A DNA stretch of 64,000 nucleotides from Patescibacteria group bacterium (GTDB taxonomy: Bacteria > Patescibacteriota > Patescibacteriia > XYB2-FULL-38-15), in NCBI GenBank assembly GCA_041650995.1, contig JBAZJZ010000001.1:227166-291165 (forward strand), given 5' to 3'. This document shows positions 1 to 64,000 of this stretch, piece after piece. Made by a program: the position numbers and the translations under genes. Below the pieces are notes generated by a model. That model was given only the letters and a program-made list of their open reading frames with translations, was not told where the DNA came from and did no database searches. Numbering within the stretch: the first letter of the stretch is position 1; the number at the start of each line of letters is the position of its first letter.

Positions 1-55
1 TCCGCCACTTTTTCAATCTACCAAACCGTGGTATAATTTAGAAACAAGATTTGAG

Positions 56-67
56 TTGTGGATAACT
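56..67. repeat. 12-bp direct repeat TTGTGGATAACT (left copy). It contains a perfect DnaA-box complement TGTGGATAA.
   Basis: An identical 12-mer recurs at 1996-2007. The two copies flank the integrase module. Confidence 0.5.
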
Positions 68-97
68 CTAAAAAAGACCTTTATGCTTGTCGGGGCC

Positions 98-126
98 TTG
101 ACAGAAAAAAAATACTTTGGTAAAAT
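98..126 (+). promoter_or_regulatory. sigma70-like promoter TTGACA-17-TAAAAT
   Basis: Perfect -35 at 98-103 and -10 TAAAAT at 121-126 with a 17 nt spacer. A stem-loop AACGGCCC..GGGCCGTT lies about 165-191. Confidence 0.4.
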
Positions 127-196
127 TGTGCATACCGATATTTTGTGTTTTGAGTAAAACGAAACGGCCCCCATTTTAGTGAGGGCCGTTAAGTGT

Positions 197-469
197 TTAG
201 CCGGCGGTGGAATCAGCAGTTTGCTCTGCTGGTTCTTTTTTTACATAACGCTTTTTGGCGTCAACATAAAAACAGAACGCACGCTTGCCATGGTCTTTCG
301 CATAAATGCGAACGCCATTGCGAAGCGTTATCCACGGACGGCAAATCATTGCCATACTCGTGTTTGTTATCCGGCGCTTAAACATGACCGGTTTGCCGTA
401 CCCCGGATTTAATTTAAGATAGATAACAAAACCACCGGGCGCAGACGCCCCGCCGTTTCTGTTTTTCAC
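197..469 (-). CDS. hypothetical 90 aa protein in a moderately GC-enriched segment next to the integrase. Possible element cargo.
   Basis: Open frame only. No recognised domain. Confidence 0.25.
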   Translation of the reverse strand: MKNRNGGASAPGGFVIYLKLNPGYGKPVMFKRRITNTSMAMICRPWITLRNGVRIYAKDHGKRAFCFYVDAKKRYVKKEPAEQTADSTAG

Positions 470-781
470 ATTTGCGGCGAGTGTTCATAGCACTCCACAA
501 ACCCGAAGGTCTGGCGGAGCGACCACGCTCGATGGTTTATCTCTTTTATGGCGATTGAGATAATCCTGCGCCTCGTCTATGAAACGAGAATAAATTGTTT
601 AACCAACTAATTTTAGATTAACACAACCCCTAAAAAAGCGCAAGGCCTATCAAGACCCTGGGAAGAAAATCGCTCTTAAAATCATAACCACTCCCGCGGC
701 AATTACAAACCATGCAAGAAGATCAAGAAAGCTGCGGCTGTCGCGCGTAAGTCGTGGCATATTCTTTAATTTTACCGCACC

Positions 782-1717
782 CTAAATTTTTATCAAGAGT
801 CCTTGCCGGAGATTTGATGAACCATAAATTTTATGGTACTCCCGCTCGATGTCTTTGTCTTCGGGATGAATGTAAATCTGGGTTGAGCGGATACTCGCAT
901 GGCCTAAGATTTTTTGTAAATATACCAAGTTAATATTATTCTTTGATCCCAGCGTGGCGAATCCGTGCCGGCAGGAGTGAGGAGTAATTTTTTTATCTAT
1001 GCCACATTTCGTGCGTAGCCGACGAAAGAGGCGCTGGACCGCGCAAGGGCTGATTCTGTTTCCATAATTATTGGCATCAAGCGCGATGAAAAGTGCTCCG
1101 GCTTCCACGTGCTCCCGCTCGAGCATTTTCTGCCGCACGTCGAGCCATCTATACAAAACATCGTTTGTCATCTCATCCCAGAAAATCTGACGTCTGTGAT
1201 TTTTTCTTTTGAACGTTTTGATCTCAGTCATTTTTTTATTAAGGTTTATGTCGTCAGCATTGATGCTTAAAAGTTCGCCAATCCGCACGCCGGTCGCAAA
1301 GAGTAAAGAGACGATTGTTTTGTCGCGCAGATCCCTGGGGAAAAACTCGTCGAAATAATTTATCATTCTTAAAAATTCATCGGGCGTTAAACATTCGTGA
1401 GATTTAACGTCGTATCTGTTCGGGATCGGGATCAGCCCTTCGGCATAGGGAACGAGGCCTTGCTGATGGAGCCAGTGCCAGAGGGAGCGCGTGGCCGTGA
1501 TGTAGTGATAGCGCGTGCCACTATGCAGCCCCCGGTTTTCAAGCCACAAAAGAAAATTGGCAAAATCAGAGACGGTCAATTTTAAAATTTCTTTTCTCGT
1601 CAGGTCGAGCCAAATCTCAAGCTGGCGCAGCGCCCAAAAATACGATGAGACGGTCGCTCCCGAATGGCCGGCGCGGAGCCACACTAAGAATTGACTGATG
1701 ATTTCTTTGTTGACCAT
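782..1717 (-). CDS. tyrosine site-specific recombinase of the XerC/XerD/phage-integrase family
   Basis: The C-terminal catalytic signature HSCRHGFAT...LGHASIRSTQIYIH carries the R..H-x-x-R..Y active-site residues. Confidence 0.85.
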   Translation of the reverse strand: MVNKEIISQFLVWLRAGHSGATVSSYFWALRQLEIWLDLTRKEILKLTVSDFANFLLWLENRGLHSGTRYHYITATRSLWHWLHQQGLVPYAEGLIPIPNRYDVKSHECLTPDEFLRMINYFDEFFPRDLRDKTIVSLLFATGVRIGELLSINADDINLNKKMTEIKTFKRKNHRRQIFWDEMTNDVLYRWLDVRQKMLEREHVEAGALFIALDANNYGNRISPCAVQRLFRRLRTKCGIDKKITPHSCRHGFATLGSKNNINLVYLQKILGHASIRSTQIYIHPEDKDIEREYHKIYGSSNLRQGLLIKI

Positions 1718-1810
1718 AGTTTTTGTTTTTGTTATTATTTAATTAAAGAACATTCAACTTTACAATAGGCAAGGAATTTGTCAAATAGTTTAGTTGATTT
1801 TTGGTTGATA

Positions 1811-1839
1811 TTGACTTTTAAAATTCAATTTATTATAAT
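1811..1839 (+). promoter_or_regulatory. sigma70-like promoter TTGACT-17-TATAAT
   Basis: Consensus hexamers sit directly upstream of the small HTH ORF. Confidence 0.4.
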
Positions 1840-1847
1840 AAATTTAT

Positions 1848-1994
1848 ATGAGAAAAAGTGCTTTACACAAAGCGATTATTTTCCTTTATTTTTGCGAAGG
1901 ATACACGATCACGGAGATTCACCGCGAGTTGAAAAAAATATCAAAACAGGCCGTCCATAAAGTTGTTAAAAATCGGTTGACGGAATTAAAATAG
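1848..1994 (+). CDS. 48-aa putative helix-turn-helix protein. It could be an Xis/regulator-like partner of the integrase.
   Basis: An ATG ORF, MRKSALHKAIIFLYFCEGYTITEIHRELKKISKQAVHKVVKNRLTELK, has a predicted HTH (YTITEI..ISKQAVHK). It ends 1 nt before the right direct repeat. It is too short for the ORF track. Confidence 0.35.
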   Translation: MRKSALHKAIIFLYFCEGYTITEIHRELKKISKQAVHKVVKNRLTELK

Positions 1995-1995
1995 A

Positions 1996-2007
1996 TTGTG
2001 GATAACT
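1996..2007. repeat. 12-bp direct repeat TTGTGGATAACT (right copy)
   Basis: Identical to 56-67. Confidence 0.5.
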
Positions 2008-2142
2008 TGTGATTTGACAGATCTTTGATGTAGGTGTAAAGTTGAAAAAGAAATTGACAATTGAAGTCCGGAAGTTAAAAAGAGTGTGTAGTGCACCGCA
2101 GTGGCAAAAGAGATAAAGAGCATTTTCATGTTATAATAAAAG

Positions 2143-2164
2143 GGACGTTAATTCGTCCTTTTTT
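2143..2164 (+). terminator. terminator-like hairpin GGACG-TTAATT-CGTCC followed by TTTTTT, immediately 5' of the queA start codon
   Basis: Seen in sequence. An extended -10 TGtTATAAT lies just upstream, about 2129-2137. Confidence 0.35.
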
Positions 2165-2167
2165 CGT

Positions 2168-3274
2168 ATGAAATTATCTGAATTTGATTTTAATCTTCCG
2201 AAAAATTTAATCGCCCAAAAACCTGTTTCACCACGCGATGCCTGTCGGCTTATGGTTTTAGATCGTGAAAAAAAATCCATTAAACACGACTGTTTTTGTA
2301 ATCTCGGGAAATATTTTCAGCCGGGCGATCTCTTAGTTTTAAATAATTCAAAAGTTTTGCCAGCGAGGTTGATCGGGAAAAAGGAAACAGGCGGTAGAGT
2401 CGAGATTTTATTATTAAAAAATCTTAAAGCCACTCTGTGGCAATGTCTTGTGGGTTTTGTTCCGGTTACTAAGCAGATTGGGCTGAAAATAAAATTTAGT
2501 AAAAAATTATTTGGTGAAATTATAAAGCGGGCGGGGGACACTGCCGTGATTAAATTTAATTTAGGCGGTGCGAAATTAATGGAACAAATTTTAAAGATAG
2601 GCCAGCCGCCCACGCCGCCATACATAAAAGTTAAAAGTGAAAAGTCAAAAGTGAAAAGTTGTTATCAAACGGTATACGCCGAGAAAATGGGTTCTGCGGC
2701 AGCTCCGACGGCAGGTATGCATTTTACGAAGTCATTGATGAATAAACTGAAGAAGATGGGCGTAGAGATTCAGTATGTTACGCTCCACGTCGGGCTTGGT
2801 ACTTTTCAACCGGTAAAAGAGGAAGATATTACCAAGCACAAAATTCACAGCGAATATTTTGAATTGGATAAAAAAACCGCCGAGCGGTTAAACAATGCCA
2901 AGCGCGCCGGTCGGCGGATTATTGCTTGCGGGACAACTACAGCGCGGGTTTTGGAAAGCTGTTCTAAATTATTCCCTGAGTCCTTCGACGCGGCTCAGGA
3001 TAAACTCCGCGTAGCGGTGGAGTCGAGGGGCGGCCTTCGACAGGCTCAGACCATAATAAAACCGCAAACCGGTGAGACAAATATTTTTATTTACCCCGGA
3101 TATAAATTTAAATTTGTTGACGCCTTGATAACTAACTTTCACGTGCCCAAATCAACTTTGATAATGCTCGTTGCGGCTTTCGCCGGGAAAAAGTTTGTTG
3201 ACCGCGCATATAAAATTGCTATAAAGAAAAAATACAGATTTTACTCCTTCGGCGATGCAATGCTGATTTTGTAA
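2168..3274 (+). CDS. queA: S-adenosylmethionine:tRNA ribosyltransferase-isomerase
   Basis: The N-terminal MKLSEFDFNLPKNLIAQKP and overall length match the QueA family. Confidence 0.9.
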   Translation: MKLSEFDFNLPKNLIAQKPVSPRDACRLMVLDREKKSIKHDCFCNLGKYFQPGDLLVLNNSKVLPARLIGKKETGGRVEILLLKNLKATLWQCLVGFVPVTKQIGLKIKFSKKLFGEIIKRAGDTAVIKFNLGGAKLMEQILKIGQPPTPPYIKVKSEKSKVKSCYQTVYAEKMGSAAAPTAGMHFTKSLMNKLKKMGVEIQYVTLHVGLGTFQPVKEEDITKHKIHSEYFELDKKTAERLNNAKRAGRRIIACGTTTARVLESCSKLFPESFDAAQDKLRVAVESRGGLRQAQTIIKPQTGETNIFIYPGYKFKFVDALITNFHVPKSTLIMLVAAFAGKKFVDRAYKIAIKKKYRFYSFGDAMLIL

Positions 3275-3275
3275 A

Positions 3276-3304
3276 TTGACTAAAAAATAAAAATAGGTTT
3301 AAAT
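3276..3304 (+). promoter_or_regulatory. promoter TTGACT-17-TTAAAT of cassette A1
   Basis: The -35 starts 2 nt after the queA stop codon. Confidence 0.45.
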
Positions 3305-3325
3305 GTAAGCAGAAGGAGGGCGCTG

Positions 3326-3529
3326 ATGGTCGAAAAAAACGAAGAATGTCCACGGGGCGAGAAGCAGCAACTGGTCGCGGAAAATATGCCCGAAGGATGG
3401 CGGTCCAGCACCAGGAAGGTGATGGTGGTCGTGGTTCCACTGAAACCGTCGCCGTTTGTCGTGCCCGAAGAAAGCTACGACTTCTCGCTCCCGCTTTTCG
3501 GAGGAACGATTCCGCACCGCGGGAGCTGA
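3326..3529 (+). CDS. hypothetical 67 aa protein, GC-rich (cassette A1)
   Basis: The RBS GAAGGAGGG sits 6 nt upstream of the ATG. There is an abrupt composition shift from the flanks. Confidence 0.4.
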   Translation: MVEKNEECPRGEKQQLVAENMPEGWRSSTRKVMVVVVPLKPSPFVVPEESYDFSLPLFGGTIPHRGS

Positions 3530-3550
3530 CAGTTTTTTTGTGCCATCACT

Positions 3551-3585
3551 GGCGCTGAGATGGAATTTGTCTCGCGCCTTTTTTA
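3551..3585 (+). terminator. intrinsic terminator GGCGC..GCGCC followed by TTTTTT
   Basis: GC stem with a T-tract. Confidence 0.5.
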
Positions 3586-3596
3586 TAAAATTAACC

Positions 3597-3624
3597 TTGA
3601 CAAATTATTTTTTTCTGTTAATCT
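3597..3624 (+). promoter_or_regulatory. promoter TTGACA-16-TAATCT of cassette A2
   Basis: Consensus hexamers. Confidence 0.45.
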
Positions 3625-3681
3625 AAAATTAGAACCTTAGGACAAAATTTCCCCATCAACAAAAAGAAGGGAGAGATTTTC

Positions 3682-4002
3682 ATGCGCCAGGAAACGACAG
3701 GAGCTCATTGTCTGGAGACTCGTTCCGATAACGGAGGTTCAAGGAAGAGAAGGGAGCTCATGGAAAAACGCCGCGTCTTACGCTTGCTGACCATCCCGGA
3801 AATCAAGCGAAAGCTTTTGCTGCGTAAGGCGTATAGGAGTCTTTCACGCTGGCAGCGCTTCATGCACGACATGGGTTTGGCCGAATTCCTTCTTAAAGAT
3901 GGAGAGATTCACCCAGAGTATCGCATAAACTGGGTTAGTGTCGTTGTTTGGGTTTTTACGCTTTGTCTTGCTGCGTTTTACATCTTCAGGATGCTTTTGT
4001 AG
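3682..4002 (+). CDS. hypothetical 106 aa protein with a C-terminal transmembrane helix, GC-rich (cassette A2)
   Basis: RBS AAGAAGGGAGAG. The C-terminal hydrophobic stretch is VSVVVWVFTLCLAAFYIF. Confidence 0.5.
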   Translation: MRQETTGAHCLETRSDNGGSRKRRELMEKRRVLRLLTIPEIKRKLLLRKAYRSLSRWQRFMHDMGLAEFLLKDGEIHPEYRINWVSVVVWVFTLCLAAFYIFRMLL

Positions 4003-4040
4003 CAAGGCGGAGAGGCCTAACCAACTCGAAGACACAACTA

Positions 4041-4071
4041 CCGACGCGGCTATTTTTGCGTCGGTTTTTTT
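4041..4071 (+). terminator. intrinsic terminator CCGACGC..GCGTCGG followed by TTTTTTT
   Basis: The same CGACGCG/CGCGTCG stem occurs at 5019 and 36463. Confidence 0.55.
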
Positions 4072-4072
4072 A

Positions 4073-4101
4073 TTGATTTTTTTCATCCATCGTGGTAAAG
4101 T
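4073..4101 (+). promoter_or_regulatory. promoter TTGATT-17-TAAAGT of cassette A3
   Basis: The flank resembles the wzx promoter region at 5049-5077. Confidence 0.4.
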
Positions 4102-4128
4102 AGGTTGATTTCCTAAAGGAGGAAGGGA

Positions 4129-5004
4129 ATGCGAAAACAGGAACCGCCTCTCGGCGATACGAGTGAATGTGCTCGCCTGACTAAGGCAGAACTCGTCAAT
4201 TTGGGTGTTGTACTTTCCGCCTTGCGCTCTTTTCGGGGTGACCGGCGGCAGCATATCGCCTATGTTACCATGCCAATCACCGGCGGCCGGCGCCTGTACG
4301 ACACTTTGAAAAAGCACGGCGCAAAAAGTGCTACTGAACTTGCGGTCAAGATCGGGGACGAGGCGTTTTACGGACTTGTGGTAAGGCCCAACATTGAAGA
4401 CGGGGTTGCTCTAGCTGATCGCCTCGGCAGCAGCAAGTCTCTGCTCTTTATCGCGCCTTCGGTTTTCGAAGCCAGGTGTTGGCAATGGTCGCAGGATGCC
4501 TACATGTCACTCTGGTATCGCGTTCTGGGCGAAATGGCTGGAGCGCACTACCTCGCGGATGGCTGGGAATACTGCGTCGGCGGCGTGAAAGAAGTAATGT
4601 TTTCTATGGCCATGCAGTGGCGTATCTTCAGGCGTTACAATATCCATGAGATGGCGAGAGCCTGGGGCCTGCAGAATTTCCTTCCCGGCATGAGCGCCAA
4701 AGAGGAAATGGCCGGGTTGGAGCGTATGTGGAGTATCCGCCTTTACGACGAGCGGGGCAAGGAACTTCGCATCGATCAAATTTTGGTAATGGTCGTTCGC
4801 GCAATCAAGGAGCTATCAAGAAACGGCTTGCCATACGAGGATCTGCTTGATCCCGCCTGGAACTTGAAAGCGATGCCAATCTTGTCGCCGATGCTTGGGG
4901 GCGGTTACGGAACTGTGCCGGCTATAACGAGTGTTTACCAAGAGGCGAGAGAAGAATTAGAAGTACTCCTTACCGCTCACAATCGTGGAGGGAAAAAGCG
5001 GTAA
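4129..5004 (+). CDS. hypothetical 291 aa protein, GC-rich (cassette A3)
   Basis: RBS AAAGGAGGAAGGGA. No recognisable family. Confidence 0.6.
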   Translation: MRKQEPPLGDTSECARLTKAELVNLGVVLSALRSFRGDRRQHIAYVTMPITGGRRLYDTLKKHGAKSATELAVKIGDEAFYGLVVRPNIEDGVALADRLGSSKSLLFIAPSVFEARCWQWSQDAYMSLWYRVLGEMAGAHYLADGWEYCVGGVKEVMFSMAMQWRIFRRYNIHEMARAWGLQNFLPGMSAKEEMAGLERMWSIRLYDERGKELRIDQILVMVVRAIKELSRNGLPYEDLLDPAWNLKAMPILSPMLGGGYGTVPAITSVYQEAREELEVLLTAHNRGGKKR

Positions 5005-5018
5005 TAGCGGAGGAGTTG

Positions 5019-5047
5019 CGACGCGGATAACGGTTCGCGTCGTTTTT
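5019..5047 (+). terminator. intrinsic terminator CGACGCG..CGCGTCG followed by TTTTT
   Basis: GC stem with a T-tract. Confidence 0.55.
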
Positions 5048-5048
5048 A

Positions 5049-5077
5049 TTGATTTTTTCTCTAAATCGCGGTAAAAT
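5049..5077 (+). promoter_or_regulatory. promoter TTGATT-17-TAAAAT for the flippase gene
   Basis: Hexamers and spacing. Confidence 0.4.
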
Positions 5078-5083
5078 TGGATA

Positions 5084-6571
5084 ATGCTTATGCCTCAAGA
5101 ATCAGAAAAAATCGCGAGAAATACTATCTATTTAACTATTGCCACGGTCGGACAAAAAGTCCTGGCTTTTTTGTATTTTATTTTAATTGCCCGCTTAGCC
5201 GGAGTTGAGGGCACGGGAAAATATTTTTTTGTTGTTTCTTTTACTACGATTTTTTCTATTTTTGTTGATCTTGGCCTTTCCTCAGTTTTGATTCGCGAGA
5301 CGGCGAAGAAGAGAGAAATGGCGGGAAAATATTTGGGAAATATTTTGGGAGCAAAAGTTGTTTTAGGTGTGCTCGCATATCTCGCGGTTGTTTTTGTGAT
5401 TAATATCATAGATTATCCGGCGGCGACCAAATTGATGGTTTATCTTTCCGGGATTGTGATGCTTTTGGATTCTTTCAACGTAACTTTTTACGCAGTTTTC
5501 CGTGGCCATCAAAATTTGCGATATGAATCAGTTGGCGTGGTTGTGAGTGAAATTTTGATAATCATCTTTGGCGGCGTAAGTTTAATTCTTCACGCGCCGT
5601 TATATTTTTTACTGCTTGCCCTAATGTCGGGCAGTCTTTTTAATTTTTTCTTTTCTTCAATTTTACTTTGGAAAAAAACCGACATCCGGCCGCGTTTGAT
5701 GATGGACAAAAGTATTTTAATATCACTTTTTAAAATTGCTTATCCTTTTGCGCTCGCGGGAATTTTTGTAAAAGTTTATTCTTATCTTGATTCAGTTTTG
5801 CTTTCAAAAATGGTGGGGGACATCGCGGTCGGGTTTTGGAGTGTGGCTTATAAACTTACTTACGCCTTTCAGTTTATTCCCATGGCTTTTGCCGCGGCCG
5901 TATTTCCAGCGATGAGCGCATATTATGTTTCTGATAAAACTATGCTCCGGAAAACTTTTGAGCGCGTACTTTTTTATCTAGCAATTTTGGCTCTGCCAAT
6001 TGCTTTTGGTATTTTTTCTTTGGCCGAACCTTTAGTTTTAAAAATTTACGGTGCTTCCTATATTCCGTCGATTTTACCGCTGCAGGTTGCTATTTTTGCC
6101 GTGGTTTTTATATTTTTAAATTATCCGGTCAGCTCGCTTTTAAATGCCACAGATCGCCAGATGGCCAATACTACCATTTTGGGCATTTCCATGTTCGTAA
6201 ATGTCGTTTTAAACGTAATTTTGATACCGAGGTTCTCGTATCTCGGAGCGGCAATTTCCACGGTGATATCCCATACATTACTTTTTATTCTGGGATTAAT
6301 TTTTGTCGGACGAGTGGTGGATTACAATAAAAAATTCATTTTTGGCGCTCTTTTTAAAATTGTTATTTCCGCCGGAGCGATGAGCGCGGTTATAATTTAT
6401 TTGCGGCCGTATGTTTATTGGATATTTTTAGTTCCGGTCGGGGCGGCGATTTATTTTTGCTTATTATTTTTGCTTCGCGGGATGGAGTGGCGCGATGTAA
6501 AAAATATTTTTAAAGCCTTGAAAAAGGAAGAGGCCATGGATATGATTGATGGGAGAAGCGAGAAAATATGA
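5084..6571 (+). CDS. MOP-superfamily polysaccharide flippase (Wzx-like)
   Basis: A 495 aa polytopic membrane protein. Its N-terminus, NTIYLTIATVGQKVLAFLYF, is typical of Wzx/PST-family proteins. Confidence 0.65.
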   Translation: MLMPQESEKIARNTIYLTIATVGQKVLAFLYFILIARLAGVEGTGKYFFVVSFTTIFSIFVDLGLSSVLIRETAKKREMAGKYLGNILGAKVVLGVLAYLAVVFVINIIDYPAATKLMVYLSGIVMLLDSFNVTFYAVFRGHQNLRYESVGVVVSEILIIIFGGVSLILHAPLYFLLLALMSGSLFNFFFSSILLWKKTDIRPRLMMDKSILISLFKIAYPFALAGIFVKVYSYLDSVLLSKMVGDIAVGFWSVAYKLTYAFQFIPMAFAAAVFPAMSAYYVSDKTMLRKTFERVLFYLAILALPIAFGIFSLAEPLVLKIYGASYIPSILPLQVAIFAVVFIFLNYPVSSLLNATDRQMANTTILGISMFVNVVLNVILIPRFSYLGAAISTVISHTLLFILGLIFVGRVVDYNKKFIFGALFKIVISAGAMSAVIIYLRPYVYWIFLVPVGAAIYFCLLFLLRGMEWRDVKNIFKALKKEEAMDMIDGRSEKI

Positions 6572-7692
6572 AAAAATTATTAATCGCAACAATTGAATTT
6601 CCGCCGCAAAGGGGCGGGATCGCGAATTATTTGGCTGGGGTGGCCGGAGCGTTGCCGGCTGATAAGGTCGCGGTTTTAGCGCCGCGACAGAAGGGCGAAG
6701 AAAATTTTGATAATCATGAGCCGTATAAAATTTACCGCAAAAAATTATTTGTGAATTTTTTATGGCCAAAATGGCTGCCGCTCGTTTGGCATTTATGGCG
6801 CGTGGCGCGGCGGGAAAAAATAGAAGTAATTTTAGTCAGCCAAGTTTTACCGGTTGGAACGGTCGCGATGATTGTGAAGAAAATTTTTAAGATTCCGTAT
6901 TTTATTTCCTGTCATGGCATGGATATTTTGACAGCCGCCGGAAATCCGCGGAAGAAAAAGTTGATGAACAAAATTTTAGAACAGGCGAGTGGTGTCGTAG
7001 CAAATAGTGAATTCACAAAAAAAGAGTTAGTAAAACTAGCCGTGCCGGAAAATAAAATCATTATTATTTATCCTTGTCCGGGGAGGATGTCCGGTATTGC
7101 ACCGGAAAGAATTTCTGAAATAAAAAATCGGCTGGGGTTGGCCGATAAAAAAATAATTCTCACGGTTGGGCGGCTCGTGGCGCGCAAAGGGCAAAATAAG
7201 GTAATTGAGGCGATGACAGAGATTTTAAAACATGTGCCAAACGCTATTTATGTAATTGTCGGTGATGGGCTGGAAAGCGAAAAACTAAAAATTCAGAGTG
7301 AAAAATTAAAATTAGAAAATAATATTTTATTTACCGGAGAGATTTCCGAAGAAAAAAAATTGGCCTTTTATCAATTGTGCGATGTGTTTATAATGACGCC
7401 GCGGCAGATTGGGGCGGATGTAGAAGGTTTTGGCACAGTGTATCTTGAAGCAAACCAATTTGGTAAACCGGTCGTAGCCGGAGGAAGCGGCGGCGTGGGT
7501 GAGGCGGTGGCGGACGGTGTGACGGGATTAGTTGTGGATCCGGAAAATATAACTCAAATTGCCGAAGCAGTGATTAAAATATTAACTGATGAAAATTTAG
7601 CAAAAAAAATGGGTGAAGAGGGGAGAGAAAGAGTGGAAAAAGAATTTGAGTGGGAAATTCAGACGGAAAAGTTGAAAAAATTTTTAGATTGA
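6568..7692 (+). CDS. GT4-family glycosyltransferase
   Basis: C-terminal GT-B motif FGTVYLEANQFGKPVVAGGSGG. The start overlaps the flippase stop. Confidence 0.8.
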   Translation: MKKLLIATIEFPPQRGGIANYLAGVAGALPADKVAVLAPRQKGEENFDNHEPYKIYRKKLFVNFLWPKWLPLVWHLWRVARREKIEVILVSQVLPVGTVAMIVKKIFKIPYFISCHGMDILTAAGNPRKKKLMNKILEQASGVVANSEFTKKELVKLAVPENKIIIIYPCPGRMSGIAPERISEIKNRLGLADKKIILTVGRLVARKGQNKVIEAMTEILKHVPNAIYVIVGDGLESEKLKIQSEKLKLENNILFTGEISEEKKLAFYQLCDVFIMTPRQIGADVEGFGTVYLEANQFGKPVVAGGSGGVGEAVADGVTGLVVDPENITQIAEAVIKILTDENLAKKMGEEGRERVEKEFEWEIQTEKLKKFLD

Positions 7693-7717
7693 CATATTAA
7701 AATATAAGTGATAATGT
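7689..7717 (+). promoter_or_regulatory. promoter TTGACA-17-TAATGT of cassette B. The -35 overlaps the GT4 stop codon.
   Basis: Seen in sequence. Confidence 0.45.
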
Positions 7718-7740
7718 GCTCACAGAAAGGAGGGCAAGCA

Positions 7741-8022
7741 ATGTCTTGTCATCACGAGGATTTAGGTCTCGAGGAACTGGAGCAGGTGGAACGAGCGGCG
7801 GTGGCGGCTGGGCTGACGGCTGAGCGGGCTGCGGCGGTCACCAGGGATATCAGGCCAGCGCGGGAATTGGCCAAAGAGACCATTGTTCGGTTGGAGCCGC
7901 GGCACATCAGCGGTTTCCAGACGCTCATCGCGATTTTGGAAACGGCTTTGCAAGAAGCGCGTGCCAAGCAGTGGATCAACGAGCCTCGCGACGAGCCGCA
8001 AGCATCTCGGACAGAATCGTGA
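7741..8022 (+). CDS. hypothetical protein of about 93 aa, GC-rich (cassette B). The track ORF 7708..8022 is trimmed to the ATG that has an RBS.
   Basis: RBS AAAGGAGGG sits 7 nt upstream of the ATG at 7741. The upstream ATG at 7708 would lie before the predicted TSS. Confidence 0.5.
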   Translation: MSCHHEDLGLEELEQVERAAVAAGLTAERAAAVTRDIRPARELAKETIVRLEPRHISGFQTLIAILETALQEARAKQWINEPRDEPQASRTES

Positions 8023-8050
8023 GTCGTGTCTATCCGACTACGCATGGTCA

Positions 8051-8080
8051 CTGGCGAACCTTTGGGAACGCCAGTTTTTA
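8051..8080 (+). terminator. intrinsic terminator CTGGCG..CGCCAG followed by TTTTT
   Basis: Stem with a T-tract. Confidence 0.5.
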
Positions 8081-8133
8081 TACAAAAAAATCTCTTCATT
8101 ACGGAGAGTTTTTACGTTTGCGCCAATTTACAT

Positions 8134-8475
8134 TTACAAATATCTTACAAATTTATTTTTTCTATCCACTAAAATATTTTTTTGCTTTATTGGTTTGCCA
8201 GTTAATTCAAAACCCATGATGATTATTTCCTCCCCAGTTTTGATGAGATGAGCCGCCGCGCCATTCATGCAAATTACGCCGGAATCGCGTTCGCCGGCAA
8301 TGATATAAGTTTCAAGCCGCGCTCCGGAAGTATTACTGACAACCAAAACTTTTTCGCCTGGCCAAAAGCCGGCTTTTTTAATTAAAATATTATCAATAGT
8401 AATACTTCCGATATAATTTAAATTCGCTTCAGTCACAATCGCTTTATGAATTTTTGAACGTAAAACCCACCGCAT
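8134..8475 (-). CDS. panD: aspartate 1-decarboxylase (pyruvoyl-dependent)
   Basis: [22 protein letters not shown] contains the Gly-Ser self-cleavage site. [22 protein letters not shown] is a PanD signature. Confidence 0.85.
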
Positions 8476-8481
8476 ATTTAT

Positions 8482-9438
8482 TTAACCCTTTATAACAAGG
8501 AAAGTGACGTACGAGATATATGTAATTAAAAAGAATATCCCTTGCCATCTTTCCAGGATGTGTTTTTTACCAATAAACATAAAAATAAACAGAGCAAAGC
8601 TGGCCATAATTACCATTCCAATATCCATGTTCATGTCTGTCTTAAAGGGGAGTGGCCTGATAATTGAACTTATTCCCAAAATCCAAAAAATATTAAAAAT
8701 GTTTGAACCAACCACATTGCCGACAGCGATATCAGCTTGTTTTTTATAAGCAGCTATCGCAGAGGTAGCAAGTTCCGGAAGCGATGTGCCGATTGCAACA
8801 ACGGTTAAACCAATCAAAGATTCGCTAATATCTAAAGTTGTCGCTATTTTAACCGCGCCGTCAACAATCCATTTGCCGCCAAAAAATAAACCAGCCAGAC
8901 CGGCTATAATAAAAAGAGTCGATTTAGTGTTGCTAAATTGTTTGATATCTTCATTTGCCTCATAGCCGCCGTCTCTGGACATGCCAAAAGTATAATATAT
9001 AAAAATAGTAAAGAAAGATAATAAAACCAATCCGTCAATACGAGTTAACGCAGAAAAAATTTTTTTATCAATTAAGGCGTCGTTAGCTAAAAAACCAACT
9101 ACCAATACAGCCAAAAGGGACAATGGGATCTCTTTCCATGTTGTATTTTTCTTAACCGCTAAGGGAAAAATAATGGCTGATATTCCTAAAATCAGAAAGA
9201 TATTAGAAATATTACTACCCAGAATATTACCGATAGCCAGTTCAGTGTTACCTTTGGCGCTGGCGATTATATTTACAATTAATTCCGGCGCGGAAGTGCC
9301 AAAAGCGACTATTGTAAGACCGATAACCAGACTGGATATTTTAAATTTTTTAGCCAAAGATGAGGCGCCATCCACCAAGAGGTCTGCGCCCTTGATCAAA
9401 AAAATAAATCCCAAGACAAAGAGAATGTAAGTTAGCAT
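8482..9438 (-). CDS. CaCA-family Na+/Ca2+ (cation) antiporter
   Basis: Duplicated alpha-repeats GNILGSNISNIF and GNVVGSNIFNIF. About 10 TM segments. Confidence 0.75.
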   Translation of the reverse strand: MLTYILFVLGFIFLIKGADLLVDGASSLAKKFKISSLVIGLTIVAFGTSAPELIVNIIASAKGNTELAIGNILGSNISNIFLILGISAIIFPLAVKKNTTWKEIPLSLLAVLVVGFLANDALIDKKIFSALTRIDGLVLLSFFTIFIYYTFGMSRDGGYEANEDIKQFSNTKSTLFIIAGLAGLFFGGKWIVDGAVKIATTLDISESLIGLTVVAIGTSLPELATSAIAAYKKQADIAVGNVVGSNIFNIFWILGISSIIRPLPFKTDMNMDIGMVIMASFALFIFMFIGKKHILERWQGIFFLITYISYVTFLVIKG

Positions 9439-9454
9439 TAATCTTTATTAATTT

Positions 9455-10402
9455 TTAAGATGCCAAATAAACAAGGAATATCAGCTGGCTTGATAAAAAT
9501 AGAAAATAAATACAAAGCAGGAAAATTCCTTCGCTGCGGCTAAACTCCTTTTTCGTTTTGTAAAAAACTAACAGACTAAGAAAAAGAACAAACAAGAAAA
9601 AGAGCAGCATATAGTAACCCAGATTTATTTCAGTTGATAAAGTTTTAATAACTGAAAAAATACCAATGATTAAAATATTTGCCATAGCCGATCCGACCAA
9701 GTTACTGATAGATAGTTCCTTTATGTTTTTGCGCCATGATTGAATGGTTACGATAATTTCTGGTAAATTAGTACCGATTGAAAAAAGAACCAGTCCAATA
9801 ATAAAACCAGGAATATCAAAATTATTCAACAGAATCGCGGTGAGGCGAACGATAAGATTGGAAAATACAATTATCAAAATAAGTCCGAGGAGGACAAGAA
9901 ATAAATCCTTCAAAATTTTACCATTTCTGATAAATTCAAAATGTATTGGGTTTGAATTTTTATGTTTTTTATATAAATAATAAAGCAGAGAAAAATAAGC
10001 AGCAACGAGGATTATTCCGTCGATAAAACCAATTTTTCCATCTAAACCGAAAAGTACGGGCAGAATAAGGTAAATTAAAATTGGCAAAAAATTTATTACT
10101 CGTCCGTCAGTTTCTATTTTTCGGTTTAGAATTAAACTGATGCCCAAAATAAGACCGAAGAGAACCATCAGACCGCCCAACAAATTTCCCAGAGAAATTT
10201 CCTGGACATTGTTTATAAGAGTATTAATACCAATCGCCAGCTCGGGCAGTGAGGTAAAAACTCCGAGTAAAAGACCTAAAAAGAAAATTTTTATTCCAAG
10301 TTTTTTTCCGATCTTTTTTATGCTATCAATGGTCAGTTCTGCCGCTTTGCCGAGGAGATAAAATAGGATTAAGATTAAAGTAAAAATACCTAAATTGACC
10401 AT
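9455..10402 (-). CDS. CaCA-family cation antiporter, a tandem paralog
   Basis: GNLLGG.. and LVGSAMANIL alpha-repeat motifs. Polytopic. Confidence 0.7.
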   Translation of the reverse strand: MVNLGIFTLILILFYLLGKAAELTIDSIKKIGKKLGIKIFFLGLLLGVFTSLPELAIGINTLINNVQEISLGNLLGGLMVLFGLILGISLILNRKIETDGRVINFLPILIYLILPVLFGLDGKIGFIDGIILVAAYFSLLYYLYKKHKNSNPIHFEFIRNGKILKDLFLVLLGLILIIVFSNLIVRLTAILLNNFDIPGFIIGLVLFSIGTNLPEIIVTIQSWRKNIKELSISNLVGSAMANILIIGIFSVIKTLSTEINLGYYMLLFFLFVLFLSLLVFYKTKKEFSRSEGIFLLCIYFLFLSSQLIFLVYLAS

Positions 10403-10422
10403 AGTTTATTTTGATTAGTTTT

Positions 10423-11403
10423 TTAACGATAGCTGCTTTTATTAGCGACGTAAATGTCTGCTTCGAGCATTTGGTCGTTTTTATAATAATGATGAATAAA
10501 GTAAACATTTCCCGCGGCGTCAATCGTGGCTTCGCCGGCGAGCGGTGAAAACGTTTGCACAGGTTTGGTCCACTCACCATCAATTTTTTTTGATCGCCAT
10601 AACCCATAATCCTTAGAAATCCATAATTCATCTTCGTTGGGAGAAAGAGCTGGCCAACCCTCATCGCGTTCGGTATTCACGGCGCTAACATTTTTCGGTT
10701 CCTGCCAGGCGCCATCAATCTTTTTTGAAACCCAAATATCCAACCCGCCTTCGCCGCCCGCGCGGTCGGAATGAAAATAAACTTCATTGCCATCAGAAGT
10801 AAAATGTAGTTCACCAACTTTATATTCTTCTGGAAAATTCGCGAGTTTCCAATTTTGCCATTTATCATTTTTAAATTCCGCGGTAAACCAATTGATGCCG
10901 TCGTACCCCTCGCGCACAGAACAAAAATACATTATATCGTTTTGCACAAATTCGCAGCCGTCGCTACCGGCGCTGCCAGGTTTGGATAAAAGTACGCGTT
11001 CGGGATTAAGCCATTCGTCGCCAGATTTTTTCGTGACATAAATTCCCGTCACATTATCAGTAATTTGTTTTTCAACAGGAATTTTGACATCAGGCGTAAA
11101 GAAAAAATAAAGTGTTTGGCCGTCTGGTAAAATAAAAGGGGAGTCCTCGCCGCCAGCAGTATTAACTGGCGCAGGCAGAGGAACTGGATTTCCGTATTCA
11201 GCAGAAAGTGATTTTGGCGGCGAAACATCTGTCGCCGGCGTAATTTTTACCGCGTCGGTTGGGATTTTACTTTCTCGGGATGGTGGTTCTGTTGGCGCCT
11301 GTCCGCATCCGGCGCCAAGGGCGGCAATACTGATTATTACGGAATAAAGTGATAAAAATTTATTCATTTTGGGGTTTTTCGTATTTGTATTTAAATTTAT
11401 CAA
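10423..11403 (-). CDS. lipoprotein with PD40 (TolB-like beta-propeller) repeats. The start is probably at the internal MNKFLSL.
   Basis: Lipobox LGAGC. Repeated DG..YF.SDR.GG.GG.DIW motifs. Confidence 0.6.
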   Translation of the reverse strand: MINLNTNTKNPKMNKFLSLYSVIISIAALGAGCGQAPTEPPSRESKIPTDAVKITPATDVSPPKSLSAEYGNPVPLPAPVNTAGGEDSPFILPDGQTLYFFFTPDVKIPVEKQITDNVTGIYVTKKSGDEWLNPERVLLSKPGSAGSDGCEFVQNDIMYFCSVREGYDGINWFTAEFKNDKWQNWKLANFPEEYKVGELHFTSDGNEVYFHSDRAGGEGGLDIWVSKKIDGAWQEPKNVSAVNTERDEGWPALSPNEDELWISKDYGLWRSKKIDGEWTKPVQTFSPLAGEATIDAAGNVYFIHHYYKNDQMLEADIYVANKSSYR

Positions 11404-11824
11404 ATTCGTTTTCGTACGCTTCGTCGCTTACTTTTTTAAAACCGGCGCGTTCGTGAGAAACAATTGACGGTCGGTTTTTCCTATCGATTGTGGCTATCAA
11501 TGTGTTCAGATCTTCTTTGCCCATCAGTGCCTCGTAAAATTTGGGTACCAGTCCTTTGCCGCGGTATTTTTGGTCAATGACAATATGGGTGATATTCTGT
11601 TCATCCTCGGTATCATAAACGCCGACAATGCCAAGTTTTTCTCCGCCTTCGCCAATAACAGTGTGATACTTCTGGTTTTTGCAATTTTCCTGGCCAAGCG
11701 CGATCCAGCCATCCTTGCCTTCGAGATTTTTAAAATATTCCATATCAAAATCGGCAAGTCCCTCGACTTTAATTTCTTTTTCTTGCGTTTCGGGCGTGGG
11801 TCCGCCCATTTCCGGATTAGCCAT
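11360..11824 (-). CDS. GNAT-family N-acetyltransferase
   Basis: HIVIDQKYRGKGLVPKFYE is an acetyl-CoA-binding motif. Confidence 0.6.
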   Translation of the reverse strand: MANPEMGGPTPETQEKEIKVEGLADFDMEYFKNLEGKDGWIALGQENCKNQKYHTVIGEGGEKLGIVGVYDTEDEQNITHIVIDQKYRGKGLVPKFYEALMGKEDLNTLIATIDRKNRPSIVSHERAGFKKVSDEAYENEFDKFKYKYEKPQNE

Positions 11825-11825
11825 A

Positions 11826-12197
11826 TTATTTATTTTTAAGAAATGATTTAACTTTAGCGAGCAGCAGGGGATAGGTTTTTTTGATTTGTGGCGCGGATAA
11901 GACCTCTTTGATTGACACTACGGTTCCTTTCGGAATGATGACGTTTTCAGGAAATTGGTCGCGGGTAAAATCAATTTCTTTTCCGTTTGGCAGACGGTTC
12001 CAAAAATGGGAAACAAACGGCAGTTTTTTGATAACGGCGTAAAGTATTTTTCCGCCGAGGAACGTGTGTGCCACTGCGGCGGTTACTCGGCATTGACCAG
12101 TGGCGGGATTTTTGGGATCAAACTTCTTGGTCCAGGAAGTTTCCGCGCTCCAGGTTGCCCGAAATGCACTCCTGAGATTTTTTATGTTTATTTTCAT
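11826..12197 (-). CDS. hypothetical protein, 123 aa
   Basis: ORF in native AT-rich composition, packed into a minus-strand operon. Confidence 0.4.
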   Translation of the reverse strand: MKINIKNLRSAFRATWSAETSWTKKFDPKNPATGQCRVTAAVAHTFLGGKILYAVIKKLPFVSHFWNRLPNGKEIDFTRDQFPENVIIPKGTVVSIKEVLSAPQIKKTYPLLLAKVKSFLKNK

Positions 12198-12200
12198 TTT

Positions 12201-12488
12201 TTATTTTTCTACATCGGCGGGTTCAAATTCAATGATGTGGTAAGGATCGTCGGGCAGTTGGGACGGTTCATTAGCTCCATATTTTTCCAGAACCTCCGCT
12301 TTATAATCCCAACCCGGCCCCGGCCCCTTTTCTGGAGTTGAATGAGAATAATATTGTCTAATAGTATATCCACTGTCGCGTGAAACCGCGCGGTAAATTT
12401 TTCCGTCAAACATCACAAGGTCTCCCGCTCTAATTTCGTCCCGCCCGAATTCCTTAATCGGCATAGATCCTTTTTCCAATTCGTTCAT
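12201..12488 (-). CDS. hypothetical protein, 95 aa
   Basis: ORF in native composition. Confidence 0.4.
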   Translation of the reverse strand: MNELEKGSMPIKEFGRDEIRAGDLVMFDGKIYRAVSRDSGYTIRQYYSHSTPEKGPGPGWDYKAEVLEKYGANEPSQLPDDPYHIIEFEPADVEK

Positions 12489-12501
12489 ATTTTTGGCTTA
12501 A

Positions 12502-15477
12502 TTGCGATTTTTATGTTATGATTTCTTAAAGAATTTTAGCAAAAATCAGGCAAAAAAGCAATTTATGGACGACTTATTAAAGGATTTAAATCAAGCGCAG
12601 AGAGAGGCCGTGGCGCATGATACTGGTCCGCTTTTGATTGTGGCTGGCGCGGGGACGGGAAAGACAACAGTCATCACAAGGCGGCTGGCTTTTTTGATTT
12701 TAGAAAAAAAAATCAAGCCGGACGAAATTTTGGCTCTGACTTTTACGGAAAAAGCGGCCGGGGAAATGGAAGAGCGCGCCGACCAACTTTTGCCATACGG
12801 TTATGTTGATCTTTGGATTTCCACATTTCACTCTTTTTGCGAGCGAATTTTGAAAGAACACGCGATTGATATTGGTTTGCCTGGGGATTTTAAACTTTTA
12901 AATCAAACTGAGCAGTGGTTGCTTGTCCGGCAAAATTTAGAGAGATTTAATTTGGATTATTATCGGCCGCTCGGTAATCCGACAAAATTTATTCATTCGC
13001 TCCTGAAACATTTCAGCCGAGCGAAGGATGAAGAAATTTGGCCGGAAACATATCTGGATTACGCGGAGAATTTAAAATTAAACAAAGACAGCACGATTAT
13101 TGAAGATAAAGATCGGCTGCTTGAAGTGGCGAGTGCGTACCACACTTACGATCAATTACTTTTAGAAAATAACGCCCTGGATTTTGGCGATTTGATAAAT
13201 TATACTTTAAAACTTTTTCGTACCCGGCCGGCGATTTTAGAAAAATACCGGCAAAAGTTTAAGTATATTTTGGTTGATGAGTTTCAGGACACAAACTGGG
13301 CGCAGTATGAGCTTATAAAAATGCTCGCTCTGCCCAAGAATAATTTAACGGTTGTCGGCGACGACGATCAATCAATATATAAATTTCGTGGCGCGTCGAT
13401 TTCCAACATCATGCAGTTTAAAAATGATTTTTCGGAATGCCGCGAAATTATTATCACGGATAATTATCGCACTAAACAAAATATTTTGGATTTGGCATAT
13501 AAATTCATAAAGCAAAACGACCCAAACCGGCTGGAAGCGAAATTAGGAATTGTAAAAAAACTTTCGGCAAAAAGAGATGGTGAGGGAATTGTTGAGCACT
13601 TGCATTGTAAAACCGCCGACCAAGAAGCACGGACCGTGGCCGAGAAAATTTTGGAATTGAAAAAAATTGACACGGCAATTAGCTATCAGGACTTTGCGAT
13701 TTTGGTCCGCGCAAATAATCAGGCGGAAATGTTCATGGGCGTTCTGGATCAGTACGGCATTCCATATCATTTTTTAGCTTCGAGCGGGCTTTATTCCAAG
13801 CCAGTAATTTTGGACATTATTGCATATCTCAAAACTTTGGACAATTATCATGAGTCAACAGCTCTATACCGCGTTTTAAATATGCCGTTTGTAGATTTAG
13901 TTTATGACGATCTTCTCGCTATGAATTTTTCAGTGAAGAAAAAGAACTGGTCGCTCTACGAAGCGATGAAACACGCGGCGGCGGTCGGCGTCTCTGGTGA
14001 TGGTCTTAGAAAAATTAATAAAATTTTAGGATTTATTGAGCGGCACACAGCAATTGCTCGCGAGTGGGGAGTGAGTAAAGTTGTTTTTAAATTTTTAGAA
14101 GATTTTCAATATCTTACTAATTTGACAAAACGCGCTGAGAAAGGGGATTCGCATGCGGCGGAAGACATCGGCTATATTAATAATTTTTTAAAAAAGATAG
14201 AAGAATTTGAAAGAGCAAATCCCGATAAGTCAATTAAAAATTTTATGGCTGAGCTTGATATGGCTCTTGAATCCGGAGAAGAAGGATCGCTTGCGGGAAG
14301 TTTTGATGAAGGACCGGACACGGTGAAAATCTTGACGGTGCATGGCGCAAAAGGTTTGGAATTTAAATATGTTTTTATTGTGAATTTAGTAGATTTGCGT
14401 TTTCCCTCAACCGACCGAAAAGAACCGATTGAAATGCCAACCGCGCTCGTTAAAGAAATTTTGCCGCAAGGCGACATTCATCTTGAAGAAGAGCGCAGGC
14501 TTTTTTATGTGGCAATGACCCGGGCGCGCGATGGATTATTTTTAACTTCAGCTTTGGATTATGGCGGACAGAGAAAAAAGAAATTATCACGCTTTTTGGT
14601 TGAACTCGGGTTTATTACACCAGAAGTGATTTCTCCGACCGGCCAGGTTTATTTTGATGAGGAAGCAGCGGCTGCGCCGAGTGAAAAAGGTATAAAAAAA
14701 TTATGGTTGCCAAGTAAATTTAGTTTTACTCAACTCAAGGCGTTTGAAACCTGCCCATTACAATATAAATTCGCTCATGTTTTAGTCGTGCCGACGCGGG
14801 GAAAATTTAATTTCAGTTTTGGGAAAACCATGCACAGCACTTTGCAGAAATTTTTTGATCAGATCTCAAAAAAAGAAAATAATAAACAGGCCGACCTTTT
14901 TGGGCAAAGTATAGCGATGGGAACGGCGCCATCGGTTGAGGAACTTTTAAAAATTTATGAAGAAACCTGGATTAATGATTGGTACGAAAGCAAAAGCCAC
15001 GAAGAAGAGTATAAAAAACGTGGGAGAAGTATGCTTCGTGAATTTTATAAAAAACACGAAGGCAATTGGCCCAAAACAAAATATCTGGAAAATGGTTTTA
15101 ATCTAAAAATTGGGGATTATACAGTGCGCGGAGCAATAGATAGAGTGGACGTTGTCCCGGGTGGTGTGGAAATTATTGATTATAAAACCGGCAGCGTGCC
15201 GAAAGATGAAAAATTTTTAGATAAAGACCAGCTCCTAATCTATCAGGCGGCGGCATCCGAAGTGCTTGGCGAAAAACCAATAATGCTCAGTTATTATTAT
15301 TTGGAAGCTAATGAAAAGATGTCTTTTCTTGGCACAGATAAGGAAGTCCAGGAAATTAAGGAAAAAATCGTGGAGACAATTCAAGAAATAAAAAAGAGCG
15401 AGTTTTCTCCCAAGCCAAGTTTATTCACTTGTAAAAATTGTGATTTTAAAGATATTTGCGAACACCGGATAATTTGA
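12502..15477 (+). CDS. UvrD/PcrA-like superfamily-1 helicase fused to a C-terminal RecB-family (PD-(D/E)xK) nuclease with a Cys cluster. The start is probably at the internal MDDLLK, about 12565.
   Basis: Motif I is LLIVAGAGTGKTTV. Helicase motifs run throughout. The C-terminus carries IIDYKTGS and the cysteine cluster CKNCDFKDIC. Confidence 0.8.
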   Translation: MRFLCYDFLKNFSKNQAKKQFMDDLLKDLNQAQREAVAHDTGPLLIVAGAGTGKTTVITRRLAFLILEKKIKPDEILALTFTEKAAGEMEERADQLLPYGYVDLWISTFHSFCERILKEHAIDIGLPGDFKLLNQTEQWLLVRQNLERFNLDYYRPLGNPTKFIHSLLKHFSRAKDEEIWPETYLDYAENLKLNKDSTIIEDKDRLLEVASAYHTYDQLLLENNALDFGDLINYTLKLFRTRPAILEKYRQKFKYILVDEFQDTNWAQYELIKMLALPKNNLTVVGDDDQSIYKFRGASISNIMQFKNDFSECREIIITDNYRTKQNILDLAYKFIKQNDPNRLEAKLGIVKKLSAKRDGEGIVEHLHCKTADQEARTVAEKILELKKIDTAISYQDFAILVRANNQAEMFMGVLDQYGIPYHFLASSGLYSKPVILDIIAYLKTLDNYHESTALYRVLNMPFVDLVYDDLLAMNFSVKKKNWSLYEAMKHAAAVGVSGDGLRKINKILGFIERHTAIAREWGVSKVVFKFLEDFQYLTNLTKRAEKGDSHAAEDIGYINNFLKKIEEFERANPDKSIKNFMAELDMALESGEEGSLAGSFDEGPDTVKILTVHGAKGLEFKYVFIVNLVDLRFPSTDRKEPIEMPTALVKEILPQGDIHLEEERRLFYVAMTRARDGLFLTSALDYGGQRKKKLSRFLVELGFITPEVISPTGQVYFDEEAAAAPSEKGIKKLWLPSKFSFTQLKAFETCPLQYKFAHVLVVPTRGKFNFSFGKTMHSTLQKFFDQISKKENNKQADLFGQSIAMGTAPSVEELLKIYEETWINDWYESKSHEEEYKKRGRSMLREFYKKHEGNWPKTKYLENGFNLKIGDYTVRGAIDRVDVVPGGVEIIDYKTGSVPKDEKFLDKDQLLIYQAAASEVLGEKPIMLSYYYLEANEKMSFLGTDKEVQEIKEKIVETIQEIKKSEFSPKPSLFTCKNCDFKDICEHRII

Positions 15478-15495
15478 AGACCAAAACCCAAAGCT

Positions 15496-15595
15496 CAAAT
15501 GTCAAATCAAATCCAAAATCCAAAACCCAAAACAATTTTTAGTCATTTGAACTTTAGTCATTGATTTGAAATTTGGATTTTGACATTTGGATTTG
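15496..15595. repeat. long interrupted inverted repeat built from CAAATGTCAAA and ATCCAAAATCCAAA units. A terminator-like hairpin after the helicase gene.
   Basis: The left arm CAAATGTCAAATCAAATCCAAAATCCAAA pairs with the right arm TTTGGATTTTGACATTTGGATTTGG. A T-run follows. Confidence 0.5.
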
Positions 15596-15902
15596 GAAAT
15601 ATATTTTTATGTTCACTCCATTAAAAAACATCCTAGAAAAAAATATCCGCCAATCCGGTATTTCTCACCAAGTTTTGGCCGCTCAGGCAATTGAAAAATT
15701 CAACCAAATTTTGGTAGAGATTTTTGGGCCGGGAGTGGGGCGGCGGGCGAGAGCGATGTATTTACGCGGAAAAATTTTAACTGTCGGTTGTCTGTCGTCG
15801 GTTGTAACACAAGAGATTTATTTAAAGCGTGGAAAAATTATGAAAGAATTGAATCGACGGCTCGGCAGGGAAGTAGTGGCTGATTTAAAATTTAAGATGT
15901 GA
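15573..15902 (+). CDS. DUF721 (DciA-like) protein. The start is probably at the internal MFTPLK.
   Basis: The C-terminal pattern ARAMYLRGKILTVGCLSSVVTQEIYLKRGKIMKELNRRLG matches the DUF721 consensus. Confidence 0.55.
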   Translation: MDFDIWIWKYIFMFTPLKNILEKNIRQSGISHQVLAAQAIEKFNQILVEIFGPGVGRRARAMYLRGKILTVGCLSSVVTQEIYLKRGKIMKELNRRLGREVVADLKFKM

Positions 15903-16012
15903 GGGGTCCGCTCCATACGAAGTAGAGGTTGTTGGATTTTTTAACAATACTTAGTCCCCCGATAATCGTTGCTCCTTCGAGTTTTCGAATTTACCGAAAC
16001 TTCGTATGGGGT
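15903..16012. repeat. palindromic element of about 110 nt closed by 11-bp arms CCATACGAAGT/ACTTCGTATGG. MITE-like or structured RNA.
   Basis: Seen in sequence. Inner sub-hairpins TTGTT..AACAA and TTCGAgttttCGAA. Confidence 0.35.
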
Positions 16013-16040
16013 TGACAAAAAGAAAAAAATATGTTAAGAT
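16012..16040 (+). promoter_or_regulatory. promoter TTGACA-17-TAAGAT
   Basis: Consensus hexamers. A structured leader of about 113 nt follows. Confidence 0.4.
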
Positions 16041-16159
16041 TTATTAAGGTACATAAAGTACCAAAAGGTATTTTTTAAACTAAAATTAACATTAATTGTC
16101 ACGCCGGTTTGGTCTTCGCCTAGACGATTTTCAAACCAAAATGTGACTTAAATAAATTT

Positions 16160-16828
16160 ATGGGAGAAACAATGAGATTTGCTCCTCCTGAGATGGAATC
16201 TGGCGAGAGAGCTGATCTAGAAGCGAAACTTGATCAATTAAGAGGTGAATCAGAAAAAGCAGTGGAGAAGATAAGAAAAGCCGAAAGTCCAGAGGAAACA
16301 TTAGCTGCTATTTTAAAAATGGAAGAGTTTAGAGTGCAAGCCGCTCCTCTTGAAGCGGACTTAAGAAAGATAAGAGTGTTAGAGCAAACCGAAGGAATTG
16401 AGGCTGGTTTGAAGGGTGAGGCTCTTAAAATGGCAGAGCAAAGAACTGAAAATGCGGAAGCTGTTAGGGCCATTGAAGAAAAAATTGAAAAGCGTTCAGC
16501 TGAACTTAAAGAAGCTGAAGCAACTTTGAAAGGTGGGAGCGGTGTAGAAATTTTAGATGCCCTCACGGCAGTTGATAGGATCCAGGCAGAGTTAAGGGAA
16601 CTTGAAGTCTCTGCCAAAAGGTTAGCTATTGATAATTTAGCTTTAGCTAGCGATCTTCATACCCTTAAAGAGCAGGGGATCACAGAAGAAGAAATACCCT
16701 TTACTGCTGCAGAAAGTGAATGGTTTAAAAGCGGAAAAAAGAGATCAGATCTCTGGGAAATGGGGGTAGCAGAAAGGGAAAGGAGAATTGATGAACTGGA
16801 AGAAGAATTTTTTGCAAAAGCTGCTTAA
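16160..16828 (+). CDS. coiled-coil protein, 222 aa, E/K/A-rich, of intermediate GC
   Basis: Heptad-rich sequence. No enzymatic motif. Confidence 0.5.
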   Translation: MGETMRFAPPEMESGERADLEAKLDQLRGESEKAVEKIRKAESPEETLAAILKMEEFRVQAAPLEADLRKIRVLEQTEGIEAGLKGEALKMAEQRTENAEAVRAIEEKIEKRSAELKEAEATLKGGSGVEILDALTAVDRIQAELRELEVSAKRLAIDNLALASDLHTLKEQGITEEEIPFTAAESEWFKSGKKRSDLWEMGVAERERRIDELEEEFFAKAA

Positions 16829-16840
16829 ACTCAAAAAATT

Positions 16841-16880
16841 AAAAAGAGAGACCCTGGTACGACCGGGGTCTCTTTGTTTC
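16841..16880. terminator. bidirectional terminator AGAGACCC..GGGTCTCT flanked by A- and T-runs
   Basis: Lies between convergent genes. Confidence 0.55.
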
Positions 16881-16899
16881 TGTCCTCCTTGTTGGGTAA

Positions 16900-17475
16900 T
16901 TACGCTGCCGCCTCCTTTTCCGGGAAGAAGATGGAAGCGTTGTCTCCGGGAAGGAAGCCCCTTGACTTGTCTCCAAGCCAAAGGGTGACGCGCGCGACGT
17001 TCTGCGCGCGATTGTCTTTCCAGACGATTCTCTTGGCGTAGGAGTGCTCATCGAACTCGGAAACCGGAGAAAGCGGCAGGATGTACTTCTGGCCGAAGAT
17101 CCTGACTTTCTTCAGTCCGTCCGTGACACACTCGATCCCGAGGTTCTGGCCTTGTGGAAAAACGACCACCCGCAAGTCGCGGAAGATACTCTCGTCTTGG
17201 GTGCTTGTCAAAACCAAAACGAGGCTGTAATGGCGCTCGAAGACGTAGAGCGCTAGGTATTCCGTTTCTTGGAGCCAGGTCTCATGCGTCGGCTCAGGTT
17301 CGAGGAATTCGATATCATCAACCGCCCTCGTGTACGGAGCGACGCAGGTTGCCGTGTGTCGCTTCTTGTTGCCCCTTCTGTCGCGCAAGGCGCGGATACA
17401 GACGGCAAGCGAAGAGACGAGCCAGGCGAAGAAAGTCGTGATCCCAGCCCAGATTCCGAGAAAGAACCGCTTCAT
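16900..17475 (-). CDS. hypothetical 191 aa protein with an N-terminal TM/signal segment, GC-rich (cassette C)
   Basis: RBS AAAGGAGGT sits 5 nt upstream of the ATG. The N-terminal hydrophobic stretch is FFLGIWAGITTFFAWLVSSLAV. Confidence 0.55.
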   Translation of the reverse strand: MKRFFLGIWAGITTFFAWLVSSLAVCIRALRDRRGNKKRHTATCVAPYTRAVDDIEFLEPEPTHETWLQETEYLALYVFERHYSLVLVLTSTQDESIFRDLRVVVFPQGQNLGIECVTDGLKKVRIFGQKYILPLSPVSEFDEHSYAKRIVWKDNRAQNVARVTLWLGDKSRGFLPGDNASIFFPEKEAAA

Positions 17476-17572
17476 CGTACACCTCCTTTACGATGGAAGG
17501 TGCGAGGCGAAATTGGCGTTGGCTAAAAGCAGAATCGCCCAGCCATACAAGCCACGCTTCGCAGCTGTTTAC

Positions 17573-17599
17573 TTTATATTATATTACGGGATTTGTCAA
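17573..17599 (-). promoter_or_regulatory. promoter TTGACA-15-TATAAA on the minus strand for cassette C
   Basis: Read from the reverse complement of GGGATTTGTCAAGGG. Confidence 0.35.
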
Positions 17600-17676
17600 G
17601 GGTAAATGAGGTTTGCTGGTTTATTCTTAATTTGCTATACTTTTACTAGAATTTAACGAGGCAGATTTAAGGCTTT

Positions 17677-18057
17677 ATGACCCTAAGGCAATATTTGATT
17701 TTAATGACAATCAGCGCCATTTTTTGTTGGATAATTTGGGGGTTTGTTCTTTACTCTGTTGATCCGACAACGGCTGGCATCCTGGGTTTTGTCTTTTTTT
17801 ATTTAAGTTTATTTCTGTCCGTAGTTGGAACTATGTCAGTTTTAGGATTAATTTTACGGATGAAATTTGGCAAAGAAGATTTAGTTTTTAAAATAGTGAC
17901 AACTTCTTTCAGGCAGGCGACCTTGCTTGGCTTTTTGACGATCGGCGGGTTGATTTTAAAAAGTCAGAGGATTTTAACATGGTGGAATATAGTTTTTTTA
18001 GTTTTAGCTTTGATTATCATGGAATTTTTCTTTATATCTTATGAGAAAAAAAGATAA
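17677..18057 (+). CDS. small integral membrane protein with 3-4 TM segments
   Basis: Hydrophobic segments. Confidence 0.45.
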   Translation: MTLRQYLILMTISAIFCWIIWGFVLYSVDPTTAGILGFVFFYLSLFLSVVGTMSVLGLILRMKFGKEDLVFKIVTTSFRQATLLGFLTIGGLILKSQRILTWWNIVFLVLALIIMEFFFISYEKKR

Positions 18058-18081
18058 TTAATCAATAAGATTTTTATAAAA

Positions 18082-19338
18082 ATGTTACAATCTAAACTTT
18101 TTTACAAAGCAACAAAAGAAATTTCAGAAGAAGAAAAAAGCGTTAACGCGCAACTGTTAGTGCGCGCGGGTTTTGTTGATAAATTAATGGCTGGAGTTTA
18201 TACCTATTTACCTTTTGGTCTGCGGGTTTTGAATAAGATTAAAAAAGTCATTCGCGAAGAAATAAACGCTATCGGCGGCCAGGAAATTTTGATGCCGGCC
18301 TTAACGCCAAAAGAAAATTGGATAACTACTGGACGTTGGGACACGATTGATGTTTTATTTAAATTGGAAGGTTCTGGCGGGAAAGAATACGCGCTTGGTT
18401 CAACTCACGAAGAAATTGTAACACCGCTTGTTAAAAAAATAGTGAATTCATATAAAGATTTGCCCGTTACCGTTTATCAGATTCAGGATAAATTCCGCGA
18501 TGAGCCTCGGGCGAAATCCGGACTTTTGCGCGGGCGGGAATTTTCCATGAAAGATCTTTATAGTTTTCACGCGGATGAAGCAGATTTGGATGCTTATTAT
18601 GAAAAAGCCAAAGAGGCGTATCTAGAAATTTTTCGTCGGTTGGGCTTGGATGCGATTGTTGTTGAGGCGTCGGGCGGAACTTTTTCAAAATATTCGCACG
18701 AGTTTCAAGTTTTGACGGAAAGCGGAGAAGATGTAATTTTTTATTGTGAAAAATGCCGCTATGCGCAAAACAAGGAAATTGCCGAATATAAAGCTGGCGA
18801 TAAATGCCCAAAGTGCGGCGGAAAAATATTGGAGGGAAAAGCGATTGAGGTGGGAAATATTTTTAAATTAAAAACAAAATTTTCTGAAGCTTTTGATTTA
18901 AATTTTTTAGATAAAGAGGGAAAGAAAAAATTGGCCGTGATGGGTTGCTATGGAATCGGGCCGAGCCGTGTGATGGGAGCGATTGCGGAAGTGAGTCATG
19001 ACGAAAAAGGAATTATTTGGCCGCCTGAAGCCGCGCCGTTTGATGTGCATCTAGTCGCGCTTTTTGGCAAAGATGAAGGGAAAAATAAGAAAATCAAAAA
19101 TGAATCAGAAAAGCTTTTGGAATCTTTACAAAAAGCCTGTTTTGAAGTATTATATGATGACCGAGAAGAGGCCAGTTCGGGCGTTAAATTAGCAGAAAGT
19201 GATTTGTTTGGCATTCCGTTTCGCCTTGTAATCAGTGAAAAAACATTGGATAAAAGCAGCGTGGAAGTTAAGAAAAGAAGTGAGCAGGAGGTGGAATTAG
19301 TGAAATTAAATAAAGTTGAAAAATTTTTGAAAAAATAA
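18082..19338 (+). CDS. proS: prolyl-tRNA synthetase, short bacterial form lacking the INS editing domain
   Basis: Class II motifs FRDEPRAKSGLLRGREFSMKDLYSF. There is a CxxC..CxxC insertion. Confidence 0.85.
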   Translation: MLQSKLFYKATKEISEEEKSVNAQLLVRAGFVDKLMAGVYTYLPFGLRVLNKIKKVIREEINAIGGQEILMPALTPKENWITTGRWDTIDVLFKLEGSGGKEYALGSTHEEIVTPLVKKIVNSYKDLPVTVYQIQDKFRDEPRAKSGLLRGREFSMKDLYSFHADEADLDAYYEKAKEAYLEIFRRLGLDAIVVEASGGTFSKYSHEFQVLTESGEDVIFYCEKCRYAQNKEIAEYKAGDKCPKCGGKILEGKAIEVGNIFKLKTKFSEAFDLNFLDKEGKKKLAVMGCYGIGPSRVMGAIAEVSHDEKGIIWPPEAAPFDVHLVALFGKDEGKNKKIKNESEKLLESLQKACFEVLYDDREEASSGVKLAESDLFGIPFRLVISEKTLDKSSVEVKKRSEQEVELVKLNKVEKFLKK

Positions 19339-19341
19339 AAT

Positions 19342-20397
19342 ATGTTTAATAATTTACTGGGTCGATTTTCAAGAGATCTGGGAATTGATCTTGGCACAGC
19401 CAATACAAAAGTATTTGTAAAAGACAAGGGTATTGTAATCAACGAACCCTCGGTTGTTGCTATAAATAATAAAACCGGACAGATTTTGGCGATCGGTGAA
19501 GATGCCAAAAAAATGCTTGGAAAAACTCCGCCGCATATTATCGCTTCCCGGCCGATAGTTGACGGTATTATTTCAGATTTTGAAGTGACGGAAAAAATGT
19601 TGAAATATTTTATTGATAAAGTTCACCAGGAAGGTTTTACAATTTTACCAAGACCCAGGGTTGCTATCGGAATTCCCCTTGACATTACTGAAGTTGAAAG
19701 AAAAGCCGTGGAAGACGCGGCGTTATCGGCCGGCGCCCGCGAAGTCTTTTTGATTGAAAAAGCAATGGCGGCGGCGATCGGAGCGAGGCTGCCCATTTCT
19801 GATGCGGTTGGCAATATAATTATTGATATAGGGGAAGGGACTACGGAAATTGCCGTCATCGCGCTTTCAGGAGTTGTCACCTGGAAAACTTTGCGCGTGG
19901 CCGGAGAAGAGATGAATAAAAGTATTATTCAGTACGCCCGCGACGTTTTCAACTTACTTTTGGGAGAAAAAATCGCGGAAGATATAAAAATAAAAATCGG
20001 CTCGGCTTCAGAAATTAAAGAGCCTCTCACAATGGAAATGCGTGGCAGAGATCTCCTAACCGGTCTTCCGAAATCAGTGACAGTAAATGATGTTCAAATT
20101 CGCGAGGCGCTTGGTCGTTCCGTAAAACAAATTATTGATGGGGTTAAAGCGACTCTTGAAGTAACGCCGCCAGAACTTTTGGCAGATATTTTTGAAAGAG
20201 GAATGGTTTTAACGGGCGGGGGAGCGTTGCTTCGAGGAATTGATCAAGCAATAACAAAGGCCACAGAAATTCCCGTTAGAGTTGCCGATGACCCCTTGAC
20301 CGCGACCGTTCGAGGAACCGGATTGCTTTTGGAAAATATTCCGTTACTTAAAGAAATTGCTGTTCCATCAACTCAAGAAGAAGAAAAGAGAAGATAG
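19342..20397 (+). CDS. mreB: rod-shape protein MreB (actin homolog)
   Basis: IDLGTANTKVF phosphate-1 motif. The second GGG motif VLTGGGALL is present. Confidence 0.9.
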   Translation: MFNNLLGRFSRDLGIDLGTANTKVFVKDKGIVINEPSVVAINNKTGQILAIGEDAKKMLGKTPPHIIASRPIVDGIISDFEVTEKMLKYFIDKVHQEGFTILPRPRVAIGIPLDITEVERKAVEDAALSAGAREVFLIEKAMAAAIGARLPISDAVGNIIIDIGEGTTEIAVIALSGVVTWKTLRVAGEEMNKSIIQYARDVFNLLLGEKIAEDIKIKIGSASEIKEPLTMEMRGRDLLTGLPKSVTVNDVQIREALGRSVKQIIDGVKATLEVTPPELLADIFERGMVLTGGGALLRGIDQAITKATEIPVRVADDPLTATVRGTGLLLENIPLLKEIAVPSTQEEEKRR

Positions 20398-20404
20398 ATT
20401 GGTT

Positions 20405-20455
20405 ATTAAAAAATCCAAATGTTAAAATCCAAAATAAAAAATTTGGATTTTAAGT
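20405..20455. repeat. AAATCCAAA..TTTGGATTT hairpin of the same repeat family as 15496-15595
   Basis: AAAAATCCAAATGTTAAAATCCAAAATAAAAAATTTGGATTTT. Confidence 0.4.
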
Positions 20456-20461
20456 TTATTT

Positions 20462-21259
20462 ATGCGCCTTAATGTTTCAAAGCCAGTTCTAATAATATTG
20501 CTAGTTTTTTTTCTTATGATGATTTTCCATTATAGCGGAATTATTTTTCCCGTGGAAAATTTTGCCATTAGAATTTTAAGTCCGGTGGGCGGGGGATTTT
20601 ATAATTTTGGCCAAAAAATTCAGTCATTTTTTAAGCCGGAGATATCTGCCACCGATTATGAAAAATTATTAGCGGAGAGAGATCAATTAATCGCCGAAAA
20701 AGCGGAATTGTTGACGCTCCAAAGAGAAAATGAAGAGCTTAGGTCATCTTTAAATTTTCAAAAAGAGAAACCATACGATTCCTTAATGGCAAATGTTATC
20801 GGTCGCGATCCAAATTTTTCTAATTATTTTATTTTAAATAAAGGGTCAAAGGACGGCGTTCTCGTTAATTTGCCAGTTGTTTCTCCGGAAGGAATATTGG
20901 TTGGAAAAATTTTAAAAGTTGAAGACAAACTTTCCATAATGCTGATCCCAACCGATACTAATTTTCAAACAGCCGCCGCGATTTTAGGCGAAACCAAAAA
21001 CAGCACAAGCGGTCTGGTGCATGGGGAGAAGGGGTTGGGCATTAAAATGGAGTTTATCCCTCAGGAAGAAGAAATTTCTCGCGATGATATTGTGGTAACT
21101 TCCGGCTTGGAACTTAATATGCCGAAGGGTTTGGTAATCGGCCGGATAGCCGAGGCTAAAAGAGAATCAAGGGATATTTTTGGAGAAGCGACAATTAGTC
21201 CGCTCGCGGTTTATGAAAATTTGGACGCGGTTATGGTTCTTCTCCCCTCCAAAGAATAA
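20462..21259 (+). CDS. mreC: rod-shape protein MreC
   Basis: N-terminal TM, then a coiled coil and beta domains. Positioned after mreB. Confidence 0.7.
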   Translation: MRLNVSKPVLIILLVFFLMMIFHYSGIIFPVENFAIRILSPVGGGFYNFGQKIQSFFKPEISATDYEKLLAERDQLIAEKAELLTLQRENEELRSSLNFQKEKPYDSLMANVIGRDPNFSNYFILNKGSKDGVLVNLPVVSPEGILVGKILKVEDKLSIMLIPTDTNFQTAAAILGETKNSTSGLVHGEKGLGIKMEFIPQEEEISRDDIVVTSGLELNMPKGLVIGRIAEAKRESRDIFGEATISPLAVYENLDAVMVLLPSKE

Positions 21260-21262
21260 ATT

Positions 21263-21820
21263 ATGAAAAAATTTGAACGTTTTAGGCATTTATTAAAAAT
21301 TATTGGTAAAGCTGCGGCGATAAGTTTATTAGTTTTGTTTCAAGCCAGTTTTATTGCTGCCCTGCCTTGGCCGTTTAATTATTTTAATTTTGTTCTCTCG
21401 GTTTTAATTTTTATCGCAGTAATTTTTAACTTTCGTCAAGCCCTTTGGTTTGCCCTTTTTTCAGGTTTAATTCTTGACATTTTTTCTTTTTCTGGTTTTG
21501 GAACAATGGCGGCAATATTAATTTTGAACGCGATAATCATAAATTTTCTTTTTAGAAATTTTTTTACCAATCGTTCATTGTATTCTCTAATTATAATAGG
21601 GCTTATAGGTAACGGAATTTATATTTTGTCGTTATTAATTTTTAATTTTTTATTTTTTATTTTTGGGGCGGCGGATAATCTTGAGAAGTTTTTTAGTCGA
21701 GAAAACATTTTTGGGCTCGGTTGGCAAGTAGTTTTTGGAGTTTTATTTTTAGCTATTTTATTTTTATTATTTAATTTTTTAAGTAAAAAGTTAAAATCGG
21801 TTTTTCTTGACGCGGGGTAA
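21263..21820 (+). CDS. mreD: rod-shape protein MreD-like membrane protein
   Basis: Polytopic small protein between mreC and the PBP2 gene. Confidence 0.5.
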   Translation: MKKFERFRHLLKIIGKAAAISLLVLFQASFIAALPWPFNYFNFVLSVLIFIAVIFNFRQALWFALFSGLILDIFSFSGFGTMAAILILNAIIINFLFRNFFTNRSLYSLIIIGLIGNGIYILSLLIFNFLFFIFGAADNLEKFFSRENIFGLGWQVVFGVLFLAILFLLFNFLSKKLKSVFLDAG

Positions 21821-21826
21821 AAAATA

Positions 21827-23809
21827 ATGAATATTTTTAAAAAAAATAATTTACGATCTAACGATCCCTTCGCCATCCACGAAATTCCCGAGAGAGATTT
21901 TCGTTTGAATGAGGATAGAAATTTAGATTGGGTTGAAGAAAGTTTCGAGGTTGGTAGTTCGGTTGAAATAGAAGCGGATAAAAGCGGGAATGGGCGAGGA
22001 ATTAGAAAAGAATTTTTGGGGTTAGCTCTGAATCAAAAGAGACTAGCCGTTTTTTTAATTTTTATTTTTGGAATTCTTGGGATTTTATTTGGCAGAACCG
22101 CGTATCTCCAGATTGTTAGAGGTGCGCATTACAGGCAAATAGCGGAAGGTAATCGCATTAGAACAATTTACACGGCTGCTGAACGAGGAATTATTTATGA
22201 TTGCAACTCAACAGTGCTTGTAAAAAACGTGCCTACCTTTTCGCTTTATTTAATTCCAACAGATTTTCCGAAAGATAATGAGGCGAGAACTGGTGCCATA
22301 GAAAATTTAGCAAACGTGATAAAAATTCAGCCGAAAGAGATAGAAGAAAAATTAGGGGGAGCATCTTCATATTCGTATTCACCGATAATGCTTCGAGAAA
22401 ATATTGAGTATGAAGAAGCCATCCGTCTTAAAATAGAAAGTTCATTTCTGTCGGGCATTGATTTGAAATTAGAAAGTCGCCGCGAATATTTAAATGGAGA
22501 AAATTTTGCCACAGAAAGTTTGTCTCATATTTTAGGTTATGTTGGCAAGGTTAATCAGGATGACCTTGAGAAATACGATGATTACAATTCAACTGATTTT
22601 ATAGGGAAAACCGGGTTGGAATTATTTTATGAAAATTTACTTCGTGGCCAAAATGGCAAAAGACAAGTGGAAGTTGACGCTTTGGGAAAAGAAAAAAGCG
22701 TGATCGCCAAGGAAGATCCGGTGCGCGGTAAAAATATTACGTTAACTCTTGACATTGAAGTGCAGAAAAAGATGGAGGAAATAATAGAAAAACATCTCGC
22801 CGCCACAAAAAAATCTCGGGCTGCGGCGATAGTGATCGATCCCCAAAACGGAAAAATATTATCAATGGTAAGTTTGCCAGCCTTTGATAACAATCTTTTT
22901 GCCAAAGGTATTTCTTCAAAAGATTATGAGGCGCTTATTAATAATCCAAATCATCCATTTCTTAACCGCGCAGTTATGGGCGAGTATCCGTCCGGCTCAA
23001 CAATAAAACCGGTTATCGCTGCAGCGGCGTTAGAAGAGGGGATTATTAATAAAAACACATCATTTTTAAGCACGGGCGGACTTCGGATTAGCAGTTGGTT
23101 TTTTCCGGATTGGTTGGGCGGCGGACATGGCCTGACAAATGTTACAAAAGCTATTGCCGATTCGGTTAATACTTTCTTCTATATTATCGGCGGCGGTTAC
23201 GACAAGTTTGAAGGATTGGGCGTGGCGAGAATTGTGGAATACGCCAAACTTTTCGGTTTTGGGGAAAGTTTGGGAATAGATTTGCCGAATGAATCGGAAG
23301 GATTTTTGCCAAGCGAAGAATGGAAAGAAAAAACAAAAGGAGAGCAGTGGTATATTGGCGATACATATCATTTAGCTATCGGTCAGGGCGACCTTTTGGT
23401 TACACCACTCCAGATCGCCGCCTCTACAACTGTTTTCGCGAATGGCGGCGCGCTTTATCGCCCGCATTTTCTGGAGGCAATTGAAACAGAGAAAGTTCCT
23501 GCGGAAAATTATTTGATTAGGGAAAATTTTATCAGTAAAGAAAATATTGAGATAGTTCGCGGGGGAATGAGACAAACGGTTACTTCCGGCAGTGCGAAAA
23601 AAATGCTTGATTTGCCCGTGACTTCTGCCGGCAAAACGGGTACGGCGCAATGGAGCACGACAAAATCTCCGCATGCCTGGTTTACAGCTTTTGCCCCTTT
23701 CAATAATCCGGAAATTTCCGTTACCGTGCTTGTCGAGGAAGGGGAAGAGGGGAGCAGAGTTGCGCTTGATATTGCCCGGGAATTTATGATGTGGTATTTT
23801 ACGAAATGA
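21827..23809 (+). CDS. mrdA: penicillin-binding protein 2 (transpeptidase)
   Basis: SGSTIKP and KTGTA motifs with an N-terminal TM. Confidence 0.85.
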   Translation: MNIFKKNNLRSNDPFAIHEIPERDFRLNEDRNLDWVEESFEVGSSVEIEADKSGNGRGIRKEFLGLALNQKRLAVFLIFIFGILGILFGRTAYLQIVRGAHYRQIAEGNRIRTIYTAAERGIIYDCNSTVLVKNVPTFSLYLIPTDFPKDNEARTGAIENLANVIKIQPKEIEEKLGGASSYSYSPIMLRENIEYEEAIRLKIESSFLSGIDLKLESRREYLNGENFATESLSHILGYVGKVNQDDLEKYDDYNSTDFIGKTGLELFYENLLRGQNGKRQVEVDALGKEKSVIAKEDPVRGKNITLTLDIEVQKKMEEIIEKHLAATKKSRAAAIVIDPQNGKILSMVSLPAFDNNLFAKGISSKDYEALINNPNHPFLNRAVMGEYPSGSTIKPVIAAAALEEGIINKNTSFLSTGGLRISSWFFPDWLGGGHGLTNVTKAIADSVNTFFYIIGGGYDKFEGLGVARIVEYAKLFGFGESLGIDLPNESEGFLPSEEWKEKTKGEQWYIGDTYHLAIGQGDLLVTPLQIAASTTVFANGGALYRPHFLEAIETEKVPAENYLIRENFISKENIEIVRGGMRQTVTSGSAKKMLDLPVTSAGKTGTAQWSTTKSPHAWFTAFAPFNNPEISVTVLVEEGEEGSRVALDIAREFMMWYFTK

Positions 23810-23891
23810 TTTGCCGCGGTCTGTTGCTAAGATTTTTAAACTCTATTATACTTAACAGCATATTGTGTATAACTTTTAAAAAGGTTTATCT

Positions 23892-24356
23892 ATGCAGGAT
23901 CAAAAAGTTTACGTGTCAAAAGAAGGTTTGGAAAAATTTAAGCAGGAATTAGACGATTTAGTGAACGTGAAAAGGAAAGAAATCATTGAGCGCATTGAAA
24001 GAGCAAAAGAACTTGGCGATTTGTCCGAGAACGCCGAGTACGCGGCGGCGAAAGACGAGCAGGCGTTTACTGAGGGTAGAATTCTTGAACTTCAAGACAT
24101 GGTTGCCCGCGCGGAAATTATAAACGGTTCGGGAAAAGTTGATTTGGTCCGCGTAGGATCAAAAGTAAAAGTGAAAAGCGACGGCACGGAAACGGAATAT
24201 GAAATTGTTGGGGTGGCCGAGGCAGATCCAGTGGCCGGAAAAATTTCTAATGAATCACCACTTGGTAGGTCATTTTTGGGTCGGAAAATTGGGGATAAGG
24301 TTCAAATTCAGATACCAAAAGGGACGGTTACATATACGATTTTGGAAATCAGGTAA
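23892..24356 (+). CDS. greA: transcription elongation factor GreA
   Basis: The coiled-coil N-terminus carries GDLSENAEY. A C-terminal FKBP-like domain is present. Confidence 0.9.
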   Translation: MQDQKVYVSKEGLEKFKQELDDLVNVKRKEIIERIERAKELGDLSENAEYAAAKDEQAFTEGRILELQDMVARAEIINGSGKVDLVRVGSKVKVKSDGTETEYEIVGVAEADPVAGKISNESPLGRSFLGRKIGDKVQIQIPKGTVTYTILEIR

Positions 24357-24382
24357 ATAAATAGAAAAATGTAACAAAAAAA

Positions 24383-24420
24383 CGCCGGCGTTTCCATTCC
24401 ATGGAATCGCCGGTTTTTTC
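24383..24420. terminator. bidirectional terminator CGCCGGCG..CGCCGG flanked by A- and T-runs
   Basis: Lies between convergent genes. Confidence 0.5.
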
Positions 24421-24435
24421 GTTATTCCTTCTCCA

Positions 24436-24780
24436 TTATCCCGAAGGAGTAGGCGGTGGTTGTGTAGGCATGAAGATTACGATGGTTTCTTTGCCTTGCT
24501 TGGTCAACTGGAGTCGGTAGCCCTGCTTTTGATAGCTGACAATACCATCGACTAGCCTAATCAGGTTTCTGATTGTTTCGCTGGTGGTCGGTGTGTGAAG
24601 TGCTTCCCTTAGAGCCTGAAGCATTTGCCAGTCAACATCGTTAAATTCTAATGTCGTTTTTCCTGGTTTCCTCCTCGCCACCTTACATTCCTCCCCCTCA
24701 CCTTTCGCGGTTACCCGAAAGGTGAAGTCTCTAATGTTAGAATAGTATCTAGGTGTTGTCAAGAGTTCCCTTTTTGACAT
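24436..24780 (-). CDS. hypothetical 114 aa protein of moderately elevated GC
   Basis: ORF only. Confidence 0.4.
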   Translation of the reverse strand: MSKRELLTTPRYYSNIRDFTFRVTAKGEGEECKVARRKPGKTTLEFNDVDWQMLQALREALHTPTTSETIRNLIRLVDGIVSYQKQGYRLQLTKQGKETIVIFMPTQPPPTPSG

Positions 24781-24836
24781 TATTCTAAAATTAAGATAAA
24801 ATTAATACAATAAATTGTTTAAAATTACTTTAAAAT

Positions 24837-26321
<1,485 letters not shown>

Positions 26322-26324
26322 TTT

Positions 26325-27191
26325 ATGATCGAAGAAGAAATATTAAAAGAAATCGCGGCAAGGGAGCATTTTGTTATAAGCCAATTTGAACGAGTTGGTT
26401 TAGATATTCGGCGATATCCAGAATTATTTGATAGATTAAAGCAACTCCATGGTCCAGAGTCAAAACACTTTGAGGACGCCGTGCAGATGGTGGAAATAAT
26501 TGAAGAAATTTGGGAAGAGTTGGACAAACAGCTACCTTTTAAATTGGAGAAAGAAAAGATGATTTTGGCTACACTTTTACACGATGTCGGAAAATCCGGA
26601 CCCAAGGAGGCGACCTCTGAAGAACAAAAATTGATTGTTACTCTTTTTGATCCAACTCATTATGAACGAATCGTGGCGGCTGGAAAAAATGTGGCAGAAG
26701 AAACTATTCTTCGCGCTCTTCGCGATTCTGATTTGGAGGATGGAGCGCAACGTAAGATTGCAAAATATCTAAATAGTTTGGGCATAGATATTTCAAGTGA
26801 AAAAATGATTGATTTCTGGCGTCGGCATGCTGATTGGACTTATGATATCTTGAAAGATTTAGAGGGTGAAAAAATTGATGATCGGTTGGCCGTGATGGCC
26901 GCGTCGCATCATATTTTAGACGGGAAAAATCCAGCGGGGATTAATTTAGAACAAATTCCCGAAGAAGCCAGAACAATTGAAATAATTGAAACTTACGAAG
27001 TTTTAACTATTGTTGATAAATTTCAAGCTTTTATAAAAAGAAGCGGGCTTGACCATGCTGCAGCAATAAAAATTTTACGGAGTATAATTATAAATCAGAA
27101 ATTTCCCAAGCGGGTGGAGGAAAGTTATCTTGCAATTCTCACAGTTATAGAAAATTCAAAAGATAAATTACAAGCTAAATTGAAGAAGTAA
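26325..27191 (+). CDS. HD-domain phosphohydrolase
   Basis: LLHDVGK HD motif. Confidence 0.6.
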   Translation: MIEEEILKEIAAREHFVISQFERVGLDIRRYPELFDRLKQLHGPESKHFEDAVQMVEIIEEIWEELDKQLPFKLEKEKMILATLLHDVGKSGPKEATSEEQKLIVTLFDPTHYERIVAAGKNVAEETILRALRDSDLEDGAQRKIAKYLNSLGIDISSEKMIDFWRRHADWTYDILKDLEGEKIDDRLAVMAASHHILDGKNPAGINLEQIPEEARTIEIIETYEVLTIVDKFQAFIKRSGLDHAAAIKILRSIIINQKFPKRVEESYLAILTVIENSKDKLQAKLKK

Positions 27192-27193
27192 TT

Positions 27194-27607
27194 ATGGCCA
27201 AGCCGAAAAAAAAAGTAATGGTCTTTGGCACTTTTGCAGTTTTGCATCCCGGCCATCTTTATTTTTTTCGCGAGGCAAAAAAGCGCGGCGATAAATTAAC
27301 TGTTGTCGTGGCGCGCGATCTAACGGTTAAAAAAGTGAAGGGTTTTTCGCCAAAATTAGACGAGCAGGCGCGGCAAGAAATGGTAGATGCTATAAAACTT
27401 GTTAATGTGGCAGTGCTTGGCGATAAAATTGATTGGTATAAAATAATTTTAAAATATAAACCGGAAATAATTTGTCTCGGCTACGATCAGGTAGCGCCAA
27501 AAAATTTTAGAGAAGAGTTGCGGAGGAGGGGAGTGGACGCGAAAATTTTCAGGTTAAAATCTTATAAACCAAAAAAATATAAATCTTCTAAAATTTTGAA
27601 TAAATAA
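27194..27607 (+). CDS. cytidylyltransferase-like nucleotidyltransferase with an HxGH motif
   Basis: GTFAVLHPGHLYFF. Confidence 0.6.
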   Translation: MAKPKKKVMVFGTFAVLHPGHLYFFREAKKRGDKLTVVVARDLTVKKVKGFSPKLDEQARQEMVDAIKLVNVAVLGDKIDWYKIILKYKPEIICLGYDQVAPKNFREELRRRGVDAKIFRLKSYKPKKYKSSKILNK

Positions 27608-27612
27608 AATTT

Positions 27613-28902
27613 ATGATGGATATAAAATTTATCCGAGAAAAGAAAGAATTAATGAAAGAAGTAGCAAAAAATAAAAATAGCAAAGTTGATATTGATAAAT
27701 TACTCGCGGTTGACGAAAAACGGTGTAATTTAATTTCTGAAGTAGAAAAATTAAAAGCGGATTTAAACAAACGATCAAAAACAAAACCTAGCCCAGAAGA
27801 GATTGCGGCCTTGAAAGAATTGAGTGGAAAAATTAAAAAAATGGATGAGGAGTTGGTCGCGGTGGAAAAAGAATATCACGACTTAATGCTTCTTGTGCCA
27901 AATATTTATTCTGCGGACACGCCGGTCGGACCGGACAATACTGCAAACCGCGAAGTAACGCGCTGGGGTAAACCGACAAAATTTGATTTTACCCCGAAAG
28001 ACCATATTACGCTTGGTAAAGAGCTTAATTTAATCGATCTTGAGGCTGGCGCTAAAACCTCGGGTTATCGCGGCTATTACCTTAAAAATGAGGCCGTATT
28101 GCTTCATTTTGCCCTTTTATGGCACGCTATTAATAAAATGCGGAAAAAGGGTTTCGAGTTGATATTAACCCCGACACTGCTTCGGGAATTCGCGCTTTTG
28201 GGTAGCGGCCATTTTCCAGAAGGAAAGGATGAAATTTATCAGATTGGAAATCCAGGACGCTTGGCCGACGGCAGTACAAAGGAGGAAATTTTTTTGGCGG
28301 GTACTTCCGAGCCGGGGCTTCTCGCGTATTTTTCTGACAAAGTTTTTGAAGAAAAAGATTTGCCAGTGAAAGTTTGTGGATTTTCTCCCTGCTATCGTTC
28401 GGAAATCGGCAGTTATGGCAAGGATACAAAAGGCCTTTACCGAATTCATGAATTTATGAAAGTTGAGCAGGTAATTTTATGTAAAAATAATTTGGAAGAA
28501 TCGCTTGAGTGGCTAGAAAAATTGCGAGGCATTGCAGAAGAGATTTTGCAGGATTTGAAATTGCCGTATCGCGTGATTCAACTTTCCACTGGCGATATGG
28601 GGACGGGAAAATACAAGATGTATGATTTGGAAACTTATATGCCGTCCATGACTTCAAGGAATTTTTACGGTGAAACACATTCTGACTCAAACCTGACCGA
28701 CTGGCAGACGAGAAGGCTGAATATAAAATATAAAACTAAAGAAGGGAAAACTGAATTTGCATACGCCCTGAATAATACGGTTATTGCATCGCCAAGAATT
28801 TTGATTGCCATTTTGGAAAATTATCAGCAAAAAGACGGCAGCATAAAAATTCCAAAAGTTTTGCAGAAATATTGCGGAGTGAAAGTTATCAAGAAAAAAT
28901 AA
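27613..28902 (+). CDS. serS: seryl-tRNA synthetase
   Basis: The N-terminal coiled-coil arm is followed by a class II core. Confidence 0.9.
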   Translation: MMDIKFIREKKELMKEVAKNKNSKVDIDKLLAVDEKRCNLISEVEKLKADLNKRSKTKPSPEEIAALKELSGKIKKMDEELVAVEKEYHDLMLLVPNIYSADTPVGPDNTANREVTRWGKPTKFDFTPKDHITLGKELNLIDLEAGAKTSGYRGYYLKNEAVLLHFALLWHAINKMRKKGFELILTPTLLREFALLGSGHFPEGKDEIYQIGNPGRLADGSTKEEIFLAGTSEPGLLAYFSDKVFEEKDLPVKVCGFSPCYRSEIGSYGKDTKGLYRIHEFMKVEQVILCKNNLEESLEWLEKLRGIAEEILQDLKLPYRVIQLSTGDMGTGKYKMYDLETYMPSMTSRNFYGETHSDSNLTDWQTRRLNIKYKTKEGKTEFAYALNNTVIASPRILIAILENYQQKDGSIKIPKVLQKYCGVKVIKKK

Positions 28903-28908
28903 TTATCT

Positions 28909-30036
28909 ATGAAAACATGGATTGAAATTAGCCGAGAGGCTCTGAATTATAATTTGTCCCAATTTAAAAAATTGGTTGGCGATAGCGTAAAAATAATGGG
29001 TGTGGTAAAAGCCAATGCTTACGGCCATGGCTTAACTGAAGTGGCTGGCATTATTTCCGATAAAGTTAATTGGTTCGGCGTAGATTCAATCTCTGAAGCA
29101 TTGAAATTGCGGCAGGCCGCCATTAAAAAGCCAATTTTAGTTTTGGGTTATACCGAGTTGGCCGACCTGAAAGAGGCAGTAAAAAATAGTGTAAGTTTAA
29201 CGGTTTACAATAGAGAGACAATTGAAAGGCTTGGTAAAATTCCAATCCATAATCCAAATTTAAATCCAAAAATTCACATCAAAATTGAAACCGGAACCTC
29301 AAGACAAGGCGTTTTGGAAAATGAAATTTTAGATTTTGTAAAATTTGTAAAACAATATCCTTCAATTGAAATTCAAGGACTTTCCACCCATTACGCCAAT
29401 ATTGAAGACACGACTGATTCAAGTTTTGCCATGGAACAGCTGTCAGCTTTTACTCGCATGGCGGAAATTTTAAAAAAAGAAGGTGTGACGCCGCTCCGGC
29501 ATACAGCGTGTTCTGCTGCCACGATTTTATTTCCGGAAACTCATTTTGAAATGGTGCGGCTTGGCATTAGTATGTATGGGTTTTGGTCTTCAAAAGAAAC
29601 AAAGGCCGTGGCAAAAACCAAAAATTTAGAATTGGATTTAAAGCCGGCCTTAACTTGGAAAACAATTGTTGCGCAAATAAAAAATTTGCCCTCTGGTACG
29701 CCAATTGGTTATGGTTTGAGTGAACGCACGGGCCGTGATTCAAAAATTGCCATTTTGCCGATCGGCTATTACGACGGCTACGATCGCAAACTCGGAAGTG
29801 TGGGGAATGCTTTAATTCGCGGCAAACGTTGCAAAGTTTTGGGAAGAGTTTGCATGAATATGATTATTGTTGACGCGACTGATTTAGAAAAAATTGAGTT
29901 GGAAGATGAAGTAGTTTTACTCGGCCGGCAGGGGAGAGAGGAAATAACCACGGAAGATTTAGCGGGCAAAATTGGAACAATTAATTATGAAGTTGTGACA
30001 AGAATTAATCCTAATATTTTGCGACACATAGTATAA
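28909..30036 (+). CDS. alr: alanine racemase
   Basis: The PLP-lysine motif VVKANAYGHG is present. Confidence 0.85.
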   Translation: MKTWIEISREALNYNLSQFKKLVGDSVKIMGVVKANAYGHGLTEVAGIISDKVNWFGVDSISEALKLRQAAIKKPILVLGYTELADLKEAVKNSVSLTVYNRETIERLGKIPIHNPNLNPKIHIKIETGTSRQGVLENEILDFVKFVKQYPSIEIQGLSTHYANIEDTTDSSFAMEQLSAFTRMAEILKKEGVTPLRHTACSAATILFPETHFEMVRLGISMYGFWSSKETKAVAKTKNLELDLKPALTWKTIVAQIKNLPSGTPIGYGLSERTGRDSKIAILPIGYYDGYDRKLGSVGNALIRGKRCKVLGRVCMNMIIVDATDLEKIELEDEVVLLGRQGREEITTEDLAGKIGTINYEVVTRINPNILRHIV

Positions 30037-30046
30037 TTTATAGAAT

Positions 30047-30916
30047 ATGGGGAGGATAAAAGATTATCATAAAAAGAGTTACCGGAACCCTTTTTTTGGT
30101 GGGGCCAAAAGGGGAGGCGGTTTCCGCAAGCACTTTGGCCGGCGGCGTAGCTGGCGCACAAAGCTGTTTGCATTTTTATTTTTTATTTTATTTTTTGGTT
30201 TAGTCTATTTTATTTTTTTCTCGCCGTATTTTAGCATAAAAGAAGTTGAAATATTTGGTTTGGAAAAAATTAATTATGATGAGGCGCGTGCAGTAGTTGA
30301 TAACCAGGTTCAAGGCCGGAGATTTTTTATTTTTAGTCAAGATAATATTTTTATTTTTGACGAAAAATTACTTCAGGAAACGTTAGATGATAAATATTCG
30401 CTCAAATTTTTAAAAGTGGATAAAAGTTTACCTGGAATTATCAAGATATCCTTCGAAGAAAAAAAACCAGCTATGATTTGGAAAACGGCGGAGAAATTTT
30501 ATTTAGTTGATTGGGACGGCGCAATAATTCGCGAAATTACGGATCCGGAGGTATCAGAGTACCTGGGAAATCAGGGAGGGGCAAAAATGGCGCGAGTTTT
30601 TGATGGCAGCAATGATTCAGTGGCAACTAAAAGTAAAATTTTAACAGCCGGGGTAGTTCATACTATAACTGACCTACAAAACAATTTGCCGCGCGCCACA
30701 GGGCTTAATATTGTAAATTTTGTAATGGATAATCACAATGAGTCTACAATAAAAATTTTAACTGGCGAGGGTTGGGTATCCTACTTTTCGCTTAAAAACG
30801 ATTTAAACGCGCAGATTTTAAAACTTAATGCATTTATGGGAGAAAGGAATGTAGAAGAAAGAAAAAGATTAGAATATGTTGATTTAAGGTTTGAAGATAG
30901 GGTTTATTTCAAGTAG
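30047..30916 (+). CDS. ftsQ: FtsQ/DivIB-like cell-division protein with a POTRA domain
   Basis: A basic cytoplasmic N-terminus is followed by one TM and a POTRA-like YFSIKEVEIFG motif. Confidence 0.55.
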   Translation: MGRIKDYHKKSYRNPFFGGAKRGGGFRKHFGRRRSWRTKLFAFLFFILFFGLVYFIFFSPYFSIKEVEIFGLEKINYDEARAVVDNQVQGRRFFIFSQDNIFIFDEKLLQETLDDKYSLKFLKVDKSLPGIIKISFEEKKPAMIWKTAEKFYLVDWDGAIIREITDPEVSEYLGNQGGAKMARVFDGSNDSVATKSKILTAGVVHTITDLQNNLPRATGLNIVNFVMDNHNESTIKILTGEGWVSYFSLKNDLNAQILKLNAFMGERNVEERKRLEYVDLRFEDRVYFK

Positions 30917-31036
30917 TAGCTACAAGATATTCTCGGATAAAGCTATCACAGCGTCGTATAAGGTGCATTGTGCGACGCATACCATATTATAAACTACCAC
31001 CTCCCTGTCAATTAAAGATCAGTTTTACGACAACAA

Positions 31037-31068
31037 AAAACCACGCCCAATTGGCGTGGTTTTAAAAT
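31037..31068. terminator. bidirectional terminator CCACGCC..GGCGTGG
   Basis: AAAAAACCACGCCCAATTGGCGTGGTTTT. Confidence 0.5.
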
Positions 31069-31079
31069 ATTTATTTTTT

Positions 31080-32336
31080 TTACGGAAGATAATCTAGCGG
31101 ATTAACCGGAATGCCGTCAAGACGCGTTTCAAAATGTAAATGTGGTCCCGTGGTAAAAGGTCCAGCTCCCGGCGTGCCAGGCATACCGCCGGAAAGGCCA
31201 ATAACCTGCCCCCTGATCACATATGTGTCTTCCTGAACACTAATTTTTGAAACATGTCCGTAAACAGTAGAAATTCCGTTAGCGTGGATTAACATAATAT
31301 AACTATATCCCTTTTGTCCCCCATTTTTGACCTTGCCAACGTAACCTGGGGCAGCAGCCTTAATTTGCGTGCCCTGATAAGCACGAATATCAATTCCGGA
31401 ATGTTCAAAAATATATCGATAAGGATAATCTGAATCGTGAAAGGTCGCAGTGATTCCCCTACTCGGATCAACTGGCCAGGAAAGAATAACTGAGCCGGAT
31501 TGTCCATTAGAAAAAGATTTATCGCTTTCTTCCAATCGTTGCCGGATTGATTTTTCGAGTGAAGTAATTTCTGAGTTTATTTGTTCTTCTTCGTATTTTG
31601 ATTGTAATAGCCAATTTTGAAACTGTTTTTCGGAAGCGGCTGTTCTATCAAGCAATACCTCCTTATTCATTATTTGTTCTTCAAGCGAACTTTGCATCTT
31701 TACCATTTCATTTTTTGAATTTTCTGCCTCATTTTTTTTATTCTCCAATTGTTTCTTTTGCTCTTCCAATGATGTCTTTAATTCCTGAATTTGATTTAAG
31801 GATTTTTGCAAATCAGCCTGCAGATTTTCAACATATTTCATCTGATTAAAGACTTCGGAAAAATATTGGTTGGTCGCGAGTACTTCAAGATAACCTTTTT
31901 GGTCATTCTTGTAAATCAATCGCAGGAATTCGGATATCCTATCTTTATTTAAGGTAATTTGATTTTCTTTTTCCTGAATTTGCGTTTCTAGATTTCTTAT
32001 TTCCAAAGTTATTGTTTCTATCTTTTTTTCCGTAGCTTCAATGTCTATTTTAATTTTAGCTATTTTATTAGATAGAATAGCGAGTTCAGTTGAAAGACTA
32101 ACGGATTTACGTTGGGCTTCTTCAATTTGTCTTTTATAGCTTTCTGATTTTTTTTGTAAAGCTTCAATCTCCTTCTTTTTTGCGTCTATTTCTCTATCTA
32201 AGTTAGAAATTTCTTGTACAAGTCCATTGGCAGGGGTGTTTTCGGCTTTTGCAGTATGAATTAAAGAAAAATTAAAAGGAACAATCAAACAGATTGCCGT
32301 TATAATAATCACTATTTTCCCGATTTTTTGTACCAT
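31080..32336 (-). CDS. M23-family peptidoglycan endopeptidase (EnvC/LytM-like) with an N-terminal coiled coil
   Basis: HSGIDI...HANG...GPHLHFE zinc site. Confidence 0.8.
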   Translation of the reverse strand: MVQKIGKIVIIITAICLIVPFNFSLIHTAKAENTPANGLVQEISNLDREIDAKKKEIEALQKKSESYKRQIEEAQRKSVSLSTELAILSNKIAKIKIDIEATEKKIETITLEIRNLETQIQEKENQITLNKDRISEFLRLIYKNDQKGYLEVLATNQYFSEVFNQMKYVENLQADLQKSLNQIQELKTSLEEQKKQLENKKNEAENSKNEMVKMQSSLEEQIMNKEVLLDRTAASEKQFQNWLLQSKYEEEQINSEITSLEKSIRQRLEESDKSFSNGQSGSVILSWPVDPSRGITATFHDSDYPYRYIFEHSGIDIRAYQGTQIKAAAPGYVGKVKNGGQKGYSYIMLIHANGISTVYGHVSKISVQEDTYVIRGQVIGLSGGMPGTPGAGPFTTGPHLHFETRLDGIPVNPLDYLP

Positions 32337-32358
32337 AATTTAATTATAGCACATTTTT

Positions 32359-33876
32359 TTAGGTCAGTAAATTTTTCGCTGCGGCGATTCTTTGCAAAGT
32401 TTTTTCTTTTCCCAAAATTTCAGCTACTTCAAAGGGCGGTGGAGAAGCTTTTAATCCGGTTAGAGCTACGCGAAGAGGCCACAGGGTCTCCCCCATTCCA
32501 AGATTTTTTTCGACAATTACTTTTTTGATATTTTCTTCCAAAAAACTTTTTATAAAATTTTCCGAGGAAGTTTTTTCTAGAAATTTTTCAATTTCGGATA
32601 AATGTTCCGCAACTTCTGCTGCCGTCATTTTTTTCCAAAATAAAAGCTCCTTGTCAAAAGCAAGATCTTTTTTAAAGAAAAAGGAGACGAGTCCCGGGAG
32701 ATCACTTAATCTAACAAGTCTTTCCTGTTCCAGGGCAAGTATTTTTTTCAATTGATCAAAAATCAATGGCTCGCCGGTATTCGCGACCTTCCACTCCGTA
32801 TCCCCCACTTTATTAATTAAATTTGCGTTTTCAAGATACGGAATACATTTTTCCGTTAATTCAGATAAATCCATTTTACGGATATAGTTGGCATTCAGCC
32901 AATTCAGTTTTTCAATATTAAAAATTGCCGCGGCTTTATTCATGTTGGATATAGAAAAATTTTTTGCTAATTCTTCTTTAGTAAAAAATTCTTGGTCGGT
33001 TTTGGGATTCCAGCCCAAAAAGGCCATAAAATTAATTAGAGCTTCCGGAAGGTAGCCCATAGCGCGATAATCTGCAATAGCCGTGGCGCCGTGGCGCTTG
33101 GATAATTTTGTCCGATCCGGTGCAAGAGTGAGTGGGATATGGGCATAGCCTAGTTTTTTGAAACCTAGGGCTTCAATTATGGCGATTTGTTTTGGCGTGT
33201 TGGAAATATGATCTTCGCCGCGGATAACATGGCTGATGTTCATTGTGTGGTCGTCAACGACTACCGCAAAATTGTAAAGTGGAGTTTCTAAATTTTTTGC
33301 GATTGTGATGTCGCCGATTAATTTTGTATCAAACTCCAGAACACCTTTTATTAAATCATTAAAAATAATTTTTTTAGACGGCATTCTAAATCGGATAATT
33401 GGTTTTCGACCTTCGTCAAGAAATTTTTTTATTTCCACTTCGCTCAAATTTGCGCAGCGTCCAGAATAAACCGGTGGCTCTCCCCTCTTTGTCATCGCCT
33501 CGCGCTCAGTTTCCAATTCCTCTTCGGTACAAAAACAATAATAAGCCTTATTTTCATTTAATAATTGCTGTAAATATTTTTTATAAGTTTCCAGGCGTTC
33601 ACTTTGCCGATATGGTCCAAAGTCTCCGTCGACGTCCGGCCCTTCATCATAATCAATTCCGAGCCAATGCAGACTTTCAATAATTTCTTTGGTAAATTTT
33701 TCATCAGATCGTTCTAAATCAGTATCTTCAATGCGTAAAACAAATTTTCCGCCCTGGTTTTTGGCGAACAAATAGTTAAAAAGCGCGGTTCTCGCTGTGC
33801 CAATATGTAAATATCCCGTCGGTGACGGGGCGATACGAACTCTAATTTCTTCTTTTTTAGGCATATTTTTTACCAT
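32359..33876 (-). CDS. gltX: glutamyl-tRNA synthetase
   Basis: HIGH-type motif HIGTART and KLSKR (KMSKS). Confidence 0.9.
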   Translation of the reverse strand: MVKNMPKKEEIRVRIAPSPTGYLHIGTARTALFNYLFAKNQGGKFVLRIEDTDLERSDEKFTKEIIESLHWLGIDYDEGPDVDGDFGPYRQSERLETYKKYLQQLLNENKAYYCFCTEEELETEREAMTKRGEPPVYSGRCANLSEVEIKKFLDEGRKPIIRFRMPSKKIIFNDLIKGVLEFDTKLIGDITIAKNLETPLYNFAVVVDDHTMNISHVIRGEDHISNTPKQIAIIEALGFKKLGYAHIPLTLAPDRTKLSKRHGATAIADYRAMGYLPEALINFMAFLGWNPKTDQEFFTKEELAKNFSISNMNKAAAIFNIEKLNWLNANYIRKMDLSELTEKCIPYLENANLINKVGDTEWKVANTGEPLIFDQLKKILALEQERLVRLSDLPGLVSFFFKKDLAFDKELLFWKKMTAAEVAEHLSEIEKFLEKTSSENFIKSFLEENIKKVIVEKNLGMGETLWPLRVALTGLKASPPPFEVAEILGKEKTLQRIAAAKNLLT

Positions 33877-34594
33877 TTTTAATTACTTTCCAGCTGAATT
33901 TTATCGTTGCGGTTAAAATTCTTTTCCAGCGCCAGGGCTGCATAAAAAGTCGCCAGAGCCATTCTAATCCAATTTTTCTCATCCATTTCGGCGCGCGTTT
34001 TATTTTGCCGGCAATAAAATCAAATGCTCCTCCGACGCCCATCGCGATTTTTATTGAGGAAATATTTTCTAAATTTTTTGCAATCCACTTTTCCTGCTTT
34101 CCCGCACCAAACGCCACAAATAAGATGTCGGGTTTTGCAAAATTTATTACTTGATTGTTTACGGTTAATTTTTGATCAGTAATTATGCCGCCGCTTTCCG
34201 CTCCAGCCATCCGCAACCCGGGAAATTTTTCCTTTAGTTTTTCCGCAGCTCTCTTGGCAATCCCCTCTCCTCCACCCAAAAGATAGATTGAATAATTTTT
34301 TTGTTCAGCAAGGCGGCAAAGATCTACCATTAGATCAACACCGTGAATTTTTTCCGGGAGTGGTCGCTTTAAATATCGTGAGGCAAAAATCAATCCCACA
34401 CCGTCCGGCACGGCTAAATCTGCGCGGTTTATAATTCCTAGAAATTCTTTGTCACTTTGTGCGGCCACCACTATTTCCGGATTGGGTGTGACAATATAAT
34501 GTTGCCGGTCGTCGGATAAAAACTTTTCTACTTTATCGAGAACATCAGCTTTATTCAAATTATCTATTTGAACTCCTAAAATGTTTACTTTCAC
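33857..34594 (-). CDS. WecB/TagA/CpsF-family glycosyltransferase
   Basis: Family N-terminus VNILGVQIDNL...YIVTPNPE. Confidence 0.75.
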   Translation of the reverse strand: MKVNILGVQIDNLNKADVLDKVEKFLSDDRQHYIVTPNPEIVVAAQSDKEFLGIINRADLAVPDGVGLIFASRYLKRPLPEKIHGVDLMVDLCRLAEQKNYSIYLLGGGEGIAKRAAEKLKEKFPGLRMAGAESGGIITDQKLTVNNQVINFAKPDILFVAFGAGKQEKWIAKNLENISSIKIAMGVGGAFDFIAGKIKRAPKWMRKIGLEWLWRLFMQPWRWKRILTATIKFSWKVIKNGKKYA

Positions 34595-34598
34595 AAAT

Positions 34599-35228
34599 TT
34601 ATTTCAAGGGAAAAGATTTAAGAACAGAGTAAACCGACCCGTCAGAAGTAAGTTCACTTTCCATAAGTTCAACACTTTTTACAGGAAAAGTCATGGACGG
34701 AATTTTTACGCTGGCGATTTTACATCTGGACCAGTCCTTAATTCTGCCCAGAGTTAGATGTCCCTGCCACGGACGCGTATCAACTTTATGGCCAAGATTT
34801 TCGAGCATTACTTCAAGTTTACCAATCAAATCATGGAGAGTTTCCGTATCTTCTACCGCAGTAAAAAACACCCGTGGTTCTCGTTCATTCGGAAAACAAC
34901 CAGAAGTTCCAATATTTAATTTAAAAGATTCAATACGTTTAGTTATTTCTTCAATCCCCTCTTCCACCAGAGCAATTTGCTTTTCGCTTAGATCACCGAA
35001 GAAATGCAATGTTAGATGAAGATTTTCTGGTTCAACCCACTTTATCCCGTAATCAGGATTTAATTTTTTCAATTCTTCAATAATAGGGTCGAATTTTTTC
35101 TTTATGTCGTCTGGCAGATTTATGGCGATAAAAGTGCGTTTAGTCATAAATTTTCCGAAATTATTAGTGTTAAAATTATAGCATTTTTTTGTTTTTAAGG
35201 CAAACTTTATGCGTTGACTAAAATTCAA
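34599..35228 (-). CDS. thpR: RNA 2',3'-cyclic phosphodiesterase (2H family, ThpR/LigT). The real start is probably the internal MTKRTFIAI, about 35147.
   Basis: Two HxT motifs, HLTLHFFG and HLTLGR. Confidence 0.75.
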   Translation of the reverse strand: MNFSQRIKFALKTKKCYNFNTNNFGKFMTKRTFIAINLPDDIKKKFDPIIEELKKLNPDYGIKWVEPENLHLTLHFFGDLSEKQIALVEEGIEEITKRIESFKLNIGTSGCFPNEREPRVFFTAVEDTETLHDLIGKLEVMLENLGHKVDTRPWQGHLTLGRIKDWSRCKIASVKIPSMTFPVKSVELMESELTSDGSVYSVLKSFPLK

Positions 35229-35242
35229 TTTTTTGGTAAATT
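35214..35242 (+). promoter_or_regulatory. promoter TTGACT-17-TAAATT of the island D operon
   Basis: Same architecture as the cassette A1 promoter. Confidence 0.45.
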
Positions 35243-35292
35243 TTAGGCAGTGAGGCGGAAGCCGGGGTCTCCGGGTAGTTGGGATTTTCTCC

Positions 35293-35715
35293 GTGGCTCG
35301 GAGGAGAGAGGAGAGTAAAATAATGGCAGCGGGAAATTCTCGAGTAAGGTATGGTTCAGGTCATTCGACAAGAGAAATGCCCGTTCTTCCGGATTGCCGA
35401 CGGGGCCATGTCTGTATTTCTTCGTCTCGTGGAGCGGGCCATTGTGGCCACTGTGATACGGATTTCATCTGTCCTTCATGCAAACATAATGGCATGAAGA
35501 CCAAGGATTGCGAACCGCCTGCCTTCATCCTGCAGTGTCCCCGATGTCAACACGAAGAACGGATTCACTGGGTTGAGTTTGACATCCAGTGTCCCCGATG
35601 CGGATGTAAAAACGCTTCCGGGACATATTCGAGGTTGCTGGAACCGATCATTCAATGCCCGGACTGCGGACCGAGTAGGGGGGGTGTCGGTCGTGCAGAA
35701 AAGGAGGGGAAATGA
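35293..35715 (+). CDS. multi-zinc-ribbon protein with five CxxC-type pairs, GC-rich (D1). The start is probably the ATG at 35323, behind a GGAGGAGAGAGGAGAG RBS.
   Basis: CGHC..CPSC, CPRC..CPRCGC and CPDCG pairs. Confidence 0.55.
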   Translation: MARRREESKIMAAGNSRVRYGSGHSTREMPVLPDCRRGHVCISSSRGAGHCGHCDTDFICPSCKHNGMKTKDCEPPAFILQCPRCQHEERIHWVEFDIQCPRCGCKNASGTYSRLLEPIIQCPDCGPSRGGVGRAEKEGK

Positions 35716-35933
35716 GCAAACTGCCTGGAAGGCAAGAAGAGGGAAAAATTCCATCCTGGTTTTTGGACGGTCAAGGCCAGATTGGTTGCACGGCAATCGG
35801 AGGCAATCCTCCGTCGACTCTTCTGCACATACCCCCTGTTTTAGAGGGTGTGGATGTGGAACAAGCCTGGTGGCCAAAAAATGGGCTGGGAGGCGATTAT
35901 GAGTTGCTTCCCTGGCTGACGCGCCCAATTTGA
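35712..35933 (+). CDS. hypothetical 73 aa protein (D2)
   Basis: Overlaps the D1 stop in an ATGA. RBS AAGGAGGGG. Confidence 0.45.
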   Translation: MSKLPGRQEEGKIPSWFLDGQGQIGCTAIGGNPPSTLLHIPPVLEGVDVEQAWWPKNGLGGDYELLPWLTRPI

Positions 35934-35954
35934 ACAAAAGAAGGGGAAGACAAG

Positions 35955-36221
35955 GTGGCAAGAAAATCTGGACGTCGTAAGAACATCTTCAGTGGTCTTG
36001 GAATCTCTCCTGAACAAGAAGCTGCGCTCAGAAGAAGGGCGCCGCCGCTTTCGGAGAGACGGTGGCTCGAGATACAACTGCTCATTGCGCGGGATGCGTT
36101 GGCCGACAGTTTTCCCCTGGAACCGATTTTTGTCGTTCCGCCAATCGTGGGACGCGAAGAGCGCAAGCCGCGAAGATCGATTCTGATCGACAACTTCTCC
36201 GGAGTAGAAAGGCTTCGCTAG
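35955..36221 (+). CDS. hypothetical 88 aa protein (D3), GTG start
   Basis: RBS GAAGGGGAAG. Arg-rich. Confidence 0.4.
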   Translation: MARKSGRRKNIFSGLGISPEQEAALRRRAPPLSERRWLEIQLLIARDALADSFPLEPIFVVPPIVGREERKPRRSILIDNFSGVERLR

Positions 36222-36234
36222 GGAGAAGAACTAC

Positions 36235-36462
36235 GTGAGTGAAGACGCTAATTTAAAAGAGCGCGAAGAAGCTTTGCGCCAACGACTTGTTACCTGGGCA
36301 GCACTTACTCCGGAGGAACGTCTGGATGCGAGGGTAAAAAGACTTCGTTTGTGGAAGCGACTCGAGGAAGAAGCCACCGGTGTCTGCAGTCGCGAAGCTG
36401 GTCTGCCCGGTGACTGGGATATTCCTTGCCGACCCGACGTGGAGTTTAAGGAGGTGGATTAG
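36235..36462 (+). CDS. hypothetical 75 aa charged helical protein (D4), GTG start
   Basis: RBS GGGAGAAG. Sequence EERLDARVKRLRLWKRLEEEA. Confidence 0.4.
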   Translation: MSEDANLKEREEALRQRLVTWAALTPEERLDARVKRLRLWKRLEEEATGVCSREAGLPGDWDIPCRPDVEFKEVD

Positions 36463-36493
36463 CCGACGCGAAAGAGGAAGCGTCGGTTTTTTT
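36463..36493 (+). terminator. intrinsic terminator CCGACGCG..CGCGTCGG followed by TTTTTTT
   Basis: Same stem family as 4041 and 5019. Confidence 0.55.
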
Positions 36494-36521
36494 ATTATCT
36501 GATTTTTGCTATAATTAAAGT

Positions 36522-37547
36522 ATGAAAGAGGCTTTATTTTACAAAAAATTATCCAAAAATCGCGTCCAGTGCCAGGCGTGTAGTCATTACTGTAAAATCG
36601 CGCCAGGCAATCGCGGGATTTGTGGCGTTCGGGAAAATCAGGACGGCAAACTTTATTCTTTGGTTTACGGAAAAATTGTCGCCAAAAATGTTGATCCAAT
36701 TGAGAAAAAACCACTTTTTCATTTTTTACCGGGAACAAAAAGTTTATCGATTGCTACGGTCGGCTGCAATTTCAGATGTCTCTATTGTCAGAACGCAGAC
36801 ATTGCCCAGATGCCGAAAGAAAGCGTTTTATTCCGAGAAGGCAACGTCCCAGGAATTGATCTGACGCCAAAAAATATTGTGAACGAGGCATTATTGATCG
36901 GCGCGCCGAGTATAGCTTATACTTATACCGAACCGACGATTTTTATTGAGTTTGCTCTGGAAACAATGAAGCTGGCGCGCCAGAAAAATTTAAAAAATAT
37001 CTGGGTGACAAACGGTTACGCGAGCAAAGAAGTTTTAAAAGAAGTAATCCCCTATCTTGACGCGGCCAATATTGATATAAAAGGTTTTACTGAAGAATTT
37101 TATAATAAAATTTGCGGCGCGAAGTTGCAGCCGGTTTTGGAAGCCGCAAAAATGATGAAGCGCGGCGGTGTTTGGGTAGAAATTACAACGCTTGTTGTGC
37201 CCGAGCAAAATGATACGAAAGAACATTTTGAAAGTATCGCTAAATTTATTGCTAAAAATTTGGGAAAAGAAACTCCGTGGCATATCTCTAAATTTTTTCC
37301 AACTTACAAATTAAAAAACTTGCCACCCACTCCCCAATCATCTTTGATTGAAGCCAGAGAGTTTGGAAAAAAATTCGGTTTGCGCTATATTTATTTAGGT
37401 AATGTGCCGCTCGCGGAAGGCGAAACAACTATTTGCCCAAAGTGCGGCGTTAAAATGATTGAACGTTCTGGTTATGAAATTGTCCGCTACGACAAAGACG
37501 GTAAATGCGCGAATTGTGGTGAAAATTTAAATTTAATTTTAAAATAA
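36522..37547 (+). CDS. amrS: AmmeMemoRadiSam-system radical SAM enzyme
   Basis: An N-terminal CxxCxxxC cluster, the radical SAM motif CNFRCLYC, and a C-terminal CPKCG..CANCG ribbon. Confidence 0.7.
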   Translation: MKEALFYKKLSKNRVQCQACSHYCKIAPGNRGICGVRENQDGKLYSLVYGKIVAKNVDPIEKKPLFHFLPGTKSLSIATVGCNFRCLYCQNADIAQMPKESVLFREGNVPGIDLTPKNIVNEALLIGAPSIAYTYTEPTIFIEFALETMKLARQKNLKNIWVTNGYASKEVLKEVIPYLDAANIDIKGFTEEFYNKICGAKLQPVLEAAKMMKRGGVWVEITTLVVPEQNDTKEHFESIAKFIAKNLGKETPWHISKFFPTYKLKNLPPTPQSSLIEAREFGKKFGLRYIYLGNVPLAEGETTICPKCGVKMIERSGYEIVRYDKDGKCANCGENLNLILK

Positions 37548-37564
37548 TTTTTAACTTTAAAATT

Positions 37565-37831
37565 ATGGCCGAACAAATAAGCGGAATTGAACGGGTGCAA
37601 GAATTGCGTTCAAGATTAGAAATTTTTTGGAGGAACGTTTTAGGGGAATATTTTGAACAACACCATGAGTATCCCCCGTTTGTGGATCGGGGAAAAGTTG
37701 GTGAATTTATTCAATTGGTTAGTAATAGGGATTCTCAATTTAGACAAAGCGTGGAGCAATTTAGGCCGATTCAAAGTGAAGTAGAAAAAGTAGCCATGGA
37801 AGTATATCGCGATCTCATAAAAGCAAAGTAG
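37565..37831 (+). CDS. hypothetical protein, 88 aa
   Basis: ORF in native composition. Confidence 0.4.
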   Translation: MAEQISGIERVQELRSRLEIFWRNVLGEYFEQHHEYPPFVDRGKVGEFIQLVSNRDSQFRQSVEQFRPIQSEVEKVAMEVYRDLIKAK

Positions 37832-37889
37832 AAAAAATCGTCCACGTCGAACTAAAGTCCCGCTTATTTCTGTGGGATTTTAGTTATAG

Positions 37890-37917
37890 TTGACAAGATT
37901 TTTGGTTGAGTTAAAAT
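37890..37917 (+). promoter_or_regulatory. promoter TTGACA-16-TAAAAT for clpB
   Basis: Consensus hexamers. Confidence 0.45.
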
Positions 37918-37921
37918 ATAA

Positions 37922-37948
37922 TTAGCACTCTAAACTTAAGACTGCTAA
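37922..37948 (+). promoter_or_regulatory. CIRCE-like inverted repeat (HrcA operator) TTAGCACTC-N9-GACTGCTAA
   Basis: One mismatch to the consensus TTAGCACTC-N9-GAGTGCTAA. It overlaps the predicted TSS. Confidence 0.55.
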
Positions 37949-37979
37949 TTTTTAAACATTTAAATATTGATTATAAAAT

Positions 37980-40613
37980 ATGCCAATGCTCCCGCAAAAT
38001 TTTACCACTAAATCTCAGGAAGCCCTGCAGGCGGCCCAGGGTTTGGTTTTTGAATATAACCATCAATATTTGGATCCTCTTCACGTTTTTTCAGCTCTTT
38101 TGGACCAGGAGGGCGGGATTGTTGGTTCGCTTCTTCAAAAACTGGGGATTAATATAGTTGATTTAAAACAAAGAATTTTAACAGAGTTTCAAAAATTACC
38201 AAAGCACGCCGGTCGGAGGCAAGGAGGTATGGCGCAAATGAATGTTGGGCAGGAAATGGTTCAAGTTTTTTATGCCGTGGAAAAAGAAGCCAAAAAAATG
38301 AAAGATGAATATATTAGCACTGAACATATGCTTTTGGGATTAGTAAGCGTGAAAAGCCGGGCTAGTGAAATTTTATCTGCGGCGGGCGTAACCTACGACG
38401 GAGCGCTTAAGGTTCTCGCTGAAGTTCGCGGTACGCAGAAAGTTGATTCACCGGAACCGGAAGCAAAATACCAAGTTTTGGAAAAATATACGATTAATCT
38501 TACAGAATTAGCTCGTCAGAAAAAACTTGATCCGGTCATAGGCCGCGATGAAGAAATCCGTCGCGTGATGCAAGTGCTTTCGCGCCGGACAAAAAATAAT
38601 CCGGTTTTAATCGGCGAGGCTGGTACGGGAAAAACCGCGATTGTCGAAGGTTTAGCGCAGCGAATCGTGGCCGGCGATGTGCCAGAAAGTTTAAAAGATA
38701 AAGAGTTGGTTTCCTTGGATTTGGGTTCACTTTTGGCTGGGACAAAATTTCGCGGTGAATTTGAAGACCGATTGAAGGCTGTAATTAAAGAAGTAAAACA
38801 AGCCAGCGGAAAAATAATTTTATTTATTGACGAATTGCATACAATCGTTGGGGCGGGCGCGCTTGAGGGAGCGATGGACGCTTCTAATATGTTAAAACCG
38901 GCTCTGGCTCGCGGTGAATTGCATACGATTGGCGCGACAACCATCAAGGAATATCATAAGTACGTGGAAAAAGACGCGGCCCTGGAACGGCGTTTCCAGC
39001 CAGTCTTTGTCGGCGAACCGTCGGTAGAAGATACGATTGCTATCTTGCGTGGCATCAAAGAAAAATATGAGGTTCATCACGGCGTAAAAATTACCGATGC
39101 GGCGATTATCGCGGCGGCAACTCTTTCGCATCGCTATATTTCAGACCGTTTTCTACCCGACAAAGCAGTGGACTTAATTGATGAAGCAACATCCGCACTC
39201 AGAATGGAAATTGATTCTATGCCGACCGAGCTGGATCAGCTGAAAAGAAAAATGATGAAATTGGAAATTGAGCGGCAAGCTTTGATGAAAGAAAAAAATG
39301 AAGACGTAAAAGATGAACTTAAAAAATTAACTAAAGAATTAGCCGAAACGCAGGAAAAATCAAAAGAATTAGAGATCGGCTGGCGTTATGAAAAAGATTT
39401 GATTAGCCAAATTAGAAAAGCGCAAAAACAAATTGATTATTTAAAACAACAAGCTGATATTGCCGAGCGAAAAAGCGAATTAGAAAAAGTCGCCGAGATT
39501 CGTTATGGCAAAATTCCGGAATTAGAAAAAGAAATCAAGACTTTGGAAAAAAAATTAAAAAAAGCGCCAGCAGACAAAAGAATTTTGCGCGAAGAGGTTA
39601 CTGACGAAGATATCGCGAAAGTTGTTTCCCGTTGGACCGGCGTTCCGGTTTCAAAAATGCTTCAAGGTGAGGTGGAAAAATTGGCACACGCCGAGGACGA
39701 ATTGAGCAAAAGAGTTATCGGTCAGAAAGACGCGATAAAAACTATTGCTAATGCGTTGCGTCGTTCACGGGCCGGAATTTCTGAAGAGAAAAAACCGATT
39801 GGCTCATTCATTTTTGTCGGCCCGACCGGCGTTGGTAAAACTGAACTTTCAAAAGCTTTGGCGGAATTTATGTTTAATGATGAAAACGCGCTTGTCAGGG
39901 TTGATATGTCAGAATATATGGAAAAACATTCCGTGGCGCGGCTCGTTGGCTCCCCTCCCGGTTACGTCGGCTATGATGAAGGCGGACAATTAACCGAAGC
40001 TATTCGCCGCCGGCCGTATTCTGTCGTTCTTTTTGATGAAATTGAAAAAGCCCATCCCGAAGTCTTTAATATTTTGCTTCAGATTTTAGACGATGGGCGT
40101 TTGACTGACGGTCGCGGCCGCACCGTGAATTTTAAAAATACGATTATTATCATGACCTCAAATCTTGGTAATCAGGTTATTCGAGATTTTTCTATTGGTT
40201 TTCAAGATGGAGAAAATCGTGAAATAAGCCGCGACAGCGAAATGCGCAGTAAGATTATGGACATTCTTCGAGAGACGTTTAAGTTGGAATTTTTAAACCG
40301 TATTGATGAGATTGTGATCTTCAAGAGTTTGGGAAAAACGGAAATCGGAAAAATTATTGAATTGCAGTTAGTCGAAGTTCAAAAACGGCTTAATGCTAAA
40401 AAAATAAAATTGGATATTGCCGATACAGTTAAAAAGATGCTCGCGGAAAAAGGCTTTGATCCGATTTTTGGAGCCCGTCCATTGAAACGTGTTATTCAAA
40501 ATCAGATTTTAGACGAGCTGGCGCTGCAGATTATTGAGGGAAAAATAAAAGACGGAGATAAGGTGGAGATTGACCTAGGTAAAGAGAAAAAAATTACATT
40601 TGCAATAAAATAA
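37980..40613 (+). CDS. clpB: ClpB disaggregase chaperone (AAA+)
   Basis: Two Walker A motifs, GEAGTGKT and GPTGVGKT, with a long M-domain coiled coil. Confidence 0.9.
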
Positions 40614-40628
40614 AAGTATTTAAAAATT

Positions 40629-40654
40629 ACGGCCGAAAAAGCCGTGGTTTTTTT
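40629..40654 (+). terminator. clpB terminator ACGGC..GCCGT followed by TTTTTTT
   Basis: Stem with a T-tract. Confidence 0.5.
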
Positions 40655-40656
40655 AT

Positions 40657-40704
40657 AAAAAAAGACCCGACTCGGAAGATATTTCAGTCTCTTCACGAGT
40701 CGGG
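40657..40704 (-). terminator. minus-strand terminator CCCGACTCG..CGAGTCGGG for the island E operon
   Basis: An A-run precedes the stem on the + strand, which gives a T-tract on the - strand. Confidence 0.5.
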
Positions 40705-40722
40705 GTGACTCCAGTCTGGGAG

Positions 40723-40914
40723 TCAGCAGGGTCTAAACGCGATGGGTTCGCGCCGCCAGCCGAAACCGTCCGTCATCTTCTCGCTTCTCCCCCCTTCGCG
40801 AAGCGCGCCGTCCTGTGGTGCACCACAAAAGGCAATCGCAACCGGCGGTGGGGACGAAAAGAGCCGTGCCAGGTTTCGCGTGACGAAGTGCGCGAACAGT
40901 CCAGCACTTAGCAT
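40723..40914 (-). CDS. hypothetical 63 aa protein (E3), GC-rich
   Basis: RBS GGAGGAGG sits 6 nt upstream of the ATG. Confidence 0.35.
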   Translation of the reverse strand: MLSAGLFAHFVTRNLARLFSSPPPVAIAFCGAPQDGALREGGRSEKMTDGFGWRREPIAFRPC

Positions 40915-41016
40915 GCCGGACCTCCTCCGTTCCCTCGGATTTGGGTCAGTGTTAGGTTCCCGCCATTCTTCTTTCTTCGCCCGGGTTTCAGCGCGACGGC
41001 TGACGCTGTCCCGGGC

Positions 41017-41217
41017 TTATGCAGCGAGCGAGCACTCTCCCAAGATCACCTTGGTGAAGACCGCGTCGGACGTGCCTCGGGTTCCAGCTGTTGGCTGGTT
41101 CCCGTGCGCACCAAAAGTGCCAAGGAAGATGTCGGGCAAGGGTTCGAGCCAGAGATCCGGAACGAGCGTCACAGCGACCGCGACGCCAATCATCGGACCG
41201 AGGAAATCCACCATCAC
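41017..41217 (-). CDS. hypothetical 66 aa protein (E2), coupled to E1 by an ATGA overlap
   Basis: An internal ATG of the 126-aa track ORF overlaps the E1 stop. Confidence 0.35.
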   Translation of the reverse strand: MMVDFLGPMIGVAVAVTLVPDLWLEPLPDIFLGTFGAHGNQPTAGTRGTSDAVFTKVILGECSLAA

Positions 41218-41450
41218 CGCTCTCCTTTCGCGAATCGCCTTCTCTCCCCTACGTTCCTTATCTTGCCCCAAACCCACATGATTCCGGAGAGGAATGAGAA
41301 AAAGCACAGGAAGTATGGCCACAGCAAGATCACGATAATGATGAGGGAGACGTCTGACAGATTGGACTTCAATTCCTTCCGGAGTTGCTTCCAACATACC
41401 ACGACTACTAGGGCCGCGACGATCCCGACGATCCAGATTGTGGTTGCCAC
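41214..41450 (-). CDS. hypothetical 78 aa small membrane protein (E1), GTG start
   Basis: Two hydrophobic helices. RBS GAGAGGGAAG. Confidence 0.45.
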   Translation of the reverse strand: MATTIWIVGIVAALVVVVCWKQLRKELKSNLSDVSLIIIVILLWPYFLCFFSFLSGIMWVWGKIRNVGERRRFAKGER

Positions 41451-41513
41451 GTTACTTCCCTCTCTATTTCTACGCGGGCAAAATGCCTCGCGTTAAGGTT
41501 TTAACCTTTTGAT

Positions 41514-41542
41514 TAGATTAAGACAGGATTAATTTTCTGTCA
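41514..41542 (-). promoter_or_regulatory. promoter TTGACA-17-TAATCT on the minus strand for the E operon. Coordinates are approximate.
   Basis: Reverse complement of CTGTCAAGAG...AGATTA. Confidence 0.35.
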
Positions 41543-41599
41543 AGAGATAATTTATAAATAAAAAGAGCCGACCCAAGGTTTGACAACCTATGGATCGGC

Positions 41600-41860
41600 G
41601 GATGACGAGAGTTGGCGTCCTCGAAGTAGTACCGTCAGGTTGACGGTCGCTGAGTAGCGTCAAGGTGTTTGACTACACCGAGGACAGAAGCCTGGTGGCG
41701 CCGGTGGGGTCCGGTCAGGTCGACGTGGACGTCGGGGAAGCGAACATGTGATTTCCGCTGTCGCGCGAACGCGCGAACGGACCGTACCTGATTCCCATCT
41801 GATCCTCCTTCTTCCGTAGGGGGGTTGCCTTTCACCGTGGAAGACTTCCCCACCCCATGA
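41600..41860 (-). other. GC-rich structured transcription unit with three tandem palindromes, a 27-codon ORF (MGIRYGPFARSRDSGNHMFASPTSTST) behind a GAAGGAGGA RBS, and its own imperfect terminator at about 41560-41600
   Basis: The palindromes are CCGTCAggTTGACGG, GACGCT..AGCGTC and GGTGTttgactACACC. Confidence 0.3.
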
Positions 41861-41866
41861 TGTCAA

Positions 41867-41895
41867 TATATTAACACAAGATTGTGTTGTTGTCA
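41867..41895 (-). promoter_or_regulatory. promoter TTGACA-17-TAATAT on the minus strand driving the structured unit
   Basis: It sits back to back with the + strand extended -10 (TGgTAAAAT) of the next gene. Confidence 0.35.
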
Positions 41896-41997
41896 AGAGG
41901 AAAATGTGGTAAAATAGAATCAGCAGTCATTTTGAATTATGGTTTTTGTTTTTAACTTAGCCATAATTCCCGATTCATAATTCATGACTAAAAACCC

Positions 41998-43392
41998 ATG
42001 AAAAATATTAAATTTAGAAAATTCATAAGTTTTGTTGCCCTTATTTCTATCTTTCTGCCCAATCTTGCTTTTGCCGAATTTAATCCAAACTATATTATTT
42101 CCGATCAGGAATTAACTGATCAAAATTCAATGTCTTTGACACAGGTTCAAAAGTTTCTGGAAGATAAGGGCAGTTCTCTCGCCCATTACGCGACAATTGA
42201 TACTGACGGCCTTGGCCGGACTGCCTCGGAAATTATCTGGCGAGTGGCCCAAAGTTATAAAATCAGCCCAAAGGTTTTGCTTGTTACCTTACAAAAAGAA
42301 CAAAGTTTAGTTACGACCGCTGTTCCAACACAAAAACAACTTGATTGGGCAACGGGCTACGGTATTTGTGATTCTTGTTCCATGTCCGACCCTACTCTTC
42401 AAAAATACAAAGGTTTTGCCACTCAAGTTGATTACGCAGCCGGCTGGAAAAGATGGTTTTTAGATAATGCCTTGACCCTCTCCTGGGTAAAACTTCCCGG
42501 CGTAACTTATTTAATTGATACTTACAAAATTACTCCGAGTAATTTGGCCACGGCGGCTTTTTACACTTATACTCCGCACTATCATGGAAATTATAATTTT
42601 TGGAAACTTTGGCAGGATTGGTTTGGAAAATTTTTCCCTGATGGAACAGTTTTAAAAGAAGCTGATGGAACTGGTATTTGGTTGCTTCAACGCGGACTAA
42701 AACGCCAATTTTCCAGTTACTCCGCTTTTATTTCCCGTTATTCTCCGGATAAACTAATTACCGTGTCAAAAAGCGAATTGGAAAATTATGAAACAGGCAC
42801 GCCAATAAAGTTCCCTGATTATTCTCTTCTCCGCTCACCCGCCGGCACGGTTTATCTTTTAGTCGGCGATACGCGACGCGGCTTTTCTTCAAACGAAGTT
42901 TTCCGGACAATCGGATTTAATCCTGATGAGGTCATGGACGCGACATGGGAAGATTTAAACGCCTACATTGAAAACGATCCAATCACTATGCAAAGCGTTT
43001 ACCCGACAGGCGCGCTTTTGCAGGATAAAACTTCGGGCGGAGTTTACTATGTGGAAAACGGAATAAAAAAGCCTCTTTGGGCAAAACAATTTTTAACTTT
43101 ATATTTTGCGAATAAAAAAATCACGGTTGTCTCTCCTGATGAATTAAAGAAATATCCGACGGGCGAACCGGTAAGATTCAAGGATGGCGAACTGGTTCTT
43201 GGAGAAAGTGCCCCAACAGTTTATTTTATTTCAAATGGTGAACGACGGCCGATTCCCACAGAACAAGTTTTTAACGGTCTTGGATTTAAATGGACGAATA
43301 TTATAAAAACCACGGATAAAATTTTATCCCTGCATCCGCTCGGTTCGACAATTTACCTTGGCGGCGCAGTAGAGACAACGGTCAACAATTAA
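41998..43392 (+). CDS. secreted protein with four internal repeats of about 45 aa in the C-terminal half
   Basis: Signal peptide FISFVALISIFLPNLAFA. The repeats follow the pattern G.VY...NG.RRPI....F..LGF. Confidence 0.55.
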   Translation: MKNIKFRKFISFVALISIFLPNLAFAEFNPNYIISDQELTDQNSMSLTQVQKFLEDKGSSLAHYATIDTDGLGRTASEIIWRVAQSYKISPKVLLVTLQKEQSLVTTAVPTQKQLDWATGYGICDSCSMSDPTLQKYKGFATQVDYAAGWKRWFLDNALTLSWVKLPGVTYLIDTYKITPSNLATAAFYTYTPHYHGNYNFWKLWQDWFGKFFPDGTVLKEADGTGIWLLQRGLKRQFSSYSAFISRYSPDKLITVSKSELENYETGTPIKFPDYSLLRSPAGTVYLLVGDTRRGFSSNEVFRTIGFNPDEVMDATWEDLNAYIENDPITMQSVYPTGALLQDKTSGGVYYVENGIKKPLWAKQFLTLYFANKKITVVSPDELKKYPTGEPVRFKDGELVLGESAPTVYFISNGERRPIPTEQVFNGLGFKWTNIIKTTDKILSLHPLGSTIYLGGAVETTVNN

Positions 43393-43411
43393 AATTAATA
43401 ATTAGAAAATT

Positions 43412-44203
43412 ATGCTGACTTTCGCGGCAATTACTCCTCATCCTCCAATTTTAATTCCTACAATCGGCCGAGAAAATACAAAAATAATTAAAAAAACCGC
43501 CGAAGCAATGGAAGAGTTGGAGAAAAAACTTTTCGAAGCCAAGCCTGATATCATAATTGTTATTTCTCCCCACGGCGTGCTTTTGCCGGACGCTTTTTCA
43601 ATTAATTTAAATCCTGAATACGTGAGTAATTTGGAAGAATTTGGTGATTTTTCTACTAAAATCAAATTTAAAACAAACACAGCTTTGGCTTTTCGTATCA
43701 AGGAATTGATGGAAGATAAAAATATTCCCCTAACTTTAACGAGCAACGTATTTTTGGATCATGGTGTAGTTGTTCCTCTTTATTTTTTGACAAAAAGGCT
43801 TTCGAAAGTTTCTATTTTACCTATCAGCTACTCATTGCTTGATTTTAAAACAAATTTTAATTTTGGAGATATTCTAAAGGAAATAATTTTAAATGAAGAT
43901 AAAAAAATCGCGGTCATCGCATCAGGAGATCTTTCTCATTGTCTTACTAAAGACGCGCCAGCAGGATATTCGCCGCGAGGTAAAGAATTTGATGATAAAT
44001 TGATTGAGCTTATCACTAATAAAAATACTGCGGGAATTTTAAAATTAGATACCGATCTAGTAGAAAAAGCCGGTGAGTGCGGTCTGCGCTCCATTTTAAT
44101 TCTTCTTGGATTGCTTGAAAGAATAAATTACACGCCAGAAATTTTATCATACGAGGGTCCATTTGGGGTTGGCTATCTCGTCGCCAATTTTAAACTTGAA
44201 TAA
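43412..44203 (+). CDS. amrB: AmmeMemoRadiSam system protein B-like (Memo/LigB superfamily)
   Basis: ITPHPPIL, ISPHG and SGDLSH motifs. It is adjacent to an AMMECR1 gene. Confidence 0.5.
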   Translation: MLTFAAITPHPPILIPTIGRENTKIIKKTAEAMEELEKKLFEAKPDIIIVISPHGVLLPDAFSINLNPEYVSNLEEFGDFSTKIKFKTNTALAFRIKELMEDKNIPLTLTSNVFLDHGVVVPLYFLTKRLSKVSILPISYSLLDFKTNFNFGDILKEIILNEDKKIAVIASGDLSHCLTKDAPAGYSPRGKEFDDKLIELITNKNTAGILKLDTDLVEKAGECGLRSILILLGLLERINYTPEILSYEGPFGVGYLVANFKLE

Positions 44204-44729
44204 AATGAATGCTCATGTAAAACTGGCCAAGGATACAATTGAAGCTTATCTTAAAACAGGAAAAATCCCTCCCCTGCCCGATAATTTGCCAAAAAATTTT
44301 TTGACTTCCCGGGCGGGGGTTTTTGTAAGTATATATAATGGCGATGATTTACGCGGCTGTATCGGAACATATCTTCCGACAGAGCAAAGCCTTGCGGAAG
44401 AAATTATCCAAAATTCACTTTCCGCAGCGACTAGCGATTATCGCTTTAAACCGATTACGGAGAAAGAATTACCAGATTTTTCTTATTCAGTCTATATTTT
44501 AAGCGAGCCGCGAAAAATAAAAAATTTGAAGGAGCTTAATCCAAAAAAATACGGCATTTTAATTAAATCGGAAACGGGAAAATCAGGACTCCTTTTACCG
44601 GATTTGGAAGGAATTAATACCGTAGAAGAACAGCTATCAGCTGTTTGTAGCAAATGCGGTGTAGATTTATCAAAAGAAAAAATCACCATTTTTAAATTTA
44701 GCGCTACAAAATACGATTCAAATAATTAA
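44163..44729 (+). CDS. amrA: AMMECR1-domain protein (AmmeMemoRadiSam system protein A)
   Basis: LRGCIGTY hallmark motif. Confidence 0.75.
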   Translation: MGLAISSPILNLNKMNAHVKLAKDTIEAYLKTGKIPPLPDNLPKNFLTSRAGVFVSIYNGDDLRGCIGTYLPTEQSLAEEIIQNSLSAATSDYRFKPITEKELPDFSYSVYILSEPRKIKNLKELNPKKYGILIKSETGKSGLLLPDLEGINTVEEQLSAVCSKCGVDLSKEKITIFKFSATKYDSNN

Positions 44730-44732
44730 ACT

Positions 44733-46676
44733 ATGTTTGTTGAAGTTATTCCCCTGGCTCGTCTACCTAAAAACCTTTCTTCTTTCGATTATGAAGTCCC
44801 TCAAAATCTTGAGGGACAAATTAAAATTGGCCAGATCGCGAAAATTCCTTTTCGCGGCAAAAAAATCAGCGGAATTATTATCGCTATAAAAAATCAACCG
44901 GCTGAAATTAAGGCCGCCATTAGGCCGATTTTAAAAATCATTGATTTTGAGGAAAATTTAGATAAAAAATATTTGGAACTTCTGCGTTGGCTTGCCGATT
45001 ATTATCTCGTTTCCTCCGCCCTTGTTTTAAAAACTCTTCTTCCCTCTCCGCCGCAGAAAATAAGTAATTTTAAAATTATTCCACGGCCGACACCTTCACC
45101 CCCAAGTGTCTCCAAAGTGGATTTAGAAGAAATTAAAAAAATCGTTAAGAAAATAATTTCTTCTAAAAAACATCATTTTCTTTTTCACTATAAAAATAAT
45201 AGAAATAAAGTTGCGGTATTTTTAAAGTGTGCGGAAAAAATAGTTTCGGAAGGCCATGGCGTTCTTATTCTTCTTCCTCAAATAAGTGATGTTTTAGAAA
45301 TTTTTTCCTATTTTTCCAGCTTATTTTCCGGAAAAATTTCTCTCCTCCACGGAGAACTATCTAAAACGGAGTATTGGCAAGAGTGGCAAAAAATAAAACG
45401 GAGAGAAACCAGAATTGCGATCGGCACAAGATCCGCGTTTTTTGTCCCCTTTAAAAATCTTGGGCTGGTTATTATTGATAATGAAGAAGCGCCAGATTTT
45501 AAGCAGTCAGATCAAAATCCTCACTACGACGCAAGAGATGCTGCGATGAAGCTATCAGAAATCACTGGCGCAAAAATAATTTTTGCAAGCCAAGCGCCGC
45601 GACCTGAAACATATTTTGAATCGCAAAATAATCCAGATTTTGATTATCTCCCTCCGGAAATCCCCTCCCCTCCCGTTTCTGATCTTATTGACATGAATAA
45701 TGAAATAAAAAATAAAAATTTTTCTTCTTTAAGCGGAAAAATAAAAGAAAAAATATCCGAAACTCTTTCCAAAAAACAAAAAGTTATTTTACTCCTAAAT
45801 CGCCGCGGGGCGGGAACCGCGATTATTTGCCGCGATTGCGATCATATTTTTAAATGTAAAACATGCGAAACCTCGCTCATTTGCCACGATGAAGGATGTA
45901 ATTTACCCAGCAGATTTGTTTGCCACAATTGCGGGGCGGAAGAATCAGCGCAACTTGTTTGCCCAAAATGTCGGGGCAGTAATATTAAATATCTTGGCGT
46001 AGGAACGCAAACCGTAGAAAAAGAAATTAAAAATTTATTTCCCAAAGAAAATATTTTAAGAATTGATAAAGACGCAAAATCTCTGAATCAAAATTTTCCC
46101 TCAGACGCAGAGATTTTTATTGGCACTCAATTCTTTATTAAAAACTATTTAGCGCGGGTTAAAAATATTGGATTGATCGGTGTCATTTCAGCGGATACAC
46201 TAATTTATCGACCAGACTTTCGCTCCGGGGAGAAAATTTTTTCTTGGCTGACAGGTATTATTAATTTTTCCCGCAGTATAAAAAGTCCCCTTATAATTCA
46301 AACTTTTTTTCCAAATAATTTTGTTATTCAAAGCGCTATTGGGGAAAGTCCAGAATCTTTTTATCTTGAAGAGTTGGATAATCGTCAAGTATTGAGTTAT
46401 CCGCCATTTGGTAAAATGATCAAATTGACTTATGGTAATACTGAAGAAAAAAAATGTTTTGATGAGTCGGATAAAATTTTTAAATTATTGAAAAATAGTT
46501 TAGAGGGAAAGGCGGATATTTTTTTTGAGTCCAAACCAAAAAGAGAAAAAAGAAAATTTTTTTCGAAAATTATTATTAAATTTTCTAAAGACTACGAACC
46601 AGTGATAAAAAATGTTATTATAAAAAATATCCCTGATTCCTGGACTATTGACATTGACCCGGAAAATATACTATAA
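44733..46676 (+). CDS. priA: primosomal protein N' (PriA)-like with a degenerate Walker A
   Basis: PriA N-terminus FDYEVPQ..IPFRGKKISGII and a Cys-rich zinc region CRDCDH..CKTCE..CHNCG..CPKC. No GxGKT motif. Confidence 0.6.
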   Translation: MFVEVIPLARLPKNLSSFDYEVPQNLEGQIKIGQIAKIPFRGKKISGIIIAIKNQPAEIKAAIRPILKIIDFEENLDKKYLELLRWLADYYLVSSALVLKTLLPSPPQKISNFKIIPRPTPSPPSVSKVDLEEIKKIVKKIISSKKHHFLFHYKNNRNKVAVFLKCAEKIVSEGHGVLILLPQISDVLEIFSYFSSLFSGKISLLHGELSKTEYWQEWQKIKRRETRIAIGTRSAFFVPFKNLGLVIIDNEEAPDFKQSDQNPHYDARDAAMKLSEITGAKIIFASQAPRPETYFESQNNPDFDYLPPEIPSPPVSDLIDMNNEIKNKNFSSLSGKIKEKISETLSKKQKVILLLNRRGAGTAIICRDCDHIFKCKTCETSLICHDEGCNLPSRFVCHNCGAEESAQLVCPKCRGSNIKYLGVGTQTVEKEIKNLFPKENILRIDKDAKSLNQNFPSDAEIFIGTQFFIKNYLARVKNIGLIGVISADTLIYRPDFRSGEKIFSWLTGIINFSRSIKSPLIIQTFFPNNFVIQSAIGESPESFYLEELDNRQVLSYPPFGKMIKLTYGNTEEKKCFDESDKIFKLLKNSLEGKADIFFESKPKREKRKFFSKIIIKFSKDYEPVIKNVIIKNIPDSWTIDIDPENIL

Positions 46677-46685
46677 TATTTTATT

Positions 46686-47159
46686 ATGATTTTACCTATT
46701 ATCACAACTCCAAATCCAATTCTTCGTCAACACGCGAAAGAAATAAATCCAGAAGAAATCAAAAGCGAGGCTATTCAAAAATTGATTTCCGATATGAAAG
46801 AAACCGTAAGGCCAGCTGGCGGGATTGGTTTAGCCGCTCCGCAAGTTGGAATTTCAATGAGATTAATTGTGGTTGTTACGCAAGAAAAAGTAATGGCTTT
46901 AATCAATCCGGAAATTATTAATTTTTCTTGGCGAAAAGAAGCTGCCGAGGAAGGTTGTCTTTCTGTTCCGGGAAAATGGGGTCCGGTAAAAAGATCAAAA
47001 ATTATTAAAGTTAAGGCGTTCGATGAAAACGGCAAATCTATAAAATTTAAGGCTAAAGATCTTTTTGCCCGCGTTATTCAGCATGAAGTTGACCATTTAA
47101 ACGGCGTACTCTTTATTGATCGGGCGAAAAAAGTTATTGAAGAAGCGCCGAAAATTTAG
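46686..47159 (+). CDS. def: peptide deformylase
   Basis: GIGLAAPQVG, EGCLSVPG and QHEVDHLNG motifs. Confidence 0.9.
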   Translation: MILPIITTPNPILRQHAKEINPEEIKSEAIQKLISDMKETVRPAGGIGLAAPQVGISMRLIVVVTQEKVMALINPEIINFSWRKEAAEEGCLSVPGKWGPVKRSKIIKVKAFDENGKSIKFKAKDLFARVIQHEVDHLNGVLFIDRAKKVIEEAPKI

Positions 47160-47168
47160 ATTAAAATT

Positions 47169-48113
47169 ATGAATTATAAAATATTATTTGCCGGTAGTGG
47201 GGAATTTGCCGCCGATATTTTAAACAGATTAGCCGATTCAGAATTTCGTCCAATTACTATAATTACTCAACCAGATAAACCAGTTGGTCGAAAAAAAACT
47301 CTCTCCCCTTCCCCGGTAAAAATTGAAGCACAAAAATTAGATCTTGAAATTTACGATCCAAGGAGTTTAAAAAATTTTGAAGCCGAAAAAACAATTAAAG
47401 ATTTGAAACCGGACTTATTGATTGTTGCTGATTATGGAAAGATAATTCCTAAAAATATTTTGGATATCCCAAAATTTGGCGCTCTAAATATTCACCCCTC
47501 CCTTTTGCCTCGCCATCGCGGCGCGGCGCCGATACAGTATACGATTTTAGAAGGCGATAAAAAAACAAGTGTTACAATAATTTTAATGGATGAACAAGTT
47601 GATCATGGGCCGATTGTAGCAATATCAGATTTGGACTTTGAAATTTCAAATTTAACACATACTGAATTATCGAAAAAATTATCAAAATTAGGTGGCGATT
47701 TATTGATAAAAATATTGCCTAAATGGTTTAGCGGCGAAATTAAGCCAATACCGCAAGATGAATCGCGGGCAACTTTCACAAAAATTTTAACGCGTGAAGA
47801 CGGAAAAATTGACTGGCAAAAATCAGCAGAAGAAATTGAGAGACAAATAAGAGCGCTCGAGGGGTGGCCGGGAACTTGGTGTGTATGGCCGGAGGAAAAT
47901 AAAAAATTGAAAATTTTACGCGCGGAAATTTTTGAAAATGATCCGACTGGCGGAGTCGGACAAGTTTCACTTTCTTCTGGCGGAGAAATAATAGTCACTA
48001 CGGGTAAGGGAACCTTAAAAATAAATGAGCTGCAGTTGGAAGGAAAAAATAAAGCAACAGGCCAAGAATTTTTGCGGGGTTATTCTAAAATCATCAGCGC
48101 TACTTTAATATAA
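47169..48113 (+). CDS. fmt: methionyl-tRNA formyltransferase
   Basis: Formyltransferase N-domain with SLLPRHRGAAPIQ. Confidence 0.9.
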   Translation: MNYKILFAGSGEFAADILNRLADSEFRPITIITQPDKPVGRKKTLSPSPVKIEAQKLDLEIYDPRSLKNFEAEKTIKDLKPDLLIVADYGKIIPKNILDIPKFGALNIHPSLLPRHRGAAPIQYTILEGDKKTSVTIILMDEQVDHGPIVAISDLDFEISNLTHTELSKKLSKLGGDLLIKILPKWFSGEIKPIPQDESRATFTKILTREDGKIDWQKSAEEIERQIRALEGWPGTWCVWPEENKKLKILRAEIFENDPTGGVGQVSLSSGGEIIVTTGKGTLKINELQLEGKNKATGQEFLRGYSKIISATLI

Positions 48114-48124
48114 ATTTATATAAT

Positions 48125-48160
48125 ACAAAACCAGTCGAATTAACGGCTGGTTTTGTATTT
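48125..48160. terminator. bidirectional terminator CAAAACCAGCCG..CGGCTGGTTTTG
   Basis: Seen in sequence. Confidence 0.55.
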
Positions 48161-48164
48161 ATCC

Positions 48165-48350
48165 TTATCTTGCAAAATTAGCTCTTCGCTTTTTGTTGCA
48201 TTCAAAGCAATAAATTGGTCGATCAGCGGCTGGCTTAAAAGGAAGCTCGGTGATCGGGGCGCCACAGTCAGCGCATTTGAGGTTCATGTCAGCGACATTG
48301 AACATCTGGCGCGGAGGTCTGGGGCCAAAGCCTTGATTGTTGAAGGCCAT
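48165..48350 (-). CDS. 61-aa zinc-ribbon protein (CxxC-x17-CxxC)
   Basis: CADCGAPITELPFKPAADRPIYCFEC. A leader of about 115 nt follows a consensus promoter. Confidence 0.55.
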   Translation of the reverse strand: MAFNNQGFGPRPPRQMFNVADMNLKCADCGAPITELPFKPAADRPIYCFECNKKRRANFAR

Positions 48351-48477
48351 AAGTTACTTGAAGTCTCGGTCATTTTAACTTATGACCTTTTGATATTATC
48401 TCAAGGATCTATCGTTAAAATTGTCCTACTCTTCTGCTCGCTCCCGTCTAAACGAGAGCTTATTTAATTATGTTTAC

Positions 48478-48505
48478 ATTATACACTATTCTATGAATTT
48501 GTCAA
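48478..48505 (-). promoter_or_regulatory. promoter TTGACA-16-TATAAT on the minus strand
   Basis: A perfect consensus. Confidence 0.45.
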
Positions 48506-48508
48506 GAT

Positions 48509-48542
48509 AAAAAGAAGTGGCGTCAACTTGCGTTAACGCCAC
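48509..48542 (-). terminator. minus-strand terminator GTGGCGTcAAC..GTTaACGCCAC for cassette F
   Basis: One mismatch in the stem. T-run on the minus strand. Confidence 0.45.
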
Positions 48543-48580
48543 TAAGAGAAATGATTTTGTAGTTCGGGTGAGGATTTGGG

Positions 48581-48973
48581 CTAGCCCCTCCATGAAACGT
48601 CGGTCAGGGGCACGCTGACCTCTACCTGGCGTTGCGGCCAGCCGTTCTCCGGACCGATCCTCCTGGCCGTCTCGCCCATCGTCTGGACGAATCGGCGAAG
48701 CGCGGAGTCGCTCCGACCCTCCCTCGTTTCGAAGGGAGGCGCGAGGTGCTCCAGAAGATCGGGCGAGAAGCCAATCGTGATCTGGAGCGGATCCTTGATG
48801 CCGTGTTCCTGGCTCGCAGGGATCGAGCTGTCGGGCATCACCGTGATGTCTTCCGGTTTCAATTTCAACCCGAAGTTGAAACGGCGGCATGCTTCGCGGA
48901 GCATCCGCTCGAGCCGTCCACAGCTGAACTCGTGGCTTCCTCCTCCTTTGACCAAAAATTTCACTTTGCCCAT
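48581..48973 (-). CDS. hypothetical 130 aa protein, GC-rich (cassette F)
   Basis: RBS GGGAAGGAGAAAG. The alternative 178-aa and 137-aa frames are R-rich or low complexity. Confidence 0.5.
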   Translation of the reverse strand: MGKVKFLVKGGGSHEFSCGRLERMLREACRRFNFGLKLKPEDITVMPDSSIPASQEHGIKDPLQITIGFSPDLLEHLAPPFETREGRSDSALRRFVQTMGETARRIGPENGWPQRQVEVSVPLTDVSWRG

Positions 48974-49032
48974 CTCTTGTCTTTCTCCTTCCCTTTCCCC
49001 CTACTGCCGCCCTATGCAGCAAACTCGATTAT

Positions 49033-49060
49033 ATTTTATACTTAATTGATATTTTGTCAA
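49033..49060 (-). promoter_or_regulatory. promoter TTGACA-16-TAAAAT on the minus strand for cassette F
   Basis: Consensus hexamers. Confidence 0.45.
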
Positions 49061-49111
49061 GATTAAAAACCTCCGCTTTCACGGGGGTTTTTGTCAAAAC
49101 TTTTGTCCCGG

Positions 49112-50815
49112 TTATTTTTTTAACTTTTGAATAAATATATCACAAAAAATTATATATCCAATTCCCAAAGGATGGTTCAAATATGGACTAAAAAAATTTG
49201 TGGCTAAAAGGGCGGCTAATCCGGCCAAAAACCCGAATGCTATAAATACCCCAGAACGCCCCAAACCCCAGCCAGAACGCCAAATTTTAGCGATAAAAAG
49301 AAGATAAACAACTAGTCCGGCCAAGCCAATTTTAAGCATTATATCCAAATATCCCCATTCAAAAGCGTAGGTTGTAAAAATCCCCCCTGGATTAACCTGA
49401 ACCGCGCGAGGATCACTGCTTTTGTAAGTGACTGTTGTCCCAAACCCTGAACCAATAATTGGATGTTTTATAATTGCTTGTCCAAGCGGTGGCAAAAGAT
49501 CCCAACGGCTCCGGACCGCGGCTTCGTCTAAATCGGTCAGGCGGTCGCTAAACATTGAAGCAAAAGAAATTCTTCCCGGCTCGGGAAATGGAAATTGCGC
49601 GGTCGCGAAAGTCGCGGACAAAGAAATTACTAAAATGGCGAGGCCGGCTAAACCAATTTTTACAATTTTTCCCAAAGAAAATTTTTGAATAATTAAAATT
49701 ATCAAAAGTGCGAGAAGTCCGACCGCGAGCCCAACCCAAAAACTTCGAGAAAAACTGATCAAAACCGAAGTCAATGATCCAATCGCCAATAACCAATATC
49801 TCTTGTCCTTTTTGTTTTGCCAAATTAAGAAAGCGGAAAAAATAAAAAACCCAATCAGTAAATAAATCTGCGACTGGAAAAATATTCGGTAAAAACCGCT
49901 TGGCATTAATGTAACTTCTCCGATTAAAAATTGCCGGAGCCAACGATAGATCGGAAGAACTGCGACTTCAAAACCATGAGAAAAAATGTAAAGGAAGAAA
50001 AAAGTTTTGATAATAATAACCGTAACGGCGGCGGTGAAAATTTGTAAAACATTTTCAATTTGTTCGCGCGATTTTATAACATCAACGAGCGGGAAAATAA
50101 TGCCAAAATAAAGCCAGCCATTAAAATCAAAAAATAAATTTTGGAAAGAGTTGCCGCGAATTAATCCCCAAATAAATCCCCAGATAATAAATGCAAACAA
50201 TATCCAATACCATTTATTTAGCGAAAATTTAAAATCCCGTTTTTCAATTCTTCTATATACCCAAACTGCCATCACAATTAAAAATAAGGCAATGCGCAGA
50301 GAGACCGAAGTTCCGCCTAAATCAAAATAAAATAAATATCCTTTTGAACCAATAAACAATTCTGCTAATAGGATATAAATTCCATATTCCAATTTTTCCA
50401 AAGTTAAAACTAAAGTCAGGCCAAGAATAACAAAAAATGATACTTTATTAAAGAGCGGGAAAAAATACGCGACAAAAGACAAAATTAACGCGAAAGAAAC
50501 GAAGAGCAGCGAGGTTTTAAAATATTTTCCGAATAAGTTCATATCTTGACAATTTATATTTTTATTGATAGATTGTAGTGTAGCCTGAACAATCTCGTTT
50601 AGGCCAGAAGGAGGGTATAAGGGATGAATTCCCGACTCGAAAGACTCAAGGTGACGATCGCGAAGTGCGAGAAGATCGAGGAGATTTTCGCCAAGCATCG
50701 CGTTCGCGGAACGGAGCCCACCCACTACGACGACGTGATCGCCGGCTTCGACACTCCGGCGCGAAGCGGCTTTCTCTTGAGGTGGGATCTCGTGGTTAAG
50801 GGTTCGGCCGGCCAC
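49112..50815 (-). CDS. O-antigen ligase/polymerase-like (Wzy_C-type) polytopic membrane protein. The true start is probably ATG at about 50542 (MNLFGKYF).
   Basis: About 12 TM segments. The N-terminal 95 aa of the track ORF are GC-rich and antisense to cassette H. Confidence 0.6.
   Translation of the reverse strand: MAGRTLNHEIPPQEKAASRRSVEAGDHVVVVGGLRSANAMLGENLLDLLALRDRHLESFESGIHPLYPPSGLNEIVQATLQSINKNINCQDMNLFGKYFKTSLLFVSFALILSFVAYFFPLFNKVSFFVILGLTLVLTLEKLEYGIYILLAELFIGSKGYLFYFDLGGTSVSLRIALFLIVMAVWVYRRIEKRDFKFSLNKWYWILFAFIIWGFIWGLIRGNSFQNLFFDFNGWLYFGIIFPLVDVIKSREQIENVLQIFTAAVTVIIIKTFFFLYIFSHGFEVAVLPIYRWLRQFLIGEVTLMPSGFYRIFFQSQIYLLIGFFIFSAFLIWQNKKDKRYWLLAIGSLTSVLISFSRSFWVGLAVGLLALLIILIIQKFSLGKIVKIGLAGLAILVISLSATFATAQFPFPEPGRISFASMFSDRLTDLDEAAVRSRWDLLPPLGQAIIKHPIIGSGFGTTVTYKSSDPRAVQVNPGGIFTTYAFEWGYLDIMLKIGLAGLVVYLLFIAKIWRSGWGLGRSGVFIAFGFLAGLAALLATNFFSPYLNHPLGIGYIIFCDIFIQKLKK
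50546..50574 (+). promoter_or_regulatory. promoter TTGACA-17-TAGATT for cassette H. It abuts the ligase start codon on the other strand.
   Basis: Seen in sequence. Confidence 0.45.
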
Positions 50816-51094
50816 AGAGAAAACCTCCTGGGGCGAGAACCGACCTGCATCGAGATTTCTCTCTCGGGCGGGGAACGGGGTGACCGGCTGATCATCCTCT
50901 CCTACCTCCCGGAGACCCGCGGCTGGACGATCGAAGGATCGACCGATATCGGTCTGGACGGGATTCCAGCCATTCGCAACCTGGCCGCCGACTGCAGGCT
51001 TTCGGCCGGCGAGGAGCGCCAGATCGGTGAGGACGAAGCGATGAAGATCATCGCCACGCTCGCCGTTTTCTATAAGAGCCAGCCCGTGGGCTAG
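50624..51094 (+). CDS. hypothetical 156 aa protein, GC-rich (cassette H)
   Basis: RBS GAAGGAGGG. Confidence 0.55.
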   Translation: MNSRLERLKVTIAKCEKIEEIFAKHRVRGTEPTHYDDVIAGFDTPARSGFLLRWDLVVKGSAGHRENLLGREPTCIEISLSGGERGDRLIILSYLPETRGWTIEGSTDIGLDGIPAIRNLAADCRLSAGEERQIGEDEAMKIIATLAVFYKSQPVG

Positions 51095-51121
51095 ACCTCG
51101 ACGGACGGAGGAACGAACTAC

Positions 51122-51165
51122 CGCCGACTAAAAAGCGAAAGCTAATTAGTCGGCGTTTTTTTATT
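51122..51165 (+). terminator. terminator CGCCGACTAA..TTAGTCGGCG followed by TTTTTTT
   Basis: 10-bp stem. Confidence 0.55.
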
Positions 51166-52009
51166 TTTTAAAACTTTGTGCAGACCAAGCAAGGATCAAG
51201 CTTAACGGTCGGAGAATCTGAATTGCAAGCCACTCCCCTTTTGTGCCGTGCTTTTTAAAATAATAAGATAAACTTCGGTTAAAATCTTTTTGTTTTTTAA
51301 TACCCATGGCTTGTTTAAAACTTTGCCCAAAATGATGAATAATTTTCGCCTCTGGAGTATATAAAATTTTAAAATCCGCCTCTTTCGCGCGTTTACAAAA
51401 ATCAACTTCCTCAAACCAAATCCAAAAATTTTCATCAAGCATCCCGATTTTATTTATCACTTCTCGGCGAATCAGCATAAACGCGCCCATTACCTGATCA
51501 GCTTCTTGTATTTTTTCATAATCAAAATCCTGAACTAAATATTTATACATCGTTTTGGAGTGTGGCAGGAGATGGTGAATTTTTAATAAAATGAAAATTT
51601 GCGAGGCCAAGTCTGGAAAAGCGCGAACTGACGGTTGAAGCGACAAATCTGGATTTAATAATTTACAGCCGCCGATGCCGCACTCGGGATGAGTGTCCAT
51701 AAATTGAACCATCTTGCCTAATGCGTTATCCAGAATTTCCGTATCCGGATTTAAAAGTAAAATATACCGACCACGAGATTTTTTTATTGCTAAATTATTT
51801 CCTTTGGCAAAACCCAAATTTTCCGCGCTCGCTGTTAAATCAACTTGGGGAAATTTTTCTCTTACCATTTCTACACTTCCATCGCCTGAATTGTTATCCA
51901 CGACAAAAACTTCAAAAGTAATATCTTTTGTTTGTTCAAAAATTGATTTCAAACATTTTTCTAGCAAATCCTTGACTTTCCAATTTACGATAATGATTGA
52001 CAAGTCCAT
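51161..52009 (-). CDS. GT2-family glycosyltransferase
   Basis: LSIIIVNWK..VVDNNSGDGS. Confidence 0.75.
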   Translation of the reverse strand: MDLSIIIVNWKVKDLLEKCLKSIFEQTKDITFEVFVVDNNSGDGSVEMVREKFPQVDLTASAENLGFAKGNNLAIKKSRGRYILLLNPDTEILDNALGKMVQFMDTHPECGIGGCKLLNPDLSLQPSVRAFPDLASQIFILLKIHHLLPHSKTMYKYLVQDFDYEKIQEADQVMGAFMLIRREVINKIGMLDENFWIWFEEVDFCKRAKEADFKILYTPEAKIIHHFGQSFKQAMGIKKQKDFNRSLSYYFKKHGTKGEWLAIQILRPLSLILAWSAQSFKK

Positions 52010-52010
52010 A

Positions 52011-52712
52011 TTATAAATGATGTTTTGCTTTGATAATTTTCAAAGCGGCACTGTATTTTTTTATCGCCTTTGGCGCCCAACCAATTTTTTCCCAAGGAAT
52101 TTTATACATAAAACTTGGCAGCCAAGAAGAAATTCCGGTTCGGCGAGGTTTTACAGTAAATAAAAATTCGGGCACCCAAATACCAACGTGTCCTTGCTCA
52201 GCCATCGTTAGCCACAAATCCCAATCCTGAAATTTTTTTAAACTTTCATCCCAGCCGGGAAAGTGTTCGCGACGAATAAGTGTTGTAGAAGTAATATAAT
52301 TCATTTTCTTAAGCGCCTCGCCATCAAACTCATGAAGACCAAATTTTTTTCTGCCCCACATAAAAGATGAATAGGCAAAAGATGCTTCGGGATGATTTAA
52401 AAGCGCGTCTAACATTTTTTGAAGCATTTCCGGTTTGGCGTCAATATCGGCATCAGCAAAAATTATAAACTGGCTGGTTGATTCCCTAAATCCCCTATTT
52501 CTTGCTGCCGGCGCGCCAAGATTTTTTTGGTTAATAATTTTTATTCGGTCTTTATATTTTTCCAAAACTTCAGCCGTGTTATCCGTTGAACCATCATTAA
52601 CTACAATAATTTCAAAATCTTTGAATGTTTGGTTAAACAATGATAAAAGACACGCTTCAATCGTGTCTCCGTGCTGGTAGGTTGGGATTATTACGCTTAT
52701 TTTTGGGAACAT
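52011..52712 (-). CDS. GT2-family glycosyltransferase
   Basis: ISVIIPTYQ..IIVVNDGSTDNT. Confidence 0.75.
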   Translation of the reverse strand: MFPKISVIIPTYQHGDTIEACLLSLFNQTFKDFEIIVVNDGSTDNTAEVLEKYKDRIKIINQKNLGAPAARNRGFRESTSQFIIFADADIDAKPEMLQKMLDALLNHPEASFAYSSFMWGRKKFGLHEFDGEALKKMNYITSTTLIRREHFPGWDESLKKFQDWDLWLTMAEQGHVGIWVPEFLFTVKPRRTGISSWLPSFMYKIPWEKIGWAPKAIKKYSAALKIIKAKHHL

Positions 52713-52742
52713 ATTTTTATAATTATAAAGGTTTTTGCTTTA

Positions 52743-52789
52743 AAAAACAAGATAAAAAGATCCACCAGGGCACAGCCAGTAGTGGATCA
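52743..52789 (-). terminator. minus-strand terminator GATCCAC..GTGGATC with a T-run
   Basis: Downstream of the GC-rich paralog. Confidence 0.5.
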
Positions 52790-52818
52790 GATGGAAAATA
52801 TTCGGTTGTACTGCTCGG

Positions 52819-53280
52819 CTACCTCACGGGTTGGAATTGGATCTTGCCCTCATCCCCGGTTCTGCTCACGATCTCCATGTAGTAGAGTTCGATCTCGAGC
52901 CTGGGGCAACGCCGTTGCAGCGTATCTCGCGCGGCTCGCATATCGTCCTCATGGGCCGCTCTCTCCGCTTCAAGGCTCGGGAACGCCTCCGAACCGCCCC
53001 AGGCCTTGCAGTCGCGATGGGCGATCAAGATGACCCGCGTAGCTTGGTGGTGATGGTCAGAGACCCTACTGAACGCACCCAGGAAAACGTTCCTTGTTTC
53101 TCGATCGGTGTAGACCCTCGGCCCAGAAGGAAAAGTGTAGGGCGTGTAGAATAGAATGCCCAGCTCGTGCCTCAAGAAATCCTGGTGCTGCTGGACAAAC
53201 CGATAGTCCAGACAGAAGACGGCTACTACCGGGACTCTCAGTTTGAGATCAACCAGGTACAACTTACTTGCTTCTCTCAT
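52819..53280 (-). CDS. beta-carbonic-anhydrase-like zinc-site protein, the GC-rich copy (cassette I)
   Basis: CLDYR (CxDxR) and HRDC (HxxC). RBS AAGGAGGAGGG. Homologous to the adjacent native gene. Confidence 0.55.
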   Translation of the reverse strand: MREASKLYLVDLKLRVPVVAVFCLDYRFVQQHQDFLRHELGILFYTPYTFPSGPRVYTDRETRNVFLGAFSRVSDHHHQATRVILIAHRDCKAWGGSEAFPSLEAERAAHEDDMRAARDTLQRRCPRLEIELYYMEIVSRTGDEGKIQFQPVR

Positions 53281-53372
53281 CTTCCCTCCTCCTTAACTCC
53301 TCCCCCTGTTTATTTTTTCAAAAAATTTAAAAAAATAAACCGAGAGACGTTATCTTTCGGCAAAGAATATTT

Positions 53373-53807
53373 TTACTCAACTGGATTAAATTCTATGTTT
53401 TCACCAATAATTTCCGCGTAAAACATACTGACCGAAATTTTTGGGAATTGCTCAAGCAAAATATCTCGGACAGTTTGTAAATCTTTTATTTGCGTTGCTT
53501 CTTCAGTCGCCAGATCCGGAAAAGCTACTGATCCACCGTAAGCGCCGCAATCGCGATGGGCAATTAAAATAATTTTTTCAATATGGTGCAAATTAATTGA
53601 CACATTTTTGAGCGCTTCAAGAAAAACGTTACGCGTTGGTTCGCTGACTAAGGCTTTTGGTCCGCCCGGAAAAACATATTGATCAAATTCTTCAAAGCCA
53701 AGTTCGCGCGAAATAAATTGTTCATGCTGAGTTCGAAATCTTGGATCAAGACAATAGATCGCGGCTACTGGAACATGATGAAAATTTTTAAAAGGATATT
53801 GTTGCAT
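53373..53807 (-). CDS. beta-carbonic-anhydrase-like zinc-site protein, the native AT-rich copy
   Basis: CLDPR and IAHRDCGAYGG. It aligns with 52819..53280 along its full length. Confidence 0.55.
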   Translation of the reverse strand: MQQYPFKNFHHVPVAAIYCLDPRFRTQHEQFISRELGFEEFDQYVFPGGPKALVSEPTRNVFLEALKNVSINLHHIEKIILIAHRDCGAYGGSVAFPDLATEEATQIKDLQTVRDILLEQFPKISVSMFYAEIIGENIEFNPVE

Positions 53808-53819
53808 AATATAAATAAA

Positions 53820-54266
53820 TTATTCTTCAACTTTAATGCTCGGCGCGGTGCGTGCCCGGCTTCTTTTTCTCGCGACCTTAAGACGCGCCAATTCGCGTTC
53901 AAGACTAGCCGCTGCATCAGCGTATTTTTCCGCATCAACATGTTTTTCTTCAAGAACTTTTTGCGCTCGCTCTCTGGCTTTTTCAATTTCTACTTCCACA
54001 AGTTCTTCCGCCTTTTCCGCGGTATCGGCCAAAATCAAAACTTTATCTCCAGTAACTTCAATAAATCCGCCAGAACAAGACATGGCGATTTCCTCTTTAT
54101 CTTTTTTGGCAACAATCTCTCCTGGACGAAGCATGGCAATCAAGGGAATGTGATTTGGCAAAATCGTAATCTCTCCTTCCGCCGTAGGAATAGTTATTTG
54201 ATCAACTTCATCTTTTAAGACAACTCTTTCGGGAGTAATGATTTCAAATTTTAATTTGGAGGCCAT
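53820..54266 (-). CDS. atpC: F1 ATP synthase epsilon subunit
   Basis: Position and sequence. Confidence 0.85.
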   Translation of the reverse strand: MASKLKFEIITPERVVLKDEVDQITIPTAEGEITILPNHIPLIAMLRPGEIVAKKDKEEIAMSCSGGFIEVTGDKVLILADTAEKAEELVEVEIEKARERAQKVLEEKHVDAEKYADAAASLERELARLKVARKRSRARTAPSIKVEE

Positions 54267-54283
54267 GTCAATTTTTTTAATTA

Positions 54284-55675
<1,392 letters not shown>

Positions 55676-55686
55676 TTAAATTAATG

Positions 55687-56595
55687 CTATTCCAGGGCCG
55701 CCTTGCCACTTACAATTTCCATAATTTCTTTTGTGATAGCCGACTGGCGAACTTGATTATACATTAAAGTTAAATCAAATATCATGTCTTCGGCAGAATC
55801 AGAAGCATTCTTCATCGCCACCATTCTGGCGGAATGTTCCGAAGCGTTAGATTCCAAAATTGCCTGAAAAATTTGCATTTCCACCATTTTCGGTAGCATA
55901 TATTCCAAAACTTGATCGGGCGACGGTTCAAATAAAAATTCATATTCTTTTTCTTCACGCTTTTCCGGCGTTTTTTCTTCACTCACTTTTCCCAAATCCG
56001 CGTCACGCTCCCGAGAAAACGGCAAGAGTTTTAAAATTCTCGGGCGCTGGGAAATTGTAGAAATAAAATCAGTATAAGCCAGATAAACTTCGTCGTACTT
56101 TCCCGCGGAAAAATCATCAATCACAATTTTCGCAATCGCTCTAATCTCCGCGAGCCGTGTCACGCTGGATAAATTCGTAAAATCCGCCACGAGTTTTATT
56201 TTGTGGCGCGCCGTAAAATCCCGGCTTTTTTTCCCGACAGTTAAAAACTCCATTTCAATTCCCTTGTCCATTAAACCTTTGGAAAATTCCGCGATTTTTT
56301 TAATAATTTGCGCGTTAAATCCTCCGCACAAACCGCGATCAGAAGAAACCAAAACCACGCAAACCTTTTTAACTTTATCTTTTTTAACTAAGAAAGAATG
56401 AAGTTTAGAATCGGTTTTTCCCGACAAATCAGAAATCAAAGACCAAGCCCGGTTGGCGTAATCGCGAGTGCGAAGCGTTGCCTGCTGGGCTTTTCTCATT
56501 TTTGAAGCCGCAACCATTTCCATCGCCTTGGTAATTTTTTTGGTGTTAGTGATGGATTTGATACGTCTTCGGATGATTTTTGTAGAAACGGCCAT
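55687..56595 (-). CDS. atpG: F1 ATP synthase gamma subunit
   Basis: Position and sequence. Confidence 0.85.
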   Translation of the reverse strand: MAVSTKIIRRRIKSITNTKKITKAMEMVAASKMRKAQQATLRTRDYANRAWSLISDLSGKTDSKLHSFLVKKDKVKKVCVVLVSSDRGLCGGFNAQIIKKIAEFSKGLMDKGIEMEFLTVGKKSRDFTARHKIKLVADFTNLSSVTRLAEIRAIAKIVIDDFSAGKYDEVYLAYTDFISTISQRPRILKLLPFSRERDADLGKVSEEKTPEKREEKEYEFLFEPSPDQVLEYMLPKMVEMQIFQAILESNASEHSARMVAMKNASDSAEDMIFDLTLMYNQVRQSAITKEIMEIVSGKAALE

Positions 56596-56610
56596 TGCTG
56601 TGCGTTAAAA

Positions 56611-58128
56611 TTATAAGCTTGCCTTAAAATCCGCGATAGTTGTTTTTAATTTTTCTTCAATTTCCGGAACTAACTCTTTCTTTTTCGCAATCTCTGCCAA
56701 AACGCCAGCCGGTTCGGATTTCAGATACGCATGGAATTTATCTTCCCACTCTTTTAATTTTTCCACTGGCACGTCATCCAAATAACCATTGATGCCGGCG
56801 TAAAGAATCGCGACCTGATTTTCCATAGACATCGGAACATATTGGCCTTGTTTTAAAACTTCAGTTAATCTTCTGCCGCGTTCAATTTGTTTTCTTGTTG
56901 CTTCATCAAGATCTGAAGCAAATTGGGCAAAGGCCTCAAGTTCACGGAATTGCGCCAAGTCCAAACGCAAACGGCCGGCAACTTTTTTCATAGCTTTAGT
57001 CTGTGCGGCGGAACCAACGCGGGAAACGGAAAGACCGACGTTTAGAGCCGGACGAATACCTTTGTAAAATAAATCTGATTCCAAATAAATCTGGCCGTCG
57101 GTAATGGAAATAACATTGGTCGGAATGTAAGCGGAAACATCTCCAGCCTGAGTTTCAATAATTGGCAAAGCGGTCAAAGATCCACCGCCAAAATCAGGAT
57201 TCATCTTTGCGGCGCGTTCCAAAAGGCGTGAATGCAAATAAAAAATATCGCCCGGATAAGCTTCACGTCCCGGAGGTCGGCGAAGAAGTAAAGAGATTTG
57301 ACGATAAGAGGCGGCGTGCTTTGAAAGATCATCATAAATAACAAGTGCGTCTTTGCCCTGATCCATAAAATATTCGCCCATGGCGCAGCCAGCGTAAGGC
57401 GCGATAAAAGAAAGTGAAGCGGGATCTGAAGCGCCGGCAGACACGACAATTGTGTGCTCCATAGCGCCAAATTCTTCAAATTTGGCTACAATTTTAGCAA
57501 TTTTTGATTCCTTCTGTCCGATAGCCACATAAATACAAACACAATTTTTCCCCTTTTGATTAATAATCGTATCAATCGCGAGGGCGGTTTTTCCGGTTTG
57601 ACGATCTCCAATAATTAATTCTCTTTGCCCGCGGCCGATTGGGATCATAGAATCGATAGCTTTAATGCCGGTTTGGAGCGGAGTCGCAACTTTTTGTCTT
57701 GTTATAACGCCCGGCGCAATTTTTTCTATCGGATAAAATTTACTTTCTTTTATAGCGCCTTTTCCATCTTTCGGCAGACCAAGAGAATCCACAACTCTTC
57801 CAATCAAATTTTCTCCGACAGGTACGGATAGAATTCTGCCAGTGCTTTTGACCGTATCCCCTTCTTTAATATGAATATGTTCACCCAAAATCATGGCGCC
57901 GATAATATCTTCTTCAAGATTTAGGGCAACGCCAAAAACCGACTCCCCTGATTTTTCACTGCTCACAAATTCAAGCATTTCTCCGGCCATGCACTCCGAG
58001 AGCCCAGTAATTCTTGCGATACCATCGCCAATCTCCGCGACATGGCCGACTTTTTCCACACCAGAGGAAACTTTTGCTTCGGCAATTTGTTTTTTTAAAC
58101 TTTCAATAATAAAATTCACGTCCGACAT
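56611..58128 (-). CDS. atpA: F1 ATP synthase alpha subunit
   Basis: GDRQTGKT P-loop. Confidence 0.95.
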
Positions 58129-58134
58129 AATTTT

Positions 58135-58545
58135 TTATTTAACAAATAAATGATTTTTTAATATTCTAAATTTATTTTTTAAACTACTGTCAAAAACCAT
58201 ATCTTCTGCTTCAAGAATAAAACCGCCAATTAAACTCGGGTCAACCTCTTTTGTAATATTTATTTTTTTAAAACTTTTTTTCAAAATAGTGGGAGCTGAT
58301 TGTTTTATTTTCTCCATTAAATCTTCTTTAATCGGTTCCGCACTTTTTATTTTTAAATCCACAATTCCTTCTGCATGATTAGCATATTTTATAAAGTACT
58401 CGATAATTTGCGGAGCAAAACGAAACGCATTATTTTTTGCGAGCGTCTTTATAAAATTGCCCAAAATACTCCGCACCTTTTCTTTGGGTGCGTCTTTTAC
58501 TGCTTCATACAGGGCAATCGCGTATTGTTTGGGTTTTATTTTCAT
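58135..58545 (-). CDS. atpH: ATP synthase delta (OSCP) subunit, short
   Basis: Position between atpF and atpA. Confidence 0.7.
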   Translation of the reverse strand: MKIKPKQYAIALYEAVKDAPKEKVRSILGNFIKTLAKNNAFRFAPQIIEYFIKYANHAEGIVDLKIKSAEPIKEDLMEKIKQSAPTILKKSFKKINITKEVDPSLIGGFILEAEDMVFDSSLKNKFRILKNHLFVK

Positions 58546-58552
58546 AAATCAA

Positions 58553-59053
58553 CTATTTTTTATCAACTTCTCGTAGGGTTTCTTCTATCAAACTTTTTTG
58601 TGCTTTTATATCAATTGTTTTACCAATTATTTTTTCTGCCACAGCTATAACCATCTCTGCCGCTTCTTTTTTAACTTCAGCCATCATCTTTATTTTCTCC
58701 TCGATCATTTGATTTTTTGCGACGGTAATTAGCTTTTCCACCTCAGCCTTTGTTTTAAGTTTTGTTTCCGCCCCAGCCACTTCAGCGCGCTTCCCCGCTT
58801 CTTCAATAATTCCTTTCGCTTCCTGCTTAGCTTTTTGAATTTCTGCGGCCTGAAGTTCTTTAGTTTTTTCCAATTCTACTCCAAGCTGTTCGGCGTCACG
58901 CAGGCCTTTTTCAATTTTTTCTTTTCGTCCCTCGAGCATTTTTAAAAGCGGTTTGTATAAAAATTTATACAAAATCAAAACCAAAATCAAAAAATTTACA
59001 AGTTGGGCGATTAAAAGTCGCCAATCAATGCCAAGTTTTTCTAATAATTCCAT
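58553..59053 (-). CDS. atpF: Fo ATP synthase b subunit
   Basis: N-terminal TM followed by a long charged helix. Confidence 0.75.
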   Translation of the reverse strand: MELLEKLGIDWRLLIAQLVNFLILVLILYKFLYKPLLKMLEGRKEKIEKGLRDAEQLGVELEKTKELQAAEIQKAKQEAKGIIEEAGKRAEVAGAETKLKTKAEVEKLITVAKNQMIEEKIKMMAEVKKEAAEMVIAVAEKIIGKTIDIKAQKSLIEETLREVDKK

Positions 59054-59116
59054 ATTTTTAATATTAGTTCAAAGTTTTAAGTCCACGGCTTTTTGCCATG
59101 GACTCCGAACCGTGGA

Positions 59117-59401
<285 letters not shown>

Positions 59402-59481
59402 TCATCCACTTTCGACGGAAATTTTTTTATTTAACGTCGGCGATTTACTGTCGTTATGTTAATTAATGATAAATAAATGAA

Positions 59482-60288
59482 TTAATGCGCTTCATGTTCC
59501 TCGTGTTCATGTTCCGTGACTGCCATTTTTAGAAATACTAAAGTTAACATCGCAAAAACCAAAGCTTGAACAAATCCCACAAAAATTTCCAAAAATAAAA
59601 ATGGCAAAGGCACAATATATGGTACGAGAAAACTAACTACTGTCAATAAAACTTCTCCGGCAAAAATATTTCCGAAAAGCCGAAAAGAAAAAGAAACAAA
59701 TTTCGCTAGTTCGGCAATTAATTCTAAAAAACCGGCAAAAAAATTAATAATTCCGTTAAAAGAAGGAACCGGTAAAAATCCGTATTTTATTTTAAATAAA
59801 CCGCCGAAGGGAAGAAATTTTTTTCCATATTTCCAAAGACCAATTCCAGCAATGCCGAAAATTTGAGTAGAAATTACAGAAACAATGGCGATCGCCAAAG
59901 TAACATTCAAATCAGCCGAAGCCGAACGAATAAAGGGAACTAAAATTGTTTTTCCGTGATGTTCTTCCCAAATGCCTATCGTCCCAAGTCCTGGAACAAT
60001 TTCAATCCAATTAGATAAAATTACAAAAATAAAAATTGTAAAAACTATCGGGAAAAATTTTTTGGCCTGTTTCCGGTCGCCCGTGATTGTTTCCATAAAA
60101 CTTAACGCCCCCTCCACAACTGTTTCCACAACATTTTGTAATCCTCTCGGTACTTCTTTTAAATTTTTTCGTACTACTAGCGCGATGATTATCAAAAATA
60201 AAATTATTACCCAAGCTACGAGCAAAGTATTTGTAACGGGAAAACTGCCGATATGGAAAATTGGTTCCGCGGCAAGGGAAATATTCAT
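59482..60288 (-). CDS. atpB: Fo ATP synthase a subunit
   Basis: LRLFGNIFAGE. Confidence 0.85.
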   Translation of the reverse strand: MNISLAAEPIFHIGSFPVTNTLLVAWVIILFLIIIALVVRKNLKEVPRGLQNVVETVVEGALSFMETITGDRKQAKKFFPIVFTIFIFVILSNWIEIVPGLGTIGIWEEHHGKTILVPFIRSASADLNVTLAIAIVSVISTQIFGIAGIGLWKYGKKFLPFGGLFKIKYGFLPVPSFNGIINFFAGFLELIAELAKFVSFSFRLFGNIFAGEVLLTVVSFLVPYIVPLPFLFLEIFVGFVQALVFAMLTLVFLKMAVTEHEHEEHEAH

Positions 60289-60294
60289 ACTTAT

Positions 60295-60579
60295 TTATTT
60301 TTGTTCAGTTTTTTCAGATTTTACCTTTTCGGAATCTGCCGTTCCTAAAATTTTTATTGTCTTAAAATAAACAGCAAAAGTTGAAATAACTAAAGATAAA
60401 AGCACTCCGGCCAATAAAAGCCAAGGTGAAGTGTCAAATCTTTTATCTAAAATTCTACCGAGCAAAGCAAGAAGAACTAACGGAACAGCAATAGAATAAC
60501 CAAGTTGCCAAGCCAGAGACAGCGCATACCAAACCTGACTTTTTTCTTTTGTTTTTTGGGAAGTTTCTAGCTTATCCAC
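60295..60579 (-). CDS. AtpZ/AtpI-like small membrane protein
   Basis: Two TM helices at the head of the atp operon. Confidence 0.5.
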   Translation of the reverse strand: MDKLETSQKTKEKSQVWYALSLAWQLGYSIAVPLVLLALLGRILDKRFDTSPWLLLAGVLLSLVISTFAVYFKTIKILGTADSEKVKSEKTEQK

Positions 60580-60619
60580 AGGTTTAATTTTTACTTAATC
60601 TTAATTTAAATATTTAGGT

Positions 60620-60648
60620 ATTCTAGAACATTTTTAAAAAATGGTCAA
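60620..60648 (-). promoter_or_regulatory. promoter TTGACC-17-TAGAAT on the minus strand for the atp operon
   Basis: Seen in sequence. Confidence 0.4.
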
Positions 60649-60649
60649 T

Positions 60650-60695
60650 GCTTTTTAAAAAAAATAGGGGGCCGCCAGAGATGGCAGGCCCCCTC
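60650..60695 (-). terminator. minus-strand terminator GGGGGCC..GGCCCCC for cassette G
   Basis: An A-run on the + strand gives a T-run on the - strand. Confidence 0.5.
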
Positions 60696-60703
60696 ATAGG
60701 GAA

Positions 60704-61798
60704 CTATCGAAAATGGGCTGCGTTGCATGCCCACCTCGCGTATCCCTCCCACACGGGTGAACATTCCAGTCCTCCTTCCTTGAGTAGCTGAATGAACTTC
60801 TTCCTTCGATTTTTGGACGGAGGAAGAAGGCTGATTTTGCTTGCGCCACATTCTGGGTTGATTCGCGAGATCCTCACCAAGATGTGCCTTCTCTGGGAAT
60901 GGAGTAAGCGGATTAATTTTTCCGCGTGAGAATCGGAATCGTTAACCCCTTGAATCAGTGCGTAGTGGATCACGAACTTTACGCGTACTGCTTCTGCGTA
61001 CGCTGTTCCTAGATCCACAATTTCCTGAACGGGGTCCCTGGCAGGAATGAAGTGTCTCCGTTCTTCATCAGTAGGAAAATGCATGGAGAAGCGGAGTTGG
61101 ACGCGGTACTCGTCGCAGAACCTCACGTCATTGAGCATCTGCTGGATACCACTCGCAATGCCTGATGTGCAGAGAGAGAAGAATACTTGAACGCCACGCT
61201 TGGCAAAAATCTCATCAAGTCTCGTAACGGTCTCCTTTACGGCCTCATACCGCAAGAGTGGCTCACCGGCAGCCGAGAAGGAAATCACGAGACACTTCCT
61301 CTCTCTTCTCCAGAAGCGGTTTGCGAGTGGCGATTTCCTGAGGATCAAGCCAATCAAGTTCAACATTTCGAATGGGCTGAGGTGATAACAGGAGGTAAAC
61401 CTCCCAATGTCACAGAACGAGCAACCACCCTGCCAACCTTGCTTCCTGCCCCACGCGGCCAATTCACAACCGCAGGACACTGGCACCTGAAGATTGGCGT
61501 GAACCCGCTTGTAGGGCAGATCCCGATAGATGATCGGCGTAATATTACGCCTCGTGACTCTCGCCCACAATTCTTCAGCTCCGGGTCGATCGTTAGAACC
61601 CTGGATGAGGCTCCGGTTTCTCACGATTTCCAGATCCTTACCTCCAAGTTCGCAGAGGATTTCGGCCCTCTTGCGGCATTCTTCTCTGGATTCCATTTCT
61701 TCACCATATGGCTCCACTTTTTCTCTGTAATCCACCCTCCGGCTATTCCCTAAGTGGTCCGCCGAAATTCGTCTTCCTGACGTTCTTCGGTAGACCAC
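60704..61798 (-). CDS. radical-SAM-like enzyme with a CX14CX2C cluster motif and GEPLL, GC-rich (cassette G). The start is uncertain: GTG at 61798, or in-frame ATG at about 61696.
   Basis: CELAAWGRKQGWQGGCSFCDIG and ISFSAAGEPLL. The rest of the window is AT-rich. Confidence 0.5.
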   Translation of the reverse strand: MVYRRTSGRRISADHLGNSRRVDYREKVEPYGEEMESREECRKRAEILCELGGKDLEIVRNRSLIQGSNDRPGAEELWARVTRRNITPIIYRDLPYKRVHANLQVPVSCGCELAAWGRKQGWQGGCSFCDIGRFTSCYHLSPFEMLNLIGLILRKSPLANRFWRRERKCLVISFSAAGEPLLRYEAVKETVTRLDEIFAKRGVQVFFSLCTSGIASGIQQMLNDVRFCDEYRVQLRFSMHFPTDEERRHFIPARDPVQEIVDLGTAYAEAVRVKFVIHYALIQGVNDSDSHAEKLIRLLHSQRRHILVRISRINPECGASKISLLPPSKNRRKKFIQLLKEGGLECSPVWEGYARWACNAAHFR

Positions 61799-61835
61799 TT
61801 AATCTTTAAATTTAAATTAAAGAACCCGAAAGATT

Positions 61836-61863
61836 ATCTTATAACATTTACACTATTTGTCAA
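61836..61863 (-). promoter_or_regulatory. promoter TTGACA-16-TAAGAT on the minus strand for cassette G. The -35 overlaps the histidine kinase stop codon.
   Basis: Seen in sequence. Confidence 0.4.
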
Positions 61864-63848
61864 CCATCTCCAAACTCGATTTTTTTATTCGGTAAGCGAA
61901 TAAAAAATTGACTACCCTCCCCCACTTTGCTTTGAACGTCAATAATCCCCCCGTGAGCTTCTGTAATTGATTTACAAATTGCCAATCCGAGCCCGCTGCC
62001 ACCAATTTTTTCTCTGGTACGAACTTTATTAACGCGATAAAATCTTTCAAAAATAAACGGCAATTCATCTTCGGGGATACCGATGCCGTTATCCGCAATA
62101 ATCACCTTAATTTCTTCGGCATTATTTTCCGCCGAAAGGCGGACCCGGCCATTGTTTTTTCCATATTTGATTGCATTAGATATCAAGTTCAACAATAATT
62201 TCAAAAATTTATTTTCATCAATCATGGCATTCACCCCGCTATTGACATTCACTTCTATTTTTATATTTTTTTCTTTAGCCAAGATTTCCATTGACTGAGC
62301 CGCTGTTTTTAAAAGATTTTCTAAATTTACGGTAGTTTTTTTAATATTAAGTTTTCCAGATCCGGCATGCGTTAAAACCATCAAATCAGCAAGAATTCCA
62401 GACATTCGCTCAACCTCCTCATCAATACTTTTTAAAGTTTCCTTGAGGTCCTTCACCTTCACTTTCTCGTCCAAAAGAGCAATATCAAGATTTCCTTTCA
62501 TGATGGTAAGTGGCGTTCTAAGCTCGTGTGATGCATCGGCAATAAATTGAGACTTCAACTCAATTGATTTTTCTAATTTTTGATTGGCAATCTTCAACTC
62601 TTCTGTTCTTAGCTGGACTTTCTCTTCCAAATTTTTATTTAAATCTTTTACCCTTTCATACAACTGACTATTAGAAATCGCCACCGCCGCACTATTAGCC
62701 AGAGTGACCATCAATTCCGCATCCTCGTCCTTAAATCTTCCTGTTTCATCACTATCAATTTTTATAATGCCGATAACCTCCTTTTCTAAAATAATCGGCA
62801 CGGCGAGTTCTGATTTAATATTTTCAATCTCTGGCCGGCTAATAAAATATGGATCATTTTTAAGATCATTACTATAATATGGCTGCTTGATAAAAGCGGC
62901 ATGGCCGCAAAGTCCTTGCCCAACTTTGATACGAACATTTTGCCAACCAGCAGGCATATTATATGCCTCTTTAATAACTAAGTCATCCCTATTTTCAAGC
63001 ATTAAAACAGCGCCGCTGACCGCGTTCGTCAATTTTACCGCGTTCCGAAGAATTAGCCAAAGAACTTCTTCCAGGTTCAACACAGAATTGATCGCTCTTG
63101 ATATTTGGTCTATTAAGTGAATCTGTTTAACTTTATTTCGTACCTGTTCCAAGGCAATAAATGTTTCGGTGTTGTCTTGAGCAACCGAGATAGCTCCCTC
63201 TACTTCACCCTTTTTATTTTTAAGTGGTACGGCGTAAAAATTTAAAAATTTTCTTGGAATCCAGGAACTGCGTGTGTAGTTAATATACTGAAATGATTCG
63301 CCGTTTTTTAATAAATTGTTATATCTAGATTGGAGCTCCTCTGATTCGTACACAAAACCAAAATTAAAAATACTCTTACCTATTTTCTCCGATACCAACT
63401 TCCCTGAAAGTTCGGTAAAGTATGGATTAGCTGAGATAACTTCACCTTTTTTATTAAGAGTTAAAATACTGACGGGAACATTTTCTAAAATCTTTTCGTA
63501 TTCTTCTTTTCGCCGCTGAAGTTCTTTTTCCAAAATATTTTTTTTTCTAAGAGCGACTCGGCCACTACAGTATAAGTAAGAACTTGCAATAAGCGCTGAA
63601 ACAACAAGGGCGACCCAAAAATAATTTACTATTTGAAAAAGAGAAATTCCTAAATTAAAAGGTTTGACATCTTCCCAAAAAGCAAACTGGTGATGGGTGT
63701 ATTGATATATAAAATAAAAAATTCCCAGCACTAAGCCAATGCTGGAAAGAAAATAAAATGAAAAATAATCGGAGAGATGAGACCCCGCCTTTTCGCAAGC
63801 AACTCTGCAGGATTCCACCAAATCAGTTTTTGATTTAGGTTTTAACAT
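61860..63848 (-). CDS. sensor histidine kinase with 2 TM, PAS, GAF, HisKA and HATPase_c domains
   Basis: ADASHELRTPL H-box and GSGLGLAICKSI G2-box. Confidence 0.85.
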   Translation of the reverse strand: MLKPKSKTDLVESCRVACEKAGSHLSDYFSFYFLSSIGLVLGIFYFIYQYTHHQFAFWEDVKPFNLGISLFQIVNYFWVALVVSALIASSYLYCSGRVALRKKNILEKELQRRKEEYEKILENVPVSILTLNKKGEVISANPYFTELSGKLVSEKIGKSIFNFGFVYESEELQSRYNNLLKNGESFQYINYTRSSWIPRKFLNFYAVPLKNKKGEVEGAISVAQDNTETFIALEQVRNKVKQIHLIDQISRAINSVLNLEEVLWLILRNAVKLTNAVSGAVLMLENRDDLVIKEAYNMPAGWQNVRIKVGQGLCGHAAFIKQPYYSNDLKNDPYFISRPEIENIKSELAVPIILEKEVIGIIKIDSDETGRFKDEDAELMVTLANSAAVAISNSQLYERVKDLNKNLEEKVQLRTEELKIANQKLEKSIELKSQFIADASHELRTPLTIMKGNLDIALLDEKVKVKDLKETLKSIDEEVERMSGILADLMVLTHAGSGKLNIKKTTVNLENLLKTAAQSMEILAKEKNIKIEVNVNSGVNAMIDENKFLKLLLNLISNAIKYGKNNGRVRLSAENNAEEIKVIIADNGIGIPEDELPFIFERFYRVNKVRTREKIGGSGLGLAICKSITEAHGGIIDVQSKVGEGSQFFIRLPNKKIEFGDG

Positions 63849-63905
63849 ATTTAAACCTATCCTAAATTATTCATTTAAAAGACTTCTGATAGTTATTAAT
63901 TCAAT

Positions 63906-64000
63906 TTTACCGAGGCTCCTGAATTATCTTATAACCAACATTACGAACAGTTTTAATCAGCTGTAACGGAAAATCCCCGTCAATTTTTTTTCTTAAATTA
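63906..64000 (-). CDS. response regulator, C-terminal fragment of an OmpR-type winged helix, truncated by the window end
   Basis: The reverse complement encodes ..QLIKTVRNVGYKIIQEPR*. Confidence 0.5.

Follow-up and report, generated by a model that had tools for sequence, protein, structure and literature searches.

Hotspots of horizontal gene transfer (HGT) and flexible genomic islets between core genes are a concept of comparative genomics. The Patescibacteria (CPR), whose genomes are tiny, presumably depend on other cells, and their gain and loss of accessory genes are little understood. The patescibacterial locus described here resembles an HGT hotspot in that one intergenic position holds differing accessory genes, no dedicated mobility gene is found there, and a mosaic divergence points to homologous recombination. 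Unlike usual HGT hotspots, it is of tiny scale (0.5-1.8 kb, one to three genes), its units are mostly individually promoted and terminated as far as can be predicted, and the genome of the organism is only ~0.6-0.9 Mb.

Phage morons (HK97/HK022-type additions) are single genes with their own promoter and terminator and a deviating GC content, lying between genes that are adjacent in relatives (PMC3594210). The unit carrying A3, the gene of main interest here, is likewise of deviating GC content and inserted between neighbours, and with a predicted terminator and a promoter-like consensus match it would be an independent transcription unit. However, it lies in a bacterial chromosome among housekeeping genes, has no phage homologue, and is flanked by a duplicated terminator-promoter module. 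Such a duplicated flanking module is not known as a hallmark or common trait of morons.

Like integron cassettes, the genes at this locus are tandem single-gene units at one site that vary between relatives, and each ends in an imperfect inverted repeat. Unlike an integron, the array (island A) lacks both IntI and attI. For each unit, a -35/-10 pair and a Shine-Dalgarno sequence of its own can be read from the DNA, whereas integron cassettes rely on Pc. Judged by their features, the 3' hairpins differ from attC sites, since they have 8-11-bp stems followed by a T-run and are of two unrelated types in one array, and cassettes in opposite orientation occur in one relative. The locus is also like direct-repeat-mediated deletion or duplication (Campbell-type, unequal crossing-over), with repeats that bracket the insert and a hybrid empty allele that switches in the best-conserved core, but here the repeat itself appears to be a functional regulatory module.

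Genes and predicted transcription signals

The window (the whole 64-kb stretch of DNA analysed) comes from a groundwater member of the Patescibacteria, of a Falkowbacteria-like lineage with a very small genome. All compared sequences were metagenome assemblies; one of them, L034, is identical to the window. The neighbourhood consists of housekeeping genes (rpsI, queA, flippase, GT4, and panD). The core gene upstream of the hotspot is queA (2168-3274, plus strand; Pfam PF02547, 6.7e-127), whose synteny is kept in L001, L006-L009, L011, and L022. The core gene downstream encodes a Wzx/MurJ-type polysaccharide flippase (5084-6571, plus strand; PF01943, 1.8e-34). A GT4 glycosyltransferase gene (6568-7692; PF00534, 1.2e-46) lies 3' of it, and the flippase-GT4 region is syntenic in all relatives.

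The queA-flippase spacer is a hypervariable hotspot for GC-rich accessory genes in this lineage. Six different gene contents were found among nine genomes, with a GC content of 0.42-0.58 against 0.37-0.42 in the flanks, and most of the units are self-contained, comprising a predicted promoter, a gene, and a terminator. In the window, ORF calls bore out the three genes of an earlier sequence-only reading, all on the plus strand: A1 (3326-3529), a small protein of 67 aa with a Shine-Dalgarno sequence GAAGGAGGG at 3312-3320; A2 (3682-4002), 106 aa with a C-terminal hydrophobic anchor (INWVSVVVWVFTLCLAAFYIF); and A3 (4129-5004), 291 aa with the Shine-Dalgarno sequence AAGGAGG at 4116-4122. A1 had no match in Pfam, NCBIfam, or PADLOC. 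Its homologues (34-35% identity) occupy the same site in L006, where there are two in tandem, and in L022; its dN/dS is 0.11, at a saturated dS (4.9, window vs L022). A2 has homologues in L022 (67-72% aa identity) and L009 (45%), and L001 has a weak counterpart that is tail-anchored. Its dN/dS is 0.64, and its dS of 0.26 is far below that of the flanking genes.

The sequence-only reading gave each gene its own promoter, ribosome-binding site, and terminator. A stable GC-rich hairpin followed by a T-run, as in rho-independent terminators, is predicted 3' of A1, A2, and A3 on the plus strand. The A1 hairpin (3551-3578; GGCGCTGAGA…TCTCGCGCC) is followed by T6, so that the predicted terminator spans 3551-3584 (fold -15 kcal/mol), and the same type is found 3' of the A1 homologues in L006 and L022. 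The A2 hairpin lies at 4040-4065 (-15.0 kcal/mol, z -4.7). The A3 hairpin, at 5018-5043 (-16.9 kcal/mol, z -2.7), has an 11-bp GC-rich stem, then T5, and is kept in L001. A compensatory A-T to G-C change in the L001 hairpin copy preserves the stem (CCGGCGC/GCGCCGG vs CCGACGC/GCGTCGG).

Promoters were read from the sequence as a -35/-10-like pair, which together with a Shine-Dalgarno sequence lies 5' of each ORF (A1, A2, A3, and flippase), again on the plus strand. The A1 promoter-like site (3276-3304) has TTGACT at 3276-3281, a 17-nt spacer, and TTAAAT; it begins 2 nt past the queA stop codon and is kept in L022 (TTGACGAAAAGATAAAAATAGTTTTAAAT). The A2 site (3597-3624) has TTGACA at 3597-3602, a 16-nt spacer, and TGT-TAATCT, almost unchanged before the A2 homologues of L009 and L022. 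The A3 site, a consensus match conserved in L001, has TTGATT at 4073-4078, a 17-nt spacer, and TGG-TAAAGT, with the -10 TAAAGT at 4096-4101. The flippase site has TTGATT at 5049-5054, a 17-nt spacer, and TAAAAT at 5072-5077. A consensus promoter scan gave 11 matches against 13.2 expected in shuffles, which is no enrichment, so these promoter calls are plausible rather than proven.

A duplicated junction flanks A3

The A2/A3 junction (junction 1, repeat copy 1, 4040-4109, plus strand) consists of the A2 hairpin, a T-run, a 16-mer core at 4067-4082, and the start of the A3 5'UTR. The -35 TTGATT lies inside the core and the extended -10, TGG-TAAAGT, at 4093-4101. The A3/flippase junction (junction 2, repeat copy 2, 5018-5085, plus strand) has the same layout, with the A3 hairpin, the core at 5043-5058, and the -35 and -10 of the flippase site, and it includes a very short flippase leader. 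The two share the hairpin stem (CGACGCGG…GCGTCG), a similar -10 region, and the exact 16-mer TTTTTATTGATTTTTT, for which 4067 and 5043 are the sole positions in the 64-kb window. The repeat has a period of 976 bp; in addition to the hairpin, 43 nt align without gaps at 77% identity. The view that A3 is bracketed by direct repeats, the first an imperfect copy of the second, is confirmed, but "near-identical" overstated the likeness, since the overall identity is ~75%. Likewise, alike junctions along the array were found only around A3; the queA/A1 and A1/A2 junctions are of another type.

The local alignment of the two junctions scored 47, compared with 14.3±2.3 in 2000 shuffles, of which none reached 47 (maximum 25), and the junctions are reciprocal best non-self matches in the 64-kb window on both strands. 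A rival explanation is convergence, in which independent terminator-promoter regions became alike through constraint on strong terminators and AT-rich promoters. The core is clearly functional in content (a T-run plus a -35), the CGACGC stem is also found at an unrelated locus (36464), and by our estimate it would be no great surprise for a few dozen GC-rich terminators to include some with the same 6-nt stem by chance. However, the likeness spans the hairpin, T-run, -35, spacer ends, -10, and first UTR bases (z ~14), the next-best intergenic scores in the 64 kb are 37 and 28 against 47, and exactly one junction copy is present in relatives with an empty site. We consider convergence highly improbable.

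Of seven junction copies from five genomes, six have the 16-nt core unchanged, and the seventh, from L006, retains its last 11 nt. Such near-invariance shows that the core is held by selection or function and reflects neither recency nor the recombination event as such. The right half of junction 2 is orthologous to the flippase promoter of L022, L006, L007, and L008 (AATCGCGGTAAAATTGGATAAT).

Occupied and empty sites in relatives

Two relatives have a site that lacks A3. In L022 the order is queA, A1 and A2 homologues, a single junction, and the flippase gene; in L009 it is queA, an A2 homologue, a single junction, and the flippase gene. A2 and the flippase gene are thus adjacent in both, and A3 is inserted between genes that are neighbours in relatives. 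The single junction of L022 is a hybrid that matches junction 1 of the window at 92% in its left half and junction 2 at 83% in its right half, and that of L009 is likewise a hybrid. When 4083-5058 (976 bp, plus strand) is removed from the window, the remainder aligns with L022 without gaps at 88% identity across the joint. This unit, missing from the L022 and L009 sites, is defined by the repeat period and by the colinearity after removal, and its register can be set anywhere within the 16-nt core. It starts at the A3 -10 region, takes in the 5'UTR, Shine-Dalgarno sequence, A3 ORF, A3 terminator, and T-run, and reaches the -35. No A3 remnant was found in L006-L011 or L022. By contrast with these empty sites, A3 (78% aa identity) is present at the same site with both repeats in L001, L002, and L003, three assemblies of one more distant relative. 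The pattern is that of a repeat-flanked indel, with two direct repeats at the occupied site, one hybrid at the empty site, and the breakpoint inside the repeat, as seen in two occupied lineages and two cleanly empty sites. Such a presence/absence polymorphism is what the earlier proposal predicts, and it supports the view that A3 was inserted by duplication of, or recombination between, terminator-promoter segments.

The main alternative is allelic replacement through the flanks (queA, flippase, and shared cassettes), with the module being an old tandem-duplication scar that has no current role. The window and L022 diverge in a mosaic fashion (dS 4.9 for A1, 0.26 for A2, 0.75 for flippase, and 1.69 for queA), and the low value of A2 between flanks of 0.75 and 1.69 indicates segmental exchange, which could swap alleles without a crossover between the repeats. 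The one spacer also holds unrelated contents, including minus-strand genes in L007, L008, and L011, and at a second hotspot the close strain L030 (92-96% nt identity) differs from the window by a 585-nt to 60-nt replacement without flanking repeats. Yet in L022 and L009 the junction is an exact hybrid whose switch falls in the 16-nt core, as an inter-repeat crossover predicts and a swap through distant flanks does not require. Replacement through the flanks is therefore an unlikely account of the A3 alleles.

We favour, with a probability of about 0.7, the reading that the A3 unit lies between diverged module copies in a hotspot and is gained or lost by recombination between them, with an old insertion and later losses. 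The module of ~70 nt would comprise a terminator hairpin with the CGACGC stem, a T-run overlapping the -35 TTGATT, a spacer, and the -10 GGTAAA(G/A)T. The left copy would terminate A2 and transcribe A3, and the right copy would terminate A3 and transcribe the flippase gene. With the module duplicated, a foreign gene could thus be expressed and insulated while the core flippase gene keeps its own promoter. The two copies would also be substrates of homologous recombination. A crossover in the core could integrate a circular or linear segment of module plus A3 (Campbell-like or unequal exchange), or it could delete A3 and leave one hybrid module. Because the repeats are short (~70 nt, of which 16 nt form an exact core) and diverged (~75% identity), RecA-dependent exchange between them is expected to be inefficient.

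The right half of junction 1 is 70% identical to junction 1 of L001, compared with 63% to junction 2 of its own genome, and the dS of A3 is 1.12, against 1.4-1.6 in the flanking genes. A duplication older than the split of the window and L001 favours an old insertion followed by losses through inter-repeat recombination. Most likely, the duplication and insertion preceded this split, and lineages such as L022 and L009 subsequently lost A3. The core genes give a star-like tree with L001 at its base, with which either gain or loss of A3 is compatible. Beyond what the sequence-only reading had claimed, these comparisons indicate that the repeat is old, that its core is held by selection, and that the site acts as a general hotspot where many alternative gene sets occur.

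The A3 protein and its origin

A3 has a GC content of 0.54 and a GC3 of 0.60, compared with 0.39-0.42 for queA, flippase, and GT4. A homology search found 77 homologues, all hypothetical proteins, and with one exception their named sources are Patescibacteria metagenome-assembled genomes (MAGs); a family profile search gave 743 representatives. In Patescibacteria with 57-64% GC, homologues are native and syntenic (pheT…HU-PspC-A3). Judged by these data, A3 is foreign in composition and origin. Its dN/dS of 0.13 indicates that it is functional and under purifying selection.

A3 itself had no Pfam match. Its AF2 model has a pLDDT of 88, and A3 may be distantly related to nucleoside 2-deoxyribosyltransferase-like (NDT-like) proteins (DUF4406); the fold and HMM links to them are weak, with all matches below curated or usual significance thresholds. 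Compared with this superfamily (DUF4406, DUF1937, and MilB), A3 contains additional helical segments and is extended at its C-terminus by ~120 aa.

A1-A3 might also be true phage morons or cargo left by a prophage or another mobile element. Their anatomy is moron-like, their GC content deviates, and both the window and L006 have an integrase-bearing insertion between rpsI and queA. However, no relative of A3 was found in 2.9 million viral contigs or 50,697 phage genomes, and the junction motif was absent from the viral contigs. Moreover, the housekeeping neighbours are syntenic across relatives, and A3 homologues elsewhere lie in core-gene contexts. A prophage remnant is thus extremely improbable.

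A second hotspot and wider meaning

The window has three copies of the stem CGACGC…GCGTCG, where 0.03 would be expected. The third copy is in a possibly related module (36462-36521, plus strand), a hairpin CCGACGC…GCGTCGG with T7 directly before the promoter of a radical-SAM gene. Homology between it and the island A module is no more than suggested (score 37 vs a background of 35). The hairpin with this stem at the LigT-radical-SAM boundary is kept in L030-L033 despite different island contents, with one G-U pair in L032.

One stem conserved at the 3' boundary of two hotspots, together with the cassette-like architecture of the array, could mean that the hairpin is recognised, as in a site-specific cassette system of integron-like or hairpin-targeting type, by a recombinase that inserts and excises the cassettes, for example the Xer-like integrase at 782-1717 or a Y1 transposase. 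The gene for this tyrosine recombinase lies 1.5 kb upstream in both the window and L006. However, the integrase, the only recombinase seen, is generically Xer-like (67.5 bits against a cut-off of 265 for the integron-integrase model TIGR02249), queA stands between it and the array, and it is missing there in six of eight relatives (L001, L007-L009, L011, and L022), whose hotspot is variable all the same. The cassettes bear their own predicted promoters, the hairpins have the ordinary form of terminators, with U-tracts and unconserved loops, and A1-type cassettes use another hairpin. Such a system is very unlikely.

Taken alone, the A3 indel under our preferred reading is a neat case of a gene gained or lost between repeats, and no surprise. 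There is an outside chance that it is one case of a lineage-wide, integrase-independent exchange of cassettes at terminator-promoter "landing pads". A shared CCGACGC hairpin would then lie directly before the promoter of a core gene at many intergenic sites, of which the window has two candidates (queA/flippase and LigT/radical-SAM), and recombination within the module would let these sites capture, shuffle, and lose GC-rich self-expressed genes of other Patescibacteria. If true, accessory genes would have a dedicated turnover without classical mobile elements that leaves core-gene expression undisturbed. The window holds at least nine GC-rich islets, and two hotspots among those checked differ between close relatives. 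These islets suggest that much of the flexible genome of this lineage consists of small self-expressed cassettes. If this is general, the modules could locate accessory genes in CPR metagenomes and would be candidate native promoters and terminators for organisms without genetic tools. The queA-flippase locus offers a base-pair-resolved example of how module duplication could make a foreign gene expressible and harmless to its neighbour, with the same repeats allowing its loss.

A3 and the repeats around it

A3, a moron-like accessory gene, sits in the chromosome between the two copies of a duplicated terminator-promoter module; the intergenic site that holds it is a hypervariable hotspot, and the genome is a reduced one. 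The locus is a variation on kinds that are already known, namely morons, hotspots of horizontal gene transfer, and repeat-flanked indels. The small genes A1 (3326–3529, 67 aa), A2 (3682–4002, 106 aa), and A3 (4129–5004, 291 aa) lie between queA (2168–3274) and a gene for a Wzx/MurJ-type flippase (5084–6571), which is followed by a GT4 glycosyltransferase gene (6568–7692). GC content is 0.50–0.56 across A1–A3 and then drops to 0.37–0.40 in the flippase gene; GC3 is 0.60 in A3 and 0.39–0.42 in its neighbours. The window, a chromosome segment of a Patescibacteria MAG, has a GC content of 40.5% overall and about 38% in core genes. Among named genomes, Candidatus Falkowbacteria MAGs are its nearest relatives, and over the first 9 kb it matches ENA contig k141_674185 at 100% identity.

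The junctions before A3 (junction 1, 4040–4109) and after it (junction 2, 5018–5085) are separated by 976 bp. They have in common the stem CGACGCGG…GCGTCG, similar −10 regions (ATCGTGGTAAAGT vs ATCGCGGTAAAAT), and the exact 16-mer TTTTTATTGATTTTTT, which is found in the whole window only at 4067 and 5043. Their local alignment scored 47, a value that none of 2000 shuffles reached (14.3 ± 2.3, z ~14), and thus the resemblance noted in the sequence-only reading exceeds what chance would give for AT-rich promoters. A search of the whole 64-kb window, on either strand, also gave each as the best non-self match of the other, with next-best scores of 37 and 28. Since their overall identity was measured at about 75%, the earlier wording "near-identical" was too strong.

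Each small gene had been credited with its own signals, and this held: upstream of each, a −35/−10-like pair and a strong Shine-Dalgarno sequence are predicted, and downstream a GC-rich hairpin that leads into a T-run. The likeness is confined to the two junctions that flank A3; those at queA/A1 and A1/A2 have another hairpin (GGCGCTGAGA…TCTCGCGCC) and predicted TTGAC(T/A) promoters. Consensus promoter matches in the window showed no enrichment over shuffles. The hairpins are all predicted to be stable, and in the copy of L001, a relative represented by three assemblies (L001–L003), an A-T pair has become G-C, a compensatory change that leaves the stem intact. An integron-like system was rejected: these cassettes have their own predicted promoters and end in hairpins of two unrelated types, both predicted to be plain terminators. 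The sole recombinase (782–1717) is a generic Xer-like enzyme, not of the IntI type, and is unlinked to the array. It scored 67.5 bits against the integron-integrase model (cut-off 265 bits) and was missing from the position upstream of queA in six of eight relatives.

This Xer-like tyrosine recombinase gene, on the minus strand, lies with other non-core sequence upstream of queA (1–2130). The relative L006 has a counterpart at 2698–3639 with 68% amino acid identity, and rpsI stands immediately before queA in six other relatives. An integrated element between rpsI and queA, reaching past the window start, is suggested.

Comparison of the queA–flippase spacer among relatives

Syntenic loci were gathered through the A3 homologue P0001 (L001–L003), the flippase (L006–L011), and the junction motif in metagenomes (L022). 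The order queA, spacer, flippase, GT4 was found in all fetched syntenic loci except L010, which has another upstream gene. Spacer content changes in nearly every genome compared, and its GC content is 0.42–0.58, against 0.37–0.42 in the flanks. Where the window has A1, A2, and A3, L022 has counterparts of the first two (A1' and A2'), L009 has A2', L006 has two A1-like genes in tandem, and L001 has a gene for an A2-like tail-anchored protein followed by A3'. L007 and L011 have a single unrelated GC-rich gene on the minus strand, and L008 has another, different GC-rich gene, also on the minus strand. Therefore, the queA–flippase spacer is a hypervariable hotspot.

The presence and absence of A3 among these genomes were as predicted for a gene bracketed by direct repeats. 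L022 and L009 lack A3 and have one junction between A2' and the flippase gene, while L001 has A3 at 78–79% amino acid identity with both repeats present and the 16-mer intact in both copies. In L022, the left half of that junction (the A2 3′ end and the hairpin CCGACGCGGCTGTTTTTGCGTCGG) matches window junction 1 at 92% identity and the right half (…GCGGTAAAATTGGATAATGCTTATG) matches window junction 2 at 83%, and the switch from one type to the other falls within the common ATTGATTTTTT core. Without 4083–5058, the window is colinear with L022, and the 100-nt block that spans the joint has 88% identity and a single gap. These empty and occupied relatives support the earlier interpretation that A3 was bracketed through duplication of, or recombination between, terminator-promoter segments. 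Convergence or chance as the source of the likeness was rejected on the z of ~14 and the single junction copy at the empty sites. Allelic replacement through the flanks does contribute to the variation of the hotspot, but alone it fails to account for the hybrid junction. An assembly artefact was rejected, as the same arrangement recurs in three assemblies (L001, L002, and L003) and in L034, a second record identical to the window.

The junction motif was found at nine metagenome loci. Two of them are related (L022 and L024, the latter being the same contig as L001), and the remaining seven were chance matches in unrelated sequence. The motif was found in none of the viral contigs, and searches of viral contigs and phage genomes gave zero A3 homologues. 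A prophage moron was rejected, since phage context is missing and a prophage origin is without support.

Judging from its sequence, the module probably acts both as a compact terminator-promoter and as a recombination substrate. The hairpin and U-tract would end transcription of the upstream gene, and the T-run would overlap a −35 box (TTGATT), followed after a 17-nt spacer by a −10 box, which reads TGG-TAAAGT, an extended −10, in the A3 copy and TAAAAT in the flippase copy. With the module doubled, the inserted gene would be transcribed and insulated, and the core gene would retain a promoter and a short leader. A crossover between the two copies would remove A3 and leave a hybrid module as in L022 and L009, and the reverse crossover, between a resident module and a molecule carrying the module and A3, would put A3 in.

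The flippase ATG (5084 or 5090) lacks a Shine-Dalgarno sequence and comes just 7–13 nt past the −10 box predicted for it (5072–5092), which suggests a leaderless or near-leaderless mRNA. Unlike the flippase copy, the A3 promoter copy has gained a 27-nt leader with a strong Shine-Dalgarno sequence. In L011 (5895–5995), the flippase promoter and start codon are separated by a MITE-like element of ~95 nt whose ends are inverted repeats (GTCATTCTGAGGAGCAAAGCGACGAAGAATCTC … GAGATTCCTCGCTACGCTCGGAATGAC). In L006 (5285–5460), several short palindromes rich in GC, among them CCCCCACACCAATGCATTGGTGTGGGGG, come after the 3′ end of queA or interrupt it.

Age and direction of the event

The A3 promoter copy of the window is 70% identical to the A3 promoter of L001 and 63% identical to the window's own flippase promoter, and the terminators of A3 are likewise orthologous between the window and L001, indicating that the module duplication predates the split of these two lineages. 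A recent duplication was rejected because divergence is greater between paralogous junction copies than between orthologous ones. Seven junction copies, drawn from five genomes, all have the ATTGATTTTTT core unchanged, which argues that the T-run and −35 box are under selection and not that the copies are recent.

Between the window and L001, the dS of A3 (1.12) was similar to or slightly lower than those of queA (1.58) and the flippase gene (1.41), and the dN/dS of A3 was 0.13, which indicates that A3 has long been co-inherited under purifying selection. The concatenated queA, flippase, and GT4 tree was star-like with L001 basal. Since A3 stands behind an A2-type gene in the window and also in L001, which is basal, an old insertion with later losses (e.g., in L022 and L009) would be the simplest history; A3 may also have been transferred between lineages. 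Between the window and L022, dS was 0.26 for A2, 0.75 for the flippase gene, and 1.69 for queA, and was saturated for A1. Segmental exchange clearly takes place, and the values for A2 (3682–4002 vs L022 4005–4322, dN/dS 0.64) suggest that its exchange was recent and that the protein evolves fast.

The A3 family

All 77 close A3 homologues are annotated as hypothetical, and all but one of the sources naming an organism are Patescibacteria MAGs. A profile search retrieved 743 cluster representatives with a conserved core at about residues 20–165. E135, E155, and W146 are among the invariant residues. Among GC-rich Patescibacteria (57–64% GC), the gene fits the composition of its genome and its context is conserved and core (pheT…rhodanese-HU-PspC-A3), so the window copy is most likely a xenologue that came from within the phylum, from a member with a higher GC content.

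Searches of Pfam, NCBIfam, and PADLOC with A1, A2, A3, and island B (the ORF after GT4) gave zero matches, the A2 homologue search returned only A2 itself, and an Rfam scan of 3000–5400 gave a single CrcZ match (E 0.52), which was judged to be chance. A PDB sequence profile search with A3 found nothing (E 0.56), and its AlphaFold model (pLDDT 88) had no Foldseek match in PDB or BFVD at E ≤ 0.001. Deoxyribosyltransferase-like names recur among the non-significant Foldseek matches, and four of ten distant family members matched Pfam DUF4406 just under the cut-off. A3 might be remotely linked to the nucleoside 2-deoxyribosyltransferase-like superfamily, which is a lead, not a result.

The NCBI annotation P0002 (WC445_01325, window 4504–5004), from what appears to be the same MAG as the window, gives A3 just 166 aa from the internal Met126. 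The full 291-aa ORF is intact in the window, and the homologues support that length.

Second hotspot and other GC-rich islets

Three copies of the stem CGACGC…GCGTCG lie in the window, where 0.03 would be expected. The third copy (36464) closes a GC-rich island (35229–36521) just before the promoter of an AmmeMemoRadiSam radical-SAM gene. This second hotspot, which starts after a LigT-like gene, contains four small GC-rich ORFs, and the product of one is Cys-rich and zinc-ribbon-like. The content of the hotspot is different in each of four relatives (L030–L033; 3155–4000 in L030), and in each it ends in a CCGACGC…GCGTCGG hairpin and T-run, with one base changed to give a G-U pair in L032. L030, at 92–96% nucleotide identity to the window, has 60 nt in place of 35676–36260. 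Beyond the stem, the 36464 hairpin scored 37 against the island A module, barely above the background of 35, and common descent of the module at both hotspots is uncertain and a lead only. The stem at both hotspots is the basis of a "landing pad" reading, in which both hairpins would belong to a shared module before core promoters; we consider this unlikely.

Outside island A, the window has at least eight further short GC-rich islets (7700–8100, 16830–17580, 35230–36520, 40620–41910, 48180–49040, 50570–51170, 52750–53310, and 60630–61800), with a GC content of 0.51–0.57 against ~0.38–0.40 in the genome. Most of them contain small ORFs without family assignment. Island B (7708–8022, plus strand, 104 aa, GC 0.59) has homologues with 37% to 74% identity in L001, L006, L007, and L011 and a weak one in L008, and none was found in L009 and L022. 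It is another variable site. A GC-rich 153-aa gene (52819–53280, minus strand) adjoins a low-GC 144-aa paralogue (53373–53807, minus strand), with which it has motifs in common such as ILIAHRDC..GGS.AFP, and it looks like a xenologous copy set beside the native gene.

What the first reader, a model, noticed from the sequence alone, without database searches (positions are those of the whole stretch)
40657..41560. Island E: a GC-rich minus-strand operon of three small proteins including a two-helix membrane protein
Between clpB and a secreted protein gene, a minus-strand promoter (TTGACA-17-TAATCT) precedes three genes. E1 is a GTG-start 78-aa two-TM protein. E2 is 66 aa and overlaps E1 in ATGA. 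E3 is 63 aa with a GGAGGAGG RBS. A strong hairpin terminator, CCCGACTCG..CGAGTCGGG, follows. The low-complexity 179-aa + strand ORF here is antisense and probably spurious. A small membrane protein with coupled partners resembles holin-like, toxin or bacteriocin-immunity modules.
Basis: partly seen in the sequence, partly recalled or inferred. Interest (0 to 1): 0.65.

Follow-up and report, generated by a model that had tools for sequence, protein, structure and literature searches.

The report
Orphan small-protein operon in Patescibacteria
The GC-rich stretch is a real minus-strand operon for three tiny proteins found only in one narrow group of ultra-small bacteria; public annotations of this genome mis-call it, it comes and goes between close relatives, and its function is unknown.

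Summary
Window 40657-41560 is one minus-strand transcription unit: a TTGACA-17-TAATCT promoter, a structured leader, E1 (78 aa, GTG start, two helices), E2 (65 aa), a conserved hairpin between E2 and E3, E3 (63 aa), and a strong terminator.

Fourteen related Patescibacteria (Falkowbacteria-like) loci carry the unit at the same place, downstream of clpB. E2 belongs to a family of about 20 proteins of 58-68 aa. E1 has only 5 database relatives and is missing from 9 of 15 loci. E3 stays open in frame everywhere but evolves fast.

Public gene calls for this genome give the + strand 179-aa ORF (JGI/ENA) or the 126-aa ORF (NCBI). Both are artefacts.

No Pfam, NCBIfam, PHROG, PADLOC, Rfam, phage or plasmid match exists. 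AlphaFold gives no fold for E2.

The site is a hot spot. It is empty in two relatives, and other relatives carry other cassettes there.

Best reading: an accessory, fast-evolving operon for small membrane or exported proteins. The holin, toxin and bacteriocin-immunity ideas are not supported. Interest is moderate to low, lifted slightly by the many similar GC3-rich cassettes in this genome.

The parts
41515..41543 (-). Sigma-70-type promoter: -35 TTGACA at 41543-41538, 17-nt spacer, -10 TAATCT at 41520-41515
   Evidence: Pattern match (6 such sites in the window against 0.19 expected). Both hexamers are conserved in 10 related loci.
41451..41510 (-). Structured 5' leader. Hairpin 1 is AAGGUU-loop-AACCUU (41508-41495). 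Hairpin 2 is ACGCGaGGC-AUUUU-GCCCGCGU (41493-41472). The E1 ribosome-binding site GAGAGGGAAG follows at 41464-41455.
   Evidence: MFE -16.9 kcal/mol, z = -3.4. Nearly invariant in 10 loci; the hairpin-1 loop varies in length while the stems stay fixed. Exact-pattern scans found it only at this locus: 5 JGI contigs and 0 viral.
41214..41450 (-). E1: 78-aa, GTG-start, two-helix membrane protein with a basic C-terminal tail. An optional member of the operon.
   Evidence: ORF. Kyte-Doolittle hydrophobic segments. AlphaFold helical hairpin at pLDDT 74. In-frame homologues with a shared (L/I)(I/L/F)WP motif in L003, L085, L087, L088, L090. Only 5 relatives among 5.8 billion clusters. GC3 0.71 against GC2 0.38.
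41017..41214 (-). E2: 65-aa acidic protein with a hydrophobic N-terminal segment of about 20 aa and a C-terminal ...TR(C/G)T...GECSLAA tail. Its ATG shares one base with the E1 stop.
   Evidence: 21 relatives: 18 of 64-68 aa and 3 read-through variants of 75-85 aa. 17 representatives among 1.84 billion and no link to any larger family. Always in the same synteny. Indels between close pairs are multiples of 3. Pooled pN/pS is 0.76 in frame against 0.89 and 0.94 off frame. GC3 0.70. AlphaFold gives no confident fold, pLDDT 50.
40979..41016 (-). Conserved hairpin between E2 and E3, starting right after the E2 stop: GCCCGGG-a-CAGCG-UCAGCCGUCG-CGCUG-aaa-CCCGGGC
   Evidence: The folded 105-nt E2-E3 spacer has MFE -40.7 kcal/mol, z = -2.6. 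RNAalifold on 10 loci finds 3 inner-stem pairs with compensatory double changes, AU to GC. L092 has a compensated outer stem, GCCCGGA/UCCGGGC.
40960..40971 (-). Conserved single-stranded motif GAAGAAUGGCGG downstream of the hairpin
   Evidence: Present in 9 of 10 aligned loci. It is not a consistent start codon. Its function is unknown.
40723..40928 (-). E3: ribosome-binding site GGAGGAGG (40928-40921) and a 63-aa ORF (40914-40723). The protein is rich in Pro, Gly and Arg, contains Cys, and evolves fast. Its N-terminus M-x-S-A-G-L-F is conserved.
   Evidence: ORF. The ribosome-binding site, ATG and an open frame of 60-101 codons are kept in 12 loci. Pooled pN/pS is 0.65 in frame against 0.97 and 0.88 off frame. 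tblastn finds relatives only at this locus.
40655..40725 (-). 3' end: small hairpin GACUCC-n6-GGAGUC (40724-40707), then an intrinsic terminator with a 9+5 bp stem (40704-40666) and a U-run (40665-40657)
   Evidence: MFE -33.4 kcal/mol, z = -7.2, and 0 of 200 shuffles fold as well. Conserved in the relatives. L005 shows a compensated GACCCC/GGGGUC in the small hairpin.
40742..41281 (+). Antisense 179-aa ORF. Spurious: it is not part of the element, although JGI and ENA pipelines call it a gene.
   Evidence: Called in L001 and in the protein collection. The frame is not conserved in L002 or L005. GC1/2/3 = 0.53/0.64/0.65.

Best explanation
**What it is**
Island E is a real, self-contained accessory operon confined to a narrow Falkowbacteria-like lineage of Patescibacteria.

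**How it is built (shown)**
- A near-consensus sigma-70 promoter drives an mRNA of about 850 nt.
- The mRNA starts with two conserved 5' hairpins.
- It is translated into up to three small proteins:
  - E1, a two-helix integral membrane protein with a basic tail. It is optional.
  - E2, a 65-aa acidic peptide with a hydrophobic N-terminal segment and a Cys-bearing C-terminal tail.
  - E3, a peptide rich in Pro, Gly, Arg and Cys that evolves rapidly.
- E1 and E2 are translationally coupled: their stop and start overlap.
- A hairpin with covarying base pairs sits just after the E2 stop.
- A strong intrinsic terminator ends the unit tail-to-tail with clpB.

**Function (inferred)**
- The hairpin most likely acts as an RNA processing or stability element, or as a translational control element that uncouples E3 output from E1/E2.
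- The products act at the cell envelope, either membrane-inserted or exported.
- They serve a dispensable, conflict- or interaction-related role, such as contact with a host, a competitor or a phage. They are not housekeeping proteins.
For: **Transcription unit.** The promoter, leader, ribosome-binding sites, start codons and terminator are present and conserved in 14 related loci.

**Coding.**
- E2 relatives total 21 and 17 cluster representatives. NCBI annotates several as hypothetical proteins.
- E1 has 5 relatives, and the 2-helix pattern and WP motif are conserved.
- GC3 far exceeds GC2 in the E1 and E2 frames.
- Pooled pN/pS is at or tied for lowest in the proposed frames: E1 0.74 (tied with one off frame), E2 0.76, E3 0.65.
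- Indels between close pairs are multiples of 3.
- One relative has E2 and E3 fused into a single 189-aa ORF (P0026).

**RNA element.** The inner stem of the hairpin shows compensatory changes, and so does the outer stem in L092.

**Accessory, variable nature.**
- The site is empty in L006 and L007. L008 carries a different cassette.
- E1 is present in 6 of 15 loci. L086 and L090 have 99% identical E3 but differ in whether E1 is present.
- A secreted protein with RTX calcium-binding repeats occupies the same hot spot in L003, L082 and L087.

**Envelope targeting.** All three proteins have hydrophobic N-terminal segments. Conserved Cys residues occur in E2 and in long forms of E3.
Against: - No expression or peptide data exist.
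- Purifying selection is weak (pN/pS 0.65-0.76). The contrast with off frames is modest, and absent for E1 frame 1.
- The first nucleotide-level test was ambiguous.
- E2 gets no confident AlphaFold fold.
- The N-termini of E2 and E3 lack the basic n-region of classical Sec or lipoprotein signals, so export is inferred only from hydrophobicity.
- The non-coding parts are more conserved than the coding parts. This leaves room for an RNA-level function.
- Nothing links the proteins to any characterised family.
Confidence: 0.6

Rival explanations
1. Peptide bacteriocin or toxin plus immunity. E2 and/or E3 are exported antimicrobial peptides, and the membrane protein E1 protects the producer.
For: - The peptides are small, contain Cys and evolve fast, and a small membrane protein sits in the same operon.
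- The locus varies between strains.
Against: - E1 is missing from 9 of 15 loci that keep intact E2 and E3.
- There is no double-glycine or classical Sec leader.
- No C39 peptidase, ABC exporter or modification enzyme lies among the adjacent genes.
- No Pfam or NCBIfam bacteriocin or immunity match was found.
Confidence: 0.12
2. Holin-like lysis module or small membrane-toxin (type I toxin-antitoxin-like) module, centred on E1.
For: E1 has the gross shape of a class II holin or membrane toxin: 78 aa, two transmembrane helices and a charged C-terminal tail.
Against: - No endolysin or phage genes are nearby, and there are no PHROG, phage-database or IMG/VR hits.
- No + strand promoter-like site for an antisense RNA lies inside the island.
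- E1 is the dispensable member. E2 and E3 are the conserved core.
Confidence: 0.05
3. The unit is mainly a structured non-coding or regulatory RNA, and the ORFs are by-products of GC-rich sequence.
For: - It is a GC-rich island in an AT-rich genome.
- The leader, the hairpin between E2 and E3, and the 3' hairpins are the best-conserved parts and show covariation.
- Protein-level constraint is weak.
- E2 has no predicted fold.
Against: - Each ORF has a strong Shine-Dalgarno sequence plus a start codon, conserved across loci.
- Frames stay open in all loci despite indels, and close-pair indels are multiples of 3.
- E1 and E2 show a coding-type GC3 excess.
- E1 keeps a conserved two-helix hydrophobic pattern.
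- No Rfam family matches, even at E = 10.
Confidence: 0.08
4. E2 (and perhaps E3) is a precursor peptide modified by the flanking AmmeMemoRadiSam system, that is, the radical SAM enzyme, Memo and AMMECR1.
For: - The island lies inside a split AmmeMemoRadiSam cluster: TIGR04337 at 36522-37547, TIGR04336 at 43412-44203 and TIGR04335 at 44163-44729.
- E2 has conserved Cys residues and a conserved C-terminal GECSLAA.
Against: - The three system genes stay in place in relatives whose spacer is empty, L006 and L007.
- By my own knowledge, the system is widespread in organisms that have no E2.
- The operon is convergent with clpB and has its own promoter and terminator.
- Several E2 variants lack the Cys or the tail.
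Confidence: 0.03
5. The real gene is the + strand 179-aa ORF (as in the JGI/ENA annotation) or the 126-aa minus-strand ORF (as in NCBI PGAP).
For: Automatic pipelines call both for this same genome.
Against: - The 179-aa frame is interrupted or shifted in L002 and L005. It spans the E2-E3 spacer, which carries indels that are not multiples of 3.
- Its GC2 is about equal to its GC3.
- The N-terminal 60 aa of the 126-aa ORF overlap the conserved E1 frame.
- In E1-less loci that extension does not exist, and E2 starts at its own ribosome-binding site and ATG.
Confidence: 0.02

Closest known systems
Phage 'morons' (independent promoter-gene-terminator units of deviant composition inserted between conserved genes)
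   Same: - It is a self-contained unit with its own consensus promoter and intrinsic terminator.
- Its GC3 of about 0.7 contrasts with about 0.3 in neighbouring core genes.
- It sits between conserved genes and is present or absent in close relatives.
- Several similar islets exist in the same window.
   Different: - It sits in a bacterial chromosome between housekeeping genes (clpB and the AmmeMemoRadiSam genes), not in a prophage.
- There are no phage hits.
- It is inherited at one fixed site across a clade.
Class II (two-transmembrane) holins, e.g. phage 21 S
   Same: E1 has similar size, two helices and a charged C-terminal tail.
   Different: - No sequence or profile similarity was found.
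- There is no endolysin or lysis cassette.
- E1 is an optional member of its operon.
Class II bacteriocin plus immunity-protein operons
   Same: Small Cys-containing peptides are co-transcribed with a small membrane protein, the locus varies between strains, and the sequences diverge fast.
   Different: - There is no recognisable leader type.
- No exporter or peptidase gene is adjacent.
- The putative immunity gene is often missing while the peptides persist.
Intercistronic stem-loops that set differential mRNA stability in bacterial operons (e.g. REP or malE-malF-type elements; from my own knowledge)
   Same: A stable GC-rich hairpin lies directly after an upstream cistron's stop, without a U-tract, and its pairing is preserved by compensatory changes.
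   Different: It is a single-copy, lineage-specific sequence and not a dispersed repeat. Its function is untested.

Membership tests
E2-type orphan family (Patescibacteria 'hypothetical protein', e.g. WC348_04265, KKD80_03120, ABII19_00225) | Length of about 58-68 aa with the shared motifs M-V-V-D-x-L-G-P, W-x-E and G-A-x-G, with T-R-C-T in most members | tested here: met
   Profile hits at E = 1e-14 to 2e-29. The invariant columns are listed. The window's E2 has G in place of the Cys in T-R-C-T.
E2-type orphan family (Patescibacteria 'hypothetical protein', e.g. WC348_04265, KKD80_03120, ABII19_00225) | Fixed synteny between clpB and the 464-aa secreted-protein gene, with Memo and AMMECR1 beyond | tested here: met
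   All contigs examined show it.
Class II holin | Small protein with two transmembrane helices and a charged C-terminal tail | tested here: met
   Kyte-Doolittle profile. AlphaFold helices 2-26 and 33-74. The tail is GKIRNVGERRRFAKGER.
Class II holin | Encoded in a phage or prophage lysis cassette next to an endolysin | tested here: not met
   The neighbours are clpB, a small RNA-like unit, a 464-aa secreted protein and Memo. No PHROG, phage or IMG/VR hits were found.
Class II holin | Profile or structural similarity to a holin family | tested here: not met
   Pfam and PHROG matches have E > 0.01 only. The best BFVD Foldseek match has E = 6.
Class II bacteriocin plus immunity | Precursor with a double-glycine or Sec-type leader | tested here: not met
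   E2 starts M-V-(V)-D-x-L-G-P. It has an acidic residue, no basic n-region and no GG cleavage motif. This was checked by eye only; no SignalP was available.
Class II bacteriocin plus immunity | Dedicated exporter or C39 peptidase, or an accessory gene, in the locus | tested here: not met
   None lies among the genes flanking the operon in any locus.
Class II bacteriocin plus immunity | The immunity gene is inherited together with the peptide gene | tested here: not met
   E1 is absent from L002/L093, L004, L005, L082, L086, L089, L091 and L092, all of which keep E2 (L091 ends within E3).
Class II bacteriocin plus immunity | Antimicrobial activity of the peptide | not testable with these tools
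   Requires an experiment.
Type I toxin-antitoxin | A cis- or divergently encoded antisense RNA with its own promoter overlapping the toxin mRNA | tested here: not met
   The consensus scan finds no + strand promoter-like site within 40600-41560. The scan is strict, so this is weak negative evidence.
Any Rfam RNA family | Covariance-model score at or above the gathering threshold | tested here: not met
   0 hits at gathering threshold in the whole window. Only chance-level hits, E > 1, in 40550-42000.
RiPP precursor of the AmmeMemoRadiSam system | Co-occurrence of the peptide gene with the modifying genes | tested here: not met
   The system genes persist in L006 and L007 without the island.
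Moron-like accessory cassette | Own promoter and terminator, deviant composition, and insertion between conserved genes | tested here: met
Moron-like accessory cassette | Resides in a prophage genome | tested here: not met
   The flanks are core chromosomal genes, and no phage genes or hits were found.

The most novel reading that the evidence does not exclude
Island E may be one example of an undescribed way that this Patescibacteria lineage diversifies its surface or interaction repertoire.
- Dozens of GC3-rich 'plug-in' cassettes would sit in intergenic hot spots between core genes. Each would carry its own promoter, strong ribosome-binding site, orphan small-protein genes and a terminator hairpin.
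- They would be gained, lost and swapped by recombination through shared terminator or 3' modules. In L003, a 135-nt direct repeat flanks the cassette for the RTX-repeat protein.
- E2 and E3 would then be a new class of exported Cys-containing peptides.
- The conserved leader and the hairpin between E2 and E3 would be a new regulatory RNA.
Probability: 0.15. Interest if true: 0.7.

Novelty: new variant of a known kind. Interest (0 to 1): 0.38.

Why it matters
- **Annotation.** The analysis corrects the gene model of a public genome. Two pipelines call wrong ORFs here. It also defines three small-protein families that standard gene callers tend to miss or mis-frame in GC-rich islets of an AT-rich genome.
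- **Biology.** Patescibacteria live attached to other cells, and little is known about what mediates or varies those contacts. Small envelope proteins that evolve fast and differ between strains, expressed from strong promoters, are plausible candidates.
- **Genome evolution.** The window suggests that about a tenth of this tiny genome consists of such GC3-rich orphan cassettes. If so, that would be a notable feature of how streamlined genomes keep a flexible gene pool.
- **Limits.** Without expression or functional data, this locus alone is of modest interest.

Tried and rejected
- **Known RNA families.** The Rfam scan of the whole window at gathering threshold found nothing. The scan of the region at E <= 10 gave only chance-level hits.
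- **Known protein families.** Pfam, PHROG, PADLOC and NCBIfam scans of E1, E2, E3 and the antisense ORFs gave nothing significant.
- **E1 homologues.** A search with E1 alone found nothing. Only an alignment of five E1 sequences recovered 5 relatives.
- **Remote E2 homologues.** A full HMMER profile search with E2 against 1.84 billion representatives found no family beyond the same clade.
- **Structure.**
  - The AlphaFold model of E2 has pLDDT 50 and is unusable, so I ran no fold search on it.
  - A fold search with E1 against viral structures gave no meaningful match.
- **Mobile-element origin.**
  - blastn of the island against phage and plasmid collections found no match.
  - The leader-motif scan of IMG/VR returned 0 hits. 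The scan of JGI metagenomes returned 5 contigs, all at the same locus.
  - A protein-pattern scan of viral contigs failed because the E2 alignment has no stretch conserved enough.
- **Paralogues.** blastn of the island against the rest of the window, and tblastn of E1-E3 against the window and all 94 loci, found no other copy.
- **Selection tests.** The first dN/dS attempt, on a multiple nucleotide alignment, was ambiguous. I replaced it with pooled pairwise estimates.
- **RNA-RNA pairing.** I ran RNAduplex between the neighbouring unit 2 RNA and the E mRNA. On sequences this long it returns meaningless full-length duplexes, so I discarded the result.
- **Integron cassette idea.** Rejected. 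The terminal hairpins lack the attC core sites, and no integrase is nearby. I judged this by inspecting the sequence, not with a dedicated attC model.
- **Literature.** Two literature searches found no description of these families or of GC-rich islets in Patescibacteria.
Full report
**Origin and context**

The window comes from a 543-kb contig of an ENA metagenome assembly (ERZ27247363, k141_674185). The ClpB next to the finding is 88-94% identical to ClpB of seven Patescibacteria MAGs, several of them labelled Candidatus Falkowbacteria (L002-L008).

The window is 40.5% GC. It contains many short islands of 53-59% GC. Island E (40651-41314, 58% GC) is one of them.

**The observation**

| Element | Coordinates (minus strand) | Note |
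|---|---|---|
| Promoter TTGACA-17-TAATCT | 41543-41515 | |
| E1, GTG start, 78 aa | 41450-41214 | |
| E2 | 41214-41017 | |
| E3, 63 aa | 40914-40723 | preceded by GGAGGAGG |
| Terminator, 9+5 bp stem plus U-run | 40704-40657 | the folded 71-nt 3' stretch 40725-40655 gives dG -33.4, z = -7.2 |

One detail needs correcting. The E1 stop shares one base with the E2 ATG (TGATG), which gives 65 aa.

**Comparative evidence**

I compared the spacer between clpB and the downstream 464-aa gene across relatives.

| Locus | Spacer length (nt) | Content |
|---|---|---|
| Window | 1384 | island E plus unit 2 |
| L002 | 1068 | island E (no E1) plus unit 2 |
| L004 | 1101 | island E (no E1) plus unit 2 |
| L003 | 2308 | island E, an extra cassette, and unit 2 |
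| L006 | 132 | empty |
| L007 | 138 | empty |
| L008 | 583 | a different cassette |

So this spacer is a variable hot spot.

Where island E is present, the following are conserved: the promoter, a leader of about 60 nt, the ribosome-binding sites, the start codons, the reading frames, a hairpin between E2 and E3, and the terminator. Seven further loci came from E2 homologues, and four from a scan for the leader motif. They show the same layout and the same synteny.

**Which ORFs are real**

*E2*
- A profile of five E2 sequences found 21 proteins among 5.8 billion clusters. Eighteen are 64-68 aa, three are read-through variants of 75-85 aa, and all come from Patescibacteria. NCBI annotates three as hypothetical proteins.
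- An exhaustive HMMER scan of 1.84 billion representatives found 17 proteins and no link to a larger family.
- In loci without E1, the E2 ATG follows the shared leader and ribosome-binding site directly. The short frame is therefore the real one, not the 126-aa frame.

*E1*
- It is kept in frame in L003, L085, L087, L088 and L090, with two hydrophobic helices and a shared (L/I)(I/L/F)WP motif.
- It has only 5 database relatives.
- AlphaFold models it as a helical hairpin at pLDDT 74.

*E3*
- It keeps its ribosome-binding site, its ATG and an open frame of 60-101 codons in 12 loci.

*Composition and selection*
- GC by codon position is coding-like for E1 (0.46/0.38/0.71) and E2 (0.64/0.47/0.70). 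It is not for the + strand 179-aa ORF (0.53/0.64/0.65).
- Pooled pN/pS is at or tied for lowest in the proposed frames.

| Gene | Proposed frame | Off frames |
|---|---|---|
| E1 | 0.74 | 0.74 and 1.12 |
| E2 | 0.76 | 0.89 and 0.94 |
| E3 | 0.65 | 0.97 and 0.88 |

- For E1, one off frame is tied with the proposed frame.
- Indels between close pairs are multiples of three.
- Constraint is therefore real but weak. These are fast-evolving proteins.

*The + strand 179-aa ORF*
- It is split or shifted in L002 and L005.

*Public annotations*
- For this very genome, JGI and ENA call the 179-aa ORF, and NCBI calls the 126-aa ORF (MFA5128626.1).
- None lists E1, the 65-aa E2 or E3.

**RNA features**

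- The leader folds into two hairpins (dG -16.9, z = -3.4) and is almost invariant across loci.
- The hairpin just after the E2 stop has an invariant 7-bp outer stem and a 5-bp inner stem.
  - Three inner-stem pairs show compensatory double changes across 10 loci.
  - L092 compensates the outer stem, GCCCGGA/UCCGGGC.
- A conserved GAAGAAUGGCGG motif follows the hairpin.
- These non-coding parts are better conserved than the coding parts.
- No Rfam family matches.

**What it is not**

- Nothing matches in Pfam, PHROG, PADLOC or NCBIfam.
- Nothing matches in the phage or plasmid collections or in IMG/VR.
- E2 has no confident predicted fold, and the E1 model has no structural neighbour among viral proteins.
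- No endolysin, exporter, peptidase or antisense promoter is present.
- E1 is absent from 9 of 15 loci that keep E2 (the L091 contig ends inside E3). L086 and L090 have 99% identical E3 but differ in whether E1 is present.
  - E1 is therefore gained or lost readily.
  - The junction lies at similar ribosome-binding-site-like sequences, which suggests short-repeat deletion. That step is inference.
  - This pattern argues against E1 as an obligatory immunity or toxin partner.

**Interpretation**

The best-supported reading is an accessory operon, specific to this lineage, for small membrane or exported proteins that evolve fast.

The evidence for an envelope location is indirect:
- All three proteins have hydrophobic N-terminal segments.
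- Cys residues are conserved in E2 and in long forms of E3.
- In L003, L082 and L087 the same hot spot also holds a secreted protein with RTX calcium-binding repeats.

I infer that the hairpin between E2 and E3 is a processing, stability or translational control element. What the proteins do remains unknown.

**Wider pattern**

- Other GC-rich islets in the window have the same build: a TTGACA promoter, a strong ribosome-binding site, orphan ORFs with GC3 of 0.6-0.78, and a terminator.
- The islet at 35.25-36.46 kb is absent from L002 and replaced by other sequence in the other relatives.
- In L003, a 135-nt direct repeat (91% identity) flanks the cassette for the RTX-repeat protein.
- Together these resemble phage morons, but in a chromosome. 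This is the most novel reading the evidence leaves open. I did not test it beyond these two sites.

**Verdict**

The gene model is supported and corrects public annotation. The proposed function is unsupported. The element belongs to no characterised family, but nothing here shows a new mechanism. Interest is moderate to low.

Noticed in passing
window 41567-41896 (minus strand): A second independent unit lies between island E and the 464-aa gene.
- Promoter: TTGACA-17-TAATAT at 41896-41868.
- A structured 5' leader, then the ribosome-binding site GAAGGAGGA (41811-41803).
- A 27-codon micro-ORF, MGIRYGPFARSRDSGNHMFASPTSTST (41798-41715). Its M-x-(I/V)-R-Y-G-P start and Ser/Thr-rich tail recur in L004, L005, L082, L086, L088 and L089; L003 starts MTRTRYGPF. 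L002 and L087 lack it.
- A 3' region of about 150 nt has a long-range stem that covaries: GUCCUCG/CGAGGAC here against GUUCUCGG/CCGAGAAC in relatives.
- Terminator at 41599-41567.
It looks like a dual-function small RNA or a micropeptide gene. It has no Rfam match.
   Followed up: partly
window 3600-4900, 7689-8080, 16840-17602, 35250-36460, 48480-49063, 50543-51160, 52765-53300: At least seven further GC-rich islets (53-59% GC) have the build of island E. Most have a TTGACA promoter, an AAGGAGG-type ribosome-binding site, ORFs with GC3 mostly 0.6-0.78 (one ORF in the 35.25-36.46 kb islet is 0.48) and a terminator. They have no Pfam match, apart from a weak Pro_CA_2 hit for 52819-53280. They look like a genome-wide population of accessory cassettes.
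   Followed up: partly
window 35250-36460 against L002-L008: This 1.2-kb GC-rich islet has three or four small ORFs, one of them rich in Cys-x-x-C pairs. It is precisely absent from L002. In L003-L008 it is replaced by 170-900 nt of mostly unrelated sequence. It is a second variable hot spot, only 2 kb from island E.
   Followed up: partly
window 36522-37547, 43412-44203, 44163-44729: The three genes of the AmmeMemoRadiSam system are split around clpB, the hot spot and the 464-aa secreted protein. They are the radical SAM enzyme (TIGR04337), protein B/Memo (TIGR04336) and protein A/AMMECR1 (TIGR04335). This arrangement is conserved in all close relatives.
   Followed up: partly
L003 9719-9853 and 10570-10704: A 135-nt direct repeat (91% identity, 851 nt apart) corresponds to the 3' end and terminator of unit 2. 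It flanks a cassette for a 196-aa secreted, Cys-rich protein with RTX calcium-binding repeats. The same cassette sits on different sides of the E operon in L082 and in L087. This suggests cassettes move by recombination through shared 3' modules.
   Followed up: partly
window 40742-41281 (+) and 41017-41397 (-): Public gene calls for this same genome disagree with each other and with the comparative evidence. JGI and ENA list the 179-aa + strand ORF. NCBI lists the 126-aa ORF (MFA5128626.1, WC445_01515). E1, the 65-aa E2 and E3 are not in the 15-billion-protein collection.
   Followed up: yes
protein P0026 (189 aa) and P0013, P0015, P0017: In one metagenomic relative, E2 and E3 form a single fused ORF that reads through the hairpin between them. 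Three others have E2 variants whose C-terminus is frameshifted into the hairpin (...HAREPRD...). These could be real variants or assembly errors.
   Followed up: no
window 1-64000: Cumulative GC skew rises until about 41-48 kb and then falls. Gene orientation switches from mostly + to mostly - near 48 kb. This is what a replication terminus would look like. No tRNA gene and no Rfam family at gathering threshold occurs anywhere in the 64 kb.
   Followed up: no
L006 8634-8766: The 'empty' spacer of L006 still holds a minus-strand TTGACA box next to a GCCGACCC-type terminator half. This looks like the remnant left after the cassette content was deleted.
   Followed up: no

Follow-up and report, generated by a model that had tools for sequence, protein, structure and literature searches.

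An accessory GC-rich gene and a zinc-ribbon gene with a predicted start-occluding leader form adjacent cassettes beside fmt in a Patescibacteria genome

The locus described here lies within a stretch of 64,000 nucleotides of Patescibacteria DNA (hereafter, the window), in which two self-contained single-gene units adjoin fmt on the minus strand. The host genome is AT-rich and close to Candidatus Falkowbacteria. Both cassettes occupy a slot between a gene for a Wzy_C-type membrane protein and the convergent priA-def-fmt genes. Unit 1 consists of a promoter (49060..49033), a 130-aa open reading frame (48973..48581), and a terminator (48543..48516); its gene lies in a GC-rich segment, island F (48510..49032), which has 57% GC versus 40.5% in the whole window. 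Unit 2 consists of a promoter (48505..48478), a leader of ~121 nt, a 61-aa zinc-ribbon gene (48350..48165), and a hairpin in common with fmt. An earlier reading made from the letters alone (the sequence-only reading) had described two stacked minus-strand units downstream of fmt, and both are where it placed them. From consensus motifs and hairpins, which mark the putative starts and ends, we infer that the cassettes are independent monocistronic units. No rRNA genes were found in the 64-kb window. The features of the locus, in the order of transcription, are as follows.

49033..49060, minus strand: promoter of unit 1, with the -35 TTGACA at 49060..49055, a 16-nt spacer, and the -10 TAAAAT at 49038..49033 (score 11/12)
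49004..49022, minus strand: predicted 5'-terminal stem-loop of the island F mRNA, UUGCUGC-AUAGG-GCGGCAG (-8.8 kcal/mol, z -2.9)
48985..48990, minus strand: Shine-Dalgarno (SD) sequence AAGGAG in a purine-rich tract, 11 nt before the ATG of the 130-aa frame, as read from the sequence
48581..48973, minus strand: coding sequence of island F, 130 aa, starting MGKVKFLVKGGG, GC3 0.76, identified by homologues and frame tests
48506..48543, minus strand: intrinsic terminator of unit 1, with the 12-bp stem spanning 48543..48516 and the U-tract CUUCUUUUUAUC reaching the next -35
48478..48505, minus strand: promoter of unit 2, TTGACA-16-TATAAT (score 12/12)
48440..48459, minus strand: leader hairpin P1, GCUCUCGU-UUAG-ACGGGAGC, from covariation
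48404..48427, minus strand: leader block P2 (AGGAC.AAU.../...GAUCCU) in the invariant GAAGAGUAGGACAAUUUUAACGAUAGAUCCU, a predicted structure
48343..48389, minus strand: leader helix P3, AAGGUCAUAAGUUA with UAACUUAUGGCCUU, predicted at 14 bp, with the AUG start inside
48165..48350, minus strand: 61-aa zinc-ribbon microprotein, CxxC-x18-CxxC, pI 9.4, identified by curated HMMs
48122..48159, both strands: intergenic hairpin where the zinc-ribbon gene and fmt converge; candidate bidirectional terminator

The promoter of unit 2 had been called perfect, which holds, and it is invariant in at least 12 loci. The same word had been applied to the promoter of unit 1; the site is present, but its -10 is only near-consensus. 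Both hexamers of the unit 1 promoter are kept in loci L001, L002, and L003, and both promoters are invariant across the homologous loci compared. The pattern TTGACA-N16-18-TAWAAT has six matches in the window, against 0.15 expected from shuffles. Downstream of the first promoter, the 5' stem-loop of the island F mRNA is kept in L001 as UUGCCGC/GCGGCAA and probably stabilizes the transcript. A GGAG-type SD also precedes the members of the 130-aa family in L001, L004, L006, and L008. The terminator that had been proposed after the 130-aa frame is indeed there as a stem (-19.8 kcal/mol, z -6.5) and U-tract, is kept in every locus of the 130-aa family, and in the window adjoins the -35 of unit 2 directly. 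The claim of a terminator common to the zinc-ribbon gene and fmt also stands, as a candidate bidirectional one: whichever strand is read, the hairpin folds stably, at -18.6 kcal/mol (minus) or -22.1 kcal/mol (plus) with z about -7, and it is kept in L001. Note that a terminator pattern scan missed it because the U-run lies partly within the stem.

The coding frame of island F is the 130-aa frame. It is the only frame that is free of stops in all ten lineages, each other frame being interrupted in some. Substitutions fall on codon positions in the order 3 > 1 > 2, and every indel has a length divisible by three. GC at the three codon positions is 0.60/0.47/0.76, a GC-rich coding pattern, versus 0.68/0.55/0.46 in a competing 178-aa frame. 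That frame and a 137-aa frame both exist in the window, and the view that they are by-products of GC-richness is supported by their stops, by the substitution pattern, and by codon-position GC. Conservation favoring either of them was sought and did not occur. It is hardly credible that island F encodes a structured non-coding RNA, or that one of these two frames is the real gene. GC-richness within an AT-rich genome is a trait of structured RNAs, and in the window several frames of the region are open. However, island F has no Rfam match even at E = 10, the codon pattern and indels are those of the 130-aa frame, and the alternative frames carry stops in several lineages.

The product of island F is a soluble 14.6-kDa protein whose family is tiny, fast-evolving, and clade-restricted. 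A search of 1.84 billion proteins gave 12 representatives, and one of 5.8 billion gave 10 clusters; in both collections the family is confined to one Falkowbacteria-like clade. No members were found in phage, plasmid, or IMG/VR collections, and no paralogues among the other islands of the window. The protein has no Pfam, NCBIfam, PHROG, or PADLOC matches, and a sequence-profile search against the PDB returned only noise and no tautomerase. Its fold is predicted to be a two-layer beta-alpha-beta-beta-alpha-beta sandwich, tautomerase-like or ferredoxin-like. Two AlphaFold models (pLDDT 65 and 69.5) suggest different superfamilies; the secondary-structure elements come in the same order in both runs and in three fold searches, but the superfamily differs. 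Foldseek with these models gave nothing significant (no match at E < 0.01). We did not adopt either assignment, because the superfamily differs between models and searches. In the tautomerase superfamily (fused 4-OT, MIF, cis-CaaD, and CHMI) Pro1 is catalytic, whereas the 11 aligned members of the 130-aa family all have G, S, D, or L at position 2; the protein has neither the catalytic Pro1 nor a recognizable active site. A Tautomerase_2 match was seen in only one of 11 family members (E 0.092), and the window protein itself is without a Pfam match. When the family was compared by hhalign with 4-OT and MIF sequences, structurally sensible segments were aligned, at probabilities below 1%.

As an accessory gene, island F occupies a GC-rich slot of variable content and has a sigma-70-type consensus promoter, along with the 5' hairpin, strong SD, and intrinsic terminator described above. 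Wherever the context is visible, a gene of the 130-aa family stands directly upstream of the terminator, promoter, leader, and zinc ribbon, and the content of the slot differs among genomes: GC-rich genes (from one to four), genes for small membrane proteins, or a tRNA-Glu gene may be present. In ten lineages the family has a GC3 of 0.68-0.83, versus 0.25-0.42 for fmt and def. Its third positions differ at 42-68% of sites and are therefore as saturated as those of fmt. Because GC3 is held at this level despite such saturation, decay toward the host value of ~0.3 is not happening. We infer that the GC-rich codon usage of island F is actively maintained and is not the fading trace of a recent import. 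Candidate forces are mRNA-level selection and, if the slot is prone to recombination, GC-biased gene conversion.

Could island F nevertheless be a recent foreign import, its GC content, SD, and promoter being leftovers of a GC-rich, SD-using donor or mobile-element pool, brought to a hot spot again and again and serving no function in the host? We regard this as unlikely. The composition and signals of the island do differ from those of host genes, the slot is variable and holds a tRNA-Glu in some genomes, and similarity within the family does not track that of its neighbors: L004 has the closest fmt (77%) yet the most divergent 130-aa member (31%), and in L001 and L014 the 130-aa members are 59-65% identical at an fmt identity of 62-64%. 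Against an import stand the confinement of the family to its clade and its absence from the phage, plasmid, and viral collections, the same position and orientation at every 130-aa locus, and a GC3 that persists with saturated third positions.

The second cassette encodes a member of a known domain family. The 61-aa protein scores above the cutoffs of both Pfam PF23477 (zf_Tbcl_2; 42.6 bits versus 27, E 4.7e-11) and TIGR04272 (CxxC-x17-CxxC; 43.7 versus 36, E 1.6e-11). The family had been recognized correctly in the sequence-only reading as CxxC-x17-CxxC, but the spacer in this protein is 18 residues rather than 17. A spacer of 18 is also found in two other Patescibacteria members, and one of 23 in another, and the HMM aligns across these lengths. 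The four cysteines (C26, C29, C48, and C51) are invariant in nine aligned homologues. Homologues were found at 80 loci across Patescibacteria, some of them with RGG-like tails or tandem domains. Third-position divergence of the gene is 0.07-0.28, versus 0.38-0.58 in def and fmt. Homologues from Methanosarcina mazei, such as A00184 and A01980, bind zinc according to ICP-MS and are abundantly detected (PMC12704099). Like the window protein, these CxxC-x17-CxxC proteins comprise ~60 aa around two CxxC knuckles; the Patescibacteria branch differs by a basic tail and by an N-terminal RPPRQMF motif that is conserved within it. The zinc-ribbon protein probably binds nucleic acid, and RNA is its probable target. 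It is hydrophilic, with a GRAVY of -0.57, a pI of 9.4, a zinc-ribbon domain, and no hydrophobic segment, and a role as a type I toxin-like small protein was rejected on these grounds. We likewise rejected a plus-strand 104-aa frame antisense to the gene, in which codon position 1 would be the most variable. A scan with the PADLOC anti-phage HMMs gave no matches for the 61-aa protein, the 130-aa protein, or five other island proteins.

The adjacency of the two genes raises the question of whether their products form a functional pair, with the zinc ribbon as partner, regulator, or antidote. The 130-aa gene is immediately upstream of the zinc ribbon in the same orientation at no fewer than 13 independent loci, and in the window the terminator of unit 1 touches the -35 of unit 2. 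However, the zinc ribbon is far more widespread and occurs without the 130-aa family in L018 and L020 as well as in every distant member of the Patescibacteria. The two genes have separate promoters and terminators, they evolve at very different rates (identities of 25-60% for the 130-aa protein versus 82-97% for the zinc ribbon), and neither has a PADLOC match. A pairing is therefore distinctly improbable.

The leader of the zinc-ribbon gene is ~121 nt long if transcription starts ~7 nt past the -10. A long leader of about 115 nt had been proposed, and a long leader is what we find, with the length adjusted to this putative start. On the 3' side of P1 it is 88-99% identical between genomes in which the third positions of fmt differ at 44-50%, and about 85 nt of this non-coding stretch is almost invariant, base for base. 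A metagenome scan with the 130-aa family added only three informative loci, and each of them has the invariant leader. Searched for with a covariance model, the leader turned up in the close clade only, apart from a marginal match in L025. Rfam 15 gave no matches in the window at the gathering score; with E up to 10, the region 48000-49200 gave only sub-threshold terminator-like matches, none of them in the leader. In the literature on this domain and on SD usage in Patescibacteria, we found no description of a conserved structured leader for the TIGR04272/PF23477 family.

Structure prediction for the leader, a step proposed in the sequence-only reading, points to a covarying P1 and to P3 lying over the AUG. 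P1 has compensatory changes at six of its eight pairs, and its covariation score was reached by none of 500 shuffles. The P2 block is invariant apart from one-sided, wobble-compatible changes. P3 is computed at -17.6 kcal/mol, versus -7.5 for an alternative 6-bp hairpin (GGUCAU/AUGACC, 48387..48368, minus strand) that would leave the AUG free. P3 is kept in the more distant relatives L094/L095 and L025. Because the sequences of P2 and P3 do not vary, no compensatory change supports either helix, and their conservation could reflect protein binding or another role at the level of sequence instead of the helices themselves. An upstream AUG within the alternative hairpin was rejected as a start or uORF: lineages differ in its frame relative to the gene, and a frame opened by it in L004 would meet a stop. 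The full zinc-ribbon transcript has a folding z of -5.9. Upstream of 71 non-redundant zinc-ribbon genes, the median folding z is -2.6, versus -0.5 for control gene starts from the same loci (P = 1.5e-6). By computed folding, structured leaders are typical of the zinc-ribbon family across Patescibacteria.

These predictions suggest translational control of the zinc-ribbon gene by start-site occlusion. Start-site accessibility governs SD-independent initiation, and it should dominate here because this genome initiates translation mostly without an SD. In the full-length leader, P3 would lock the SD-less AUG of the zinc-ribbon mRNA, and the protein would be translated only while P3 is open. Opening might occur co-transcriptionally, with the GGUCAU/AUGACC hairpin holding the 5' strand of P3. 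Alternatively, a factor, possibly the zinc-ribbon protein itself, might bind the invariant P2-P3 sequence. Since L094 lacks the alternative hairpin and L025 has a weak one, the kinetic-trap variant would apply only to the clade of the window.

Several known systems offer comparisons. Ribosomal-protein autoregulatory leaders and the cspA 5' UTR combine a strong promoter and a leader of more than 100 nt with a small basic protein. As in these, the initiation region of the zinc-ribbon gene is predicted to lie within structure, and the leader is more conserved than the adjoining coding sequence; unlike them, the leader matches no Rfam family, and binding between protein and leader is conjectural. 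In the MS2 maturation gene and in hok-family mRNAs, access to the start site is under kinetic, co-transcriptional control. The likeness is that a predicted long-range helix sequesters the start, and that an upstream local hairpin would form first and could transiently free it. In contrast, the alternative hairpin of the zinc-ribbon leader is not conserved beyond the clade of the window, no antisense RNA was identified, and hok-family products are membrane toxins whereas the zinc-ribbon protein is hydrophilic and basic. We rejected an RNA thermometer, because P3 is predicted to be too stable: at all temperatures between 10 and 45 C it is the computed minimum-energy fold, with energies from -28 to -14 kcal/mol.

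Another account of the leader is that, as the 5' UTR of a very highly expressed gene, it stabilizes the mRNA or enhances expression, and that its conservation, like the low synonymous divergence of the coding sequence, stems from strong selection on expression level only. The promoter of unit 2 is perfect, low synonymous divergence spans the whole zinc-ribbon gene and not the leader alone, and P1 is a 5' hairpin of a generic kind, with no constraint on its sequence. Furthermore, the homologues from M. mazei rank with the small proteins that were detected most confidently (PMC12704099). We nonetheless think this account improbable: a -17.6 kcal/mol helix over an SD-less start is expected to inhibit initiation, and base-for-base invariance over ~85 nt exceeds what stabilization needs. 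The locus as a whole is best explained by two independent cassettes, an accessory GC-rich gene and a zinc-ribbon gene with a predicted start-occluding leader, and we give this explanation a probability of about 0.6.

A broader proposal concerns the GC-rich islands of the window in general. All six island genes have a strong SD, as against two of the 37 other genes (P = 4.6e-6); the remaining 35 of these ordinary genes are without one, and the same split between island and ordinary genes recurs in relatives. The islands might constitute a separate gene class with its own expression dialect, and the zinc-ribbon leader a new class of cis-regulatory RNA that gates SD-independent initiation on the mRNA of an RNA-binding microprotein found throughout Patescibacteria; we put this forward as a doubtful, speculative proposal. 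Under it, islands may share a consensus promoter, a strong SD, a GC3 of 0.6-0.8, and their own terminator, while ordinary genes would be SD-less or leaderless. Selection may have kept the class apart over long evolutionary spans, for instance through condition-specific, SD-dependent translation or through mRNAs that resist AU-directed decay. Alternatively, GC-biased gene conversion in recombination hot spots may be what keeps the islands distinct.

Much of bacterial diversity belongs to the Patescibacteria, which have tiny genomes in which most lineage-specific genes are unexplained. For now, this locus is a well-defined target rather than a discovery. The zinc-ribbon leader, more conserved than any adjoining coding sequence and predicted to hide the start codon, is a compact candidate translational control element of a new kind, in a setting where initiation is mostly SD-less. 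Its neighbor belongs to a family found only beside the zinc-ribbon gene, with a composition that resists the AT drift of the genome. Here, SD-led GC-rich cassettes stand beside SD-less native genes. If this split is genome-wide, it would bear on how modes of initiation coexist, and also on how accessory genes persist in reduced genomes.

Between fmt and a Wzy_C-type membrane protein gene, the minus strand carries two stacked cassettes, each with its own signals and coding frame, as the sequence-only reading had proposed. Unit 1 is island F, the GC-rich stretch with the 130-aa ORF, and unit 2 comprises a promoter, a leader, and a 61-aa zinc-ribbon gene. All elements of this arrangement could be located:

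44733-46676, plus strand: priA (Pfam)
46686-47159, plus strand: def (Pfam)
47169-48113, plus strand: fmt (Pfam)
49112-50815, minus strand: Wzy_C-type membrane protein gene (Pfam)
5'-most element of the minus-strand series, before the unit 1 promoter, minus strand: terminator of the Wzy_C gene
49060..49033, minus strand: unit 1 promoter, TTGACA-16-TAAAAT (score 11/12)
between unit 1 promoter and 130-aa ORF, minus strand: island F 5' UTR, 53 nt, with terminal hairpin and AAGGAG
48973..48581, minus strand: 130-aa ORF
48543..48516, minus strand: unit 1 terminator, 12 bp, with U-tract
48505..48478, minus strand: unit 2 promoter, TTGACA-16-TATAAT (score 12/12)
between unit 2 promoter and 61-aa ORF, minus strand: zinc-ribbon leader, ~121 nt
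48350..48165, minus strand: 61-aa zinc-ribbon ORF
48122-48159: hairpin between the zinc-ribbon gene and convergent fmt, very stable on both strands

Both promoters had been called perfect; this holds for unit 2, but the −10 of unit 1 is one base from consensus. The motif TTGACA-N16-18-TAWAAT occurs six times in the 64-kb window versus 0.15 expected. The leader is indeed long, but closer to 121 nt than to the 115 nt originally estimated, assuming that transcription starts 7 nt past the −10. The hairpin said to be common to the zinc-ribbon gene and fmt is present. No tRNA or Rfam families were found in the window, which has a GC content of 40.5% and ~20 short stretches exceeding 55%. The closest relatives of the locus carry the label Candidatus Falkowbacteria.

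The 130-aa frame is the real coding frame of island F. Differences in codon-aware alignments follow the order position 3 > 1 > 2 (e.g., 0.44/0.29/0.17 between the window and the related locus L001), gaps are whole codons throughout, and no other frame is free of stops across 10 lineages. The initial choice of frame was therefore correct: conservation does not favor the 178-aa and 137-aa alternatives, whose equivalents are interrupted in several lineages. The same three observations lead us to reject a non-coding RNA. The island F protein has an identical counterpart, annotated as hypothetical, on a 567-kb contig of a Patescibacteria MAG; other homologues share 54-68% identity with it. When 1.84 billion representatives were searched exhaustively with a profile, 12 family proteins emerged, seven with E < 1e-10.

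The 130-aa protein founds a small, previously undescribed family. It matched no Pfam, NCBIfam, PHROG, or PADLOC model and no PDB sequence, and Foldseek gave no match below E = 0.01. It is hydrophilic (pI 8.7), and both AlphaFold models have the same element order, beta-alpha-beta-beta-alpha-beta. The sequence resembles two tautomerase-type beta-alpha-beta units, and one family member has a marginal Tautomerase_2 match; however, the catalytic Pro1 is missing from all members and profile comparisons are not significant. On the basis of these models, we describe it as a small protein with a predicted two-layer alpha/beta fold, representing a new family and left without superfamily assignment. With its constitutive-looking promoter, 5' hairpin, Shine-Dalgarno (SD) sequence, and terminator, island F would be expected to express an accessory cytosolic protein. 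At a related locus, L004 (2175-2744; also at L016), a 189-aa member with GC3 of 0.83 carries a PDZ-like insert between its two halves (PDZ_6, 24.8 bits, slightly below cut-off).

At every locus with visible context, the family gene and its own terminator are followed immediately by the promoter, leader, and coding sequence of the zinc ribbon, and both units lie within the slot between Wzy_C and fmt. Slot content differs among genomes: some hold a single family gene, some also hold further GC-rich genes (among them a distant paralogue and genes for small membrane proteins), and two genomes retain the conserved leader but lack the family. Family similarity is out of step with neighbor-gene similarity. 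In the genome closest in fmt (77%), the family member is just 31% identical, whereas members from genomes with 62-64% fmt identity are 59-65% identical. No family members were found in phage, plasmid, or IMG/VR collections. The genes for predicted membrane proteins are often upstream of the family gene (L008 1181-2287, L020, L021, L018, and L001 1239-1517); one protein of ~90 aa (...LLLIALEG...RWFWK...) and one of 77 aa (N-terminus MEQEKPQPLFLYVLVSAV...) recur across genomes. The slot of some genomes also contains a tRNA-Glu, such as tRNA-Glu(UUC) at L002 130-203. At L001 1537-1641, a tRNA is matched by Rfam over 105 nt and is not called by ARAGORN, which suggests that this copy carries an insertion or intron.

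Island F belongs to a class of GC-rich cassettes that are self-contained and SD-led, in a genome otherwise poor in SD sites. Across 10 lineages, the family gene has a GC3 of 0.68-0.83 versus 0.25-0.42 for fmt/def at the same loci; the window's ordinary genes range from 0.22 to 0.49, mostly below 0.42. Between lineages, 42-68% of family third positions differ, a saturation like that of fmt. The GC-rich codon usage thus appears to be maintained or renewed, and is no decaying relic. Scanning start regions (20 nt) for GGAG, GAGG, or AGGA, we found a strong SD in all six clearly defined GC3-rich island genes (starts 3682, 4129, 17475(-), 48973(-), 50624, and 53280(-)), whereas 35 of 37 ordinary genes had no such motif (e.g., 26325, 27194, and 47169; Fisher P = 4.6e-6). 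All six also have their own TTGACA-type promoters and terminators, and the SD split holds in four related genomes. The class may be kept distinct by selection on mRNAs, by GC-biased gene conversion where the slot recombines, or by repeated import. Among the island genes, Pfam matched only that at 52819-53280 (-), which has a GC3 of 0.69 (Pro_CA_2, putative carbonic anhydrase; 34.4 bits versus a cut-off of 30).

Several ordinary genes, including def, have TATAAT 5-10 nt ahead of the ATG, which suggests from sequence that their mRNAs are leaderless. A 12/12 promoter (TTGACA-18-TATAAT; 46648-46686, plus strand) ends 8 nt before the def ATG, so the def-fmt operon looks leaderless; TATAAT is equally distant from def in L004, L006, and L008. 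Other examples are at 30047, 31080-32336(-), 36522, and 52011-52712(-). Three GC-rich stretches lack a convincing coding frame (40651-41314, 41557-41878, and 35535-36503) and matched no Rfam family at an E threshold of 0.01. Within 40742-41281, GC2 and GC3 are similar at 0.64 and ORFs overlap on both strands. These stretches could be unannotated RNAs or degraded genes.

The 61-aa protein is a zinc ribbon, as proposed, and a new member of a known, uncharacterized family: it exceeds the curated cut-offs of PF23477 and TIGR04272, and its four Cys are invariant. The two CxxC pairs stand as first read, but they are separated by 18 residues rather than 17. Because distant homologues conserve residues 1-21 (RPPRQMF/YDV), we prefer the 61-aa start over the 40-aa version in some annotations. 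Relatives occur throughout Patescibacteria (80 loci returned, including Saccharibacteria, Uhrbacteria, Nealsonbacteria, and Parcubacteria), and the gene adjoins fmt and Wzy_C solely in the Falkowbacteria-like lineage. Some relatives have tandem domains or glycine-arginine tails, which would fit nucleic acid binding. Homologous small proteins of Methanosarcina mazei are zinc-binding and readily detected (PMC12704099); we found no other experimental information in the literature, and no solved structure related by sequence. A toxin-like role is unlikely for a hydrophilic zinc ribbon.

The zinc-ribbon leader is extremely conserved. Third positions of the zinc ribbon differ at 7-28% of sites between genomes versus 38-58% for def/fmt, and identity is 88-99% over the non-coding RNA that follows hairpin P1 up to the ATG. 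Three elements were recovered by both RNAalifold and single-sequence folding:

48459..48440, minus strand: P1, variable in sequence with pairing kept
within the invariant block GAAGAGUAGGACAAUUUUAACGAUAGAUCCU, minus strand: P2, predicted
48389..48343, minus strand: P3, AAGGUCAUAAGUUA paired with UAACUUAUGGCCUU, predicted

P1 covaries, with compensatory changes in six of eight pairs, a level reached by no shuffle. P2 and P3 show wobble-compatible single changes only, so covariation cannot confirm them. The predicted P3 is a 14-bp helix (−17.6 kcal/mol) enclosing the AUG and the next four bases, and no SD precedes this AUG. A predicted local hairpin, GGUCAU/AUGACC (−7.5 kcal/mol), takes the 5' strand of P3 and would be the first to form during transcription; its reverse complement accounts for a plus-strand "terminator" called at 48368-48387. 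A 104-aa ORF antisense to the gene and leader (48153-48467, plus strand) is open in relatives too. We do not consider it a gene; its first codon positions fall on the variable third positions of the zinc-ribbon frame, so its openness is a by-product of extreme sense-strand conservation.

The whole zinc-ribbon transcript is much more stable than shuffled versions (z = −5.9). P3 is retained in relatives with zinc ribbons 79% and 63% identical, where the P3 loop contains an additional hairpin bearing an SD. The leader differs in a sister group of four sequences (L022, L023, L030, and L096), where a 5' segment, GUUAAGUCCUUGA, can pair in slightly different registers with an AGGA-type SD region just before the AUG. 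The leader model has one copy in the window, with strong matches confined to the close clade. Among 71 non-redundant zinc-ribbon genes, the 140 nt upstream had a median folding z of −2.6 (63% below −2) versus −0.5 (23% below −2) for gene starts with similarly long spacers at the same loci (P = 1.5e-6). A structured leader is thus a family trait of the zinc ribbon.

In a host initiating mostly without an SD, an AUG buried in P3 would block initiation, and zinc-ribbon translation would require an open P3. The helix could be transiently open during transcription, as long as its 5' strand is engaged in the alternative hairpin. Alternatively, a factor recognizing the invariant sequence could open it, the obvious candidate being the zinc-ribbon protein itself, through autoregulation. 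A simple RNA thermometer is unlikely, as P3 is predicted to remain the minimum-energy fold at temperatures between 10 and 45 °C. As computational inferences, the near-invariant, putatively start-occluding leader and the SD/GC3 dichotomy are the two features that go beyond routine annotation.

Follow-up and report, generated by a model that had tools for sequence, protein, structure and literature searches.

The 64,000-nucleotide stretch of Patescibacteria DNA analyzed here (the window) includes, directly 3′ of the F1Fo ATP synthase operon (atpB-E-F-H-A-G-D-C), two minus-strand ORFs that encode related proteins of the Pro_CA_2 family. The family is already known; what is unusual is that its two copies are paralogs in two regimes. 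The base composition of these genes tracks the slot that they occupy, or its expression context, and not their clade or ancestry. Taken as a whole, the locus is best explained by two anciently diverged paralogs that differ in regime and not in origin, an account that we consider probable. A wider reading, which is offered tentatively, is that this genome contains two gene styles: a bulk of AT-rich, often short-leadered genes without Shine-Dalgarno (SD) sequences, and a minority of small, GC-rich, separately terminated genes with extended SDs, whose composition is actively maintained in place. Pro_CA_2 genes would have moved between these styles more than once, changing composition as they did so, the tandem copies would be the same enzyme in two translation regimes, and GC-richness would mark a regulatory class instead of a foreign ancestry. 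The elements of the locus, with their window coordinates, are as follows.

53820..54266, minus strand: atpC (F1 epsilon subunit, PF02823), the upstream neighbor that anchors the locus and the last canonical gene of the atp operon.

53373..53807, minus strand: paralog 1, Pro_CA_2, 144 amino acids, AT-rich, without SD, inside the atp operon (slot 1).

53329..53361, minus strand: terminator-like hairpin and U-run after paralog 1 (GCCGAAAG..CUCUCGG UUUAUUUUUUU), −9.4 kcal/mol, z −2.35.

53297..53351, minus strand: leader hairpin of 22 bp, conserved among species, downstream of slot 1 (atp operon) and upstream of the SD of paralog 2.

53288..53294, minus strand: SD core (AAGGAGG) for paralog 2, 7 nt upstream of the ATG, within a purine-rich leader (GGGGGAGGAGUUAAGGAGGAGGGAAG).

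52819..53280, minus strand: paralog 2, Pro_CA_2, 153 amino acids, GC-rich, preceded by an SD and followed by a terminator of its own (slot 2, the slot that is conserved).

52753..52788, minus strand: intrinsic terminator of paralog 2 (GAUCCAC...GUGGAUC, then UUUUUA), located by a terminator scan (52782..52762) and by folding.

Paralog 1 starts 12 nt past the atpC stop codon. A preliminary description of this DNA had reported two unusually short ORFs that align along their whole length; their coordinates and lengths were confirmed, and the significance of the alignment held, BLASTP of paralog 1 against paralog 2 giving 127 bits and E 2e-43 with 60 of 138 positions identical (43%) over nearly the whole length. 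The shared motifs that it quoted are present, except that the GC-rich copy reads FPSGP where FPGGP had been given for both. At NCBI the two proteins are both labelled ‘MAG: carbonic anhydrase [Patescibacteria group bacterium]’. The tandem pair is found in two assemblies, ENA ERZ27247363 k141_674185 (a 543-kb contig) and Logan SRR8542065, and also in four further species (L008, L011, L061 and L063); its presence in a second assembly and in these species rules out an assembly chimera. Third codon positions are only 30% identical between paralog 1 and paralog 2, a value that excludes recent gene conversion or gene-conversion tracts between them.

The gene order atpD-atpC-[slot]-GT2-GT2 is common to about 16 related species, among which atpD is 93-96% identical where the full gene was compared. 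A slot-2 Pro_CA_2 gene with flanks homologous at the nucleotide level is present in 16 of the 16 related species sampled, and these flanks are homologous regardless of the coding type between them. The extended SD and own terminator of slot 2 likewise occur throughout these species, and in the core group the leader has the motif ...ACGUCUCUCGGUUUAUUUUUUU...GAAAAAAUAAA.GGGGAGGGGUUAGGAGGAG, with a terminator-bearing 3′ UTR throughout. Orthologs of the 153-amino acid protein (153-type) occupy the same slot in seven other species, with 62-74% identity and GC3 values that all lie between 0.58 and 0.71. The AT-rich in-operon copy, on the other hand, is found in six of the 16 species, is swapped for a SnoaL/DUF4440 gene in two (L004 and L005), and is missing in eight (L010, L013, L015-L017, and L064-L066). 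Of the two, it is the GC-rich copy that is conserved; the AT-rich one is optional.

An exhaustive search by phmmer with the 153-amino acid query, run over 1.84 billion cluster representatives, identified the cluster of 144-type proteins (P0031) as the best match outside the query's own cluster (E 4e-28), followed by P0045 (E 4e-18), a Patescibacteria gene of ordinary composition located 2 nt after atpC. The 153-type and 144-type proteins form sister clades with bootstrap values of 92% and 99.5%, respectively, in trees that were built by neighbor joining only and in which long-branch effects may misplace the fast-evolving 153 clade. In the same kind of tree the in-operon copies were monophyletic in 0 of 200 bootstraps. 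Four species (L015, L016, L017 and L065) have a 144-type protein in slot 2, and these proteins are about 69% identical to the AT-rich copy of the window and group with it (70% bootstrap). The history of the locus may have included a duplication, after which the slot copy diverged fast, and at least one more change of position by a 144-type gene.

The opposite composition of the two copies, already remarked on in the preliminary description, is evident from a GC content of 0.38 and GC3 of 0.28 for the 144-amino acid gene versus 0.56 and 0.69 for the 153-amino acid gene; the flanking genes have GC3 values of 0.33-0.34. With its distinct codon usage, the 153-amino acid gene has the atypical composition by which foreign genes are usually recognized. 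When copies are sorted by position, GC3 is 0.27-0.44 for the in-operon copies and 0.58-0.71 for the core-group slot-2 copies, with 0.48 for the divergent slot copy of L014. The 144-type genes that occupy slot 2 are GC-rich as well, with GC3 values of 0.61-0.66. Pro_CA_2 genes of distant Patescibacteria and of the outgroup have no GC excess.

The GC-rich genes as a set have one codon usage (TTC 0.75 versus 0.13, ATC 0.73 versus 0.16, AAG 0.65 versus 0.15, and Arg for Lys), which reflects a general shift toward GC. Two-fold synonymous sites of the 153-type orthologs have a GC content of about 0.65, versus 0.19-0.25 in the flanking genes. Between species, these sites of the 153-type orthologs differ with p = 0.39, where the maximum is 0.46, so that they are about 85% of the way to randomization, and the polarized counts give a GC-to-AT/AT-to-GC ratio of 2.07, equal to p/(1-p) as expected for saturated sites. 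We give roughly even weight to the view that selection on the transcript, or some biased process, keeps the GC-richness where it is and that it is not a decaying relic. The strongest argument for such an in-place, position-linked cause, though no proof, is the composition contrast within the 144 clade. Three other causes were considered and rejected. Translational selection does not agree with the rise of G- and C-ending codons in all families, the fall of T-ending codons in the four-fold ones and the shift from Lys to Arg; adenine-specific mutagenesis of the DGR type does not agree with A and T being equally depleted at third positions; and a structured RNA as the cause of the GC-rich islands is discounted by the lack of Rfam or tRNA matches, by GC3 being far above GC2, and by protein homology, which indicates that they are coding.

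GC-richness is accompanied by a different kind of translation start. When positions −20 to −4 were scanned for a match to AAGGAGGT, about 50 AT-rich genes of the window had none and showed A/T-rich upstream regions, and several of these SD-less genes carry a TATAAT box 5-12 nt before the ATG. Paralog 2 has a match of 7 nt, and its leader is kept in 13 species. It belongs to a group of small GC-rich genes with SDs of 6-8 nt and their own terminator hairpins (4129..5004, 16900..17475, 48581..48973, 50624..51094 and 52819..53280). Counted over the window and the loci of seven relatives, SDs of at least 6 nt precede 16 of 40 GC-rich ORFs versus 2 of 169 others (odds ratio 56, Fisher p 2e-11), a count in which wrong-frame ORFs inflate the SD-less GC-rich class. 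This distribution, in which SDs are nearly absent from the bulk of the genes and strong on a few, suggests that the SD-led minority constitutes a separate translation regime.

The preliminary description was also correct in attributing to the GC-rich copy its own SD (AAGGAGG, 53288..53294) and terminator (52753..52788). The GATCCAC/GTGGATC stem of the latter is present in 15 of the 16 related species including the basal ones, while in L066 the 3′ arm, GTGGAT, is all that is left. Upstream of the SD, after the atp operon, is the leader hairpin, the only strong inverted repeat found at slot 2. Its RNAalifold consensus from 13 core-group species includes compensatory changes at 10 of the 22 pairs, 92.6% of the cells are paired versus 47-63% when the partner is slid, and the observed values were reached in 0 of 500 shuffles; its minimum free energy is −26.3 kcal/mol (z −3.6). 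The hairpin that follows paralog 1 may act as a terminator; its 3′ half doubles as the 5′ arm of the leader hairpin, so that only one of the two structures can form at a time. The leader hairpin may be a site of processing, may regulate expression, or may work as a switch in which it and the terminator-like hairpin replace each other. A scan for a sigma-70 promoter of paralog 2 found none, so that its transcript may arise by read-through and processing at the 22-bp stem; a duplex of this length has the size of an RNase III substrate, which would be consistent with processing. As an alternative to processing, the stem may gate the expression of paralog 2. The case for paralog 2 as an independent unit comes from the SD, the terminator and the hairpin. 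The two paralogs may be differentially regulated.

The explanation that competes best with an in-place cause, although we regard it as unlikely, is that the GC-rich slot-2 alleles and the other GC-rich genes led by SDs derive from a relative that is GC-rich and uses SDs, or from an unsampled mobile element, and have been slowly ameliorating since. They would have entered before the species radiation or by repeated homologous replacement through the conserved flanks. The codon and amino acid usage of the GC-rich set does resemble that of a moderately to strongly GC-rich genome, with Lys replaced by Arg and GC raised uniformly at two-fold and four-fold sites, and a strong SD is alien to the style of this genome. 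A two-state amelioration model can be fitted by hand calculation, with an ancestor of about 0.9 GC at two-fold sites and a relaxation of about 0.47 per lineage; the fit needs relaxation to be among the slowest in the background range, and suits a single ancient import. In the same direction, another slot gene reaches a GC3 of 0.84 (L015), some GC-rich ORFs vary in presence, such as one between atpA and atpG in L004 and L008, and gene and species distances are mildly discordant.

Against this origin, no homologue from a GC-rich context that is closer than the local AT-rich clade was found among the 1.84 billion representatives. The nearest clusters, the AT-rich clade of the same lineage and then the Patescibacteria in-operon gene, include no donor lineage. 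All the members of the 153 clade that were looked up are in the same AT-rich syntenic context, and the slot-2 gene, at the same locus in every related species sampled, lacks the patchy presence of an acquired gene. With about 70% amino acid identity to the AT-rich in-operon copies with which they group, the GC-rich 144-type genes of slot 2 cannot have spent long in a GC-rich host. Neither an integrase nor a transposase is found among the genes called within 10 kb on each side, there are no flanking direct repeats, and a search of IMG/VR viral contigs for the Pro_CA_2 pair and for the GC-rich ORF 50624..51094 found no relatives. PHROG and PADLOC searches of the GC-rich ORFs gave no matches, save a PHROG Fe-S domain for 60704..61798, and the GC-rich ORFs other than paralog 2 have no Pfam matches. 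Paralog 2 does not have the features of an integron cassette either: the gene tables list no integrase, and its 3′ hairpin with a T-run acts as a terminator and not as an attC recombination site. A 3′-end motif shared by GC-rich genes, CGAACTAC, was considered as a recombination site and rejected, since its three occurrences versus 0.75 expected were matched by 4 of 100 shuffles. Another motif, GAACGGTACAAC, showed no enrichment at the 3′ ends of GC-rich genes.

Both proteins are members of PF20393 (Pro_CA_2, ‘Putative carbonic anhydrase’), with scores of 34.4 bits for the 153-amino acid protein and 42.6 bits for the 144-amino acid protein against a gathering threshold of 30 bits and matches that cover model positions 6 to 115/116 of 125. 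With the canonical Pro_CA profile, PF00484 (gathering threshold 25.7 bits), the 144-amino acid protein scored 14.2 bits, below the threshold, and the 153-amino acid protein gave no match. All the homologues of the pair that were found have the same Pfam assignment, PF20393. The assignment of the pair as β-carbonic anhydrase-like (β-CA-like) in the preliminary description is right, and Pfam and NCBI already encode it. So is the zinc signature on which it was based: in an alignment of 41 family members the C, D and R of CxDxR and the H and C of HxxC are invariant (C23, D25, R27, H88 and C91 in the 153-amino acid protein; C19, D21, R23, H84 and C87 in the 144-amino acid protein). Three more residues do not vary: an additional His, the Asp of HRDC and a Glu. 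In the 153 clade a Lys or Arg takes the place of the Gly beside the Cys ligand (HRDCKA), a change that could affect catalysis or even prevent it.

A profile search of PDB sequences gave marginal matches to TvaCA1 (6y04, E 0.087) and to 3las (E 0.19), with both zinc-ligand motifs in register. AlphaFold2 models of the 153- and 144-amino acid proteins are confident, with pLDDT values of 94.2 and 96.2, respectively. β-CAs are the top Foldseek matches of the 153-amino acid model, true CAs are most of the structural neighbors of the Pro_CA_2 models, and these models have the β-CA α/β fold, with no sign of a non-CA fold. Both the fold and the metal-site signature match those of β-CAs, and the proteins belong to a known, uncharacterised sister family; no relevant report on PF20393, Pro_CA_2, carbonic anhydrases of Patescibacteria or SD use in Patescibacteria was found in the searchable literature. 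The ratio dN/dS, which the preliminary description had proposed to calculate, is about 0.1-0.2 among the orthologs of each copy, indicating purifying selection on both, and therefore both are functional genes. Given this selection and the intact Cys-Asp-Arg...His-x-x-Cys site, both copies are, as judged from their sequences, most likely active hydratases. Their substrate would by default be CO2; COS or CS2 is possible because the hydrolases for these compounds have the same fold.

To a second alternative we assign a somewhat lower probability than to an import from a GC-rich source. A β-CA fold with a Cys2His site could serve a non-CA function, either the hydrolysis of COS or CS2 or the zinc or redox regulation of the F1Fo ATPase, with the copies differing in substrate or partner. 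However, the full catalytic quintet is invariant, including the Asp-Arg dyad that is specific to β-CA-type hydration chemistry, and the structural neighbors are mostly true CAs.

The origin suggested in the preliminary description was a foreign cassette beside a native AT-rich homolog, by xenologous duplication or as targeted complementation. Such a cassette, taken as a recent arrival or as the complement of a failing native gene, would account for a sharp composition contrast limited to one gene with its own SD and terminator, but is very improbable: eight species with housekeeping dS values of about 0.7-2 have this gene with identical composition and flanks of the same kind, the nearest relative of the GC-rich copy is the AT-rich clade, its sister, GC-richness follows the slot even in 144-types, the AT-rich copy keeps all its catalytic residues under purifying selection and therefore nothing needs complementing, and it is the GC-rich copy that is always present and the AT-rich copy that is dispensable.

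The family was also surveyed by a pattern scan keyed on the CA motif, with one genome per GTDB species. This census identified 50 Pro_CA_2 loci, nearly all from Patescibacteria; one (L019) bears the label of a DPANN archaeon, Aenigmatarchaeota. The gene is downstream of atpC on the same strand and within about 1.1 kb in 37 of the 50 genome loci; most of these are taken as directly adjacent to atpC because several atpC matches span only the N-terminal domain. Since the scan was keyed on the CA motif, the linkage to atpC is no selection artefact. No mention of it was found in the searchable literature. Such a gene order points to a functional tie between Pro_CA_2 and the ATP synthase, and the location at the end of the F1Fo operon suggests that energy conservation in these reduced, probably symbiotic cells is linked to bicarbonate/protons or to CO2.

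In the model that we propose for two paralogs of common origin in two regimes, Pro_CA_2 proteins would be minimal zinc proteins with a β-CA fold, mostly from Patescibacteria (CPR) and habitually encoded at the tail of the F1Fo operon, and the paralogs would be isoforms of one ATP synthase-linked enzyme. Paralog 1, an add-on in some species, would be co-transcribed with atpC and translated in the default SD-less mode from host-like AT-rich codons. Paralog 2, which is always present at the locus, would be a hairpin-gated, SD-led, separately terminated unit. GC-richness belongs to slot 2, in common with the other SD-led small genes, and persists although synonymous sites have become largely randomized between species. 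Composition that deviates from that of the genome is routinely taken as a sign of horizontal transfer; this gene, with its native sister, indicates that composition can follow genomic or expression context across speciation. The case calls for caution when genomic islands are called in Patescibacteria, and provides a handle on other GC-rich, SD-led genes of unknown function.

Phage ‘morons’ and single-gene islands consist of one gene with its own expression signals and a composition unlike that of its neighbors. Paralog 2 is likewise a single gene with its own signals and deviating composition; unlike them, it is present with the same flanks in all the related species sampled, its nearest relatives are native, and mobility genes, border repeats and viral homologues are absent. 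As for the proteins, Cab-type and other short β-CAs (Methanothermobacter thermautotrophicus Cab, 1g5c; Trichomonas vaginalis TvaCA1, 6y04; Streptococcus mutans, 3las) are 166-182 amino acids long versus 144-153 for the window pair, which is only 17-18% identical to them and below the PF00484 threshold. Pro_CA_2 differs from them further in its extra invariant His, Asp and Glu, and the 153 clade in having Lys or Arg for the Gly that follows the Cys ligand. COS hydrolase (3vrk) and CS2 hydrolase (3ten) are enzymes with the β-CA fold and other substrates; compared with them, the window proteins show no sign of a narrowed hydrophobic substrate tunnel, and the neighborhood comprises the ATP synthase and glycosyltransferases, with no sulfur metabolism genes nearby. 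With respect to PF20393 there is no difference at the family level, as both proteins are members of this family, which is itself only predicted.

The closest parallel to the two translation regimes is found in the Bacteroidia. In these bacteria the protein bS21 sequesters the anti-SD, rpsU has an extended SD, translation is SD-blind, and few genes are SD-led (PMC7797042, PMC9976891, PMC13000453). No rRNA genes were found in the window, and the likeness is one of SD pattern alone. As in Bacteroidia, most genes here lack an SD and have A/T-rich upstream regions, and a small minority have strong, extended SDs. The SD-led minority differs in that it consists of small, fast-evolving GC-rich genes, including the Pro_CA_2 paralog, and not of rpsU. 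If confirmed, this would extend the specialised-ribosome principle of Bacteroidia to Patescibacteria.

The gene for the minimal beta-carbonic-anhydrase-like zinc protein (Pro_CA_2, PF20393) follows atpD-atpC in the same orientation in 37 of the 50 loci, each from a different GTDB species, that were collected by the Pro_CA_2 pattern scan (L011-L060; examples are L020-L041, L043-L046, L048, L050, L054 and L059). This conserved link between ATP synthase and a beta-CA-like gene spans Parcubacteria, Saccharibacteria, Kerfeld-, Moran-, Doudna- and Kuenenbacteria. Several of the public MAG records, among them L015, L016, L021 and L033, are labelled 'uncultured Gammaproteobacteria' or 'Bdellovibrionales'; they show Patescibacteria-type synteny and their atpD is 80-94% identical to that of the window, so that the labels look like mislabels.

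The gene content of the atp locus varies among the relatives at the following places.

L004:9446-9865 and L005:1322-1741, AT-rich SnoaL/DUF4440-like gene of 139 aa, in the in-operon slot after atpC
L004:6130-6507 and L008:6208-6561, minus strand, GC-rich ORF of 117-125 aa led by a Shine-Dalgarno (SD) sequence, antisense between atpA and atpG
L014:3924-4367, third, very divergent type of Pro_CA_2 copy, in slot 2

The SnoaL/DUF4440-like gene replaces the 144-aa Pro_CA_2 copy in L004 and L005. At the atpA-atpG position L010 has a small SWEET/PQ-loop gene instead of the GC-rich ORF, and the window has no antisense ORF in its 16-nt gap. The slot-2 protein of L014 shows 45% identity to the 153-aa protein, its gene has a GC3 of 0.48, and it reads CSDWK where the others have CxDxR; this replacement of the dyad Arg by Lys may reflect degeneration or a new function.

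The window includes other GC-rich ORFs and stretches.

4129..5004, plus strand, GC-rich ORF with strong SD and its own terminator
16900..17475, minus strand, the same features
48581..48973, minus strand, the same features
50624..51094, plus strand, the same features
60704..61798, minus strand, GC-rich ORF with a PHROG match
about 35290..36500 and about 40650..41900, GC 0.53-0.62, several overlapping putative ORFs on both strands

GC3 of the five GC-rich ORFs is 0.58-0.78, and TTGACA-N17-TATAAT promoters are found at several of them. Neither Pfam nor PADLOC gave a match for any of the five, PHROG gave none for the first four, and Pfam gave none for the overlapping putative ORFs of the two stretches. 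Relatives carry orthologs of ORF 50624..51094 in the corresponding place, and these evolve fast (35-88% identity). Two GC-rich genes have the 8-mer CGAACTAC in their 3' UTRs (8-mer at 48559..48566, minus strand, and at 51114..51121, plus strand), which was considered as a possible recombination site. The window holds three matches where 0.75 would be expected; 4 of 100 shuffles did as well, and the matches are probably due to chance.

Across the whole window about 50 AT-rich genes lack an upstream SD match. In several of them a TATAAT-like box is located just 5-12 nt 5' of the ATG, a spacing that suggests mRNAs with no leader or a very short one; examples of these genes or boxes are at 36522(+), 31080..32336(-), 46686(+), 52011..52712(-), 30047(+) and 55687..56595(-).
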